A stretch of 32,000 bases of DNA from Copranaerobaculum intestinale (GTDB taxonomy: Bacteria > Bacillota_I > Bacilli_A > Erysipelotrichales > Erysipelotrichaceae): NCBI RefSeq assembly GCF_009831105.1, contig NZ_WUUQ01000006.1, positions 30,001 through 62,000 of the forward strand, in the 5' to 3' direction. Below the pieces are notes generated by a model. The model was not told the DNA's origin. It saw only the letters and a list, made by a program, of their open reading frames with translations, and did no database searches. A program made the translations under genes and the position numbers. Positions 1 to 32,000 of the stretch are shown one piece after another. How positions within the stretch are numbered: position 1 is the stretch's first letter; the number at the start of each line of letters is the position of its first letter.

Positions 1-516
1 GCGGTGATCCAGCGAGGCGGTTGGTTCATCCGCAAACAGAATATCCGGTTGATTGATCATTGCCCGAGCGATTGCCGCCCGCTGTTTTTCACCTCCGGAA
101 ACCTGGGAAGGATATTTATCCGCCAGCTGTTCAATATGCATCGAAGCCAACAGTGATCGTCCCAGCTCATAGGCATTGGGATCATATTGAAGCCGAGACA
201 TACACACATTCTCCAAAACTGTGAGATTATCGATCATATAATTATCCTGAAAGATAAATCCGAATTTTTTAAGTCGAATTTCTTCCATCGCTTTATTCTT
301 TTTGTCATGCAGAGACAGATCATCAAGTAATATCTGACCCGATGTGATTTCACTGAGTCCGCTGATACAGCTTAGGAAAGTGGATTTCCCGCATCCGGAT
401 TCCCCCATGACCACAGCGAACTCGTTATCGGTTATCGTCAGGGAAATGTCTTTTAGTACCGGTATTTTTTTGTCTCCGACCTGATAGGTTTTATTGAGCT
501 TTTCAACTTTTATCAT
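1..516 (-). CDS. ABC transporter ATP-binding protein (MacB/LolD-like); C-terminus lies outside the window
   Basis: Minus-strand translation from ATG at 516-514 gives MIKVEKLNKTYQVGDKKIPVLKDISLTITDNEFAVVMGESGCGKST (Walker A) ... QVSGGEKQRAAIARAMINQPDILFADEPTASLD (signature and Walker B). An AAGGAG SD lies 8 nt upstream. The ORF runs off the left edge, so it is absent from the ORF track. Confidence 0.9.
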   Translation of the reverse strand, partial: MIKVEKLNKTYQVGDKKIPVLKDISLTITDNEFAVVMGESGCGKSTFLSCISGLSEITSGQILLDDLSLHDKKNKAMEEIRLKKFGFIFQDNYMIDNLTVLENVCMSRLQYDPNAYELGRSLLASMHIEQLADKYPSQVSGGEKQRAAIARAMINQPDILFADEPTASLDHR

Positions 517-688
517 ATTTCCTGCTCCTTTAAGTAATAGATAAGATTTGTTATCTTTATTTTAGTACGATAAGGAATAATTGGAAAGTCCTGCTTTCTG
601 TAAGTTGCCTCGTTATAATGTAACTTGCTCATTTTCACTTGCATAAAAGCAGGTTTCTTTTAGAATGGGTTTAGATGAGGTGATAGAC

Positions 689-1137
689 ATGAAAGTCCGA
701 GTTGCTTGCCGTGATGAAAATCGTGAGGCAGTTATTCAGGCGGTGAATCAAGGAAATTTGGAACTCGATGAACATGCGGAATATGTTATTTTGGAAGCTG
801 CAAGAATACCATCGACATTTTGACCGTAAAAGAGCGGGGAGAGTTTGTGCGTATCCCAATGAAAGTTGTTCTGTATCTGGAAAGTCTGCATAAGGATGTG
901 ATTGTTCATACTCAAGACGGTTGTATGAATGCTCTGGATACCCTTTCCAATCTGGAGCTATTGCTGAGTGAAAAGGGTTTTTTAAGGGTTCATAAGTCAT
1001 ATATCGTTCAGATTGACAAGATCAAGCGGATCCGGATTAGTCTGAACACAAAGTTTCTGCTGGTCATGGAAAATCTTGATACAGTGGAGGTAAGTCGCAC
1101 GTATTATTATCGTTTTAAAGAAAGATTGGGTATATAG
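689..1137 (+). pseudogene. LytTR-family DNA-binding regulator (no receiver domain) with an apparent single-base frameshift
   Basis: ATG 689 has a good SD (GAGGTGA) and reads MKVRVACRDENREAVIQAVNQGNLELDEHAEYVILEAARIPSTF, stopping at 824-826. The LytTR domain (ORF 820..1137: FVRIPMKVVLYLESLHKDVIVHTQDG...LRVHKSYIVQIDKI...VEVSRTYYYRFKERL) is in the -1 frame, which is open from 772, and has no SD of its own. The total length of 449 nt is 2 mod 3, so one extra base between 772 and 824 would restore a 150-codon gene. Confidence 0.6.
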
Positions 1138-1149
1138 GGAGGTGATACT

Positions 1150-1829
1150 ATGAAGAGCGATGTAAATATGCTTTATTTATCCATTGCGATAGCAGTTATC
1201 TGTGGAATCTTATTACTTTTGGGTACAAAGCGCTGTATGAGCGAAATATCAATAAAGCTCTGAATCATAAAAAAGTATACAAGCTTCCTCCCATCTGGGT
1301 AGTATTACTTGTCTATATCGTTATCTGTGTTATCGTTGTTGATTCTTTTGTGAAGATAGAAAGCACCCCACGCCATATCTGTGATGTTAAACAAAATGAA
1401 TTGGTCTTTCAGTCGGAAGAAAAGGAATCGATTGATTCGATCTTATCAAAGTGGCTTTCTAAACAGAAACACGCAGATGTGTCAAAGCATGATCAGGGAA
1501 ATGGTTTTGAAGTAATTATTGGAAACAGTGAAGGTGAAAATAATATTGTTTTCGTATCTTATCACGTAAACGGAGTCGAGGAAAATGATAAGCTGGAAAT
1601 GGAAGTTAAAAATGTTCAGCAAACCTTTCATGCAAAATTCGATGATGGTCATATCCCCTATAAAAATGGGGGGAAAATTTATTTTTATTTCTATAGTAAG
1701 AATGATTCAAAATTATGTACGAAAACTTTTGAGATTTTTGTGAAAGTGAAGGGGAAAAATTATTTATCCGCGGAGAAGGAAGTAAATATGACTTCGGGTG
1801 AAGCTGTATCTTTGTATTACAAAAAGTAA
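1150..1829 (+). pseudogene. Small two-TM membrane protein of unknown function with an apparent single-base frameshift; partner gene of the LytTR regulator
   Basis: ATG 1150 has a strong SD (GGGAGGTG, overlapping the LytTR stop) and reads MKSDVNMLYLSIAIAVICGILLLLG, then stops at 1261-1263. The other frame is open from 1155 and continues YKALYERNINKALNHKKVYKLPPIWVVLLVYIVICVIVVDSF (second TM) into ORF-track 1350..1829, whose GTG start lacks an SD. The length of 680 nt is 2 mod 3. The shift must lie in 1216-1260, which contains T4 and G3 runs at 1217-1223. Confidence 0.5.
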
Positions 1830-1834
1830 AAAAA

Positions 1835-1871
1835 GGGATAACGAGTGGTGTATCTATTCGTTACCCCTTTT
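1835..1871 (+). terminator. Rho-independent terminator after the 1350..1829 ORF
   Basis: GGG(A)TAACGA ... TCGTTACCC stem with one bulge, followed by CTTTT. Confidence 0.55.
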
Positions 1872-2007
1872 CGGGTTCTCTTATATGAAGGAAGTTATCT
1901 GGCAATGAAAATGGTAATTTCAGTGTTTATCATCTGAAATTTCGGATCATAAAGCTTTCGCTGATCATTATGAGTGATCAATTCTTTTCAAACAGAATTT
2001 AGGAGGT

Positions 2008-3525
2008 TTATTTTATGATGTGTGGATCGATATGATTTCTTCCTTCTCCATATGCGTGCAGAGGCTTGGAAGCCGGTCCTTTGATGATATTGCCGTCAAT
2101 ATCAAAACGGGATCCATGACAGGGGCAATCCCATGTTTTATCCAGTGGATTGAAGACACAGGTACAACCCATATGCGGACAGGTGATATCCACGATGTGT
2201 ACCAAATGTTCATGGTCGGTGTAGACCCCGTACATATGTTCATCAATTTCCATTGGTGTGCCTTCACCGGCTTTAGGAAGCTTATAAGCTCCGCTTGTCA
2301 GCTTGCTTTTTACCAGTGCTTTAACGGTTTCCCAGTTGTCTTTGATAAAGGTTGGTGAGAAGATAAGCTCACGGCGGTGAGGATCAAACATATCCTTGTA
2401 TTGACTCTCGTGATTGAGTACATATGCACACAACAGCTTGCCGGCTATGGTTCCGGTCGCATTCCCCCACTTTTGATAACCGGACGCAAATAAAATGCGG
2501 TCATTATCTTTTTTCAGGGGCCCGATAACGGCGATATGATCGGCTGTCATATAATCTTGGGAACTCCAGTGCTGAAAATGCTTGCCCAAGTGAAACCGTG
2601 AACGGTTCCGCATAAAGAAATCTTCTAAATGTCCCTGATCGAAGCGTCCGACCGGATGCTTATGTCCGCCGGCCAACAGATAGGTATCATCCATATACCG
2701 ATAGGTGCGGTAGGAATCCAGCTGATCATCACAACTGATGATCTGTTCATCCGGCAGCGGTTCATCATAGCGGGCCATCATGAGCTCGGACTGCTCGTTG
2801 ATTAATTTGGTAAAGTAAAACTGAGATTTATCCAGAAAGGGAAACTGTGTGGCAAAGACGACATGTTTGGCTGTTACTTCATAACCGCCGGCTTTTATGA
2901 GAATAACATCACCTTGTTCCTCCATGGCAGTCACCGGCGTATGCTCGTAAATCGCGATGCCTGCTTCATTTACAATCGACGCTAGGGCATGCAGATATTT
3001 AATCGGATGGAACTGTGCCTGCTGATGGAAGCGTATGCCGGCTTTTAAGGTTATCGGATATTCACTTTCGCAGATGTATTCGCAGTCGATGCCAAGATCG
3101 AGACATGCCTGGAATTCATCCTGCACCGCTGCCTTTTTTTGTTCATCGGCAGTATATACAACACTGTCCAGGCGGCGGAACTGACAATCAATCTGATAGC
3201 TTTGAACAATTTCCTCCACTGAGTCGATCGCTTCCTCCTGCGCTGTATAATAAGCTTTCGCAAATTCGCGTCCTTTCTGTTCACTCAGCTGGTGATACAG
3301 CAGACCGTGCTGACTGGAAAGCTTTCCGGTACTTCGGCCGCTGGCACCGTATGCAATTTTATCTGCTTCTAAAAGAATAACATCGCTGTGATCTTTACTG
3401 ATGTAGTAGGCGGTTGTCAAGCCGGTGATGCCAGCCCCGATGATGACAGTGTCTGCAGCTTGGTTTTGTTTAAGTTTTGGATAGGTTGTTTCTGGTACGC
3501 TTTTCAGCCAATAAGAATCATTCAT
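2008..3525 (-). CDS. FAD-dependent oxidoreductase with C-terminal Rieske [2Fe-2S] domain (B. subtilis YhfW-like)
   Basis: N-terminal dinucleotide fold VIIGAGITGLTTAY. C-terminal Rieske motifs CPHMGC ... CPCHGS. I prefer ATG at 3525 (SD GAGGTG 6 nt upstream) to the track's GTG at 3534, which lies inside that SD. Confidence 0.85.
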   Translation of the reverse strand: MNDSYWLKSVPETTYPKLKQNQAADTVIIGAGITGLTTAYYISKDHSDVILLEADKIAYGASGRSTGKLSSQHGLLYHQLSEQKGREFAKAYYTAQEEAIDSVEEIVQSYQIDCQFRRLDSVVYTADEQKKAAVQDEFQACLDLGIDCEYICESEYPITLKAGIRFHQQAQFHPIKYLHALASIVNEAGIAIYEHTPVTAMEEQGDVILIKAGGYEVTAKHVVFATQFPFLDKSQFYFTKLINEQSELMMARYDEPLPDEQIISCDDQLDSYRTYRYMDDTYLLAGGHKHPVGRFDQGHLEDFFMRNRSRFHLGKHFQHWSSQDYMTADHIAVIGPLKKDNDRILFASGYQKWGNATGTIAGKLLCAYVLNHESQYKDMFDPHRRELIFSPTFIKDNWETVKALVKSKLTSGAYKLPKAGEGTPMEIDEHMYGVYTDHEHLVHIVDITCPHMGCTCVFNPLDKTWDCPCHGSRFDIDGNIIKGPASKPLHAYGEGRNHIDPHIIK

Positions 3526-3604
3526 GTAATTCACCTCTATCTTATATAATGGCTTACCAAATTGGGATTATAATGGTAAAATAGAAAAAGATAAGGAGAA
3601 CGAT

Positions 3605-4135
3605 ATGGATTTACAAAAATGGTATAAGGAAAAACGGTGCATTGTAGGCGATGGAATCGTTCTGCATCCGATTACAGAAGCGGATGTGGATGATATCTTT
3701 GCGAATTTCACAAAGCCCGTCACAAAATATATGTATCCGGCAGCACCAAAGGATAAGTCAGAAACGGAAGCGTTCGTTTATGGAGCGGTACGAGGCTGGC
3801 AATGCGGGATTGAAACAGTGTTTATCATCCGTGATAAGGAAGGCGGGTTTATCGGCTGTGTCGGACTTCATGGAATTTTATGCGGTCATCCGGAAATTGG
3901 AATCTGGACAAGTGAAAAGGTTCGGGGACATGGATATGGAAAACAGGCGGTGGAGCTGGCGGTCAGATTTGGACGGGAAATGCTGAAGCCGGACTATTTT
4001 GTATATCCGGTCGATCACCGCAACGGACCAAGCCGCCGTATTCCCCTGTCGATGAACGGCAAAGCGATGCGTGAATTTACCTATGAAAATAAAAGCGGTG
4101 ATACACTGGAAATGATCGAATACTGGATCGATTGA
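3605..4135 (+). CDS. GNAT family N-acetyltransferase (RimJ/RimL-like)
   Basis: 176 aa with SD AAGGAGAA. Typical GNAT core IGCVGLH...GHGYGKQAVELAVRF. Confidence 0.8.
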   Translation: MDLQKWYKEKRCIVGDGIVLHPITEADVDDIFANFTKPVTKYMYPAAPKDKSETEAFVYGAVRGWQCGIETVFIIRDKEGGFIGCVGLHGILCGHPEIGIWTSEKVRGHGYGKQAVELAVRFGREMLKPDYFVYPVDHRNGPSRRIPLSMNGKAMREFTYENKSGDTLEMIEYWID

Positions 4136-4155
4136 GAGAATCTCTGGGAGGAAGA

Positions 4156-4665
4156 ATGATGACGGTATTGGAGTGTATAGAAGCAAGGAAAAGCATACGG
4201 AGTTTTGAGGCAAGAGAGATCGAAGCGGAAAAGCTGGATAAGGTACTGGAAGCGGGACGACTGGCGCCTTCGGCATCAAACCGGCAGACATGGAAATTCA
4301 TAGTTGTGCAAAATGAGAACCTGCGCAATAAGATGATTGAAGCATGCTCCAACCAGGAATTTGTCGGTGAAGCTCCGGCGATACTTGTGGTATGTGCAGA
4401 ATCACATTTGATGCGGTGTCAACAGGATGCAGCGACGATTGATGCGTCGATCTCATTATCCTTCATGATGCTGGAGGCACAAGAACAGGGCTTGGGAACC
4501 TGTTGGATCGGAGCATTCTATGAAGAAAAGGTCAGAAAGCTGTTAAAAGTGCCAACTGAATATCAAATTGTGGCGCTGACACCGATCGGTTATCCGGCAG
4601 AAACTGGTAATAAACATTTGCGGAAGGATCGAAGCGAAATAGTTTCTTACGACAGTTTTCGTTAA
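4156..4665 (+). CDS. Nitroreductase family protein
   Basis: Motifs RKSIRSF, APSASNRQTWKFIVV and GLGTCWIG. Start moved to ATG 4156 (SD GGGAGGAAG just upstream) from the track start at 4132. Confidence 0.85.
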   Translation: MMTVLECIEARKSIRSFEAREIEAEKLDKVLEAGRLAPSASNRQTWKFIVVQNENLRNKMIEACSNQEFVGEAPAILVVCAESHLMRCQQDAATIDASISLSFMMLEAQEQGLGTCWIGAFYEEKVRKLLKVPTEYQIVALTPIGYPAETGNKHLRKDRSEIVSYDSFR

Positions 4666-4676
4666 TTATAAGCATG

Positions 4677-4699
4677 TGCAGCCACTGGCTGCATTTTTT
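4677..4699 (+). terminator. Rho-independent terminator of the GNAT/nitroreductase unit
   Basis: TGCAGCC-ACT-GGCTGCA hairpin followed by TTTTTT. Confidence 0.75.
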
Positions 4700-4815
4700 A
4701 ATCCTGAATTTATTGAATAGATTTATTTGAAAAAAAAGTGGGTTTACTATTCAAATTTTTGTGAATGATTCAATAATGCTGAATTGGGATCGCGATGTCC
4801 GGTACTTGATCATCA

Positions 4816-4844
4816 TTGACGGTCTGACAGATGTTTGCTATACT
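4816..4844 (+). promoter_or_regulatory. Sigma-A type promoter for the ABC-F leader
   Basis: TTGACG (4816-4821), 17-nt spacer, TATACT (4839-4844). Confidence 0.55.
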
Positions 4845-4868
4845 GAAACCAACGTTAGGAGTGGAAAG

Positions 4869-4886
4869 ATGAGAAATAAAGGATAA
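4869..4886 (+). CDS. Candidate 5-codon leader peptide (MRNKG) of the ABC-F attenuator
   Basis: ATG AGA AAT AAA GGA TAA, preceded by AGGAGTGG with its core about 7 nt upstream. It lies between the promoter and the terminator at 4959-4984. Confidence 0.4.
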   Translation: MRNKG

Positions 4887-4958
4887 TTGAGAAAAACCAA
4901 ATCTGTTTCGGTCTTACAATTATCTTTTTTCATGCCTGCCACAATGCAATATAGAAGG

Positions 4959-4984
4959 AAAAGGACGGTAAGCGTCCTTTTTTT
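4959..4984 (+). terminator. Intrinsic terminator (attenuator) 17 nt upstream of the ABC-F start codon
   Basis: AAAAGGACG-GTAAG-CGTCCTTTT stem-loop followed by a run of 7 T. The SD GGAGG for the ABC-F gene lies immediately after the T-run. Confidence 0.7.
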
Positions 4985-5000
4985 CGTGGAGGTGATGTTT

Positions 5001-6548
5001 ATGCTCAATCTGCTCAATGTTAAAATCCGGCATCAAAACGGAGATTTATTAATAGATACATTAAATTTACAGGTTCATGAACACGATCGGATCGGGATTA
5101 TCGGTGAAGAGGGTAATGGAAAATCCACTTTGCTGAAAGCGATCGCTGATTTATCATGGGTAACAGATTATGCAGGTATTGAAGGAACGATATGTAAGGA
5201 ACGAAATTTAAAAATCGGATATTTTGCTCAGGCACTGGAACCGATTTGGAAGGATACACTGATTTATGAATATTTATTAAAATCGTCTCCTGAAGCAGAG
5301 GTAAAACAGGAACAATACAATGAACTGCGGGAATATGCCAAGGAAGCGCAGCAGTTGAAAATGGACGTTGAACTATTACAGCGCGATCAGTTGATCGTTC
5401 AGGCCAGCGGCGGGGAAAAGGTAAAGCTGCGATTCTTGAAAATGCTGCATGAGCAGCCGGATATTCTATTGCTGGATGAACCGACAAACGATTTGGATTT
5501 GGATACGCTGGGCTGGCTTGAAAGCTTTATGCTGGGATGTACCAAGCCGATATTGTTTATTTCACATGATGATGTGCTGCTGGAGCGCTGTGCTAACCGT
5601 ATTATTCATATTGAACAGCGTAATCACCGAACCAAACCGGTAACTACGGTTGCCAATACTTCTTATCGGGAGTATATCGAATCACGCGGCATGCGATTGG
5701 AACGAGAACAGCAGCAAGCAAAAAAAGAGAAAGCGGAGTATATCAAGAAAAAGGTCAAATTAAACGATTTGAAAAATGCGGTGCATGATGCGCTGAATGA
5801 TACGGTCAGAAGTCCGTTCTATGCGGCTGGATTGGCTCGCCGTATGGCCAATCTAAAGGCTGTGGATAAACGCTTTGAAAATGTTGGTTATTCACGGGTG
5901 GATACCGTAGAGGAAGCAATCGATATTGGTTTTAAAGTGGCGCCGTTACCAACCGGTAAAATTATTTTAGATCTGGATCGTCCTGTGATAGGCGTGGGGA
6001 ACCGCGTACTGTTGGAGAATGTCCGTTTACTGATTCGCGGCAGGGAAAAGCTGGCTTTGGTTGGCCCTAATGGCTGCGGTAAGACAATTTTTATGAATCA
6101 AATTTATGAATTATTAAAGGATCGTCCAGATATTTGCGTCGGTTATATGCCGCAGGATTATGCTAGGGCATTTGCTGGATTTGATTCTCCGGTTGCATAC
6201 CTTTTAAACGCTGGTGATAAGGATGATGTTACCCGCAGCCGTGACCTATTGGGAAGGATGAAATTCACTGCCGATGATATGCTGAGACCCTGTGCTTCGC
6301 TGTCAGAAGGACAAAAAGCAAAGCTGTGCCTGCTGAAATTTATCAAGGAGGACTGCAATGTACTTTTGCTGGATGAACCGACTCGTAATCTTTCAGCACT
6401 GAGTGCCCCGACAATTTGCCGTATTCTCGCCGATTATCAGGGCTGTATGTTTTCTATCAGCCATGACCGTACCTTTTTGCGGTCATGTGCAGATACTATT
6501 TATGAAATCAAGGATCGAAAATTGGCGGTTGTAAACAGTATTTTATGA
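5001..6548 (+). CDS. ABC-F family ATPase, Lsa-like (candidate ARE-type ribosomal protection protein)
   Basis: Two ABC cassettes and no TM region. Cassette 1: GEEGNGKST, SGGEKVKL, LLLDEPTNDLD. Cassette 2: GPNGCGKT, LSEGQKAKL, LLLDEPTRNLS. A basic interdomain linker of about 80 aa (QQQAKKEKAEYIKKKVKLNDLKN...GLARRMANLKAVDKR) separates them. Start set at ATG 5001 (or 4995), after SD GGAGGTG. The track start at 4887 would read through the terminator. Confidence 0.85.
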   Translation: MLNLLNVKIRHQNGDLLIDTLNLQVHEHDRIGIIGEEGNGKSTLLKAIADLSWVTDYAGIEGTICKERNLKIGYFAQALEPIWKDTLIYEYLLKSSPEAEVKQEQYNELREYAKEAQQLKMDVELLQRDQLIVQASGGEKVKLRFLKMLHEQPDILLLDEPTNDLDLDTLGWLESFMLGCTKPILFISHDDVLLERCANRIIHIEQRNHRTKPVTTVANTSYREYIESRGMRLEREQQQAKKEKAEYIKKKVKLNDLKNAVHDALNDTVRSPFYAAGLARRMANLKAVDKRFENVGYSRVDTVEEAIDIGFKVAPLPTGKIILDLDRPVIGVGNRVLLENVRLLIRGREKLALVGPNGCGKTIFMNQIYELLKDRPDICVGYMPQDYARAFAGFDSPVAYLLNAGDKDDVTRSRDLLGRMKFTADDMLRPCASLSEGQKAKLCLLKFIKEDCNVLLLDEPTRNLSALSAPTICRILADYQGCMFSISHDRTFLRSCADTIYEIKDRKLAVVNSIL

Positions 6549-6573
6549 AAGTAATGAAAATGAATGGAAACGC

Positions 6574-6601
6574 TTGCATAAATCATAATTTAGCGTACAA
6601 T
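6574..6601 (+). promoter_or_regulatory. Sigma-A type promoter upstream of the uORF/ankyrin/EF-G2 unit
   Basis: TTGCAT (6574-6579), 16-nt spacer, TACAAT (6596-6601). Confidence 0.5.
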
Positions 6602-6635
6602 AAGAGTATACTAAGAAGCGAGAGGAGTGGGCATC

Positions 6636-6719
6636 ATGAATCAAACATTGACTGTTCACAAGGTTAATAAGAACCCTGATAATGTCCTCTACTTTTATGC
6701 GGTTTTAAAACGGATGTAA
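6636..6719 (+). CDS. Candidate 27-aa leader peptide MNQTLTVHKVNKNPDNVLYFYAVLKRM
   Basis: ATG 6636 has SD AGGAG 8 nt upstream. The last four codons form the 5' arm of the terminator at 6707-6744, and the TAA stop sits in its loop. Confidence 0.45.
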   Translation: MNQTLTVHKVNKNPDNVLYFYAVLKRM

Positions 6720-6744
6720 TGCGAAAGCGTGCGTCCGTTTTTTT
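6707..6744 (+). terminator. Intrinsic terminator (attenuator) between the uORF and the ankyrin gene
   Basis: AAAACGGATG (6707-6716) pairs with CGTCCGTTTT (6732-6741), with one G-U pair and a 15-nt loop. The T-run extends to 6744. Confidence 0.7.
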
Positions 6745-6782
6745 ATCAGAGATTTTGATCTATTGAAAAGGAGGAATTTAAT

Positions 6783-7451
6783 ATGGATCAGATGAACAAG
6801 GCTTTCTGGGAAGCAGCTGCAAATGGTGATTTTACAACAATTTGTGCAGAGGTAAAAAAAGGTACTGACATTAACTATCAAAACGGTGACGGACGTACTG
6901 CCTTAATGCGCAGTGCTAAACGTGGTTATAAAGATATCGTTCGCGTTTTGCTGGATAATGGTGCAGATGTCAACCTTGAAGATAATTCCGGAAAGACGGC
7001 AATCATGGGAGCAGCGAAAAAAGGTCATAAAACGATCGTTAAGAAATTGATTGAAGCAGGTGCGGATGTCAACAAGCAGGACGATCGCGGCCGCAATGCG
7101 CTGATGCGTGCTGCATTCCTCGGCCAGGATCGCGTGGTTACTGTGCTGCTAGACGCCGGTGCTGATATTAATACACAGGACGAAGTGGGAAGAACTGCTT
7201 TGATGGAAGCATGTGTTGCTTTTAAAATGGATACGATCAAGCTGTTGGTTGAACACGGCGCTGATCTGAACTTATGTGATAATAATGGATGTACAGCGCT
7301 GATGCGCGCAGCGTATGCCGGCTATCGTGATTTGGTTGAATATCTGCTGGATCATGGTGCAGACAAGGAGCTGTTGGATAAAGAAGGTAGAAAAGCGGTT
7401 CATTACGTTCGTGAACACTGTCTTGACGAACTGAAACCGATTTTGAAATAG
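6783..7451 (+). CDS. Ankyrin-repeat protein, cytoplasmic (about 6 ANK repeats)
   Basis: Repeated 33-aa units of the form xGRTALMxAAxxGxxxIVxxLLxxGADVNxxD, for example DGRTALMRSAKRGYKDIVRVLLDNGADVNLED and NSGKTAIMGAAKKGHKTIVKKLIEAGADVNKQD. No signal peptide. Strong SD AAAGGAGGAA. Confidence 0.9.
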   Translation: MDQMNKAFWEAAANGDFTTICAEVKKGTDINYQNGDGRTALMRSAKRGYKDIVRVLLDNGADVNLEDNSGKTAIMGAAKKGHKTIVKKLIEAGADVNKQDDRGRNALMRAAFLGQDRVVTVLLDAGADINTQDEVGRTALMEACVAFKMDTIKLLVEHGADLNLCDNNGCTALMRAAYAGYRDLVEYLLDHGADKELLDKEGRKAVHYVREHCLDELKPILK

Positions 7452-7465
7452 GAGGGCTGGCGGAT

Positions 7466-9547
7466 ATGAGAGACTATTTAGCCCATGAAGTTCGCAATGT
7501 ATCAGTTTTAGGACACAGCGGTGCCGGCAAGACAGCGGTGCTGGAAGCGATGCTCTATTTTACCAAGGCAACAGATCGTTTTGGAAAAACCAAAGAGGGA
7601 AGCTCTTTGATCGATTATGACAGTGAAGAAATACGCCGCGGCATTAGTGTTTATACATCGCTTGTGCCGATTGAATGGAAAGAGAATAAAATTAATTTTA
7701 TCGATACACCAGGTTATCTGGATTTCGTCGGTGAAAGTGAAGCCGGCGTTGCGGTTGGTGATAATGCGTTAATTGTAGTAGGTGCGAAGGATGGTGTGCA
7801 GAGCGGTACCCAGAAGGCATGGGAAGAAGCGCAGTCGCGTAAGCTGCCGACGATCTTCTTTATCAACAAGCTGGATGAGGAGAACGCATCCTTTGACAGC
7901 GCCTATCAGAATCTGCGTGATGTATTTGGAAAGGCGGTTATTCCATTTGAGGTACCAATCGTTGAAAATAATGAAATTATCGGTTCTGTCAATATTTTAA
8001 GAGATAAGGCATGGTATTATAAGGGACCTTTGGCTGATCCGGAAAAAGCCCAGCCGGTACCTGAAAATATGGTGGATGTGGTAAACGGATATAAAGATCA
8101 GATTGCAGAAGCAGTCGCCATGGGTGATGATGAACTTATGGAGAAATACTTTAGCGGAGAACCGTTCTCAGAGGCTGAATTGACGCGCGGGGTGCGCATC
8201 GGTGTTCGCAGCGGTGAAATTCGTCCCGTATTCAGCGGCAGCGCCGTTCAAAGCATCGGCATAGAACGTTTGATGGATCTGATTGTGAAGTATTTCCCTG
8301 CTTATGGTGAAATGGGAAGCTTTGAAGCAATGGATCTGGCTAAGCATGAACCGGTGATCTTAGAGACGAATGAAAAGGAAACTATGACTGCGCAAGTATT
8401 CAAAACAATCATAGATCCGTTTGTCGGCCGCATTTCATATCTGAAAGTTTGTTCCGGAGTGATGAGTGCTGATTCGCAGGTGTATAATCCAAAACAAGAT
8501 CGTACCGAAAAGATCTCACAATTGTTTATTATCAAAGGAAAGCATCAAACCGCTGTCGGGAAATTGTTTACCGGTGATATTGGAGCGGTGGTAAAGCTTC
8601 AGAGTACGCTCACTAATGATACCTTGTGTGATAAAGACAGTCGTATCGTACTAGCAGATATCCCGTTTTCTGAACCGATGCTAGGTCAGGCAGTTTATCC
8701 GAAATCAAAGAATGATGAGGATAAGATGAGTAATGCCCTGCAGCGCATGTGCGAAGAAGATCCGACATTGAAATTGATCAATAATAAAGAAACCAGAGAA
8801 ACAGTCTTATATGGAGTTGGTGATCAGCATATTGATGTTGTATTAGCCAAACTAAAATCAAAATATAAAGTGGAAGTAATCCTGCGCGATCCTAAAGTCC
8901 AGTATCGAGAGACCATTCGTAAAAAAGTAATCGGTGAAGGGCGGCATAAGAAACAAACCGGCGGACACGGACAGTTTGGACATGTGTTCGTAGAGTTCGC
9001 GCCTAATCCGGATGAAGTGGAAATGGTGTTTGATGAAAAAGTATTTGGCGGAGCAGTGCCGCGTCAATACTTCCCGGCCGTTGAGACAGGCCTTCACGAA
9101 TGCTGTGAAAAGGGTATTTTGGCAGGATGCAGGGTTGTCAATATGAAAGCAACGCTATTGGATGGAAAGTATCATGATGTCGATTCCAGTGAAATGGCTT
9201 TTAAAATGGCTGCACATTTGGCTTATAAGGACGGCATGACAAAGGCTGAACCGATTTTGCTGGAGCCGATCGTCATTGCCAGTGTAAAAGTACCGGATGA
9301 ATATACCGGCACGATTATGGGTGATTTCAACAAACGCCGCGGTATGATCATCGGTATGGATCTGCAGGACGGCTATCAGCTGATCAAAGCAAGTGTGCCG
9401 CAGGCTGAAATGATGAAATATCCGATTGAGCTTCGTGCGATGACCCAGGGACGCGGAACATATACACAGGAATTTGATCGTTATGATGTTGTTCCTCAGA
9501 ACATTGCAGAGCGTGTGATTGCCAGTGTAAAAAACGATAGTGAGTAA
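7466..9547 (+). CDS. Elongation factor G paralog (EF-G2-type translational GTPase)
   Basis: 693 aa. G1 GHSGAGKT (housekeeping EF-G has AHIDAGKTT), G3 DTPGYLDF, G4 NKLD. The EF-G domain IV/V region is present (HKKQTGGHGQFGHV, YHDVDSSEMAFKMA). It is not in an rpsL-rpsG-fusA-tuf context. The start is 14 nt after the ankyrin stop, with SD GGAGGG. Confidence 0.9.
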   Translation: MRDYLAHEVRNVSVLGHSGAGKTAVLEAMLYFTKATDRFGKTKEGSSLIDYDSEEIRRGISVYTSLVPIEWKENKINFIDTPGYLDFVGESEAGVAVGDNALIVVGAKDGVQSGTQKAWEEAQSRKLPTIFFINKLDEENASFDSAYQNLRDVFGKAVIPFEVPIVENNEIIGSVNILRDKAWYYKGPLADPEKAQPVPENMVDVVNGYKDQIAEAVAMGDDELMEKYFSGEPFSEAELTRGVRIGVRSGEIRPVFSGSAVQSIGIERLMDLIVKYFPAYGEMGSFEAMDLAKHEPVILETNEKETMTAQVFKTIIDPFVGRISYLKVCSGVMSADSQVYNPKQDRTEKISQLFIIKGKHQTAVGKLFTGDIGAVVKLQSTLTNDTLCDKDSRIVLADIPFSEPMLGQAVYPKSKNDEDKMSNALQRMCEEDPTLKLINNKETRETVLYGVGDQHIDVVLAKLKSKYKVEVILRDPKVQYRETIRKKVIGEGRHKKQTGGHGQFGHVFVEFAPNPDEVEMVFDEKVFGGAVPRQYFPAVETGLHECCEKGILAGCRVVNMKATLLDGKYHDVDSSEMAFKMAAHLAYKDGMTKAEPILLEPIVIASVKVPDEYTGTIMGDFNKRRGMIIGMDLQDGYQLIKASVPQAEMMKYPIELRAMTQGRGTYTQEFDRYDVVPQNIAERVIASVKNDSE

Positions 9548-9554
9548 ATACCTT

Positions 9555-9581
9555 AAGACCGATTCATTTCGGTCTTTTTTT
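9555..9581 (+). terminator. Rho-independent terminator of the ankyrin/EF-G2 operon
   Basis: AAGACCGA-TTCATT-TCGGTCTT followed by a T-run. Confidence 0.8.
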
Positions 9582-9674
9582 AAGCAGGAAGGTTATCAGG
9601 TATTTTTCAATATCTGTGTTTCTTGCCTGATTATGCTTAAAGCGCTAATGCAAATATCAAATCATACAGGTATT

Positions 9675-9711
9675 AAAAAAACGGATTCCTTGATCGTGAA
9701 TCCGTTTTTTG
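9675..9711. terminator. Bidirectional terminator (serves the minus-strand carboxypeptidase gene)
   Basis: ACGGATTC-CTTGATCGT-GAATCCGT, flanked by an A6 run on the left and a T6 run on the right. Confidence 0.75.
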
Positions 9712-9714
9712 TGT

Positions 9715-11220
9715 TTATACCTGATATATAGAACTGTATTTCTGAATGAGATAATCGATATAATATTGCGGATTGAATGGTTCGCCGGTTACCCGCTTTA
9801 AAATTTCTTCGCTTGGTAAGTAGGAACCATATTTATGAATGTTGTCATGCAGCCACTTTGCGATTACCTCGAAATGATTTTGTGCGAGCAGGGAATCGAC
9901 ATCCAGGTCTTTCATCATTTGATGATAGAATTGCGCGCTGAAGGCACTGCCGAGTGCATAAGTCGGGAAATAACCGATCTGACCGCTGCCCCAGTGCATA
10001 TCCTGTAAAATACCCTCAGCTGGATTAGCTGGACGTATTCCTAAATATTCTTCATATTTATCCGCCCAGATCTGATCCAGATGATCAAGCGGCATGTCCT
10101 CGTTGAAGATGGCTTTCTCCAGTTCATAGCGGATCAAAATATGAATCGGATAGGTCAGCTCATCCGCATCAGTACGAATCAGCGAAGGATGAGAAATATT
10201 GATTTGTTTCATGAAGCTGTCCAAATCCACTTTGCCGAGCTCTTGAGGAAACAGCTCCTGCAATGCAGGATAGTTGTTGACCCAAAAGCTGCGGTTTCTG
10301 CCGATATAATTCTCCAGCATTCTGCTTTGTGATTCATGAATGCCCATACTCATATTTTCACCGAGCACATGGGTATTGTCATATTCAGAATCTACCTGCA
10401 TACCGTAAAGTGCGTGACCGTACTCATGAATGATCGAGAAAATGCTGCTGGTGATAAAATCCTCATCGTAGGCAGTTGTCAAACGGGTGTCGCCGGGGCC
10501 AACCTTCATCGTATACGGATGCATTGAAACACCCATATAACATTTGCTTGCGTCAAAGTGCAGATATTCCTTAACAACCTCTATGAAAGCCGCCTGTTTC
10601 TCAGCATCGAAGTGCTGATGCATCGCTGAATCATCGATTTGCTTACCCTCTTTACCGATTTTTTGGATAAAGGGAAGCAGCTCCTGTTTGATTTTGGCAA
10701 AAAAAGCATCGTATTTTTTGATGTTCATTCCTGGTTCATAATCATCTAAGAGCATATCATAGGGTGTGCCGTTTTCAGCTCGATAGGAAAGCAGTTTTTT
10801 CAATGCCTGAATTGTCTTTTTCAGATATGGCTCAAAAATAGCATAATCCTTTTTTTGCTTGGCTTCTTCCCAAGCTACAGAGCTATCTGCAATCAGATTT
10901 TGATAAGCCACATATTCCGCTTTGGGGATAATGCGAATATCACGAAGCAGCCGCAGCCGCTGCCGTACGCTCTCTTTTGTGATGTCATCCAAATCGTCCA
11001 GCTTCAGCATCGCTTCCAGCTTTTCGAGATTTTTCGGATCGGTCATATAGCTGAAGGATTCACCTTCCAAAATGGATGTCAGCTTATTGCGCATCGCTGC
11101 GCCGGCTTTTGGGGCAATCGTCGTTTTATCAAAGTAAATGATAGAATTTGCCAGCTGATACGCCGCGCACATTTCTTCATAGTCTTGATAGAATTTCACA
11201 TAGTCATTTGTATTCATCAT
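9715..11220 (-). CDS. Carboxypeptidase M32 (Taq-type metallocarboxypeptidase)
   Basis: Zinc motif HEYGHALY, plus HESQSR and IRTDADELTY family motifs. Start set at ATG 11220 (MMNTNDY, SD AGAGGTGAAA) rather than the track start at 11265. Confidence 0.9.
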   Translation of the reverse strand: MMNTNDYVKFYQDYEEMCAAYQLANSIIYFDKTTIAPKAGAAMRNKLTSILEGESFSYMTDPKNLEKLEAMLKLDDLDDITKESVRQRLRLLRDIRIIPKAEYVAYQNLIADSSVAWEEAKQKKDYAIFEPYLKKTIQALKKLLSYRAENGTPYDMLLDDYEPGMNIKKYDAFFAKIKQELLPFIQKIGKEGKQIDDSAMHQHFDAEKQAAFIEVVKEYLHFDASKCYMGVSMHPYTMKVGPGDTRLTTAYDEDFITSSIFSIIHEYGHALYGMQVDSEYDNTHVLGENMSMGIHESQSRMLENYIGRNRSFWVNNYPALQELFPQELGKVDLDSFMKQINISHPSLIRTDADELTYPIHILIRYELEKAIFNEDMPLDHLDQIWADKYEEYLGIRPANPAEGILQDMHWGSGQIGYFPTYALGSAFSAQFYHQMMKDLDVDSLLAQNHFEVIAKWLHDNIHKYGSYLPSEEILKRVTGEPFNPQYYIDYLIQKYSSIYQV

Positions 11221-11332
11221 TTTCACCTCTAAGGGTATTGTACCCGAACTTATAAAAATACTCAATTTTTAAACTGCTGAATATTGAAATATTTGTTATA
11301 ATAAATATATATCATGGAAAGAAGGTGAAGAC

Positions 11333-11794
11333 ATGTATCAGAAGTGCGTAGATATGCTGCATAGCCGGGGTGTACAGCTGCAGGATATAGCGGACTGCGT
11401 CATGTTTCTGCAAAAGAAATATCAGCCGGGGCTGACCAGTGAAAAGTGTATGACGGCGATTGATACCGTGCTTCACAAGCGGGAAGTCCAACACGCGATT
11501 ATTACCGGCATCTACTTGGATCGTGCTGCCGAACAAGGAATCATGGATGATCATGATTTGGAACACATATTGATGAATGACAATCCGCTGTATGGGATTG
11601 ATGAAGTGCTCGCTTATGGAATCTGTAACTTGTATGGTTCGATCGCCCTGACAAATTATGGCTATATTGATAAGGTAAAGCCTGGGATCATCGAGAAACT
11701 GAATATCAAGGGTGAACAATGCAATACATTTTTAGATGATATCGTGGGTGCGATTGCGGCTGCCGCTGCATCAAAGCTGGCTCACAATGTATAA
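11333..11794 (+). CDS. Phosphatidylglycerophosphatase A family protein (B. subtilis YutG-like)
   Basis: Close resemblance throughout to YutG, for example PLYGIDEV, YGSIALTNYGYIDKVKPGII and TFLDDIVGAIAAAAAS. Confidence 0.8.
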   Translation: MYQKCVDMLHSRGVQLQDIADCVMFLQKKYQPGLTSEKCMTAIDTVLHKREVQHAIITGIYLDRAAEQGIMDDHDLEHILMNDNPLYGIDEVLAYGICNLYGSIALTNYGYIDKVKPGIIEKLNIKGEQCNTFLDDIVGAIAAAAASKLAHNV

Positions 11795-11817
11795 CTGACG
11801 TCGAAAGGGGAATCGAA

Positions 11818-12243
11818 ATGAAGAAGCTGCTGATCATGTCCTGCTGTCTGTTGGCAGTCATGACTGGATGTAAAAAAGAAACAAAAATGGAAACAGAACA
11901 TGTCGTGCAGCTGAGCGCGGAAGAGGTCAATAAAAAGATACGGCGCAAAACCGGATCTTTCCTTCTATATCTCACGACTGATGAGTGTTATTCCTGCAAT
12001 GAATACGACAAAGTGCTAGCGAAGCTCCAGAAAAATGCATCGTTTAAAATTTATTTTGTGCTGGTTGACGATGAAGATGAGGAGCAGCTGCGTGAATTAA
12101 AAATGACACTTGGCAATTATGAGACATTGCCGATGACCTATTATATCCAGGATGGAAAAGTAAGCAAAGAGAATACAAAGGCAGGATATATGGAAAAGGA
12201 TGAATACAGGAAATGGCTGCAGAAATTGGACGTCATAAAATAG
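11818..12243 (+). CDS. Lipoprotein, thioredoxin-like with a CxxC motif
   Basis: Signal peptide and lipobox MKKLLIMSCCLLAVMTGC. CYSC motif in a thioredoxin-like context (LLYLTTDECYSCNEYD). Confidence 0.65.
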   Translation: MKKLLIMSCCLLAVMTGCKKETKMETEHVVQLSAEEVNKKIRRKTGSFLLYLTTDECYSCNEYDKVLAKLQKNASFKIYFVLVDDEDEEQLRELKMTLGNYETLPMTYYIQDGKVSKENTKAGYMEKDEYRKWLQKLDVIK

Positions 12244-13028
12244 AATCAACGATAGATGTGACTGCTTCGAAAAGTGATATCATCGAGATGCTGGAAAGCA
12301 TGGGCGTACAGCGGGGAATGCTGCTGCTGGTTCAGGGGGATATGCGCCGTTTGGGCTATGTGTGCGGTGGTGCGCAGGCATTGATTGAAGCATTGATGGA
12401 AGCAGTTAGCTATGAGGGAACGATCGTAATGCCTGCCTTTACGGATTCGCTCGTTGATCCAAGCTGTATGCGTAAGCAGGTGTTGGAGCGTGACTGCTGG
12501 GACGATGTTCGTCATGCAGCACTGCCGTTTGATCGAAAAAAAACGGTAGATGGATTGAAGGATACTCTGGCGCTGCAGTTTATGCGAAATGAGGGGGTGC
12601 TTCGTTCTTATCATCCTTTACATTCTTTTCTTGCATGGGGAAAATATGCGAAGGTGCTATGTGATAAGCATCCGCTGCATTTCTCATTGTCGAAGGATTC
12701 ACCCTTGGGACGGCTATATGATATGAATGCGTTTGTTCTTGAGCTGGGTGTTTCCTACCGAAACTGTGTAGTGTTCCATTTAGCGCATTATTATGATGAA
12801 ACGGAGCCGATTCATGTGGTGTGTGCGCCAATTGAAAAAGGCCAGCGCATGATTTGGAAGGATATGCTCGATCTGGATTTTGACAACACCGCTTATGAAA
12901 CACTAGGAGAAATCATGGAAGACCGCAATATCGTCAAAGAAGGCTTTTTGAACCGCGGTTTATGCAGACTTTTCTCAGCCCGTGAAGCAGTGAATATTGC
13001 CAATGCATATTTTCATATTCAAAAATAA
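12213..13028 (+). CDS. AAC(3)-family aminoglycoside N3-acetyltransferase-like protein (B. subtilis YokD-like)
   Basis: LLLVQGDMRRLGYVCGGAQALIEALMEAV..GTIVMPAFT and HPLHSFLAWGKYA...SPLGRLYD match the AAC(3)/YokD pattern. The start is uncertain: ATG 12213 overlaps the upstream gene by 31 nt and has a weak SD. Confidence 0.75.
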   Translation: MAAEIGRHKIESTIDVTASKSDIIEMLESMGVQRGMLLLVQGDMRRLGYVCGGAQALIEALMEAVSYEGTIVMPAFTDSLVDPSCMRKQVLERDCWDDVRHAALPFDRKKTVDGLKDTLALQFMRNEGVLRSYHPLHSFLAWGKYAKVLCDKHPLHFSLSKDSPLGRLYDMNAFVLELGVSYRNCVVFHLAHYYDETEPIHVVCAPIEKGQRMIWKDMLDLDFDNTAYETLGEIMEDRNIVKEGFLNRGLCRLFSAREAVNIANAYFHIQK

Positions 13029-13056
13029 ACGCCTGAGATCATTTCAGGCGTTTTTT
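13028..13056. terminator. Shared terminator hairpin between convergent genes
   Basis: AACGCCTGA-GATCATT-TCAGGCGTT followed by TTTTTT. The 3' arm overlaps the last codons and stop of the minus-strand GNAT gene. Confidence 0.7.
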
Positions 13057-13580
13057 ATGAAATCTTTTTTACGTGCGCTGTAGATCAGATGCGGCATTTC
13101 AATATCGTAATAATGCTTTGTAAATTTGCCGCGCACTTCCATGCTATTGTTGAGGGCAACATTGCGGGAAGCGATATTATTTTCGCGGATGATGGAATAT
13201 ACTTCATCAAATTCCAGCTGTTTAAACGCGTAGATACGGCAGGCACTGGCAGCTTCTATCGCGAAACCCTGATGCCAGTGGTTACGATTCAGAAGATAAC
13301 CGATTTCCGGTACTTCTTTTCCCGGGATCTTTTGCATGGTAATTCCACACTGTCCGATCACTTCACCGGTTTCCTTCAGCACGACTGCCCATAATCCAAA
13401 GCCATCCTTCTGATATCGGATGATCTGATGAGTGATCCAATCTTTTACTTCCTGATCGCTGAATGCGTGTTCGTATGCATACATCGTTTGTTCATCTTGC
13501 AGGATAGAGGCAATTGCTTTTGTATCACGCATCGTCATTTCCCGCAGCATAAGGCGGCTGGTTTCCAAAATCACATGCAT
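13044..13580 (-). CDS. GNAT family N-acetyltransferase
   Basis: 178 aa with the RimJ/RimL-like pattern LETSRLMLREMT...GLWAVVLKETGEVIGQCG...WHQGFAIEAASA. Confidence 0.8.
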   Translation of the reverse strand: MHVILETSRLMLREMTMRDTKAIASILQDEQTMYAYEHAFSDQEVKDWITHQIIRYQKDGFGLWAVVLKETGEVIGQCGITMQKIPGKEVPEIGYLLNRNHWHQGFAIEAASACRIYAFKQLEFDEVYSIIRENNIASRNVALNNSMEVRGKFTKHYYDIEMPHLIYSARKKDFIKNA

Positions 13581-14458
13581 CAGATATCAATTCCTAAAAA
13601 TTGTTTTACCAAAAGACCGATAACAAAGGAGATAACCGCTACACCTAAAGAGATACACGCCATTTCTAAAAAGCGGGAGGAGAACTTATAATCCTTTGCA
13701 ACGCTGATATAGTAATTGAAGAAAAAGATAATCAGCAATACGATCGCCAGCATTGTCAACAAGGCATACAGATACATCTCATTTCCAAAAATGAGATATG
13801 GGGTTACCAGCAGCACAACAGTGATCAAATAAGCAATACCGGTATATATACAAGATTTTAAGGCATTGGGATTGCCGTCAGCCCGTTCAGCCAGATAGTT
13901 GCTTGCGGCCATGGAAAGGGTTGCGGAAATACCAGTGATAATACCGGACATCGCTACTAATCGAGTATTGGTAAGGGCAAATGTCATGCCGGCAATGGTG
14001 CCGGTAAGTTCAACCAGGGCATCATTCAAGCCCAGTACCATGCTTCCTACATACTGTAGCCGCTCTTCATCCAGCATATGGATGATGGCCTGTTCGTGGC
14101 CGCGTTCATCCTTTTCCATGGCGATTGCTTCGGGAAACTGCTTGATCATTACATCGTATTCCTGCTGCGCAAGTTGCTCATCCTTTTGAATAATTTTTAA
14201 GACAAAGGTAAAGCCGAGCAGGATACTCAATAGATTCAATCGGAATAATTTGAAGGAATCCGGCTTTACCTCGGTGTTTGTATAATGCTTCCAAACTGCC
14301 GCATGATCATTTTCATCCCGCGACATCTGTTCCAACAGCCGGCGGTTTTCCTCGTGCTTTTCACGCTTTGCCATTTTCTGATACAACAGTGCTCCGGTTA
14401 CTTCATCCCGCTGACGTTTTAGCAGCAATGTTCTTAATTCCTGACTTAATTCCATCAT
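13580..14458 (-). CDS. VIT1/CCC1-family iron/manganese transporter with N-terminal ferritin-like domain
   Basis: The N-terminal region is ferritin/rubrerythrin-like (EVTGALLYQKMA...ENDHAAVW...ERGHEQAI). It is followed by VIT1 motifs (VLGLNDALVELTG, SMAASNYL) and TM helices. Start set at ATG 14458 (SD AAGGAGGGA) rather than 14524. Confidence 0.85.
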   Translation of the reverse strand: MMELSQELRTLLLKRQRDEVTGALLYQKMAKREKHEENRRLLEQMSRDENDHAAVWKHYTNTEVKPDSFKLFRLNLLSILLGFTFVLKIIQKDEQLAQQEYDVMIKQFPEAIAMEKDERGHEQAIIHMLDEERLQYVGSMVLGLNDALVELTGTIAGMTFALTNTRLVAMSGIITGISATLSMAASNYLAERADGNPNALKSCIYTGIAYLITVVLLVTPYLIFGNEMYLYALLTMLAIVLLIIFFFNYYISVAKDYKFSSRFLEMACISLGVAVISFVIGLLVKQFLGIDI

Positions 14459-14668
14459 GATCCCTCCTTTATGTTCATATGCTTGATGCTTGAATCGTGT
14501 TTTCCTAGCGGACAATGTCATCATTTACAAGGATAATCCAAATCATCAATTTGCTCCTCTTAATCTTACTTATTTTAACGTAATTTTGATCAGAATACCA
14601 TACATTTCCTTTTATGTATGAGAAGTGAAGCAGGTTTATGATAGAATATAAAAAAAGGAGGAACCAAT

Positions 14669-15301
14669 ATGAAAGTAGTATGTTTTGGAGATTCCAACAC
14701 ATGGGGATATAATCCGATGGATGGCTCCCGCTATGATGAAAAGACGCGCTGGCCAAGATTGTTGGAACAGTACGGAAAATTTGAAGTAGTGGAAGAGGGG
14801 CTGAACGGCCGGACAATTTCTTTTGAAGATCCGTTGAATCCTAATCGCTGCGGGCAGAAGATCTTACAAATGGTGTTAGAGACTCATAAACCATTCGATG
14901 TTTTGATTATCATGCTGGGAACCAATGATATGATCGAAATGCACCATTGTGACAGTATGTCGATTGCGACCGGGATTCGTAATTTGATTCGAATTGCCAA
15001 GAACCCTTATCTGTGGGAGGATTATCCGATACCGGAAATTTTGGTGGTTGCCCCGCTGTTATTTCATCCCTGTATGGAAAATGTGCCGGATATGATTACC
15101 TATTATGGGACAGAAAGTTTTCAGAAAGCTCATGAGCTTCCTGACTATATGAAAGCATTTTGTGATCAGTACGGCTGTCATTTTATGAACGCAGCCGACT
15201 TTGCCTGTGCGTCTGAAATAGACGGTGTTCACTTGGATGAAGAAGGACATGCGGCTTTAGCACGTGGTATTGCGGCAAAGCTGCTTGAGATCGGCGCATG
15301 A
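14669..15301 (+). CDS. SGNH/GDSL hydrolase family protein
   Basis: Block I VCFGDSNTWG, block III GTNDM and block V DGVHLDEEGH. SD AAAGGAGGAA. Confidence 0.85.
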   Translation: MKVVCFGDSNTWGYNPMDGSRYDEKTRWPRLLEQYGKFEVVEEGLNGRTISFEDPLNPNRCGQKILQMVLETHKPFDVLIIMLGTNDMIEMHHCDSMSIATGIRNLIRIAKNPYLWEDYPIPEILVVAPLLFHPCMENVPDMITYYGTESFQKAHELPDYMKAFCDQYGCHFMNAADFACASEIDGVHLDEEGHAALARGIAAKLLEIGA

Positions 15302-15669
15302 TGAAAAAACTGACTTTGGTTTTGCTTGCTTTACTGATCAGCGGCTGTGGATTCAAACGGGAAACCGCTATTGAAGCCGTCAGCAACTATGACAAGGGAG
15401 ATGAAGCTGAACTGAAAACAGTTTGGCATGATAAGCATGCCAAATTGATGAAGGTAAAGACCGGTATCTATTACTTTTTGTTTGTGAACGGAAAAGAATA
15501 TGTAAGCGAAGTTCACATCAAACACGAGGATGATGGTCGGCTGGATATTCGCTATGAAACAACTTCAAAAAAAACATCGGATGCTTTTATTCTATATAAG
15601 ATTGATGCTCAGAAAGAAATAACCGGAATTCAAATTTATCAAAACGGCGGGAAAGTTTACAGCGAGTAG
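15298..15669 (+). CDS. Lipoprotein, unknown function
   Basis: MMKKLTLVLLALLISGC lipobox. ATGA overlap with the upstream stop codon. Confidence 0.6.
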   Translation: MMKKLTLVLLALLISGCGFKRETAIEAVSNYDKGDEAELKTVWHDKHAKLMKVKTGIYYFLFVNGKEYVSEVHIKHEDDGRLDIRYETTSKKTSDAFILYKIDAQKEITGIQIYQNGGKVYSE

Positions 15670-15727
15670 ATTAAACAGTGAGTGAAAAGCACATATTCGG
15701 GAATACTATCGGCAAGGATGTGATAGT

Positions 15728-16498
15728 GTGCTGAAGAAACCATTGTTGATCAAAGTGAGTTTATGCTGTATCGGCTTTCTCGCTTTTGTTTTTGCTTTAA
15801 ACGCGGTCGGAGGTCCGTATCTGAATGCGGTATTTTCAAAGGAAGCATCGGTTGTGTCCCAGCCGAAAAAGAAAGTGATGTATCTGACATTTGATGACGG
15901 GCCTTCTCAAAATACCCCGGAAGTATTAAAGATTTTGAAGAAATATAAGATTCACGCAACCTTTTTTGTAACCGGTGCCGAGTTGGATTACGCTTCTTAT
16001 ATCAAACAGGCGTATGAGGAAGGGAATGTGATTGGCATTCACAGCTATTCGCACGAGTATGATGAAATTTATCAAAGTGAATCAGCTTATCTGGAAGATC
16101 TGCGCAAAACCAGTGATTTAATTTTGGAACAGACCGGACATAAAACAAATCTGTTTCGGTTTCCCGGCGGTTCCAGCAATACCGTATCAAGACGTTATAG
16201 TCCCGGTATTATAACTGCATTGACGAAAAAGCTGACAGCGTGCGGTTATCAGTATTATGACTGGAATGCTTCTAACGGTGACGGCAATCCGAACCTGGAC
16301 AGCAATACGCTGGTAAATCAGGCGCTTCGAGAAACAAAAGGACTGGACGAGGTAATGATGCTGATGCATGACGGAACCGGTAATCACGCAACCGTAGAAG
16401 CGCTTCCTATCTTAATTGAAGCATTTCAAAAACAGGGCTATACGTTTGAAGTAATTCAAACGGGAACAGATGGTTTTCATCATCATATCGCAAATTGA
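15728..16498 (+). CDS. Polysaccharide deacetylase (NodB homology domain), membrane-anchored
   Basis: N-terminal TM helix, then YLTFDDGPS, HSYSH and RFPGGS motifs. GTG start with AAGGA 9 nt upstream. Confidence 0.85.
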   Translation: MLKKPLLIKVSLCCIGFLAFVFALNAVGGPYLNAVFSKEASVVSQPKKKVMYLTFDDGPSQNTPEVLKILKKYKIHATFFVTGAELDYASYIKQAYEEGNVIGIHSYSHEYDEIYQSESAYLEDLRKTSDLILEQTGHKTNLFRFPGGSSNTVSRRYSPGIITALTKKLTACGYQYYDWNASNGDGNPNLDSNTLVNQALRETKGLDEVMMLMHDGTGNHATVEALPILIEAFQKQGYTFEVIQTGTDGFHHHIAN

Positions 16499-16601
16499 TC
16501 ATAAGCATTTCATAGATGCAGCTCGATTTCTAGTTTAGATTTTCACAAAGACGTGTTAAAATTGACATAACAAACATAGGAGAACAGGGGTTGTTTAAAA
16601 A

Positions 16602-17423
16602 ATGAAAACAAAATCAGTGATAGCGGATTATTATCCCAATCTCACAAAGACAGAAAAAAAGATTGCAGATTTTATTATGAAGGATTTTGATAATCAGTTC
16701 TCTACCATGACGCTTTCAGAGCTTTCGAATCACTTATCTCTGGGAGAAGCATCCATTGTGAGGTTTTGTCAAAAGATACAATTTAAGGGATTTCAAGATT
16801 TGAAATTTGCATTGGCACTGGATGATGCTCAGGAACAAAATGCATTTGATCAAGATAATTATATGGACTGTGTCGCAAGCAATATGATGAATGCTATCCA
16901 TGAAACCAGGGGGATGGTCAATGCGGAAGAATTATCAAGGGCGATCACATTGATTCATGACAGTGATTACACGTATTTCTTTGGAGTCGGTTCCAGTGCT
17001 TTTGTTGCTGAAATGGCAGAAGAACGATTTTTAAGAATCGGGAAACGCACAAAATGCATTAAGGAGTCACATATTCAGTGCGCGCAGGCATCGATATGTA
17101 ATGAACATGATGTAATTGTGGCAATTTCATTATCAGGAGCAACCAGTGATTTACTCATGGCACTGAGAATTGCCAGAACGAATGGGTGCCGGATGATTGC
17201 TATCACCAATCATGAGTTATCACCGATTGCTCAGTTATCCGATATGGTGCTTATTACGTGTGGAAAAGAGAGTCCGGTGACTGGTGGAACCTTAACCGCG
17301 ATGACGACGCAGATGTATATTGTTGATCTATTGTGTACAGGTTATTCCATACGTTATCCATATGAGTCTAAAACCAGTGAACAAAAGGTATCGAGTGCGA
17401 TCAATGAAAAGCTGAACCAGTAG
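16602..17423 (+). CDS. MurR/RpiR-family transcriptional regulator (HTH and SIS domains)
   Basis: N-terminal HTH_6-like region LTKTEKKIADFIM...ASIVRFCQKIQFKGFQDLK. C-terminal SIS domain GVGSSAFVA...AISLSGAT. Confidence 0.9.
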   Translation: MKTKSVIADYYPNLTKTEKKIADFIMKDFDNQFSTMTLSELSNHLSLGEASIVRFCQKIQFKGFQDLKFALALDDAQEQNAFDQDNYMDCVASNMMNAIHETRGMVNAEELSRAITLIHDSDYTYFFGVGSSAFVAEMAEERFLRIGKRTKCIKESHIQCAQASICNEHDVIVAISLSGATSDLLMALRIARTNGCRMIAITNHELSPIAQLSDMVLITCGKESPVTGGTLTAMTTQMYIVDLLCTGYSIRYPYESKTSEQKVSSAINEKLNQ

Positions 17424-17440
17424 ATCTGGTTCTTTTTTTT
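17414..17440 (+). terminator. Rho-independent terminator of the murR/rpiR-like gene
   Basis: GAACCAG-TAGAT-CTGGTTC followed by T8. The stop codon lies in the loop. Confidence 0.8.
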
Positions 17441-17454
17441 GGAGTTAAACTCCA
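17440..17454. promoter_or_regulatory. Palindrome TGGAGT-TAA-ACTCCA (candidate operator, distal copy)
   Basis: Perfect 6-bp inverted-repeat arms. A second copy lies 92 bp downstream. Confidence 0.4.
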
Positions 17455-17493
17455 AAAGTGTAAAAAATAATTGTATTTTTTTGTAAGGAAGGG

Positions 17494-17522
17494 TTTACAT
17501 TTGCCAAATTCAGTGCTATTCT
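17494..17522 (+). promoter_or_regulatory. Sigma-A type promoter of the PTS/nanE operon
   Basis: TTTACA (17494-17499), 17-nt spacer, TATTCT (17517-17522). Confidence 0.45.
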
Positions 17523-17531
17523 GTATTCAAG

Positions 17532-17546
17532 TGGAGTGAAACTCCA
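17532..17546. promoter_or_regulatory. Palindrome TGGAGT-GAA-ACTCCA (candidate operator, proximal copy near the predicted +1)
   Basis: Same arms as the copy at 17440-17454. It begins 10 nt after the -10 hexamer. Confidence 0.4.
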
Positions 17547-17603
17547 TAAAATGCAGACTATTTGGAGCGCTCTAGTCTGATAAAGGAAAGGCAGGTAAAT
17601 TCA

Positions 17604-18020
17604 TTGTTAGGAATTGTAGTATGTACACATTCAAATTTCGCAGCCGGAATTCATGATGCTCTCACCATGATTGCTGGACCACAAGATGATTTTGAGGTCA
17701 TGGGCTTTCAAACCGGTGAGGATATGTTGGAATACAGCGAACGTTTAAAAGCGATCGCTCAACGTTTTGAAGACCGTAAACAGCCTTATGTATTTGTTGT
17801 AGATTTGTTTGGGGCTACCCCATTTAATGCGTCAGCAGCGGCTTTGTCTGCCTTTGACACAACTGTGATCAGCGGTGTTAATCTTCCGCTGCTCTTAGAG
17901 TTAGTATTGCAAAGAGAACACGCGCAGGATATACCAGCTTTATTGGAAACAGCGGTTCAATCAGCTAAAGATAGTATTCAGCTGGTAAAGATGCGTGAAA
18001 TGTTCAATACAAAGGGGTGA
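17604..18020 (+). CDS. PTS mannose/fructose/sorbose family EIIA component
   Basis: LLGIVVCTHSNFAAGI (phospho-His region) and FVVDLFGATPFN. Homologs start at MxGIxxxxHG, so I prefer TTG 17604 to the track start at TTG 17562. The start remains uncertain. Confidence 0.75.
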   Translation: MLGIVVCTHSNFAAGIHDALTMIAGPQDDFEVMGFQTGEDMLEYSERLKAIAQRFEDRKQPYVFVVDLFGATPFNASAAALSAFDTTVISGVNLPLLLELVLQREHAQDIPALLETAVQSAKDSIQLVKMREMFNTKG

Positions 18021-18024
18021 TGAT

Positions 18025-18507
18025 ATGTTAACACTGGCACGCTGCGATGATCGTTTGATTCATGGACAATGTATGACGGTCATTATTAAGGAATATGATA
18101 TCCAGCATATATTGGTCGTTGATGATTTTACTGCTGGTAATCCTATTTTGAAAACTGTTTTTCAAACTGCTGTTCCTTCCAATATGACAGCGAATGTCTA
18201 TTCTGTTAAGGAAGCAATCGAACCAATCAAAACAGCAATGAAGGATCAAGTGAAAACTTTGCTGTTGATGAAAAACCCAATCGTTTATGAAGAGCTTCGC
18301 AGGCACATTGAGGATTTGCCGATGGAGCTTAACATCGGCCCGATGAGTAATCGTAAGGGTACTGTAGCGGCAACCCCGCAGGCACAGCTGCTGCCGGATG
18401 AAGCAGAAGCTATTAAGCATTTGACGGCGGATGGCGTACGCGTATTTTTCCGTCAGATACCATCGCAAAAAGCGGTTGAATGGGATGAAGTAAAAGATCG
18501 ATTTTAG
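18025..18507 (+). CDS. PTS mannose-family EIIB component
   Basis: MLTLARCDDRLIHGQ, the conserved RxDxRLIHGQ phospho-His motif. SD GGGGTGA before ATG 18025. Confidence 0.9.
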   Translation: MLTLARCDDRLIHGQCMTVIIKEYDIQHILVVDDFTAGNPILKTVFQTAVPSNMTANVYSVKEAIEPIKTAMKDQVKTLLLMKNPIVYEELRRHIEDLPMELNIGPMSNRKGTVAATPQAQLLPDEAEAIKHLTADGVRVFFRQIPSQKAVEWDEVKDRF

Positions 18508-18528
18508 GATCCGATAGGAGGAAATGAT

Positions 18529-19287
18529 ATGTCATTGATTCAGGCATTATTACTTGGATTATTCGGCTGGATGAGCTCAATTTATTCACCGGTGCTCATT
18601 TCAGGACTTGGCGGCTGGTATACACTAGGCCGACCGCTTGTCTCAGGTATGGTGATTGGTATTATTTTGGGGGATGTGAAAACCGGTATTATTCTTGGTG
18701 CTGCCGTACAGGCACTTTACATCGGTTTGGTTACTCCGGGCGGAACGATGCCGGCTGATGTTAACTATGCGGCGTGGATTGGTATTCCCCTAGCAATGGT
18801 TGCCGGAGCCGGTAAGGAATATGCGCTGGCATTAGCGGTTCCATTGAGCTTTTTGGGAGTAGCGGCGGTTTACTCTACCGTAGCGATCAACTTATATTTT
18901 GTTCATCGTCAAGATCATTTGATTGATGAAGGGAAATTAGCACAGGCTGCCAGAATTCCAATGGTTGGACAGATTACGAATTTTGTATTCCGTTTCACAC
19001 CGATTTTTCTGATCAACTTTCTAGGAGCGGATGTCGTTACAGAAATAGTTAAGGTAATTCCGCAGTGGTTTACAGATATTCTGCAAATATTCGCCAGCAT
19101 GCTTCCGATCGTCGGATTTACTTTATTACTAAAGATGATCGTGAAGTCCAACTTTGATTTATTGTTCTTTGTATTCGGATTTATCATGGTATCCGTAGGC
19201 GGCTTATCTATGATCCCGATTGTTATCGTGGCAAGTGTTCTTGCCTATATTGATTTCAAATACAGTAAAGATAAGGAGGCTGCTTAA
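18529..19287 (+). CDS. PTS mannose-family EIIC component
   Basis: 252-aa polytopic membrane protein with the typical EIIC-Man N-terminus (MSLIQALLLGLFGW...). SD AGGAGGAAA. Confidence 0.9.
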   Translation: MSLIQALLLGLFGWMSSIYSPVLISGLGGWYTLGRPLVSGMVIGIILGDVKTGIILGAAVQALYIGLVTPGGTMPADVNYAAWIGIPLAMVAGAGKEYALALAVPLSFLGVAAVYSTVAINLYFVHRQDHLIDEGKLAQAARIPMVGQITNFVFRFTPIFLINFLGADVVTEIVKVIPQWFTDILQIFASMLPIVGFTLLLKMIVKSNFDLLFFVFGFIMVSVGGLSMIPIVIVASVLAYIDFKYSKDKEAA

Positions 19288-19288
19288 T

Positions 19289-20119
19289 ATGAGTACAGAA
19301 AACAAACAGCTTCTCTCTAAAAAGGCGATTCGGCGTGCCTATTGGGATTGGATGTTCTGGAATTTATCAGTACAGAATTTTGAGCGTATGGAAGGACCGG
19401 GCATCGTTAAAATGCTTGCTGATGTACGTGAAGAGCTTTATCCAAACGATGTGAAAGCACAGCAGGAAATGATGCAGCGTCATACGATTTTCTTCAATAC
19501 AGAGCCTTTCTTAGGATGTATTGTACCGGGTATCGTGTTGGGAATGGAAGCGGAAAAAGCCCGCGGCGGTGATGTGTCAGAAGAATTTATCAACGCGATA
19601 AAGACCGCTTTGATGGGACCGTTTGCGGGTATCGGAGATTCTTTATTGCCGGGTACGCTTTGTCCGATCTTATTGTCCATTGCAATGGGATTATCCAAGA
19701 ACGGTGAAATTACCGGTCCATTATTCTATATCTTTGTATTCTTGGGTATCATGCTTCCGCTGACATGGTTCTTATTCAACTATGGATGCAAGGCGGGAGC
19801 GAATGCCGCACAGATGGTATTGGCAAATGGTATCAAGGATAAGGTCACAAAAGCAGCGGAGATCATCGGTTTAGTTGTAGTAGGAGCAGTAACCGCCTCC
19901 TATGCGAAAGTGAATATTGGATTTGTTTATGCAAGCGGTAAAATGAAAATCGATCTGAACAGCATTATTAATTCAATTTTACCTGGCTTGCCAGTGCTGT
20001 TAACAGCATTTTTAGGATACTATTTGATGGTTAAGAAAAAATGGTCAGTTAACCGCATGATGTTATTTTTCTTGATCGTGGCAATCATCGGATATGTAAC
20101 AACAATTTTAGCTGTATAA
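19289..20119 (+). CDS. PTS mannose-family EIID component
   Basis: LSKKAIRRAYWDWMFWNLSVQNFERMEG...FFNTEPF, the EIID signature region. Start at ATG 19289 (SD AAGGAGG), 1 nt after the EIIC stop. Confidence 0.9.
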   Translation: MSTENKQLLSKKAIRRAYWDWMFWNLSVQNFERMEGPGIVKMLADVREELYPNDVKAQQEMMQRHTIFFNTEPFLGCIVPGIVLGMEAEKARGGDVSEEFINAIKTALMGPFAGIGDSLLPGTLCPILLSIAMGLSKNGEITGPLFYIFVFLGIMLPLTWFLFNYGCKAGANAAQMVLANGIKDKVTKAAEIIGLVVVGAVTASYAKVNIGFVYASGKMKIDLNSIINSILPGLPVLLTAFLGYYLMVKKKWSVNRMMLFFLIVAIIGYVTTILAV

Positions 20120-20137
20120 TTCAAAGGAGGTTGTGCT

Positions 20138-20863
20138 ATGCATCAGGCAGTAGAGAAATTGATCCATAAAATCATCGTGTCATGCCAGGCATATGAAGAT
20201 ACTCCTTTGTACGGAGCTGATTACATGAAGCGGATGGCGGAATGTGCCATCATGGGCGGAGCCGCAGGAATACGGGCATGTTGGCCGCAAGATATAAAGG
20301 CGATCAGGGAATGCTGTGATAAACCGATAATCGGTATCAATAAGTATATTACCGAAGGGGATCCTTTGGATGAAATCATCATTACTCCCACTTTTGAAGC
20401 AGCCGAAGAGGTAATAGAAGCCGGAGCGGATATTATAGGCTTGGATTGTACAATACGGCCAAGCCGAGGTTTTGAGGAATTGACAAAGCTATTGGAACAT
20501 ATTAAGAAAATATATCCTGATATTGCTATTATGGCGGATATTGCCTCTTATGAGGAAGGAATAAAAGTCGCTGAAACAGGTTTGGTCGATATTATCTCGA
20601 CAACCTTGTCCGGTTATACGCGAGCAACGTTATGCGACTATGGGGATGAACCCAATGTGGAATTGCTGAAGCAACTGAAAGCAAGTATATCCATTCCGAT
20701 CAATGCGGAGGGCAGAGTTTGGGAACTTTCTCATTTAAGCTCATTGTTAGATGCTGGTGCGGATATGGTAACAATCGGCACGGCAATCACCAGACCGCAT
20801 TTAATTACCAAACGCTTTACAGATTTTAATAACGAATATTTGAAGCATCTTACAGGAAAGTGA
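20138..20863 (+). CDS. nanE: N-acetylmannosamine-6-phosphate 2-epimerase
   Basis: IVSCQA, PIIGINK, GADIIGLDCTIRPS, MADI, TTLSGYT, AEGR and IGTAITRP are collinear with the NanE family. Confidence 0.9.
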   Translation: MHQAVEKLIHKIIVSCQAYEDTPLYGADYMKRMAECAIMGGAAGIRACWPQDIKAIRECCDKPIIGINKYITEGDPLDEIIITPTFEAAEEVIEAGADIIGLDCTIRPSRGFEELTKLLEHIKKIYPDIAIMADIASYEEGIKVAETGLVDIISTTLSGYTRATLCDYGDEPNVELLKQLKASISIPINAEGRVWELSHLSSLLDAGADMVTIGTAITRPHLITKRFTDFNNEYLKHLTGK

Positions 20864-20880
20864 AGATTCACTTTCCTGTA
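20851..20880 (+). terminator. Strong hairpin at the nanE 3' end (possible terminator, weak U-tract)
   Basis: TACAGGAAAGTGA-AGAT-TCACTTTCCTGTA, a 13-bp stem that includes the nanE TGA stop. It is followed only by CTTTC. Confidence 0.45.
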
Positions 20881-20903
20881 CTTTCATATAAGGAGGAAAC
20901 TTT

Positions 20904-21440
20904 ATGCAATATTCATTTACATTTACGCTGTCAGCGGATGAATATGTAGAATTTATCCGCTGGCAGGCATTGCAGGCAAAGCTGTATCGGGGTTTGCGCA
21001 TGCTGATCAATGCCAGCATCATAACCTTTTTAATCTGCACGGTAATTTTCTTTACGCTGTATAAAAGCTGGATATGGATGGGGATTGTGATTGCGTTGGG
21101 TTTCCTATGGCTTTTATATGGCGCTCCCTATACATTTCAGCTTCTGTTGAAGCATCGAATTCAAAAAGATATACTAACAAAGCTGGGAATTACCGGTTTT
21201 CAGCCGGTCACCATTGATTTTGATTCGCATGGCGTGCATTATCAAATGCATGAGAAACGTTTTCTCCCTTATGAACAGATTATAAAAGTAATACCTTTAC
21301 ACAATGTATTTGTCATCATAGGCAGTAGTCATGATACACTGTTATTGCCTTATACAGTTTTTTCAGATGACAGCAGTATGCGAACATTTTTAAGAGATTT
21401 TGAAAAGCAATGTAATGAATGGAAGGGGACTAGTATATGA
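20904..21440 (+). CDS. YcxB-like membrane protein, unknown function
   Basis: 178 aa with two central TM helices (IITFLICTVIFFTLY, WMGIVIALGFLWLLYG) and a YcxB-like layout. SD AAGGAGGAAA. Confidence 0.55.
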   Translation: MQYSFTFTLSADEYVEFIRWQALQAKLYRGLRMLINASIITFLICTVIFFTLYKSWIWMGIVIALGFLWLLYGAPYTFQLLLKHRIQKDILTKLGITGFQPVTIDFDSHGVHYQMHEKRFLPYEQIIKVIPLHNVFVIIGSSHDTLLLPYTVFSDDSSMRTFLRDFEKQCNEWKGTSI

Positions 21441-22231
21441 AAATAAAAGATGTCATACTTGATTTACAAAAAAACCAAACCTGGGTGAATTGGAACCATA
21501 CCCGCGATCATATTTTAGCCGGCGATGAGAATCAGGAAGTAACTGGAATCGGAGTATGCTGGGTAGCAACCAAACAAATGATTGAGGCGGCGCATAAAGC
21601 TGGTCTGAATTTTGTGATCACTCATGAAAATCCCTTCTATGATTGTTCTACGAATCCTCAAACTGCTGTTTGGGAAGCCGTTTTAGAAAAGCAAGCATTG
21701 ATTAAAAAATATAATATTGTACTGTATCGCTGTCATGATGGATGGGATATGTTCCCTGAATACGGGGTAGCCGATCAATGGGCGAAGCGGCTTGGATATG
21801 CATTTGAGCCTAGATTATTAAATTCTTACAATCAGTATGCGCAGATTCCCGAGCAAAGTGTTGCGGAAATAGCGCAGCACGTGGCAGCTGTGCTCAGTCA
21901 GGATGGTGAGAATGGAGCATATGTTTTCGGAGATCCAACCAAACGTGTCAGACGCTTAGCCATCGGAACCGGGGCAGCGACAAATATCTTTTCGATGCTG
22001 GATTATCGTCCGGATGCTGTGATCGTCAGTGATGACGGTATTACCAATTGGTATGCAGCACAATTTGCGATCGACCATGATCTTCCGCTGATTGTTGTGA
22101 ATCATGCGGGGTGTGAAATTTGCGGCATGAAGGCTATGGAAGCATATTTAAAACAGCAGCTTCCCCCAAATATCAAGGTTATGTACATCGCTGAAGGATT
22201 CGATATTCACTATTATACAAGTGAAGCATAA
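21437..22231 (+). CDS. NIF3-like dinuclear metal center protein (DUF34 / GTP cyclohydrolase I type 2 homolog)
   Basis: VTGIGVCWVATKQMIEAAHKAGLNFVITHENPFY...YRCHDGWD...VNHAGCE. ATGA overlap with the upstream stop. Confidence 0.8.
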   Translation: MKIKDVILDLQKNQTWVNWNHTRDHILAGDENQEVTGIGVCWVATKQMIEAAHKAGLNFVITHENPFYDCSTNPQTAVWEAVLEKQALIKKYNIVLYRCHDGWDMFPEYGVADQWAKRLGYAFEPRLLNSYNQYAQIPEQSVAEIAQHVAAVLSQDGENGAYVFGDPTKRVRRLAIGTGAATNIFSMLDYRPDAVIVSDDGITNWYAAQFAIDHDLPLIVVNHAGCEICGMKAMEAYLKQQLPPNIKVMYIAEGFDIHYYTSEA

Positions 22232-22293
22232 ATGAACGGAATGATAAGCAGGTAAGCTTTATGATAAGATTGAATACTATCCATTCCATATAT

Positions 22294-22333
22294 AAAAAAT
22301 CTGATGGGCAATACGCTGTCCGTCAGATTTTTA
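22294..22333. terminator. Bidirectional terminator between convergent genes
   Basis: ATCTGATGG-(12 nt)-CCGTCAGAT with one G-U pair, flanked by A6 on the left and T5 on the right. Confidence 0.7.
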
Positions 22334-22363
22334 TATCATAAAACATATATAAGCGATTGTGTA

Positions 22364-22833
22364 TCAAGATAGATTTTTATAAATATTTTGAGCCATGATA
22401 TATACACCGATCAAAGATTCTCCAACAGCGATTCCCACTAAAACCCCCGATATAAAATCGCGAACAGCCGAGCCGTGAATAAAATTGGACATCACAAAAA
22501 AGAGGATACCGGTTATGGTCAACATGAGTCCCAATAACAGATTTTTCTGATTTTCTAATGTCTGAATGCGGGTGAGCAAATCCATTACTTGCGATTCATT
22601 ATTATAGGAATGCGACCCTTCATCAGCCTTTCCTTCTAATAATTCGTGGATGGTAATTTTCAATTCATGGCACAGCGGGTTGATTGTCTGATAGTCAGGC
22701 ATACTTTTTCCGGTTTCCCATTTAGATACTGTTTTATTAGACACATGCAATTTTTCTGCCAGCTGCTCTTGCGTCATGTTCTGTTCCTTACGTTTTTATC
22801 GTAAAAAAATTTCCCAATGGCAATCAGATTCAT
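22364..22833 (-). pseudogene. XRE-family HTH regulator with C-terminal TM segments; apparent single-base frameshift in an A/T run
   Basis: ORF 22364..22777 starts in mid-HTH (MTQEQLAEKLHVSNKTVSKWETGKSMPD). Upstream, ATG 22833 has SD GGAGGT and reads MNLIAIGKFFYDKNVRNRT*. The frame of the main ORF reads KRKEQN immediately before its ATG. Adding one A to the A5 run (minus-strand GATAAAAACG, plus-strand 22793-22797) gives MNLIAIGKFFYDKKRKEQNMTQEQLAEKL, the usual N-terminus of this family. The length of 470 nt is 2 mod 3. Confidence 0.65.
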
Positions 22834-22924
22834 AGAAATACCTCCGTATATCTATTTTAAAGGTAAGAAATGAGAAAGTATATCCCCGTTTCATAGAATT
22901 TAAGAGGAAAAGAATCCCTGCAAT

Positions 22925-22952
22925 AAAAAAGTGATCTTTGCGGATCACTTTT
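22925..22952 (-). terminator. Rho-independent terminator of thl
   Basis: AAAAGTGATC-TTTGCG-GATCACTTTT. On the minus strand it is followed by TTTTTT (plus-strand A-run 22925-22930). Confidence 0.8.
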
Positions 22953-22958
22953 ATTTTC

Positions 22959-24161
22959 TTAGCGCTTTACGATAACTGCTGTACCCATACCGCCGCCGAT
23001 GCAAAGAGATGCAAGACCGGTGTGCAGATCGCGCTTCATCATTTCGTGAATCAGTGTAACGAAGATTCGGTTTCCGGAAGCACCTACCGGATGACCTAAG
23101 GCAATCGCGCCTCCGTTCACGTTAGTTTTTTCCATGAATGCATCGCGATCGATCTTGTGTTCTTCCACCAGTTCGTGGATAACACCCAGTGACTGAGCGG
23201 CAAATGCTTCATTCAGCTCAACCAGTTCTACATCGTCTAATTTCATCTCTGCCTGGTTCAGGGCATTGCGGATTGCCGGTGTAGGACCAAGACCCATTAC
23301 TTTTGGATCAACGCCGCCCTGACCGAATCCGACAATTTCACACAGAACGTTCAGATTATATTTTTTAACTGCATCTTCGCTTGCCAGCAATACGAAGCTT
23401 GCGCCATCGTTGATGCCGGATGCGTTACCTGCGGTAACACTGCCGTCCTTGATGAAGGCCGGACGCAGCGTAGCTAATTTTTCACGTGTTGATTTGCGGT
23501 TTGGATGTTCATCTGTATCAAAGATGACCGTCTCTTTACGCTTTTTCACTTCAACTGGTACGATTTCATCTTTAAAGCGTCCGCTGTCTACTGCGGCGAT
23601 CGCTTTCTGCTGCGAAGCATAAGCGAAGTCATCCTGCATCTCACGAGTGATGCTATATTTGGCAGCGATGTTTTCGGCAGTAACACCCATGTGGATGTTG
23701 TCGAATGCATCGGTCAATGCGTCATAGATCATGTGATCAACGGTAGTAAAGTTACCCATTTTGTTTCCGGTGCGGGCATTGCCTGGCACCAGGTAAGGGG
23801 CACCGCTCATGGACTCCACACCACCGGCTACGACGATATCGTTGAAACCGCACTGGATGGACATAGCACCTTCCATAACGGTTCTTAAGCCGGAACCGCA
23901 GACCATATTTACGCTGTGTGCGCAAACTGTTTCAGGGATACCGGAGAGAATTGATACCTGACGGGCTACGTTTTGACCAAGCCCTGCGGATAATACATTA
24001 CCTACGATTACTTCATTGACATTTTCAGGAGCAACTTTGGCATCTTCCAATAACGCTTTTACAACCGTTGAACCCAAAACCTCTGGCTTTACCGTTGTCA
24101 AAGAACCAAGGAAACTGCCGATCGCACTACGTTTAGCGCTGACTACATACGTTTTTCTCAT
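22959..24161 (-). CDS. thl: Acetyl-CoA C-acetyltransferase (thiolase)
   Basis: Active-site regions [30 protein letters not shown] and CIGGGMG. ATG 24161 preferred to the track's TTG at 24170. Confidence 0.92.
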
Positions 24162-24215
24162 TTTCCTCAACCTGCTTTCTTTTCATATTGTATTTCCTAG
24201 CTTAAATACATACCC

Positions 24216-24244
24216 ATGATAGCGAAAAAAGAATGGTTTGTCAA
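24216..24244 (-). promoter_or_regulatory. Sigma-A type promoter of thl
   Basis: On the minus strand: TTGACA (24244-24239), 17-nt spacer, TATCAT (24221-24216). Confidence 0.5.
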
Positions 24245-24249
24245 TAAAC

Positions 24250-24267
24250 TTGTGAAAAAATTAATAA
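24250..24267. promoter_or_regulatory. Rex-like operator (imperfect) next to the thl -35
   Basis: TTGTGAA-AAAA-TTAATAA versus the Rex consensus TTGTGAA/TTGTTAA-N4-TTCACAA/TTAACAA. The left half is perfect and the right half has 1-2 mismatches. Confidence 0.45.
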
Positions 24268-24358
24268 GCAAGAATTGATGATTATTAACAAGCAGAAAAG
24301 TCATGAAAAAAGGAAATGAAAAATGTAAACGCTACCAAGTTTTAAAATGCAAAATTAC

Positions 24359-24376
24359 TTGTTAATATTTTAACAA
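24359..24376. promoter_or_regulatory. Rex operator, perfect palindrome TTGTTAA-TATT-TTAACAA
   Basis: Exact match to the clostridial-type Rex box TTGTTAANNNNTTAACAA. It ends 6 bp before the bcd -35 hexamer. Confidence 0.7.
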
Positions 24377-24382
24377 TTACCA

Positions 24383-24411
24383 TTGACGGAGTGGGATTTA
24401 GGTTATAAAAT
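24383..24411 (+). promoter_or_regulatory. Sigma-A type promoter of the bcd operon
   Basis: TTGACG (24383-24388), 17-nt spacer, TAAAAT (24406-24411). TATAAA with a 15-nt spacer is an alternative -10. Confidence 0.45.
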
Positions 24412-24532
24412 TAGAGAGGTTACAAGGCGATTTTATACTGTCTGGCTTTGTAAGAAATCCTTCGTGATGGATTTATGAATGACCAGAACGAAGGGAATTA
24501 TGTTCAAGATATTCAAGGAGAGGAGAACATTT

Positions 24533-25672
24533 ATGGATTTCATGTTAACAGAACAACAAAAAATGATGAAAAAGCTTTTTTCCGAGTTCGCCGAAAAAGA
24601 AGTTAAACCGATTGCCGGTGAAATTGATGAAGAAGAGCGTTTTCCACGCGTTACTGTCGAGAAAATGGAAGCCTGCAAAATGCTAGGTATCCCATTCCCA
24701 CGGGAATATGGAGGAGCAGGAGCAGATTATCTGAGTTATATTCTGGCGGTAGAGGAGCTCAGTAAGGTCTGCGGTACTACAGGCGTCATCCTGTCTGCAC
24801 ATACATCATTGGGCACCAGTCCGATCGCAGCCTTCGGTACTGAGGAACAGAAACAGAAATATCTGCCTGATCTTTGTACCGGAAGAAAGCTGGGAGCGTT
24901 TGGCTTAACTGAGCCGAATGCCGGTACGGACGCAGCCGGTCAGCAGACAACAGCGGTAAAGGATGGTGAGGACTACATCATCAACGGTTCTAAAATCTTC
25001 ATCACCAATGCCGGAGAAGCAGACATCTATGTAATCTTCGCCATGACGGATAAATCACAGGGAACCCGCGGTATTTCCGCATTCATCCTGGAAAAGGGAA
25101 TGCCGGGATTCACGATCGGCAAACATGAGAAAAAGCTGGGTATCCGTGCTTCTGCTACCTGTGAGCTGATCTTTAACAACGTTCGCGTATCCAAAGCAAA
25201 CCTGCTCGGTCAGGAAGGCAAAGGATTTAAGATTGCCATGCAGACCCTGGACGGCGGCCGTATCGGAATCGCCGCGCAGGCACTGGGAATTGCCCAGGGC
25301 GCGATTGACGAAGCTGTGGCTTACGTGAAATCTCGTAAACAGTTTGGCCGTCCGATCGCAAAATTCCAGAATACGCAGTTCCAACTGGCAGATATGCAGA
25401 CAAAAGTAGATGCTGCCCGCTTCTTAGTATACAATGCCGCTATGTGCAAGCAGAATGGTCAGCCATATACCGTTGCGGCTGCGGAAGCAAAATTGTTTGC
25501 GGCAGAAACTGCGATGGAGGTTACAACAAAGGCAATCCAGCTGTTAGGCGGATACGGCTATACAAGAGATTATCCAGTAGAGAGAATGTTCCGTGATGCG
25601 AAAATCACTGAAATTTACGAGGGTACATCGGAAGTACAGCGCATGGTTATCAGCGGACAGATGCTGAAGTAA
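24533..25672 (+). CDS. bcd: Butyryl-CoA dehydrogenase (short-chain acyl-CoA dehydrogenase)
   Basis: MDFMLTEQQKMMKKLFSEFAEKEVKPIAGEIDEEERFP..., GLTEPNAGTDA and YEGTSEVQRMVISG. Start at ATG 24533 with SD AAGGAGAGGAG. Confidence 0.92.
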   Translation: MDFMLTEQQKMMKKLFSEFAEKEVKPIAGEIDEEERFPRVTVEKMEACKMLGIPFPREYGGAGADYLSYILAVEELSKVCGTTGVILSAHTSLGTSPIAAFGTEEQKQKYLPDLCTGRKLGAFGLTEPNAGTDAAGQQTTAVKDGEDYIINGSKIFITNAGEADIYVIFAMTDKSQGTRGISAFILEKGMPGFTIGKHEKKLGIRASATCELIFNNVRVSKANLLGQEGKGFKIAMQTLDGGRIGIAAQALGIAQGAIDEAVAYVKSRKQFGRPIAKFQNTQFQLADMQTKVDAARFLVYNAAMCKQNGQPYTVAAAEAKLFAAETAMEVTTKAIQLLGGYGYTRDYPVERMFRDAKITEIYEGTSEVQRMVISGQMLK

Positions 25673-25692
25673 GAGAAAGGATGACAACTGAT

Positions 25693-26481
25693 ATGAAAAT
25701 TGTAGTTCTTGTAAAACAGGTACCTGATTCAACTGAAATCAGAGTCGATAAAGAAACCGGAACCCTGATTCGCGCCGGTGTTCCAAGCATCATCAATCCG
25801 GACGATCTAGCCGGTGTGGAAGCTGCTCTGCAGCTGAAAGAAAAACATGGTGCTACGGTAACCATTATCTCCATGGGACCACCACAGGCTTCCGATATGC
25901 TGAAAGAATTATATGCGCGCGGTGTTGATGAATGCATTCTGATTACAGACCGTGCGTTTGCCGGAGCTGATACTTGTGCAACCTCTTCTACCCTGGCGGC
26001 GGCATTGACCAAGACCGGTTATGATTTAATTATTGCCGGACGTCAGGCAATCGACGGTGATACTGCACAGGTAGGACCGCAGACGGCAGAGCGTTTGAAT
26101 ATTCCTCAGGTAACCTATGTTGATGAGATCATCGATCTAAATGACAAAACGGTTACCGTAAAGAAAGCCTTAGAAGACAGTGAAGAAATCTTAGAAGCAA
26201 AATTACCTTGTGTATTAACAACCTTGAGCGGTATGAATGAGCCTCGCTACATGAATTGTAATGATATTGTCGATTCGTTCAGCAAAGAAGTAAAAATCAT
26301 GACCTTCAGCGATCTGGATATCGATGCAAGCAAAGTTGGTTTGGCCGGTTCTCCTACCAAAGTACACCACACGTTCACAAAAGAAGTTTCTGCCCAGACA
26401 GAGACATTTACATTACCTGCTGATGAAGCCGCAAAATTGATTGCGACGAAATTAAAAGAAAAGCAGTTAATTACGAAATAG
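25693..26481 (+). CDS. etfB: Electron transfer flavoprotein beta subunit
   Basis: MKIVVLVKQVPD..., IINPDDLAGVEAAL and GRQAIDGDTAQVGP. Homologs start at MxIVVxxKQVPD, so ATG 25693 is preferred to 25681. Confidence 0.9.
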   Translation: MKIVVLVKQVPDSTEIRVDKETGTLIRAGVPSIINPDDLAGVEAALQLKEKHGATVTIISMGPPQASDMLKELYARGVDECILITDRAFAGADTCATSSTLAAALTKTGYDLIIAGRQAIDGDTAQVGPQTAERLNIPQVTYVDEIIDLNDKTVTVKKALEDSEEILEAKLPCVLTTLSGMNEPRYMNCNDIVDSFSKEVKIMTFSDLDIDASKVGLAGSPTKVHHTFTKEVSAQTETFTLPADEAAKLIATKLKEKQLITK

Positions 26482-26493
26482 GAGGACAGCGAA

Positions 26494-27516
26494 ATGGCTA
26501 AATTTGAAGGATATAAAGATATTTACGTTTTCGTTGAACAGAAGAACGGAAACATCGCCAATGTTGGCTATGAATTGATCAGCGAAGCGCGCAAGCTGGT
26601 AAAACAGATTCCCCACATGAACTTTGAAGTTGTCGGAGTACTGCTGGGACATCATATCGCTTCGAAAGCAAACGATGTAATCGCACACGGTGCTGATAAA
26701 GTAATCGTAGTCGATCACGAACTGTTGGAAAACTATTCTACGCAGTTCTATACGGATGCTTTGACCCAGGTCATCAATGCATTCAAACCAGATTCTTTCC
26801 TGACTGGTGCTACCGTGCTTGGCCGCGATTTGGCACCGCGGGTTGCGGCACGTCTGAACGCCGGCTTAACTGCCGATGCGACAAAAATTGAAATGGATCC
26901 GGAAAAAGAAGATGAAGCACTGCTGTTAGTCACTCGTCCGACCTTCGGCGGTAACTTATTCGGAACGATCATCTGTCCGGATACCCGTCCACAGATGGCA
27001 ACGATCCGTCCTAACGTATTCTCCATGGATCCGGTTGATCCTGCTCATGAGGGAGAAGTGATCGTATTCAATCCTTCCTTTGATGATACGGAAGCTAAAG
27101 TTGTTGTAAAAGAAATTATTGAAAAAGTCGTGGAAGGCATCGACATCACAAAATCTGATATTCTGGTAGGAGCCGGCCGCGGCGCGGAAGACTGCCTGGA
27201 TATAGTAGAAGCAGTTGCTGAAGAGCTGGGCGGGGCAATGTGTGCCAGCCGTGCTGTGGTTGATGACGGCTTTGCCGACAAAGCAATTCAGGTAGGACAG
27301 ACTGGTAAGACTGTACGCCCTTCCCTGTATATTGCCTGCGGCATCAGCGGAGCTTGCCAGCATGTTGCCGGCATGGAAAAATCCGATATGATTATCGCAA
27401 TTAATCGTGATCCTCAGGCAGAAATCTTTAATATCGCCAATATCGGAATCATCGGTGATGTGAAAGAAATCCTGCCGCTGCTGAAAGAGGAAATCAAAAA
27501 CGTAAAAGCGGCATAA
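26494..27516 (+). CDS. etfA: Electron transfer flavoprotein alpha subunit
   Basis: GRDLAPRVAARL..., the FAD-binding C-terminal region ASRAVVD.G...QVGQTGKTV.P.LYIACGISGA.QH, and IIAINRD. Confidence 0.9.
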   Translation: MAKFEGYKDIYVFVEQKNGNIANVGYELISEARKLVKQIPHMNFEVVGVLLGHHIASKANDVIAHGADKVIVVDHELLENYSTQFYTDALTQVINAFKPDSFLTGATVLGRDLAPRVAARLNAGLTADATKIEMDPEKEDEALLLVTRPTFGGNLFGTIICPDTRPQMATIRPNVFSMDPVDPAHEGEVIVFNPSFDDTEAKVVVKEIIEKVVEGIDITKSDILVGAGRGAEDCLDIVEAVAEELGGAMCASRAVVDDGFADKAIQVGQTGKTVRPSLYIACGISGACQHVAGMEKSDMIIAINRDPQAEIFNIANIGIIGDVKEILPLLKEEIKNVKAA

Positions 27517-27561
27517 GCTGCAAAGCTATATAATGATGAAAGTGAAAAGGAGCGAACTATT

Positions 27562-28401
27562 ATGAAAAAGATTGGTGTAATCGGCGCCGGCACTATGGGC
27601 CAGGGCATTGCGAACGCATTTGCTTCAAACGGATATGAAGTTACCGTATGCGATATCAACATTGAATTTGCACAAAACGGGGTTGCGAAAATCAACAATA
27701 AGCTGGATAAACTGGTAAGCCGTGAAAAAATGACGGCAGAAGCTGCCGCTAAGGTAAAAGCAAACCTGAAAACTGGAGTATATGAAGATCTGAACGATGT
27801 AGATTTTATCATTGAAGCAGTTCTTGAGAAAATGGAAATTAAAAAAGATCTGTTCACCAAACTGGATGAAATCTGTAAAGAATCCTGCATCTTCGGTACG
27901 AACACATCTTCATTATCGGTAACTGAAATTGCCAAAGGCATCAAGCATGACGTTATCGGTATGCACTTCTTCAATCCGGCTGATCGTATGAAGCTGGTTG
28001 AAGTTATTTCCGGAATCAATACGCCGGCTGCTGTCAAAGATACGGTTATTGAATTAGCGAAAGCACTGGGCAAAACACCGGTAGAGGTTGCAGAAGGTCC
28101 GGGATTCGTTGTGAACCGCATCCTGATTCCAATGATCAACGAAGCTGCTTTCATCCTGCAGGAAGGCATTGCCAGCGCGGAAGATATTGATACGGCCATG
28201 AAGCTTGGTGCGAACCATCCTATGGGTCCTCTGGCCCTGGGCGATCTGATCGGCTTGGATGTTGTACTGGCTATTTTGGATGTATTACAGGCAGAAACCG
28301 GTGATCCGAAATACCGTGCCTGCACGCTGATCAAGAAAATGGTTCGCGGCGGCAAACTGGGACAGAAAACTGGCGTAGGATTCTACGACTACACAAAATA
28401 A
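27562..28401 (+). CDS. hbd: 3-hydroxybutyryl-CoA dehydrogenase
   Basis: MKKIGVIGAGTMGQGIA (NAD fold), FNPA, GFVVNRIL and HPMGPLALGDLIGLD. Confidence 0.92.
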   Translation: MKKIGVIGAGTMGQGIANAFASNGYEVTVCDINIEFAQNGVAKINNKLDKLVSREKMTAEAAAKVKANLKTGVYEDLNDVDFIIEAVLEKMEIKKDLFTKLDEICKESCIFGTNTSSLSVTEIAKGIKHDVIGMHFFNPADRMKLVEVISGINTPAAVKDTVIELAKALGKTPVEVAEGPGFVVNRILIPMINEAAFILQEGIASAEDIDTAMKLGANHPMGPLALGDLIGLDVVLAILDVLQAETGDPKYRACTLIKKMVRGGKLGQKTGVGFYDYTK

Positions 28402-28414
28402 AGTGTATTGCAAT

Positions 28415-28451
28415 AACAGTAGAATCGACATGTACGGTTCTACTGTTTCTT
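28415..28451 (+). other. Intercistronic stem-loop between hbd and crt (weak U-tract)
   Basis: AACAGTAGAA-(13 nt)-TTCTACTGTT followed by TCTT. Confidence 0.4.
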
Positions 28452-28480
28452 ATACGTAAACACGTAGGAAAGGTGAAAAT

Positions 28481-29260
28481 ATGGATACAGTATTATTAGA
28501 GATGAAAGAACATATCGCAACCATTACCATCAATCGTCCCAAGGCGCTGAATGCTTTGAGTACAGAGGTTCTGGAAGATTTGAATACTGCTTTGGCACAG
28601 GTTTGTGCAACCAAAAGCATATATGCTTTGATTATCACTGGAGCTGGTGACAAGAGCTTTGTGGCAGGTGCGGATATTGCGGAAATGAAAGATAAAAATG
28701 TAGATGAGGCAGCTACTTACGGCCGTTTCGGAAACCAGATCTTCCGCCGTATTGAAAACTTCCGCTGTCCGGTCATTGCGGCGATCAACGGATTTGCATT
28801 AGGCGGCGGCTGCGAGCTTGCCTGCGCATGTGATATTCGTATCGCTGCTGATAATGCGGTATTCGGTCAGCCGGAAGTAGGATTGGGCATTACCCCGGGA
28901 TTCGGCGGAACACAGCGTCTGGCACGCCTTGTCGGTGCCGGCCCAGCCAAAGAAATGATCTTTACCGGACGTAATATCAAAGCGGATAAAGCATTGGCTA
29001 TCGGCTTGGTAAACAGTGTTGTTCCGCACGATGAGCTGATGGCAGCGGCTGAGAAAATGGCAGCGAATATTGCCAAGAACGCACCAATCGCTGTCGCAAA
29101 TGCGAAAACGGCAATCAATGAAGGCTTGCAGACAAATATTGACGCAGGCATCAACATTGAGGTAAAGGCTTTCTCTGCATGCTTTGCAACTGAAGATCAG
29201 AGAACTGGAATGAACGCTTTCGTAAATAAAGAAAAAGTTGATGCATTCGCAAATAAATAA
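28481..29260 (+). CDS. crt: Short-chain enoyl-CoA hydratase (crotonase)
   Basis: ITINRPKALNAL, FVAGADI.EM, AAINGFALGGGCELA..CD.RIA and GQPEV.LGI.PGFGGTQRL. Confidence 0.9.
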   Translation: MDTVLLEMKEHIATITINRPKALNALSTEVLEDLNTALAQVCATKSIYALIITGAGDKSFVAGADIAEMKDKNVDEAATYGRFGNQIFRRIENFRCPVIAAINGFALGGGCELACACDIRIAADNAVFGQPEVGLGITPGFGGTQRLARLVGAGPAKEMIFTGRNIKADKALAIGLVNSVVPHDELMAAAEKMAANIAKNAPIAVANAKTAINEGLQTNIDAGINIEVKAFSACFATEDQRTGMNAFVNKEKVDAFANK

Positions 29261-29264
29261 GCAA

Positions 29265-29301
29265 AAAGACAGATAGAGACAGAAGGACACTATCTGTCTT
29301 T
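29265..29301 (+). other. Intercistronic stem-loop between crt and the CoA-transferase gene (weak U-tract)
   Basis: AAAGACAGATA-(15 nt)-TATCTGTCTTT, an 11-bp perfect stem followed by CTCGC. Confidence 0.4.
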
Positions 29302-29320
29302 CTCGCAAAGGAGTGTTGAA

Positions 29321-30868
29321 ATGAGTAAGATTGTAAGTTTAGAAGAAGCCATTTCCATGATCAAAGACGGTTCAACGCTGGGAATCGGCGGATTTATCGG
29401 TTCCGGGCATCCGCAGGAATTCTCAGTTGGTCTGGAAGAATCCTTCTTAAAGAGCGGTCATCCCCGTGATCTGACGATCATGTTCTCGGCTGGTATCGGA
29501 GACGGTACCGATCGGCTGGGACTCAATAAAATCGGCCATGAGGGACTGTTAAAACGGATTATCGGCGGTCATTGGGGACTAATTCCAAAGCTGCAGCGTT
29601 TGGTCTTTGACAATAAGGTGGAAGGATACAACCTGCCGCTGGGAACCATATCTCTATTGTTTCGTGAAATAGCCGGACACCGCCCCGGAGTTTTCACAAA
29701 AGTTGGTTTGAAAACATTCATTGATCCGCGTTTAGAAGGTGCGAAGATGAATGAAAGAACCAAAGACGATCTGGTGGAGCTGACCCATGTTAATGGTGAG
29801 GAATATCTGCTTTATAAAGCGTTCCCGGTAAACTATGCGCTGATCCGTGCAACCTATTGTGATGAAGAAGGTAATGCGGTGATGGATAAAGAAGCCGCAA
29901 CTTTAGATTCCTTGGCGATCGCCCAGGCAGCGAAAAACTCCGGAGGCAAGGTTCTGCTTCAGGTGGAAAAGGTAGTACAAAACGGAACCTTAGATGCACG
30001 CAAAGTAAAAATTCCAGGTATCTATGTTGATGCAATTGTAATATCACGTCCGGAAAATCATTGGCAGACATACCAGGGCTATTACAACCCTGCTTTCAGC
30101 GGTGAATGCCGGGTGCCTGTGGATTCCATCGAACCAATGGCACTCAATGAGCGTAAGATCATTTGCCGCCGGGCTGCGATGGAGCTCGATCCAAGGGCGA
30201 TCATCAACCTGGGCATCGGAATGCCGGAAGGAATCGCGAACGTAGCCAATGAAGAAGGAATGCCGGGTCTAAAGCTGACGGTTGAGACCGGCGGTATCGG
30301 CGGTGTACCGGCGGCAGGAACCGCATTCGGTGCAGTTACGAATCCGGAATGCATCATTGATCAGCCGTATCAGTTTGATTTCTATGACGGCGGCGGTCTG
30401 GATCAGGCATTCTTAGGCTTGGCGGAATGTGACAAAGAGGGAAATATCAATGTATCACGCTTTGGACCGAAGATTGCCGGCTGCGGCGGATTTATCAATA
30501 TCACGCAGACAACTCCGGTAGTTATTTACTGCGGTACCTTTACATCCAAAGGATTGAAGCTGGATATCAAGGATGGCAAGCTGAATATTCTGCAGGATGG
30601 CAGTATCATGAAATTCAAAAATAAAGTAGAGCAGGTAACCTTCTCAGCTGAATTTGCGAAGGAACAGCATCAAAAAGTTCTGTATATCACGGAACGATGT
30701 GTATTTGAACTGCGTCCGGAAGGCTTGACCCTCACGGAAATTGCCCCGGGAGTGGACTTAAAGAAGGATATTCTGGGACATATGGAATTTGAGCCATTGA
30801 TCGCAAAGGATTTAAAACTGATGGATGAGCGCTTATTCCGAGAAGCAAAAATGGGTTTGATAAAATAA
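29321..30868 (+). CDS. Acyl-CoA:acetate CoA-transferase of the propionate CoA-transferase (Pct/YdiF) family
   Basis: Collinear with C. propionicum Pct as I recall it: HEGLLKR.I.GHW, PGVFTKVG..TFIDPR, ALIR.TY.DE.GN, SGG.V..QVE.VV..GTLD.R.VK.PGIYVD, YDGGGLD..FLGLAECD.EGNINVSRFGP.IAGCGGFINITQ and YITERCVF. Confidence 0.88.
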   Translation: MSKIVSLEEAISMIKDGSTLGIGGFIGSGHPQEFSVGLEESFLKSGHPRDLTIMFSAGIGDGTDRLGLNKIGHEGLLKRIIGGHWGLIPKLQRLVFDNKVEGYNLPLGTISLLFREIAGHRPGVFTKVGLKTFIDPRLEGAKMNERTKDDLVELTHVNGEEYLLYKAFPVNYALIRATYCDEEGNAVMDKEAATLDSLAIAQAAKNSGGKVLLQVEKVVQNGTLDARKVKIPGIYVDAIVISRPENHWQTYQGYYNPAFSGECRVPVDSIEPMALNERKIICRRAAMELDPRAIINLGIGMPEGIANVANEEGMPGLKLTVETGGIGGVPAAGTAFGAVTNPECIIDQPYQFDFYDGGGLDQAFLGLAECDKEGNINVSRFGPKIAGCGGFINITQTTPVVIYCGTFTSKGLKLDIKDGKLNILQDGSIMKFKNKVEQVTFSAEFAKEQHQKVLYITERCVFELRPEGLTLTEIAPGVDLKKDILGHMEFEPLIAKDLKLMDERLFREAKMGLIK

Positions 30869-30881
30869 TTATGAATATAGA

Positions 30882-30918
30882 AAAAGTACCTTTATAAAAT
30901 GATTTGAGGTACTTTTTT
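30882..30918 (+). terminator. Rho-independent terminator of the butyrate operon
   Basis: AAAAGTACCT-(15 nt)-AGGTACTTTT, with the T-run extending to 30918. Confidence 0.8.
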
Positions 30919-30958
30919 ACCGATTTTACCAAAACATCTACCGATCATGCCAAATAGC

Positions 30959-30987
30959 TTTACGCATTATATGTTTCTTTTTATAAT
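30959..30987 (+). promoter_or_regulatory. Sigma-A type promoter of the threonine-aldolase leader
   Basis: TTTACG (30959-30964), 17-nt spacer, consensus TATAAT (30982-30987). Confidence 0.55.
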
Positions 30988-31180
30988 GTAGACGTAAAGA
31001 AGCCATAGAGCTTCTTGAAAAGAAAATCGCTTATAGAAATGGATGACAGGCATTCCGGGTCATCATAATAAACAGGAGAATGATGTGCGTCCAAGCATAT
31101 AAGTGATGGTCTTATCCGAAAGTTGAAATTGAAGGAAAATAAGAAAATTGGGAAAATAGGCTTTCGGTAAGACATTCGTG

Positions 31181-31240
31181 AATATACAGTCCAGCGGATA
31201 GAGGAAGTATGGAAGAAGGCGCTGGGCTGTATATTTTTTT
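31181..31240 (+). terminator. Strong intrinsic terminator inside the 5' leader (attenuator)
   Basis: AATATACAGTCCAGCG (31181-31196) pairs with CGCTGGGCTGTATATT (31220-31235), up to 16 bp with one G-U pair and a 23-nt loop. T7 run at 31234-31240. It lies 87 nt upstream of the start codon. Confidence 0.65.
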
Positions 31241-31326
31241 ATCTGTTTTTTTATGAAAATATACCGTATAATAAAGGCAGTTTGTAAAAGCATGTAAAAT
31301 ATCAAGAAATTGAAAGGGGTGTTTGG

Positions 31327-32000
31327 ATGATCAGCTTTAAGAATGATTACAGTGAGGGTGCCTGCCCACAAATTATGCAGGTTCTTCAGGAAACAAATGA
31401 ACAGCAGTCTGATGGCTATGGACTGGATCCCTATTGTGAAGAAGCAAGGGCGTTAATTAGAAAAAAGCTGGGCTGTGAAAATGGTGATGTTCATTTCTTT
31501 GTGGGCGGTACACAGGCCAATCAGACGATTATCGCCTCCGTACTGCGTCCATATGAAGCGGTGATTGCCGTTGACAGCGGTCATATCAATGTTCATGAAA
31601 CCGGAGCGATCGAAGCAACCGGACATAAAGTGCTGACAGCTTTGGGAAAAGCGGGTAAAGTACTGCCAAAGGAAGTGCAGCAGATTGTTGATGCGCATAC
31701 TGATGAACATATGGTGAAACCGGCAATGGTGTATATTTCTAATGCGACAGAAATCGGTACGGTTTATACTAAGGAAGAATTACAGGCGCTTCGTAAGGTA
31801 TGCGATGAAAACGGTCTTTATCTGTTCATGGATGGAGCCCGGCTGGGAGCGGCAATGAGCGCTTGTGACAATGATGTAAAGTGGACTGATTATCCCGATC
31901 TTGTTGATGTGATGTATATCGGCGGTACTAAAAACGGCGCCTTATTTGGAGAGGCGTGTATCATCATGAATGATGCTTTAAAAAAAGATTTCCGCTATCA
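31327..32000 (+). CDS. Threonine aldolase / beta-eliminating lyase family PLP enzyme; C-terminus lies outside the window
   Basis: ATG 31327 with SD AAAGGGG. Translation reads MISFKNDYSEGACPQIMQVLQETNEQQSDGYGLDPYCEEARALIRKKLGCENGDVHFFVGGTQANQTIIASVLRPYEAVIAVDSGHINVHETGAIEATGHKV...YIGGTKNG (PLP-lysine region). The frame stays open to the window edge, so it is absent from the ORF track. Confidence 0.75.
   Translation, partial: MISFKNDYSEGACPQIMQVLQETNEQQSDGYGLDPYCEEARALIRKKLGCENGDVHFFVGGTQANQTIIASVLRPYEAVIAVDSGHINVHETGAIEATGHKVLTALGKAGKVLPKEVQQIVDAHTDEHMVKPAMVYISNATEIGTVYTKEELQALRKVCDENGLYLFMDGARLGAAMSACDNDVKWTDYPDLVDVMYIGGTKNGALFGEACIIMNDALKKDFRY

Follow-up and report, generated by a model that had tools for sequence, protein, structure and literature searches.

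A short leader ORF that ends inside an intrinsic terminator: a putative ribosome-dependent attenuator of an ankyrin/EF-G paralog operon in Erysipelotrichaceae

Upstream of a two-gene operon for an ankyrin-repeat protein and an EF-G paralog, Copranaerobaculum intestinale carries a leader whose short open reading frame (uORF) ends within an intrinsic terminator. This arrangement raises the question of whether a ribosome reaching the end of the uORF could decide if transcription proceeds into the operon. Here, we analysed the window, a 32,000-nt stretch of the C. intestinale assembly GCF_009831105.1 (NZ_WUUQ01000006.1, positions 30,001–62,000, forward strand), along with 80 related ~14-kb loci of Erysipelotrichales, in which the EF-G paralog is 63–81% identical and which comprise 69 distinct leaders. 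The element is very likely a real and hitherto undescribed attenuator present throughout Erysipelotrichaceae, and we hold with moderate confidence that it is a ribosome-dependent one, acting by terminator occlusion on the operon of the ankyrin gene (ank) and the EFG II-type EF-G paralog.

Layout of the leader and of the operon behind it

The leader follows an ABC-F gene, the stop codon of which lies at 6548; this neighbouring gene has a leader of its own, with a mini-uORF well 5′ of a terminator and an antiterminator. The promoter of the ank leader (6574–6601, forward strand) is composed of a −35 hexamer TTGCAT (6574–6579), a 16-nt spacer and a −10 hexamer TACAAT (6596–6601), from which a transcription start site is expected at ~6608. 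The preliminary description had placed this promoter correctly, and it is conserved in relatives; however, its −35 hexamer matches TTGACA at only 3 of 6 positions, which is why a consensus scan missed it. The reality of the promoter rests on its conservation: AAACGCTTGCA followed by TAnAAT is kept in the closest clade of the window, and a TAnAAT box is found 21–60 nt 5′ of the uORF ATG in 61 of the 69 leaders.

The Shine–Dalgarno sequence (SD) of the uORF, AGAGGAG (6621–6627, forward strand), is located 8 nt 5′ of the ATG at 6636 and forms a duplex of −13.3 kcal/mol with the 3′ end of 16S rRNA. The uORF itself (6636–6719, forward strand) comprises 27 codons (MNQTLTVHKVNKNPDNVLYFYAVLKRM) and terminates with TAA at 6717–6719, 10 nt into the 5′ arm of the intrinsic terminator (6707–6744, forward strand; hairpin with a T7 run, ΔG −17 to −17.9 kcal/mol). 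The 10-bp hairpin and T-run noted previously at this position are indeed present: the lower stem pairs A6707–G6716 with C6732–T6741 (10 bp, including one G-U), and the T-run occupies 6738–6744. Above it, 6717–6722 pairs with 6727–6731 (U6717-G6731, A6718-U6730, A6719 bulged, UGC/GCG above), capped by a GAAA tetraloop of the GNRA type (6723–6726). The predicted fold hence places the TAA in the upper stem/bulge of the hairpin and not in an open loop, where it had been positioned before.

Two further helices flank the terminator in the predicted fold. The 5′ strand of P1 (6614–6627, forward strand, minimum free energy fold) contains the uORF SD, and its 3′ strand (6685–6696, forward strand), the anti-SD UCCUCUACUUUU, lies within the distal uORF. 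P3 (6754–6792, forward strand) is formed between UUUGAUCUAU (6754–6763) and AUGGAUCAGA (6783–6792), and is predicted to loop out the ankyrin SD AAAGGAGGAA (6768–6777) and to cover the ankyrin start codon. That SD begins ~24 nt past the T-run, and the distance of 38 nt formerly assigned to it is that of the ankyrin ATG (6783). The fold of the 183-nt leader as a whole has a z score of −3.1 relative to dinucleotide shuffles.

The first gene of the operon (6783–7451, forward strand) encodes a 222-aa ankyrin-repeat protein with Pfam Ank_2 and Ank domains, and the second (7466–9547, forward strand) a 693-aa EF-G paralog of the EFG II type. They are followed by an operon-end terminator (9555–9576, forward strand) that starts 7 nt past the EF-G paralog stop, in ordinary gene-end geometry. 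The paralog scores 873 bits against NCBIfam NF009381, an EF-G subfamily model (cutoff 583), and falls below the cutoffs of NF058620 (558 vs 1000 bits) and tet_protect NF012153 (332 vs 775 bits), the latter score being the ground on which its identification as a tetracycline ribosomal protection protein was rejected. In the EFG II subfamily, the G2 motif RGITI is relaxed (RxxSI in a Clostridia subgroup), with G1, G3 and G4 kept, and its members invariably coexist with a canonical EF-G in the genome (Margus et al. 2011, PMC3150367). Here, G2 reads RGISV, and GHSGAGKT, DTPG and NKLD are retained, as is the domain IV loop GGHGQFGH. Alignment to Thermus thermophilus EF-G further revealed DTPGY in place of DTPGH in switch II, i.e. 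a replacement of the catalytic His by Tyr, which recurs in 56 of the 56 orthologs in which the motif was read. Judging by its sequence, the paralog is of the EFG II type on the G2-motif criterion, and the altered G2 motif together with the lost His upholds the label 'EF-G2-type' given to it earlier (PMC3150367). A homologue search returned close relatives only (at least 74% identity), and PADLOC detected nothing in the ankyrin and EF-G paralog proteins beyond generic ankyrin similarity.

Conservation of the ORF–terminator overlap

Each of the 80 related loci has the ankyrin gene directly 5′ of the EF-G paralog (ankyrin identity 55–88%), and each of the 69 distinct leaders has an SD-preceded uORF of 17–42 codons. 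Its in-frame stop falls within −6 to +16 nt of the 5′ base of the terminator in 62 leaders, with the other two frames having a stop in the same zone in just 2 and 3 of the 69, and shuffles predicting 5.6. The rule holds true in 33 of 37 sequence clusters (<70% identity), the exceptions to it being long composite hairpins that enclose the stop or ORFs that span the whole hairpin. On these comparative tests, the association of uORF and terminator is far beyond chance. The central claim of the preliminary description, namely that a uORF overlaps an intrinsic terminator gating the ankyrin/EF-G operon, is thereby borne out: the features are found at the coordinates given above, and the overlap is preserved in essentially all distinct leaders of relatives that keep the gene pair.

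Ordinary gene ends at the same loci look different. Behind the EF-G paralog, the stop lies at a median of 10 nt 5′ of the terminator hairpin, and a stop at −2 or deeper in the hairpin characterizes 91% of the uORFs vs 13% of the gene-end terminators (Mann–Whitney p = 7e-15). In Holdemanella, frameshift variants move the uORF stop from −1 to +9, still within the arm, and 5 of the 8 pairs in the terminator stems of relatives have changed in a compensatory manner.

The peptide encoded by the uORF is, by comparison, poorly conserved. In a relative with a 97%-identical EF-G, 5 of 13 residues in the first half of the uORF differ and the frame stays open. Across the 69 leaders, the peptides share a loose N-terminal M-(N/K)-x-V-Q-G tendency, with a moderately conserved motif near codons 3–6 (GUUCAAGG, encoding V-Q-G), and are enriched 1.6- to 1.9-fold in V, N, Q and F. 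We detected no runs of regulatory codons in the amino-acid composition of the compared uORFs, and neither a conserved C-terminal arrest motif nor a conserved stop context: the peptides end in various residues, M, F and G among them, and each of the three stop codons is used.

The T-run and the ankyrin ATG are separated by 24–61 nt in 68 of the 69 leaders, which leaves no room for a promoter between the terminator and ank, so that expression of the operon needs read-through. It is nevertheless conceivable that the terminator belongs to an independent micropeptide gene or to the ABC-F gene, with ank and the EF-G paralog being expressed by leakage. No terminator was found between the ABC-F stop (6548) and 6707, and small-ORF genes do exist, but the peptide sequence is not conserved, the module of promoter, uORF and terminator accompanies ank and the EF-G paralog irrespective of the upstream gene, and an operon conserved across a family cannot rely on accidental leakage. 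We therefore regard this explanation as very improbable.

A more serious alternative, although still a rather unlikely one, is an attenuator that works independently of translation, in which the terminator fires regardless of the uORF and read-through is either constitutive or brought about by a trans-acting factor. Candidates for such a factor, which would bind at P1, the P1 loop or P3, include a protein, an sRNA and a product of the ankyrin/EF-G paralog operon itself; the uORF would affect only the folding or stability of the leader RNA. This explanation is compatible with the classification of Bacillota as organisms with 'runaway transcription', in which ribosomes trail the polymerase (PMC13323073, PMC7858274), with the terminators that ordinary genes of these loci tolerate 7–10 nt past their stops, and with P1, P3 and the GUUCAAGG motif as potential binding sites; moreover, the role of the leader peptide has been doubted for tet(M) (bioRxiv 10.1101/2021.03.24.436905). 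Yet it leaves unexplained why a frame encoding a non-conserved peptide is kept open from an ATG with an SD exactly up to the terminator in 69 of 69 leaders and 37 clusters, and why the uORF stop lies significantly deeper in the hairpin than stops at gene ends.

Neither an Rfam family nor a publication could be matched to the leader. With Rfam 15 at the gathering threshold, there was no match over the leader in the window or at the corresponding position in 10 representative loci, and a permissive search gave none with E < 0.4 in 6400–6900. Our literature searches on the ankyrin and EF-G operon, on leaders of EF-G paralogs and on leaders with a stop/terminator overlap in Firmicutes yielded nothing specific.

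Leader folding and ribosome position

Ensemble folding of 63 leaders was performed with a ribosome footprint masked at every codon. Without a ribosome, the terminator had a pair probability of 0.94, and this remained >0.9 with the P site at least 8 codons from the uORF end; at positions −5 to 0, it dropped to 0.57, 0.49, 0.32, 0.10, 0.02 and 0.007. In this model, only a ribosome on the last ~4–5 codons or on the stop would abolish the terminator, and no antiterminator emerged at any upstream ribosome position in the 63 leaders. The earlier proposal that a ribosome at the end of the uORF blocks the terminator is in agreement with the masked folding, which would leave occlusion of the 5′ arm as the sole translational route.

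The same result bears on a classical mechanism of the erm, vmlR or trp type, in which an antibiotic or a hungry codon stalls the ribosome within the uORF and an antiterminator is thereby freed. Such a mechanism is suggested by the neighbouring ABC-F gene, which has exactly this kind of leader, and by the involvement of the genes with the ribosome. However, no pairing competes with the terminator, the uORFs are devoid of regulatory-codon runs, and the distance from leader stop to terminator exceeds 20 nt in classical attenuators (PMC4824070), in contrast to the overlap seen here. In the absence of an antiterminator in the masked folding, the classical model was rejected, and we consider it very improbable.

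Comparison of the leaders supports both P1, pairing the uORF SD with the distal uORF, and P3, pairing the post-terminator segment with the ankyrin AUG. Across the 69 leaders, the P1 duplex energy is −18.8 when both strands come from the same leader, −13.6 when they are taken from different loci and −12.9 with a dinucleotide-shuffled partner. When the P1 flanks were examined in an ungapped register anchored on the SD core, the paired fraction was 0.42, compared with 0.40–0.47 for slid and 0.43 for cross-locus controls; because this is no better than the controls, P1 is drawn from the gapped duplex-energy tests only. MAFFT alignment and RNAalifold of 22 compact leaders recovered the terminator alone, with P1 being missed because its 3′ strand is out of register. 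Of the clades compared, that of the window has the weakest P1. For P3, the energy in 66 leaders is −6.7 kcal/mol vs −3.4 kcal/mol for shuffled sequences, and it is lower than shuffled in 63 of the 66 (p = 5e-12). Past the P1 hairpin lies a U-run, and a NusG-type TTNTTT pause motif occurs in 23 of the 69 leaders (10 expected), far from universally.

Candidate mechanism and known systems

If the leader is a ribosome-dependent occlusion attenuator, transcription would start near 6608, and once the uORF SD and AUG have emerged, a ribosome could load only until the anti-SD is transcribed and folds onto the SD as P1. By default, the element would be OFF: with no ribosome on the last ~4–5 codons or the stop while the polymerase transcribes 6727–6744, the hairpin would form and transcription would end at the T-run. 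It would be ON when a ribosome arrives at the uORF end in time to cover the 5′ arm (6707–6722), permitting read-through into ank and the EF-G paralog. What the element would thus report is how far the first ribosome trails the polymerase, together with the time this ribosome spends at the uORF end. Nearly all leaders have their stop on or within the 5′ arm, so the hairpin would be occluded chiefly by terminating or post-termination ribosomes. P1 probably restricts leader translation to the co-transcriptional interval and silences the terminated leader RNA, a role with a parallel in the sequestration of the ribosome-binding site in the E. coli trp leader, and P3 may provide additional control at the level of translation through the ankyrin start codon. 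We infer that the uORF is translated, that transcription terminates at 6742–6745 and that occlusion takes place in vivo.

The closest likeness is to the E. coli pyrBI leader and rph-pyrE attenuator, where a ribosome occludes an intrinsic terminator. In these systems, too, a leader ORF or the ORF upstream extends as far as the terminator hairpin, and a ribosome that follows the polymerase closely keeps the hairpin from folding by steric hindrance, without recourse to an antiterminator (PMC4824070); a U-rich sequence before the terminator is likewise shared. The element would work like this family, although it is not a pyr leader: the latter serve pyrimidine synthesis in enterics, in contrast to the ankyrin and EF-G paralog genes of a Bacillota family, and depend on UTP-sensitive pausing, the likeness here being one of ORF–terminator geometry. 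Furthermore, the ORF of the pyrBI leader continues across the attenuator, whereas the uORF stop is embedded in the stem, and here the distal uORF masks the uORF SD. That proximity matters is evident from E. coli, in which a terminator 5 nt past a stop is repressed to <10% efficiency, compared with ~90% at >27 nt (PMC4824070). Several considerations speak against occlusion: Bacillota are counted among the runaway-transcription organisms (PMC13323073, PMC7858274), and the window shows this signature at its ordinary gene ends; the ribosome must cover 27 codons within ~110 nt of transcription, so that a polymerase pause is needed; P1 could make leader translation rare by sequestering the uORF SD; and the part played by the leader peptide is in doubt for tet(M). 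Polymerase pausing is needed in vmlR-type ABC-F leaders of Bacillota as well (PMC9226507). Those ARE ABC-F leaders (B. subtilis vmlR, PMC9226507, and the window's own) resemble the ank leader in combining a short uORF with an intrinsic terminator ahead of a gene for a ribosome-associated factor, but have a mini-uORF well 5′ of the terminator and an antiterminator, neither of which is found in the ank leader.

The preliminary description had gone further, proposing that slow translocation or termination, to which slow recycling can be added, is sensed by a ribosome that lingers over the 5′ arm and induces a compensating EF-G paralog. This idea fits the stop position, which is on or within the 5′ arm in almost every leader, as well as the regulation of an EF-G paralog and the participation of EF-G in ribosome recycling. 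For translocation, however, the expected sign is the opposite: in the in vitro fusidic acid experiments described by Li et al. (2016), with a terminator 7 bp past a gene, slow ribosomes led to more termination (PMC4824070), and a global slowing of elongation, delaying arrival at the stop as the ribosome lags behind the polymerase, should by that account increase termination here. A longer stay on the final codons or the stop, due to slow termination or recycling, might possibly raise read-through, yet the leaders lack a conserved C-terminal arrest motif or stop context. Overall, we judge the homeostatic loop to be quite improbable.

E. coli tnaC offers another point of comparison, as a ribosome held at the stop of its leader ORF blocks termination just downstream. 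The site of the ribosome and the effect are the ones proposed for the ank leader, but tnaC blocks Rho loading and relies on a conserved arrest peptide with tryptophan as a ligand, in contrast to an intrinsic hairpin and a uORF in which no conserved arrest motif was found. In architecture, on which alone the two were compared, the orf12/Ptet leader of tet(M) in Tn916 is closer: a ~28-codon leader ORF overlaps terminator structures 5′ of an EF-G-superfamily gene in Firmicutes. It differs in residing on a mobile element and preceding a ribosomal protection gene; the leader described here is chromosomal and family-wide, with an ankyrin gene interposed. For tet(M), Su, He and Clewell (1992), as represented in a later preprint, proposed that faster leader translation causes antitermination, and the preprint reports no leader-peptide toeprint and an outcome of start-codon replacement not consistent with a leader-peptide role (bioRxiv 10.1101/2021.03.24.436905). 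The analogy to tet(M) drawn initially is therefore apt with respect to architecture, but it invokes a leader peptide whose function has been questioned experimentally.

Should the occlusion model be correct, it would represent the first family-wide, comparatively supported case in Bacillota of a terminator occluded by the ribosome that translates the leader; in this phylum, transcription is currently held to run far in front of the ribosomes, and the tet(M) precedent is contested. A bolder reading, which we consider unlikely, is that the leader is a dedicated sensor of translation versus transcription kinetics in a phylum thought to be uncoupled. Its input would be the closeness of the pioneer ribosome to the polymerase, or the dwell of a terminating or post-termination ribosome on the stop, and its output the His-to-Tyr EF-G paralog and its ankyrin partner, in a feedback or feed-forward loop specific to Erysipelotrichaceae. 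If so, the two proteins would have a role when translation is slow or under stress, or in the recycling of ribosomes. The leader provides an entry point to two uncharacterised, strictly conserved genes, those of the His-less EF-G paralog and the ankyrin-repeat protein, and its trigger would indicate when cells need an alternative EF-G. It is compact (~140 nt), there are 69 natural variants from which to derive its design rules, and its carriers are abundant gut commensals (Holdemanella, Faecalibaculum, Dubosiella, Amedibacillus and Erysipelothrix relatives).

Bacteroides, likewise a gut commensal, also has an alternative, non-canonical EF-G with regulation of its own: fusA2 (EF-G2) is governed by the transcription factor BT4338/Cur under carbon limitation and no leader-peptide attenuator is described (PMC10294740). 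By its NF058620 score, the Erysipelotrichaceae paralog belongs to a different EFG II subgroup.

Architecture and conservation of the leader

Reading window positions 6300-7000, we found, all on the forward strand, a promoter (-35 TTGCAT 6574-6579, 16-nt spacer, -10 TACAAT 6596-6601), an SD (AGAGGAG, 6621-6627) 8 nt upstream of the ATG at 6636, a 27-codon uORF ending in TAA (6717-6719), and a terminator whose 10-bp lower stem (A6707-G6716 with C6732-T6741) runs into seven T residues (6738-6744), which confirms the promoter, SD, uORF, 10-bp stem and T-run of the preliminary description. That description placed the stop codon in the hairpin loop; in ViennaRNA folds, however, pairing continues above the TAA (U6717-G6731, A6718-U6730, A6719 bulged, UGC/GCG and a GAAA tetraloop cap), and the stop therefore lies in the upper stem rather than in an open loop. 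The fold energy of the leader is lower than that of 200/200 shuffles (z = -3.1). A consensus scan of the window listed neither this promoter, because its -35 hexamer matches the consensus at only 3/6 positions, nor the hairpin, because its nominal loop exceeds the scanner limit. The scan did list a promoter-like site inside the uORF (TTCACA-17-GATAAT, 6655-6683, 10/12 matches), a transcript from which would miss the uORF start yet still meet the terminator; its -10 is weaker (GACAAT) in L081, a related locus whose EF-G paralog is 97% identical to that of the window.

The leader (6574-6744) is preceded by genes for a GNAT acetyltransferase (3605-4135), a nitroreductase (4132-4665) and an ABC-F ATPase (5001-6548, true start ATG 5001), and followed by those for an ankyrin-repeat protein (6783-7451) and the EF-G paralog (7466-9547), with a further terminator at 9555-9576. 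Scanning one genome per species for the EF-G paralog yielded 80 loci, all from Erysipelotrichales (63-81% identity), and in 80/80 the ankyrin gene (55-88% identical) lies directly 5' of it. The 300 nt upstream of each ankyrin ATG gave 75 usable leaders, 69 of them distinct. A promoter-like -10 box, a strong SD, a hairpin with T-run and a uORF of 17-42 codons (starting with ATG, once with GTG) are common to all extracted leaders; the uORF is thus kept, SD-preceded, in all 69 distinct leaders alongside the ankyrin/EF-G pair.

In 62/69 leaders, the in-frame uORF stop falls -6 to +16 nt from the terminator's 5' base, compared with 2/69 and 3/69 for the other two frames and a shuffling expectation of 5.6/69; the exceptions form an Allobaculum-type clade with long composite hairpins that either contain the stop or are spanned entirely by the ORF. 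When uORF DNA was clustered at 70% identity, this rule was obeyed throughout 33/37 clusters. Two arrangements prevail: a stop that starts 1-2 nt ahead of the stem, its A residues opening the stem (UAA-ACUGGG...), and one that lies 5-14 nt inside the 5' arm, as in the window (...CGG AUG UAA). In Holdemanella, the frame is shifted by a 1-nt indel, so that the stop is found at +9 (TGA) instead of -1 (TAA), still within the arm. Since terminators in Bacillota, which are held to transcribe ahead of ribosomes, typically sit a few nt 3' of stop codons (PMC7858274, PMC13323073), we also measured this distance where an ordinary terminator follows the EF-G paralog gene in these loci. At such sites, the median stop position is 10 nt upstream of the hairpin, against +5 for uORFs, and the stop lies at -2 or deeper in 13% of cases versus 91% of uORFs (Mann-Whitney p = 7e-15), so the leader geometry is distinct from that of ordinary gene ends in the same genomes. 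Very probably, the leader is a conserved cis-regulatory element whose uORF is translated and which gates the ankyrin/EF-G-paralog operon.

Proposed terminator occlusion and candidate signals

For 63 leaders, we placed a masked ribosome footprint (P site -14 to +15) on each codon in turn and derived the probability of the terminator pairs from the folding ensemble. This probability is 0.94 without a ribosome and above 0.9 with the P site 8 or more codons upstream of the last sense codon, falling to 0.57, 0.49, 0.32, 0.10 and 0.02 at -5, -4, -3, -2 and -1, and to 0.007 at position 0 (stop codon in the A site), in keeping with the earlier proposal that a ribosome on the last codons or the stop blocks the hairpin. 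No antiterminator emerged from masked folding at any codon of the 63 leaders, which places the leader outside the classical antiterminator-based type; in this model, the sole route from translation to termination would be for a ribosome at the very end of the uORF to block the 5' arm sterically. In 68/69 leaders, only 24-61 nt lie between the T-run and the ankyrin ATG; a second promoter would not fit there, and expression of the conserved operon must therefore depend on read-through. With a stop codon 5 nt upstream, an E. coli terminator is below 10% efficient, whereas efficiency is about 90% once the gap exceeds 27 nt; attenuation at pyrBI rests on this principle, with coupling enforced by pausing, and classical amino-acid attenuators avoid the effect by placing the terminator >20 nt from the leader stop (PMC4824070). 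The masked folds, the forced read-through and the E. coli precedent together lead us to read the leader as a terminator-occlusion attenuator, and we lean modestly towards occlusion or coupling as its mechanism. Its default state would be OFF; it would switch ON if the first ribosome arrives at the end of the uORF ahead of hairpin folding.

The preliminary description further held that slow translocation would increase read-through into the EF-G paralog gene, as a plausible feedback loop. In vitro, however, fusidic acid, which slows elongation, is reported to raise termination at a terminator lying 7 bp past a gene (PMC4824070), and the claim therefore has the wrong sign for this geometry. Slowness could raise read-through only if ribosomes lingered selectively at the last codons or the stop, and no conserved C-terminal arrest motif was found in the uORF peptides; we regard a homeostatic slow-ribosome loop as improbable. 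For the terminator-occlusion attenuator, candidate signals are polymerase speed (NTP pools), termination or recycling dwell, and free-ribosome availability during the short time window set by P1, a helix between the uORF SD and the distal uORF.

The leader would work like the pyrBI and pyrE attenuators and like the proposed tet(M) orf12 leader, although the tet(M) leader-peptide precedent is itself contested (bioRxiv 10.1101/2021.03.24.436905); it resembles tnaC in having a ribosome at the leader stop codon. By gene content, however, it belongs with neither the pyr nor the tet(M) leaders. Rfam holds no matching family, and full-text literature searches found no description of it. The occlusion principle is already known; new are the architecture, in which the uORF stop forms part of the hairpin stem, the uORF sequesters its own SD and one more helix covers the ankyrin start codon, and also the lineage and the target genes for this leader type. 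Judged from sequence, it appears to be a well-supported, undescribed regulatory element 5' of an intriguing gene pair.

Additional helices and the leader peptide

P1 joins the stretch of SD, spacer and AUG to the distal part of the uORF (6614-6627 with 6685-6696 in the window). Duplex energy is -18.8 kcal/mol for own pairs, versus -13.6 across loci and -12.9 with dinucleotide-shuffled partners, the own pair being lower in 63/69 leaders (p about 1e-11); without the SD core, spacer and AUG still give -7.9 with their own partner versus -5.7 across loci and -6.1 with shuffled partners. Covariation is visible (GGGAGUGGUU/AAUCACUCUU, GGGGUGAUGA/UCAUCAUCCC, GAGGUGGUUUCC/GGAAACCGGCCUU). An ungapped register test failed, a MAFFT and RNAalifold alignment did not recover P1, and the helix is weakest in the window's own clade. 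P1 would plausibly confine leader translation to a co-transcriptional time window and keep leader RNA silent once terminated, much as the trp leader of E. coli is described to sequester the RBS from which it is translated. P1, which a U-run follows, may also act as a pause hairpin. TTNTTT occurs in 23/69 leaders, versus 10 expected. An alternative partner for the anti-SD CCUC(U) in the compact-leader clade is a downstream GAGG, with which it can form a small local hairpin, P2 (for example, GCCUCUUUUUUGAGGC), just 5' of the uORF stop and mutually exclusive with P1; P2 can form in loci L043, L045, L048, L034, L033, L056, L052, L029, L030 and L064, and absent from the window's clade.

A third helix, P3 (10 bp), joins 6754-6763, just 3' of the terminator, to AUGGAUCAGA at the ankyrin start (6783-6792) and leaves the ankyrin SD looped out. 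Its energy (-6.7 versus -3.4 kcal/mol for shuffles) is lower in 63/66 leaders (p = 5e-12), and it may add translational control of the ankyrin gene.

The uORF peptide is poorly conserved, with a loose N-terminal M-(N/K)-x-V-Q-G tendency and distal F/L/S-rich residues dictated by the anti-SD CUCUUUU; its last residues vary and all three stop codons are used. Between L081 (1674-1730) and the window (6636-6690), the first uORF half differs at 8-9/54 nt and 5/13 residues, whereas the distal half, terminator and spacer to the ankyrin gene are identical and the frame is open; the P1 loop changes unusually fast, yet in frame. A variable peptide in a frame kept open points to selection on an open frame from SD to terminator rather than on the peptide, which disfavours a functional micropeptide.

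The EF-G paralog and flanking sites

The EF-G paralog passes NCBIfam NF009381 (873 bits versus a 583 cutoff) and falls below cutoff against tetracycline-protection models. G1, G4 and the domain IV tip (GGHGQFGH) are retained. Its G2 reads RGISV in place of RGITI, a hallmark of EFG II, in which RGITI is relaxed (RxxSI in a Clostridia subgroup) and whose genes are reported always alongside canonical EF-G (PMC3150367). The catalytic switch-II His, otherwise universally conserved, is Tyr at residue 84 of the window protein (DTPGY versus DTPGH), as in 56/56 orthologs with the motif read, which suggests altered or absent ribosome-stimulated GTP hydrolysis; among solved structures the switch-II region is closest to TetO and TetM, which retain the His. 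Bacteroides EF-G2, which supports GTP-independent translation and is induced on carbon limitation via a transcription factor (PMC10294740), is a different protein under a different described control.

The ABC-F gene has its own classical attenuator (4816-5003), comprising a promoter (TTGACG-17-TGcTATACT, 4816-4844), an SD (AGGAGTGG), a five-codon mini-uORF (MRNKG, 4870-4887) pairing with UUAUCUUUUUUCAU, and a terminator (AAAAGGACGgtaaGCGUCCUUUUUUU, 4959-4985) followed by the SD GGAGGTG; a U-rich segment could pair with the GGAAAAGGA terminator arm as antiterminator. This arrangement is typical of antibiotic-resistance ABC-F genes; at 271 bits, the protein stays short of the ribo_prot_ABC_F cutoff of 380. 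The gene lies directly 5' of the ankyrin leader in the window, L081 and L083, one gene away in L050 and as remnants in L082, being kept only in the window's closest relatives and absent from the wider family. There is no terminator between the ABC-F stop (6548) and the leader terminator, so induced ABC-F transcripts would enter the uORF leader.

An inverted repeat, GTCCAAnTTGGTAC, is conserved in Holdemanella/Faecalicoccus/Dubosiella-type loci (L029-L056), where it lies just 5' of the -35 region (CTTGATTTGAC) and, for example in L036 and L041, precedes the uORF ATG by ~60-90 nt; it looks like a putative transcription-factor operator; the window's clade carries GAAAACGCTTGCA in its place.

Follow-up and report, generated by a model that had tools for sequence, protein, structure and literature searches.

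Paralogs of elongation factor G (EF-G) of the EFG II (EF-G2) subfamily are spread over many bacterial phyla, and what they do in the cell is still debated: they have been proposed, for instance, to serve as a slow translocase that works without GTP hydrolysis (Bacteroides) or as a stress factor (mycobacteria). In the window analyzed here, a stretch of 32,000 nucleotides in total, the gene for an EF-G paralog directly follows a gene for a small ankyrin-repeat protein (ANK). This arrangement raises the question of whether the two products belong together and, if so, what an ankyrin protein might contribute to a translational GTPase. The following features were identified:

6574-6601, + strand: putative sigma-A-type promoter of the operon (-35 TTGCAT at 6574-6579, -10 TACAAT at 6596-6601, with a conserved AACGC before it)
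6620-6627, + strand: Shine-Dalgarno (SD) sequence of the leader ORF, GAGAGGAG, followed by TGGG
6636-6719, + strand: leader ORF, 27 codons plus stop, encoding MNQTLTVHKVNKNPDNVLYFYAVLKRM
6711-6744, + strand: candidate attenuator, an intrinsic terminator with the stem-loop CGGATGTAATGCGAAAGCGTGCGTCCG followed by T7 (RNAfold hairpin -13.5 kcal/mol)
6783-7451, + strand: ANK-repeat gene, 222 aa, with N-cap, five repeats and C-cap; SD GGAGG at 6770-6774
7466-9547, + strand: gene of the EFG II-type EF-G paralog, 693 aa, with a G3 motif DTPGY that lacks the catalytic His
9555-9584, + strand: operon-ending intrinsic terminator (terminator scan), stem at 9555-9576 of 8 bp with 4 GC pairs, followed by a T-run

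The ANK and EF-G gene pair and its conservation

The two genes are separated by a gap of 14 nt containing a GGAGG Shine-Dalgarno sequence, and the SD of the EF-G-like gene (GGAGGG, 7451-7456) overlaps the ANK stop codon. A terminator scan of the + strand detected no terminator between the genes, and the stem at 9555-9576 with its T-run is the sole terminator-like site 3' of the pair. These results are in agreement with an earlier, sequence-only reading of this DNA, which had described a 222-aa ANK ORF, a 693-aa EF-G-like ORF, the 14-nt gap and a single terminator located after the pair and not inside it. Co-transcription of ANK and EF-G is predicted from the short gaps (6-24 nt among the loci compared) and from the absence of a terminator between the genes.

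The ANK protein is composed of tandem 33-residue repeats, as seen in the Pfam matches (Ank/Ank_2/Ank_4 at E = 1e-41 to 1e-47; Ank_2 at E = 1.7e-47) and in a repeat register table, and its top matches in the PDB are designed and natural ankyrin arrays. The sequence-only reading had correctly recognized the protein family, while its count of about six repeats gives way to five full repeats and two terminal caps once the register is set by hand. It had also noted the absence of a signal peptide; the N-terminus (MDQMNKAFWEAAANGDF), assessed by reading the sequence, carries no hydrophobic signal sequence, by which the protein is judged to be cytoplasmic. The conserved concave face of the repeats is rich in Arg and Lys: R38, M42, R43, K46, R47, K71, K79, K80, R104 and R109 are conserved at 96-100%, as are R137, E142, R175 and Y178. 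Such a basic groove could also accommodate rRNA, L7/L12 or a different acidic ligand instead of EF-G.

The adjacency is not a peculiarity of one strain, since an ANK ortholog lies directly upstream of EF-G in all 80 species-level Erysipelotrichaceae genomes that were retrieved with the EF-G, a result that answers the neighborhood survey called for in the earlier reading. The orthologs were recovered by tblastn on the loci; a protein search was dominated by generic ankyrin proteins and missed them. Across the loci, ANK measures 222-224 aa and the gap 6-24 nt, with a mode of 12 nt. The pairing was confirmed for the Anaerorhabdus and Erysipelothrix loci, and EF-G was the next gene in every case among metagenomic ANK relatives of at least 60% identity for which downstream sequence was available. 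The two proteins co-diverge (r = 0.90), with mean pairwise identities of 70.7% for ANK and 68.6% for EF-G. Flanking genes vary from locus to locus, which leaves the pair as the sole conserved unit of the neighborhood. A dedicated functional link between ANK and EF-G is strongly supported by this universal adjacency, the co-divergence and the lack of any other conserved neighborhood unit. Outside the clade, no ANK neighbor was found in the five closest EFG II lineages and, judged from the loci compared, the operon is vertically inherited and specific to Erysipelotrichaceae.

In the window, the neighbors of the pair are an ABC-F gene, an M32 peptidase gene, pgpA, PTS genes and butyrate genes. 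The upstream ABC-F gene was considered as a part of the module and rejected, as it occupies this place in only two of 81 loci (the window and L050). A natural ANK-EF-G fusion of the Rosetta stone type was also sought and not found; one long relative (P0369, 1040 aa) carries an extension without an ankyrin domain, and the protein match lists contain no architecture combining ANK with GTP_EFTU. Full-text searches returned no literature connecting EF-G to a bacterial ankyrin protein or describing the module, in line with the previous statement that the two-gene arrangement had not been reported. An ankyrin “gene neighborhood” match at the stlA locus (PMC3861447) is unrelated.

Subfamily and catalytic residues of the EF-G paralog

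The 693-aa protein contains the five-domain EF-G set (Pfam GTP_EFTU, EF-G_D2, EFG_III, EFG_IV and EFG_C), and the motifs GHSGAGKT, DTPG and NKLD map to residues 16-23, 80-83 and 133-136, respectively, so that the G1, DTPG and NKLD motifs and the domains IV and V of the sequence-only reading are all accounted for. Its alignment with Thermus EF-G is collinear across residues 6-685, with one single-residue gap on each side. Bacteroides EF-G2 possesses an EF-G2-specific region of 26 residues, for which, because of this collinearity, there is no obvious counterpart in the present paralog.

Membership in EFG II was assessed by the Type I signature, defined as Gly16, Leu25, Ser61, Thr291, Gly333 and Lys/Arg352 in 1WDT numbering (Margus et al., 2011) and mapped to the window protein via the Thermus EF-G alignment. 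Five of the six positions agree (G16, S61, T314, G358 and K377), among them the Gly that replaces Ala in the P-loop, and the sixth is Val25 in place of Leu, a conservative change. The gene also lies outside the str operon, as indicated by its neighbors: neither rpsL, rpsG and tuf nor fusA is present within the 32-kb window. Placement of the paralog in the EFG II subfamily is thus supported by its signature residues and gene context, and the former label “EF-G2-type” is backed by them, though solved canonical EF-G structures score higher with the protein than solved EF-G2 structures. Within EFG II, its clade is discrete, the next relative sharing 48% identity, and 23 of 24 clade-specific conserved residues fall within the G, G' and II domains, with F161, E162, W183, Y184, M219, R248, R268, G365, K366 and F368 among those on the G/G'/II side.

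It might be argued that the protein is simply the housekeeping EF-G and the ANK gene an unrelated, conserved neighbor. The collinearity over 680 residues, a domain IV whose loops and tip, the part reaching the decoding center, are of the canonical EF-G type and the score of 873 bits with the NCBIfam model NF009381, named “elongation factor G,” are compatible with this. However, the protein reaches only 640.2 bits with TIGR00484, the canonical EF-G equivalog, below the cut-off of 659.4; the EFG II signature residues and the position outside the str operon likewise speak against it, and genomes with a single EF-G gene always have EFG I and never EFG II alone (Margus et al., 2011). Taken together with the loss of the catalytic His described below, these observations render a housekeeping identity very improbable. 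On the basis of the same survey, a canonical EFG I gene would be expected beside EFG II in the same genome (Margus et al., 2011).

The switch-II His of the canonical DTPGH motif is absent in all 104 family EF-Gs, being replaced by Tyr in 102 and by Phe in two; in the window protein, the Tyr at this position, Y84, had previously been overlooked. Thermus EF-G-2 may be another paralog in which the catalytic His is missing. GTPase and translocation activity have been described for Thermus EF-G-2 in the literature, and loss of the His would consequently not prove loss of GTPase activity if this active factor is indeed also His-less. A Tyr also takes the place of the catalytic His in M. smegmatis EF-G2, and EF-G1 loses nearly all of its GTPase activity upon an H88Y exchange (bioRxiv 10.64898/2026.05.25.727771). 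By analogy, the paralog studied here is probably GTPase-impaired.

The leader region upstream of the pair

The promoter, the 27-codon leader ORF (6636-6719) and the terminator (6711-6744) upstream of ANK had escaped the earlier reading, and the presence of a candidate leader/terminator attenuator ahead of an ANK-EFG II operon is a new observation. An alignment of the upstream regions of 25 loci revealed a conserved block AACGCTTGCA-N16/17-TAnAAT, which suggests promoter function for 6574-6601. Further downstream, a GGAGTG(G/A)T block is conserved across genera 5-8 nt 5' of the leader ATG. The final two sense codons of the leader ORF and its stop codon are situated inside the 5' arm of the terminator, and attenuator-type hairpins of differing sequence were identified in 67 of 75 loci. 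An SD-preceded leader ORF ending at the terminator, defined as 17-36 codons in length with its end at -12 to +18 nt from the start of the stem, was present in 65 of 75 species loci and in none of 450 controls (375 shuffled and 75 coding sequences). The leader accordingly shows the features of a leader-peptide attenuator, namely an SD-preceded ORF by a terminator that is conserved among relatives, and no leader or terminator was detected 5' of the five outgroup EFG II genes.

The sequence of the leader peptide is poorly conserved and no conserved arrest motif was found among the leader peptides. Rfam returned no match for the whole window at gathering thresholds or for the leader at E <= 1. A conserved antiterminator that sequesters the 5' arm was considered and is unsupported, as 41% of the 5'-arm bases pair upstream compared with 52% in shuffled sequences. 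The region looks like a translation-coupled attenuator, for which the direction of regulation is deduced from its geometry: because the leader ORF runs into the terminator, a ribosome that has reached the ORF's end would hinder hairpin formation sterically.

In Firmicutes, the genes under leader-ORF/terminator attenuators are mostly resistance genes such as erm, vmlR, msr and tet(M), and the module might on this account be read as a drug-responsive system for ribosome protection or back-up translocation, comparable to Tet(M), FusB or the ARE ABC-F proteins. Disturbance of translation by antibiotics would turn it on; the EF-G, lacking the His, would not be affected by a compound that traps EF-G or blocks translocation, and ANK would assist in removing stalled factors. 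This scenario, which we consider unlikely, draws on the resemblance of the leader geometry to that of tet(M) and on the ABC-F neighbor in the window, which has ARE-like ABC-F scores and its own uORF-plus-terminator leader of the classic type. However, that neighbor is confined to the two loci mentioned above, and the module itself is core and vertically inherited throughout the family, neither patchy nor mobile. The EF-G paralog remains below all cut-offs for Tet ribosome-protection proteins (332 vs. 775 bits for NF012153, tet_protect), its domain IV loops differ from those of Tet proteins in being canonical, and it has no matches to PADLOC models or resistance families; the lack of a conserved arrest motif in the leader peptides points in the same direction. 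A reading as a defense system was rejected as well, as ANK matches generic ankyrin models only in PADLOC and EF-G matches none.

Proposed mechanism and comparison with known systems

The candidate attenuator, ANK and the EFG II paralog are conserved as a set throughout the family. The best explanation, which we hold tentatively and at slightly less than even confidence, is that attenuator, ANK cofactor and EFG II paralog constitute a family-specific translation-factor operon. In this model, expression of the operon would be set by translation of the leader: a ribosome at the last leader codons would mask the 5' arm of the terminator, and read-through would occur only with a ribosome close behind RNA polymerase, because such a ribosome covers the 5' arm. 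ANK would then be made in step with EFG II by translational coupling across the 6-24 nt gap and would serve as its dedicated protein cofactor. The EFG II paralog may bind GTP and the ribosome with little ribosome-stimulated GTPase activity, as in mycobacterial EF-G2, and its role would be that of an alternative or regulatory translocase, not of the housekeeping factor. The invariant Arg/Lys-rich concave face of ANK would probably contact the G/G'/domain II side of EFG II, and ANK might thereby steer the EFG II cycle on and off the ribosome, replacing GTP hydrolysis.

The same operon could also reflect joint expression only, with ANK targeting the ribosome (rRNA or the acidic L7/L12 stalk) or another factor without binding EF-G. 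Conservation of the operon fits this possibility equally well, the Arg/Lys-rich face suits an acidic or nucleic-acid ligand, and no ANK-EF-G fusion proteins appeared in the match lists. We nevertheless regard co-regulation without binding as rather unlikely, though somewhat less so than a drug response: the clade EFG II has invariant G/G'/II residues of its own that are missing from its ANK-less relatives and that arose in the lineage in which the ANK gene appeared. In addition, the gaps are very short and the two proteins evolve at equal rates, as is typical of the subunits of one complex, although none of these points amounts to proof.

An extended form of the cofactor model is speculative, and its probability is rated as low. 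Here, ANK would represent a new kind of trans-acting translational-GTPase cofactor on the G/G' side of a crippled EF-G, driving ribosome loading or release in place of GTP hydrolysis, while the leader would gauge the distance between ribosome and RNA polymerase; the result would be a GTP-sparing translocase deployed according to translation or energy state. Regulation of an EF-G family GTPase by a protein cofactor would, if true, introduce a new principle among bacterial translation factors, and it would be one of the rare instances in which a bacterial ankyrin protein has a defined role in the cytoplasm. With a co-evolving, obligatory partner gene and a candidate translation-sensing leader, the Erysipelotrichaceae EFG II makes the role of such EF-G copies directly testable, in bacteria that include the gut-relevant Holdemanella, Faecalibaculum, Dubosiella and Amedibacillus and, for animal health, Erysipelothrix.

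Parallels exist for each component of the operon. The E. coli pyrBI leader and the tet(M) leader of Tn916 are translation-coupled leader attenuators. As in these, an SD-preceded leader ORF enters an intrinsic terminator, with no conserved peptide and no antiterminator detected; the present leader differs in having neither sequence similarity to them nor an Rfam family, and in that the controlled unit is an ANK-EFG II operon. Operon-encoded ankyrin accessory proteins are represented by P. aeruginosa AnkB with KatB and C. jejuni Cj1386 with KatA. In both cases, a small ankyrin-only protein stands beside a single partner enzyme, as at the present locus, and is needed for it; AnkB and Cj1386, however, serve catalases and heme trafficking and are partly periplasmic, whereas the ANK protein described here is predicted to be cytoplasmic and is paired with a translational GTPase. 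Small proteins of the FusB/FusC type bind EF-G and release it from ribosomes stalled by fusidic acid (PMC12008383). They set a precedent for a small, dedicated EF-G binder that alters ribosome residence, the role proposed for ANK, but differ in their non-ankyrin fold, in being acquired resistance genes directed at the housekeeping EF-G and in that no EF-G gene shares their operon; binding has been demonstrated for FusB, whereas that of ANK to EF-G is inferred. The paralog itself resembles the EFG II/EF-G2 proteins of Thermus, M. smegmatis and Bacteroides thetaiotaomicron in its five domains, its signature residues and its location outside the str operon (Margus et al., 2011), and it shares with MsmEF-G2 the loss of the DTPGH catalytic His. 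It differs from other EFG II proteins in that its clade is at most 48% identical to any other EFG II representative and in that its gene always follows an ANK gene and a candidate leader attenuator, neither of which was seen in the five closest EFG II lineages that were compared.

Organization and conservation of the ANK–EF-G pair

The unit comprises an ankyrin-repeat protein gene (ANK) followed by the gene for an EF-G-like protein, both delimited by ORF calling and Pfam matches:

6783-7451 (+), ANK ORF, 222 aa
Between 7451 and 7466 (+), intergenic gap of 14 nt; the ribosome binding site GGAGG overlaps the ANK stop codon
7466-9547 (+), EF-G-like ORF, 693 aa
9555-9576 plus T-run (+), operon-end terminator, a clean site in the terminator scan

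These ORF positions and the gap are exactly those of the preceding sequence-only reading. Its further statements that the ANK protein lacks a signal peptide and that a single terminator follows the pair were borne out, as the N-terminus shows no signal-peptide features and the scan found no terminator-like site between the genes. The ankyrin array itself is supported by Pfam (E = 1e-41 to 1e-47), and in a hand-assigned register five full repeats stand between an N-cap and a C-cap. Domains IV and V of the EF-G paralog were recovered as part of a complete set of five EF-G domains (Pfam).

A scan with the EF-G query, using one genome per species, yielded 80 loci with 62-81% EF-G identity, all from Erysipelotrichaceae (Amedibacillus, Massilicoli, Merdibacter, Longicatena, Dielma, Faecalicoccus, Holdemanella, Catenisphaera, Absicoccus, Breznakia, Dubosiella, Allobaculum, Faecalibaculum, Ileibacterium, and Erysipelothrix). 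In every one of them tblastn places an ANK ortholog (55-88% identity) directly 5' of EF-G, truncated by a contig end in four, so the adjacency noticed in this strain extends to all 80 species-level genomes. The genes flanking the pair differ among these loci. Conversely, in a metagenome scan, all ANK relatives of at least 60% identity with downstream sequence precede this EF-G, whereas unrelated ankyrin proteins (at most 45% identity) do not, one frameshifted contig excepted. Where both genes are complete (n = 116), ANK measures 222-224 aa and the gap 6-24 nt (mode 12). Anaerorhabdus and an Erysipelothrix sp. were recovered by a search begun at the most distant branch; both again have a 222-aa ANK 8-10 nt upstream of EF-G. 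Across 73 species-level pairs, mean pairwise identity is 70.7% for ANK vs. 68.6% for EF-G, and the two correlate (r = 0.90); the constraint on the ankyrin protein equals that on the translation factor. A functional linkage of the two is, in our estimation, highly probable.

Holdemanella-like copies of the operon (ANK 68-69%, EF-G 66-68% identical to the window) also occur on contigs labelled Waltera intestinalis, Bacteroidaceae bacterium, and Segatella copri, which most likely represent mis-binned Erysipelotrichaceae DNA rather than transfer.

Character of the EF-G paralog and its possible contact with ANK

The EF-G-like protein falls into the NCBIfam “elongation factor G” subfamily NF009381 (873 bits), just under the cut-off of the canonical equivalog TIGR00484 (640.2 vs. 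659.4 bits) and far under every cut-off of the tetracycline-protection models. Thermus EF-G aligns collinearly with residues 6-685. Margus et al. (2011; PMC3150367) separate the EF-G2 subfamily (EFG II) from canonical EF-G (EFG I) by six “type I” residues; the window protein carries the EFG II residue at five (G16, S61, T314, G358, K377) and a conservative Val for Leu at the sixth. The designation “EF-G2-type” therefore stands at the level of the EFG II subfamily, although solved canonical EF-G structures score higher (544 bits) against it than do those of Thermus EF-G-2 (422), mycobacterial EF-G2 (431), or the Bacteroides protein (413 bits).

The G3 motif reads DTPGY, and among 104 family members the position of the DTPGH histidine holds Tyr in 102, Phe in two and His in none. 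M. smegmatis EF-G2 is likewise reported to have Tyr at the catalytic His position, and the H88Y exchange in EF-G1 to almost eliminate ribosome-dependent GTPase activity (2026 preprint, 10.64898/2026.05.25.727771). The domain IV tip loops, HKKQ[ST]GGHGQFGHV and DGKYHDVDSSE, are canonical and near-invariant across the family. That the paralog is a housekeeping EF-G with ANK as an incidental neighbor is very improbable, given the EFG II signature residues, the missing catalytic His and the location of the gene; the str operon is absent from the 32-kb window.

Among 1.84 billion representative proteins, the family reduces to one representative at 68% identity, and the next follows at 48%. The catalytic His is missing as well from the nearest outgroups, which are EFG II proteins from Caldicoprobacterales, Oscillospiraceae, Ruminococcus, and Fusobacterium. 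Since neither an ankyrin neighbor nor a leader/terminator upstream was present at the five outgroup loci inspected, the ankyrin gene and the leader appear to be innovations of the Erysipelotrichaceae lineage. One EF-G relative of 1040 aa carries a 348-residue N-terminal extension without Pfam match.

The concave binding face of ANK (positions 5, 9, 10, 13, and 14 of each repeat) is 96-100% conserved and mostly Arg and Lys (R38, M42, R43, K46, R47, K71, M75, K79, K80, R104, R109, R137, E142, R175, Y178), while many outer-helix positions vary. Of 24 clade-specific EF-G residues (at least 95% conserved in the clade, at most 15% shared with ANK-less EFG II relatives), 23 map to the G, G', and II domains, one to domain IV and none to III or V. 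Judged from these alignments, the pattern would be consistent with a conserved interface at which the ankyrin groove meets the GTPase side of EF-G. No natural ANK-EF-G fusion was found in the protein hit lists. Direct binding appears about evenly balanced; co-regulation without binding, with ANK targeting rRNA or L7/L12 instead, is rather unlikely.

The leader region upstream of ANK

The pair is preceded by a putative attenuator:

6574-6601 (+), predicted operon promoter TTGCAT, 16-nt spacer, TACAAT; conserved across genera
Between promoter and leader ORF (+), strong SD; block GGAGTG(G/A)T conserved across genera
6636-6719 (+), SD-preceded leader ORF, 27 codons
6711-6744 (+), leader intrinsic terminator, -13.5 kcal/mol plus T7

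The terminator 5' arm contains the stop and the final two sense codons of the leader ORF. This arrangement, defined as a small SD-preceded ORF (17-36 codons, median 27) with its stop -12 to +18 nt relative to the start of a terminator stem, was detected in 65 of 75 species-level loci and in none of 375 shuffled or 75 coding-region controls; in several of the other ten loci the hairpin is compound or the terminator displaced. Leader peptide sequences show no conservation, and their C-termini only mirror the stem sequence. Leader regions are more stable than shuffles (-24.6 vs. -20.3 kcal/mol). Pairing of the 5' arm with sequence farther upstream is not enriched (41% of its bases vs. 52% in shuffles), and thus no antiterminator was seen in this analysis. 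Most simply, control would be steric: while translating the final leader codons, a ribosome would mask the 5' arm, so that read-through would need translation to follow RNA polymerase closely. The pyrBI and tet(M) leaders act by such covering of a terminator arm. For the ANK operon, both the direction of this regulation and its physiological signal are inferred.

Within the leader ORFs of eight loci (L006, L009, L011-L013, L015, L019, and L025), the changes between genera in a hairpin (about -110 to -85 relative to the ANK start) are compensatory (CCAGT...ACTGG, CCGGT...ACCGG, CCTGT...GCAGG). Other subclades carry a small U-rich-loop hairpin just 5' of the terminator, e.g., CCTC-TTTTTT-GAGG in locus L045. 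Both may be RNA polymerase pause elements. The AACGC motif adjoining the -35 element (AACGCTTGCA, 6570-6579 and orthologous positions) is invariant in the window's subclade and might serve some regulator as an operator or UP-like element.

Genomic surroundings and interpretation

Elsewhere, the window encodes ordinary chromosomal functions (ABC-F, nitroreductase, M32 carboxypeptidase, PgpA, AAC(3)-like acetyltransferase, mannose-type PTS, and a complete butyrate-type acyl-CoA pathway). Features referred to here are:

3605-4135 and 13044-13580, two Acetyltransf_3 (RimJ/RimL-like) GNAT genes
About 4816-4845, ABC-F leader promoter TTGACG...TATACT
4869-4886, ABC-F leader uORF of 5 codons, MRNKG*
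About 4959-4985, ABC-F leader terminator hairpin with T-run
Within 9715-12243 (-), M32 carboxypeptidase
11333-11794, PgpA-family gene, 61-83% identity in relatives
11818-12243, small lipoprotein-like ORF
12213-13028, AAC(3)-type aminoglycoside N-acetyltransferase homolog (Pfam Antibiotic_NAT, E = 2e-53)
22959-30868, butyrate cluster: thiolase, acyl-CoA dehydrogenase, EtfB/EtfA, 3-hydroxyacyl-CoA dehydrogenase, enoyl-CoA hydratase, CoA-transferase

The ARE-like ABC-F gene upstream probably starts at ATG 5001, not TTG 4887, and has its own leader (4816-5003) of promoter, SD, uORF, and terminator hairpin, the classic layout for ABC-F resistance genes inducible by antibiotics. Its SD (AGGAGTGG) is similar to the one in the ANK-operon leader. 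Together with the AAC(3) homolog and the two GNATs, several ribosome- or antibiotic-related genes thus lie within 10 kb of the unit, and their adjacency is not conserved in other genomes. The M32, PgpA-family, and lipoprotein-like genes reappear 3' of the pair in distant family members (L001, L020, L065-L080), a pattern suggestive of residual ancestral synteny on the chromosome that supports vertical inheritance. A drug-responsive protection or back-up system is unlikely, as the unit is core and vertically inherited and shows no resistance-family scores.

In the account that we consider most likely, with a little under even confidence, the unit would be an alternative-translocase module specific to the family. 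Its EFG II paralog would bind the ribosomal A-site region through its canonical domain IV with little GTPase activity, the ankyrin protein would be its stoichiometric cofactor governing its ribosome cycle, and the leader would couple operon expression to translation status.

EFG II paralogs and leader attenuators are already known. The sequence-only reading knew of no description of this two-gene module, and the pairing of an EF-G family member with an obligatory ankyrin partner gene and a dedicated attenuator likewise did not come up in the full-text literature searches or in keyword searches of two computational EF-G surveys (PMC3150367, PMC4342817).

Follow-up and report, generated by a model that had tools for sequence, protein, structure and literature searches.

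The 32,000-nt stretch of the Copranaerobaculum intestinale genome analysed here (the window) contains a 458-nt gap, with a 515-aa CoA-transferase gene on one side and a 342-aa Beta_elim_lyase / threonine-aldolase-family gene on the other, and the question that it raises is what kind of RNA it encodes and whether that RNA controls the aldolase. The product of the aldolase gene matches Pfam Beta_elim_lyase at 1.6e-33, and its close relatives carry the source annotation low-specificity L-threonine aldolase. An earlier inspection of the letters alone (the sequence-only reading) had proposed that the gap holds a cis-regulatory RNA tied to the aldolase, which acts by binding either a metabolite or, through a series of GAA repeats, a protein. 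To our knowledge almost nothing is known about RNA regulators in this group of bacteria. Our verdict is that the element is an unclassified aldolase-linked leader RNA, conserved and equipped with its own promoter and terminator. The features of the locus are as follows, in window coordinates.

29321-30868: CoA-transferase gene, last gene of the butyrate cluster
30881-30918, plus strand: intrinsic terminator of the upstream butyrate operon (AAAAAGTACC ... GGTACTTTTT), read from the sequence, the CoA-transferase ORF ending at 30868
30959-30987, plus strand: promoter P1, TTTACG-17-TATAAT, from a promoter scan (10/12 matches)
30997-31016, plus strand: hairpin P1, AAGAAGC / GCTTCTT with a 6-nt loop, from the fold and the 11-sequence alignment
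31026-31107, plus strand: long irregular hairpin P2 with a variable apex, 22 pairs, from the fold and the alignment
31026-31035 / 31098-31107, plus strand: outer stem of hairpin P2
between the outer and middle stems, plus strand: 4x4 internal loop of hairpin P2, GAAA / AGCA
31040-31045 / 31088-31093, plus strand: middle stem of hairpin P2
31051-31056 / 31076-31082, plus strand: upper stem of hairpin P2
31109-31173, plus strand: hairpin P3 (the 'GAA loop'), 13-bp stem 31109-31122 / 31161-31173 with one bulged T
31174-31179, plus strand: single-stranded linker ATTCGT from P3 to the terminator, identity 1.00 in all relatives
31180-31240, plus strand: intrinsic terminator T, 17-bp stem 31180-31196 / 31220-31236 and U7 tract 31234-31240
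31241-31285, plus strand: conserved block, ATCTGTTTTTTT, 5 variable nt, AATATACCG-TATAAT-A.A.GCAGTTT, block identity 0.86-0.89
31268-31273, plus strand: downstream TATAAT, present in 11/11 versions
31312-31329, plus strand: ribosome-binding site GAAAGGGG and aldolase start codon, ATG at 31327
31327-32000, plus strand: threonine-aldolase-family gene, 342 aa, continuing to 32355 beyond the end of the window

The terminator of the butyrate operon is the 5' boundary of the RNA unit, and in relatives its stem is kept while its loop is rebuilt. The near-consensus promoter that the sequence-only reading had placed about 340 nt before the start codon is indeed there, the aldolase ATG lying 340 nt beyond its end. 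The RNA that it would produce is predicted to start near 30994 and to end at the terminator, giving a length of ~247 nt, and is purine-rich and C-poor (13% C). It folds as four separate hairpins (P1, P2, P3 and T), and the 341-nt leader has a folding energy of -87.7 kcal/mol compared with -65.2 +/- 4.6 for shuffled sequences (z = -4.9, with 0/100 shuffles equalling it).

Most of these hairpins had already been seen by eye, some of them a few nucleotides out of place. The AAGAAGC/GCTTCTT hairpin is real and is kept in relatives, although it lies at 30997-31016 and not at 31001-31020, and the GATGAC/GTCATC hairpin is present in the window at 31042-31064, rather than 31044-31066, but relatives lose it and form a longer P2 instead. 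The 13-bp helix enclosing a 38-nt purine-rich loop was described exactly. This loop is 81% purine in the window and carries two GGAAAATA copies (at 31134 and 31151); GAA triplets start at 31119, 31127, 31133, 31137, 31146 and 31156, an irregular spacing of 4-10 nt. Whilst both the triplets and the two GGAAAATA copies are therefore present as claimed, the second copy is lost in relatives and the GAA positions are not kept. The very stable terminator with a T7 tract was also borne out (-25 kcal/mol), with a stem of 17 bp and not 16. It has the G+C-containing stem followed by a U tract that is expected of an intrinsic terminator, the 23-nt loop (31197-31219, 87% purine) being atypical, and it was missed by a simple terminator scan because that scan has a loop limit of 8 nt.

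In order to compare the gap between lineages, syntenic metagenome contigs were obtained from protein look-ups, their aldolases being 86-99% identical to that of the window; 11 distinct versions of the gap (the window plus ten) from about seven lineages were compared. The identity of the RNA between the relatives and the window is 0.83-0.86, which breaks down into 0.90-0.95 for hairpin P1, 0.84-0.90 for hairpin P2 and 0.53-0.80 for the P2 apex. By comparison the corresponding value is 0.58-0.72 at third codon positions of the three flanking genes (crt, CoA-transferase and aldolase) and 0.22-0.35 in the untranslated spacer from the second TATAAT to the ribosome-binding site. Within the P1 promoter TTTACG is found in 11/11 versions and TATAAT in 10/11 (L086 has TATACT), whereas the first half of the spacer is variable; fixed hexamers around a drifting spacer, here 17 bp and so within the 16-18 bp expected, are the classic pattern of a sigma-70-type promoter.

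The hairpins differ in how they vary. In hairpin P1 7/7 pairs are invariant in the 11 sequences and variation is confined to the loop. Hairpin P2, which we rate as the best-conserved portion of the RNA, has one-sided changes that keep a wobble pair at 4 pairs and one double change of C-G to U-A, and the P3 stem is maintained through shifted bulges and through U.G to U-A and C-G to U-A changes. The P3 loop has an identity of 0.55-0.67, about the third-codon or neutral rate, and retains only its length (36-40 nt) and its purine content (0.76-0.81); this and the turnover of the repeats speak against the proposal that a protein is bound through GAA repeats. In terminator T the 3' arm is invariant and the changes all fall in the 5' arm, with pairing kept in all but one.

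The four-hairpin structure, comprising 60 pairs, was tested on the 11-sequence alignment (A3). In total 99.5% of pair cells are paired, compared with 32-47% when the partners are slid, double changes occur at 4 pairs, and none of 500 shuffles attains the observed covariation score; the relatives in the window clade are close to one another, hence the covariation is modest. The search for homologues and the covariation analysis that had been proposed along with the sequence-only reading thus yielded ten syntenic versions in which the helices are kept. As the identity of the RNA exceeds that of third codon positions and of the spacer, and both pairing and covariation hold, we conclude that selection acts on the RNA as well as on its helices.

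The RNA belongs to no described family, even though the type of element, a terminator-containing leader or an sRNA, is a familiar one. The failure to recognise a known riboswitch motif by eye is matched by the Rfam covariance models, which gave no match at gathering score within the window, and by a permissive Rfam scan of 541 nt (30860-31400), which gave chance-level matches alone (E 0.4-10). Nor did Rfam 15 riboswitch and cis-regulatory families give anything relevant at 20 aldolase-homologue loci or in the leaders of other genera described below. When its own genome and 40 relatives were searched with the leader by BLAST, the only locus recovered was its own, besides three short matches of 32-36 nt (E 2.6e-4 to 6.6e-4) that we regard as chance, and nhmmer found nothing at 83 other loci, of which 80 are aldolase-homologue loci. 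A two-block exact pattern gave 0 matches in public genome contigs and 5 in metagenome contigs, all of them chance matches within coding regions. Covariance models of the whole RNA (R1) and of the P1-P2 hairpin core (R2) detected no second copy in the same genome, nothing at 80 aldolase-homologue loci, and nothing in 149 family and 148 order genomes (~220 distinct) except one chance match inside a gene, and BLAST against phage and plasmid collections found no match to the RNA. Searches of the 98.9%-complete genome for CsrA and Hfq found neither. Among the hairpin and T-run sites of the genome with loops of 12-40 nt, T ranks first both in stem length and in the purine content of its loop, and a regulon of similar large-loop purine-rich terminators was looked for and rejected; since the unit is single-copy and T has no look-alike elsewhere in the genome, there is no regulon. 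Two known RNA types were considered and discarded. A CsrB/RsmY-like sponge is rejected, as there is no CsrA and the 7 GGA motifs (counted by eye) are about what a rough estimate from composition gives by chance, and so is 6S RNA (RF00013), the 6S RNA of this genome being at C4:594399-594553 and the fold here being four hairpins and not a rod.

Whilst homologues of the RNA itself were found only in the window clade, the position that it occupies is shared more widely. The CoA-transferase to aldolase gene order is found in at least 11 other lineages of the family, with gaps of 51 to ~1030 nt, and six or more further genera of this family have a promoter-RNA-terminator unit ahead of the orthologous aldolase. 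The carriers are L114, L115, L116, L117, L119, L121 and the Longicatena contig L006/L113, which has two tandem copies; in the minimal form carried by L128 only a single K-turn-like hairpin and a further small hairpin precede the terminator. The order of parts is promoter, an RNA of 120-300 nt, terminator, TATAAT and ATG, and in most genera the terminator ends only 6-38 nt ahead of the aldolase -10 element. In most unit-bearing genomes the aldolase gene is directly downstream of the butyrate operon, but the unit lies ahead of the aldolase and in its orientation even where the CoA-transferase is not the upstream neighbour (L006/L113, L114). The linkage of the unit to the aldolase thus holds across genera, and the link to this gene is supported because orthologous units precede it whatever lies upstream. 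The majority of aldolase orthologues elsewhere have no leader at all. Among the lineages that keep the gene order L107 has the closest CoA-transferase (90% identical; aldolase 66%), and its gap is only 85 nt long, containing an operon terminator, a TATAAT and a ribosome-binding site and no RNA unit.

The leaders of the other genera share a core made up of a hairpin TATCACAC..GTGTTGATA (H1) and GUG[G/U]AGA-stem-loop-NNN-GAGAU between covarying stems, with double changes at 9/18 pairs and a covariation score of 0.44 compared with 0.20 in shuffles. The pattern ..GU-G-[G/U]A-[stem-loop]-NNN-GA-G-AU.. would fit the K-turn consensus. A covariance model (R3) built from these leaders matches one locus per genome in 7/150 family genomes (two tandem copies in one), and every match is upstream of and co-oriented with an aldolase orthologue; there is no match in 73 genomes of a neighbouring family. 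The other genera are a sample of the family and the absences apply to the genomes searched. All other members score 50-86 bits with R3, but the window and seven versions from its clade (L085, L086, L094, L096-L099) gave no match with E up to 5. A possible relic of the K-turn, UAGAGAU, can be seen in window-clade relatives, the window itself having UAGAAAU.

The window clade and the K-turn-like leaders nevertheless have position, orientation, part order, promoter region and terminator stem in common, the window RNA likewise being a single locus that immediately precedes the aldolase in the same orientation and ends in a terminator with a TATAAT beyond it. The flanks are colinear and weakly similar (nhmmer E-values 0.02-3 in a 2.7-kb search). 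On the 5' side this includes the stretch before the P1 promoter, TTTAC[AG]-17-TATAAT and the 5' start GTAAAGA[AG]GC; on the 3' side it includes the terminator 3' arm with GGCTGTAT-T-run-GTCTGTTT followed by CGTATAATA. The terminator stems are alike, ACAGTCCAGCG/CGCTGGGCTGT in the window and ACAGTCAACG/CGTTGGCTGT in L006, with the pattern ACAGTC..CG / CG..GGCTGT, and a purine-rich terminator loop is a shared oddity, AAAAGAAAA occurring in four genera whose stems differ. The differences are that the K-turn-like leaders have a defining core, which the window clade lacks, that their terminator loop is 9 nt as opposed to 23 nt in the window, and that their TATAAT is 23-29 nt before the ATG rather than 48-54 nt. 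Direct homology between the window leader and that of L006 was rejected, their local alignment being no better than with shuffles. Because the flanks are colinear with those of other genera despite the lack of an R3 match, the window RNA is best seen as an orthologous unit whose interior would have been remodelled.

The region after the terminator is of particular importance to what the unit may do. The conserved block at 31241-31285 is followed by 23 nt with an identity of 0.22-0.35; the block includes a small palindrome, TATAC-C-GTATA, and a second T-run sits between terminator T and the downstream TATAAT, a hexamer that the sequence-only reading had noticed but had put at 31274-31279. The block is probably the aldolase promoter. 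It is a -10 element alone, without a -35, the P1 promoter by contrast being near consensus. A TATAAT is found shortly upstream of the ATG in every aldolase orthologue examined, with a leader or with none, at a distance of 48-54 nt in the window clade and 21-29 nt in the other orthologues examined. As the hexamer is invariant in all 11 versions and present in all these orthologues, including leaderless ones, the aldolase gene probably has its own promoter, and as it is present in leaderless orthologues such as L107 the gene would not need the P1 promoter. A CodY-box-like match (11/15, by eye) at 31246-31260 was dropped, as it coincides with the 5 nt of the block that are conserved least.

The claim of a cis-regulatory RNA tied to the aldolase therefore stands in so far as this is a selected structured RNA with orthologous units before the same gene across genera, and it is qualified by the probable aldolase promoter. 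The reading of its function that we tentatively prefer, at a probability of roughly 0.4, is that of a cis attenuator of the aldolase that is gated by a factor. The strong sigma-A-type P1 promoter would drive a self-contained, non-coding RNA of four independent hairpins, and by default transcripts from it would stop at T, leaving expression of the aldolase to the weak -10-only promoter that the gene has at 31268. In certain circumstances T would be read through, which would add P1-driven transcription to the aldolase, a trans-acting factor setting the gate by recognising the P1-P2 hairpin core or the purine-rich P3 and T loops. Such an attenuator would account for an RNA that is conserved well above the third codon positions that flank it and whose helices are selected, for the constant, co-oriented adjacency of the unit to the aldolase regardless of the upstream neighbour, for a near-consensus promoter placed ahead of one that has a -10 only, and for terminators whose loops are conserved and whose stems and flanks are alike across genera.

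A gate of this kind would need a trans-acting factor, as opposed to being a self-contained metabolite switch, because no competing RNA pairing is apparent. Folds of truncated transcripts and duplex searches showed no competitor for the T 5' arm (31180-31196), which is left unpaired in folded transcripts truncated before the 3' arm, and the alternative pairings found in co-transcriptional folds and with RNAduplex were a 5-bp GAAUG/CAUUC and ones driven by the U tract only. This lack of an antiterminator counts against the attenuator, as does the fact that the T 5' arm is variable and the 3' arm invariant, when a strand shared with an antiterminator would predict the reverse. Further points against it are the invariant TATAAT after T, which L107 has without a leader, an interior that is not conserved between genera, which is unusual for a leader that binds a ligand or a factor, and the absence of CsrA and Hfq from the genome. 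The overall architecture of promoter, long structured leader and terminator before an amino-acid-metabolism gene is nevertheless that of the T-box (RF00230), TRAP, PyrR and HutP attenuators, and P2 is a long irregular hairpin of the size of a T-box Stem-I. However, there is no match to the T-box in the window (E up to 10, 541 nt), no AGGGUGGNACCGCG-like sequence, and no antiterminator with a UGGN bulge that shares the T 5' arm. TRAP and HutP sites are regularly spaced conserved triplets (NAG/GAG/UAG) that overlap the antiterminator or the terminator, which the irregular GAA triplets of the window, with their shifting positions, do not resemble. The promoter-like element after the terminator is a further difference from all four of these systems.

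An alternative that we consider nearly as probable is that the RNA is a stand-alone sRNA whose transcription invariably stops at T and which works in trans, through base pairing or protein binding, in which case the aldolase would be transcribed solely from the promoter at 31268 and its adjacency would be inherited synteny. The consensus promoter, the very strong terminator and the four independent hairpins with no alternative fold suit such a molecule well, as does an invariant -10 after T, with an unconstrained spacer behind it, which leaderless orthologues possess too. Furthermore L107 has the gene order without the unit, so that the unit behaves as a separable module. In its size of ~250 nt, its autonomy and its independent hairpins the RNA is similar to stand-alone bacterial sRNAs, which typically are conserved at the level of the genus while their interior changes fast from one genus to the next, and the invariant linker at 31174-31179 and the conserved loops could be seed regions. 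What an sRNA would not predict is the strict tie to one downstream gene: in all genera in which the unit was detected it immediately precedes the aldolase in the same orientation, and in most of them the terminator and the aldolase -10 are closely spaced. C-rich seeds are usual in Firmicute sRNAs and this RNA is purine-rich and C-poor; in addition the genome has no Hfq that we could find. A crude whole-genome RNAduplex target scan, which builds long looped duplexes, ranked the aldolase start region 1569/1977.

A classical metabolite riboswitch, in which the binding of a ligand such as Thr, Gly or Ser to hairpins P1-P3 decides whether T forms, is unlikely in our view. It would be in keeping with a promoter, a structured leader and a terminator ahead of an amino-acid-metabolism gene, with the high conservation of the P2 internal-loop nucleotides, and with the related leaders of other genera and their covarying K-turn-like core, the K-turn being present in several riboswitch classes. 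However, even the permissive scan matched it to no Rfam family, a multi-helix junction is missing, and a putative aptamer neither overlaps with T nor forms an alternative pairing with it. The fold differs between genera in which the same gene would be regulated, there is one copy per genome and no regulon, the minimal form in L128 resembles a protein site more than an aptamer, and the leader is absent from most orthologues elsewhere. It is the absence of a junction, a switch, a regulon and a fold conserved between genera that sets our low estimate; the metabolite binding that the sequence-only reading had offered as one option likewise founders on the missing junction and antiterminator and on an interior unconserved between genera.

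It is similarly improbable that the RNA is an insulator or a relic, i.e. what is left of a K-turn leader, now only a transcribed stretch of spacer with a terminator that keeps upstream transcription from reaching the aldolase promoter. The K-turn-like core is missing from the window clade, where there is at most a possible relic, and the P3 loop evolves neutrally, both of which would be in keeping with decay, but hairpins P1 and P2 are conserved far above neutral, unpaired nucleotides included, the hexamers of the P1 promoter are maintained, and the upstream operon already ends in a terminator of its own. Finally, a coding or antisense element is hardly credible: plus-strand mini-ORFs that could be leader peptides do exist at 31041-31070 (9 codons and a stop) and 31080-31106 (8 codons and a stop), and a hydrophobic-looking minus-strand ORF starting MSYRKP, for which the RNA would be the antisense of a type-I-toxin-like gene, is open in all versions, but the mini-ORFs lose their Shine-Dalgarno (GGAG to AGAG, GAAG or CGAG) or have a shifted frame (L094) and show no enrichment in Thr, Gly or Ser, whilst the minus-strand ORF has no Shine-Dalgarno, changes frame between lineages via 1-nt indels and stays open because the purine-rich plus strand leaves few stop codons opposite; both were rejected as the reading frame is not conserved.

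A conserved structured RNA that is matched by nothing in Rfam and is tied to threonine aldolase in several genera of gut bacteria is of interest whichever of these readings is correct, and the set of aldolase leaders with a K-turn-like core is the better choice for further study. Should the unit prove to gate the aldolase, it would represent a new attenuator family in which the sensor part differs between genera, and would show how butyrate producers determine when threonine is cleaved to glycine and acetaldehyde; as a stand-alone sRNA it would be a well-defined candidate in a group without Hfq or CsrA. A bolder proposal, to which we give little weight, is that there is an undescribed gene-specific class of leaders in this Erysipelotrichaceae-like family that gates termination ahead of the aldolase, in which several genera have a covarying K-turn-like sensor and the purine-rich loop of the terminator is invariant, the sensor having been replaced in the window and the promoter, terminator and target kept. 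Were this to be the case it would be the first gated-termination control reported for a bacterial threonine aldolase and a natural case of sensor swapping on a fixed expression platform.

A 2021 paper describes a conserved RNA structure with a four-stem junction in the 3' UTR of GLY1 (threonine aldolase) in Saccharomycetaceae, and states that riboswitch control was not known for any bacterial threonine aldolase (PMC8216456). The GLY1 structure is eukaryotic and has no relation in sequence or position to the RNA described here. In Firmicutes the glycine riboswitch (RF00504) controls glycine-metabolism genes, and it has no match in the window. In one of the aldolase-homologue loci (L019) a glycine riboswitch does lie next to the aldolase homologue, but it is downstream of the aldolase and precedes the next gene.

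In at least six genera besides that of the window, the aldolase orthologue is preceded by a leader RNA with strong covariation. This RNA combines a hairpin (TATCACAC..GTGTTGATA) with a K-turn-like core of the pattern GUG[G/U]AGA-stem-loop-NNN-GAGAU, and it is found as a single locus per genome in 7 of 150 genomes of the family. These leaders are unclassified, with no match in Rfam, and the case for a new cis-regulatory family may be better for them than for the RNA of the window.

K-turn-like leaders upstream of aldolase orthologues in other genera of the family (L006 is a Longicatena contig, also represented as L113; L128 carries the minimal form)
L119, 1195-1292, leader
L116, 1190-1283, leader
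L121, 1201-1297, leader
L114, 2697-2794, minus strand, leader
L115, 1256-1339, leader
L117, 1264-1346, leader
L006, 1596-1691 and 2186-2281, leader in two copies
L128, 930-1006, leader

The entire unit on the Longicatena contig, comprising promoter, RNA, terminator and TGTTATAAT, is duplicated in tandem (1496-1870 and 2085-2465, ~590 nt apart); the two copies are almost identical in sequence and the aldolase gene follows only the second.

Four genera (L006, L117, L121 and L128) share one and the same 9-nt terminator loop, AAAAGAAAA, whilst the stems covary, and this loop repeats the A-tract immediately 5' of the stem. The loop is also complementary to the U-tract, which in three of the four genera carries the matching C (UUUUCUUUU). 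Within the window a G.U-rich alternative hairpin of 14 bp is possible at 31193-31247, pairing the terminator loop's 5' portion (AGCGGATAGAGGAA) with the U-tract and the conserved ATCTGTT downstream, and this hairpin could form in read-through transcripts only. Beyond the window terminator a perfect small palindrome, TATAC-C-GTATA (31262-31272), overlaps the conserved -10 element and may be an operator; the spacer of this second promoter is better conserved than that of P1, the promoter at the head of the leader.

A possible third type of leader is seen at comparison locus L127, where the 264-nt gap 5' of the aldolase gene holds, in order, a TTTACA promoter, an RNA of ~150 nt, a terminator (AAAACGGCTGATCCATTCGGCTGTTTTTTT) and TATAAT, with neither the window core nor the K-turn-like core present.

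In many genera the aldolase gene lies immediately 3' of the terminal CoA-transferase gene of the butyrate cluster, an adjacency that suggests a metabolic link in which threonine would yield acetaldehyde and glycine, feeding acetyl-CoA and butyrate.

Loci with adjacent CoA-transferase and aldolase genes
Window, 29321-32000
Comparison loci L107, L112, L115-L117, L119, L121, L125, L132 and L133

On the other side of the aldolase gene, relatives whose aldolases are 86-90% identical to that of the window have a gene for an Fe/Mn superoxide dismutase between the aldolase gene and mgtC (L086, 4286-4906, and L094, 2867-3487, both of the window clade, and other relatives too); the species of the window and L001 is without it there, mgtC following the aldolase gene directly. 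Finally, the genome of an uncultured member of the Clostridiales has a glycine riboswitch (58 bits; L019, 3573-3648) directly 3' of its aldolase homologue; the riboswitch presumably controls the next gene.
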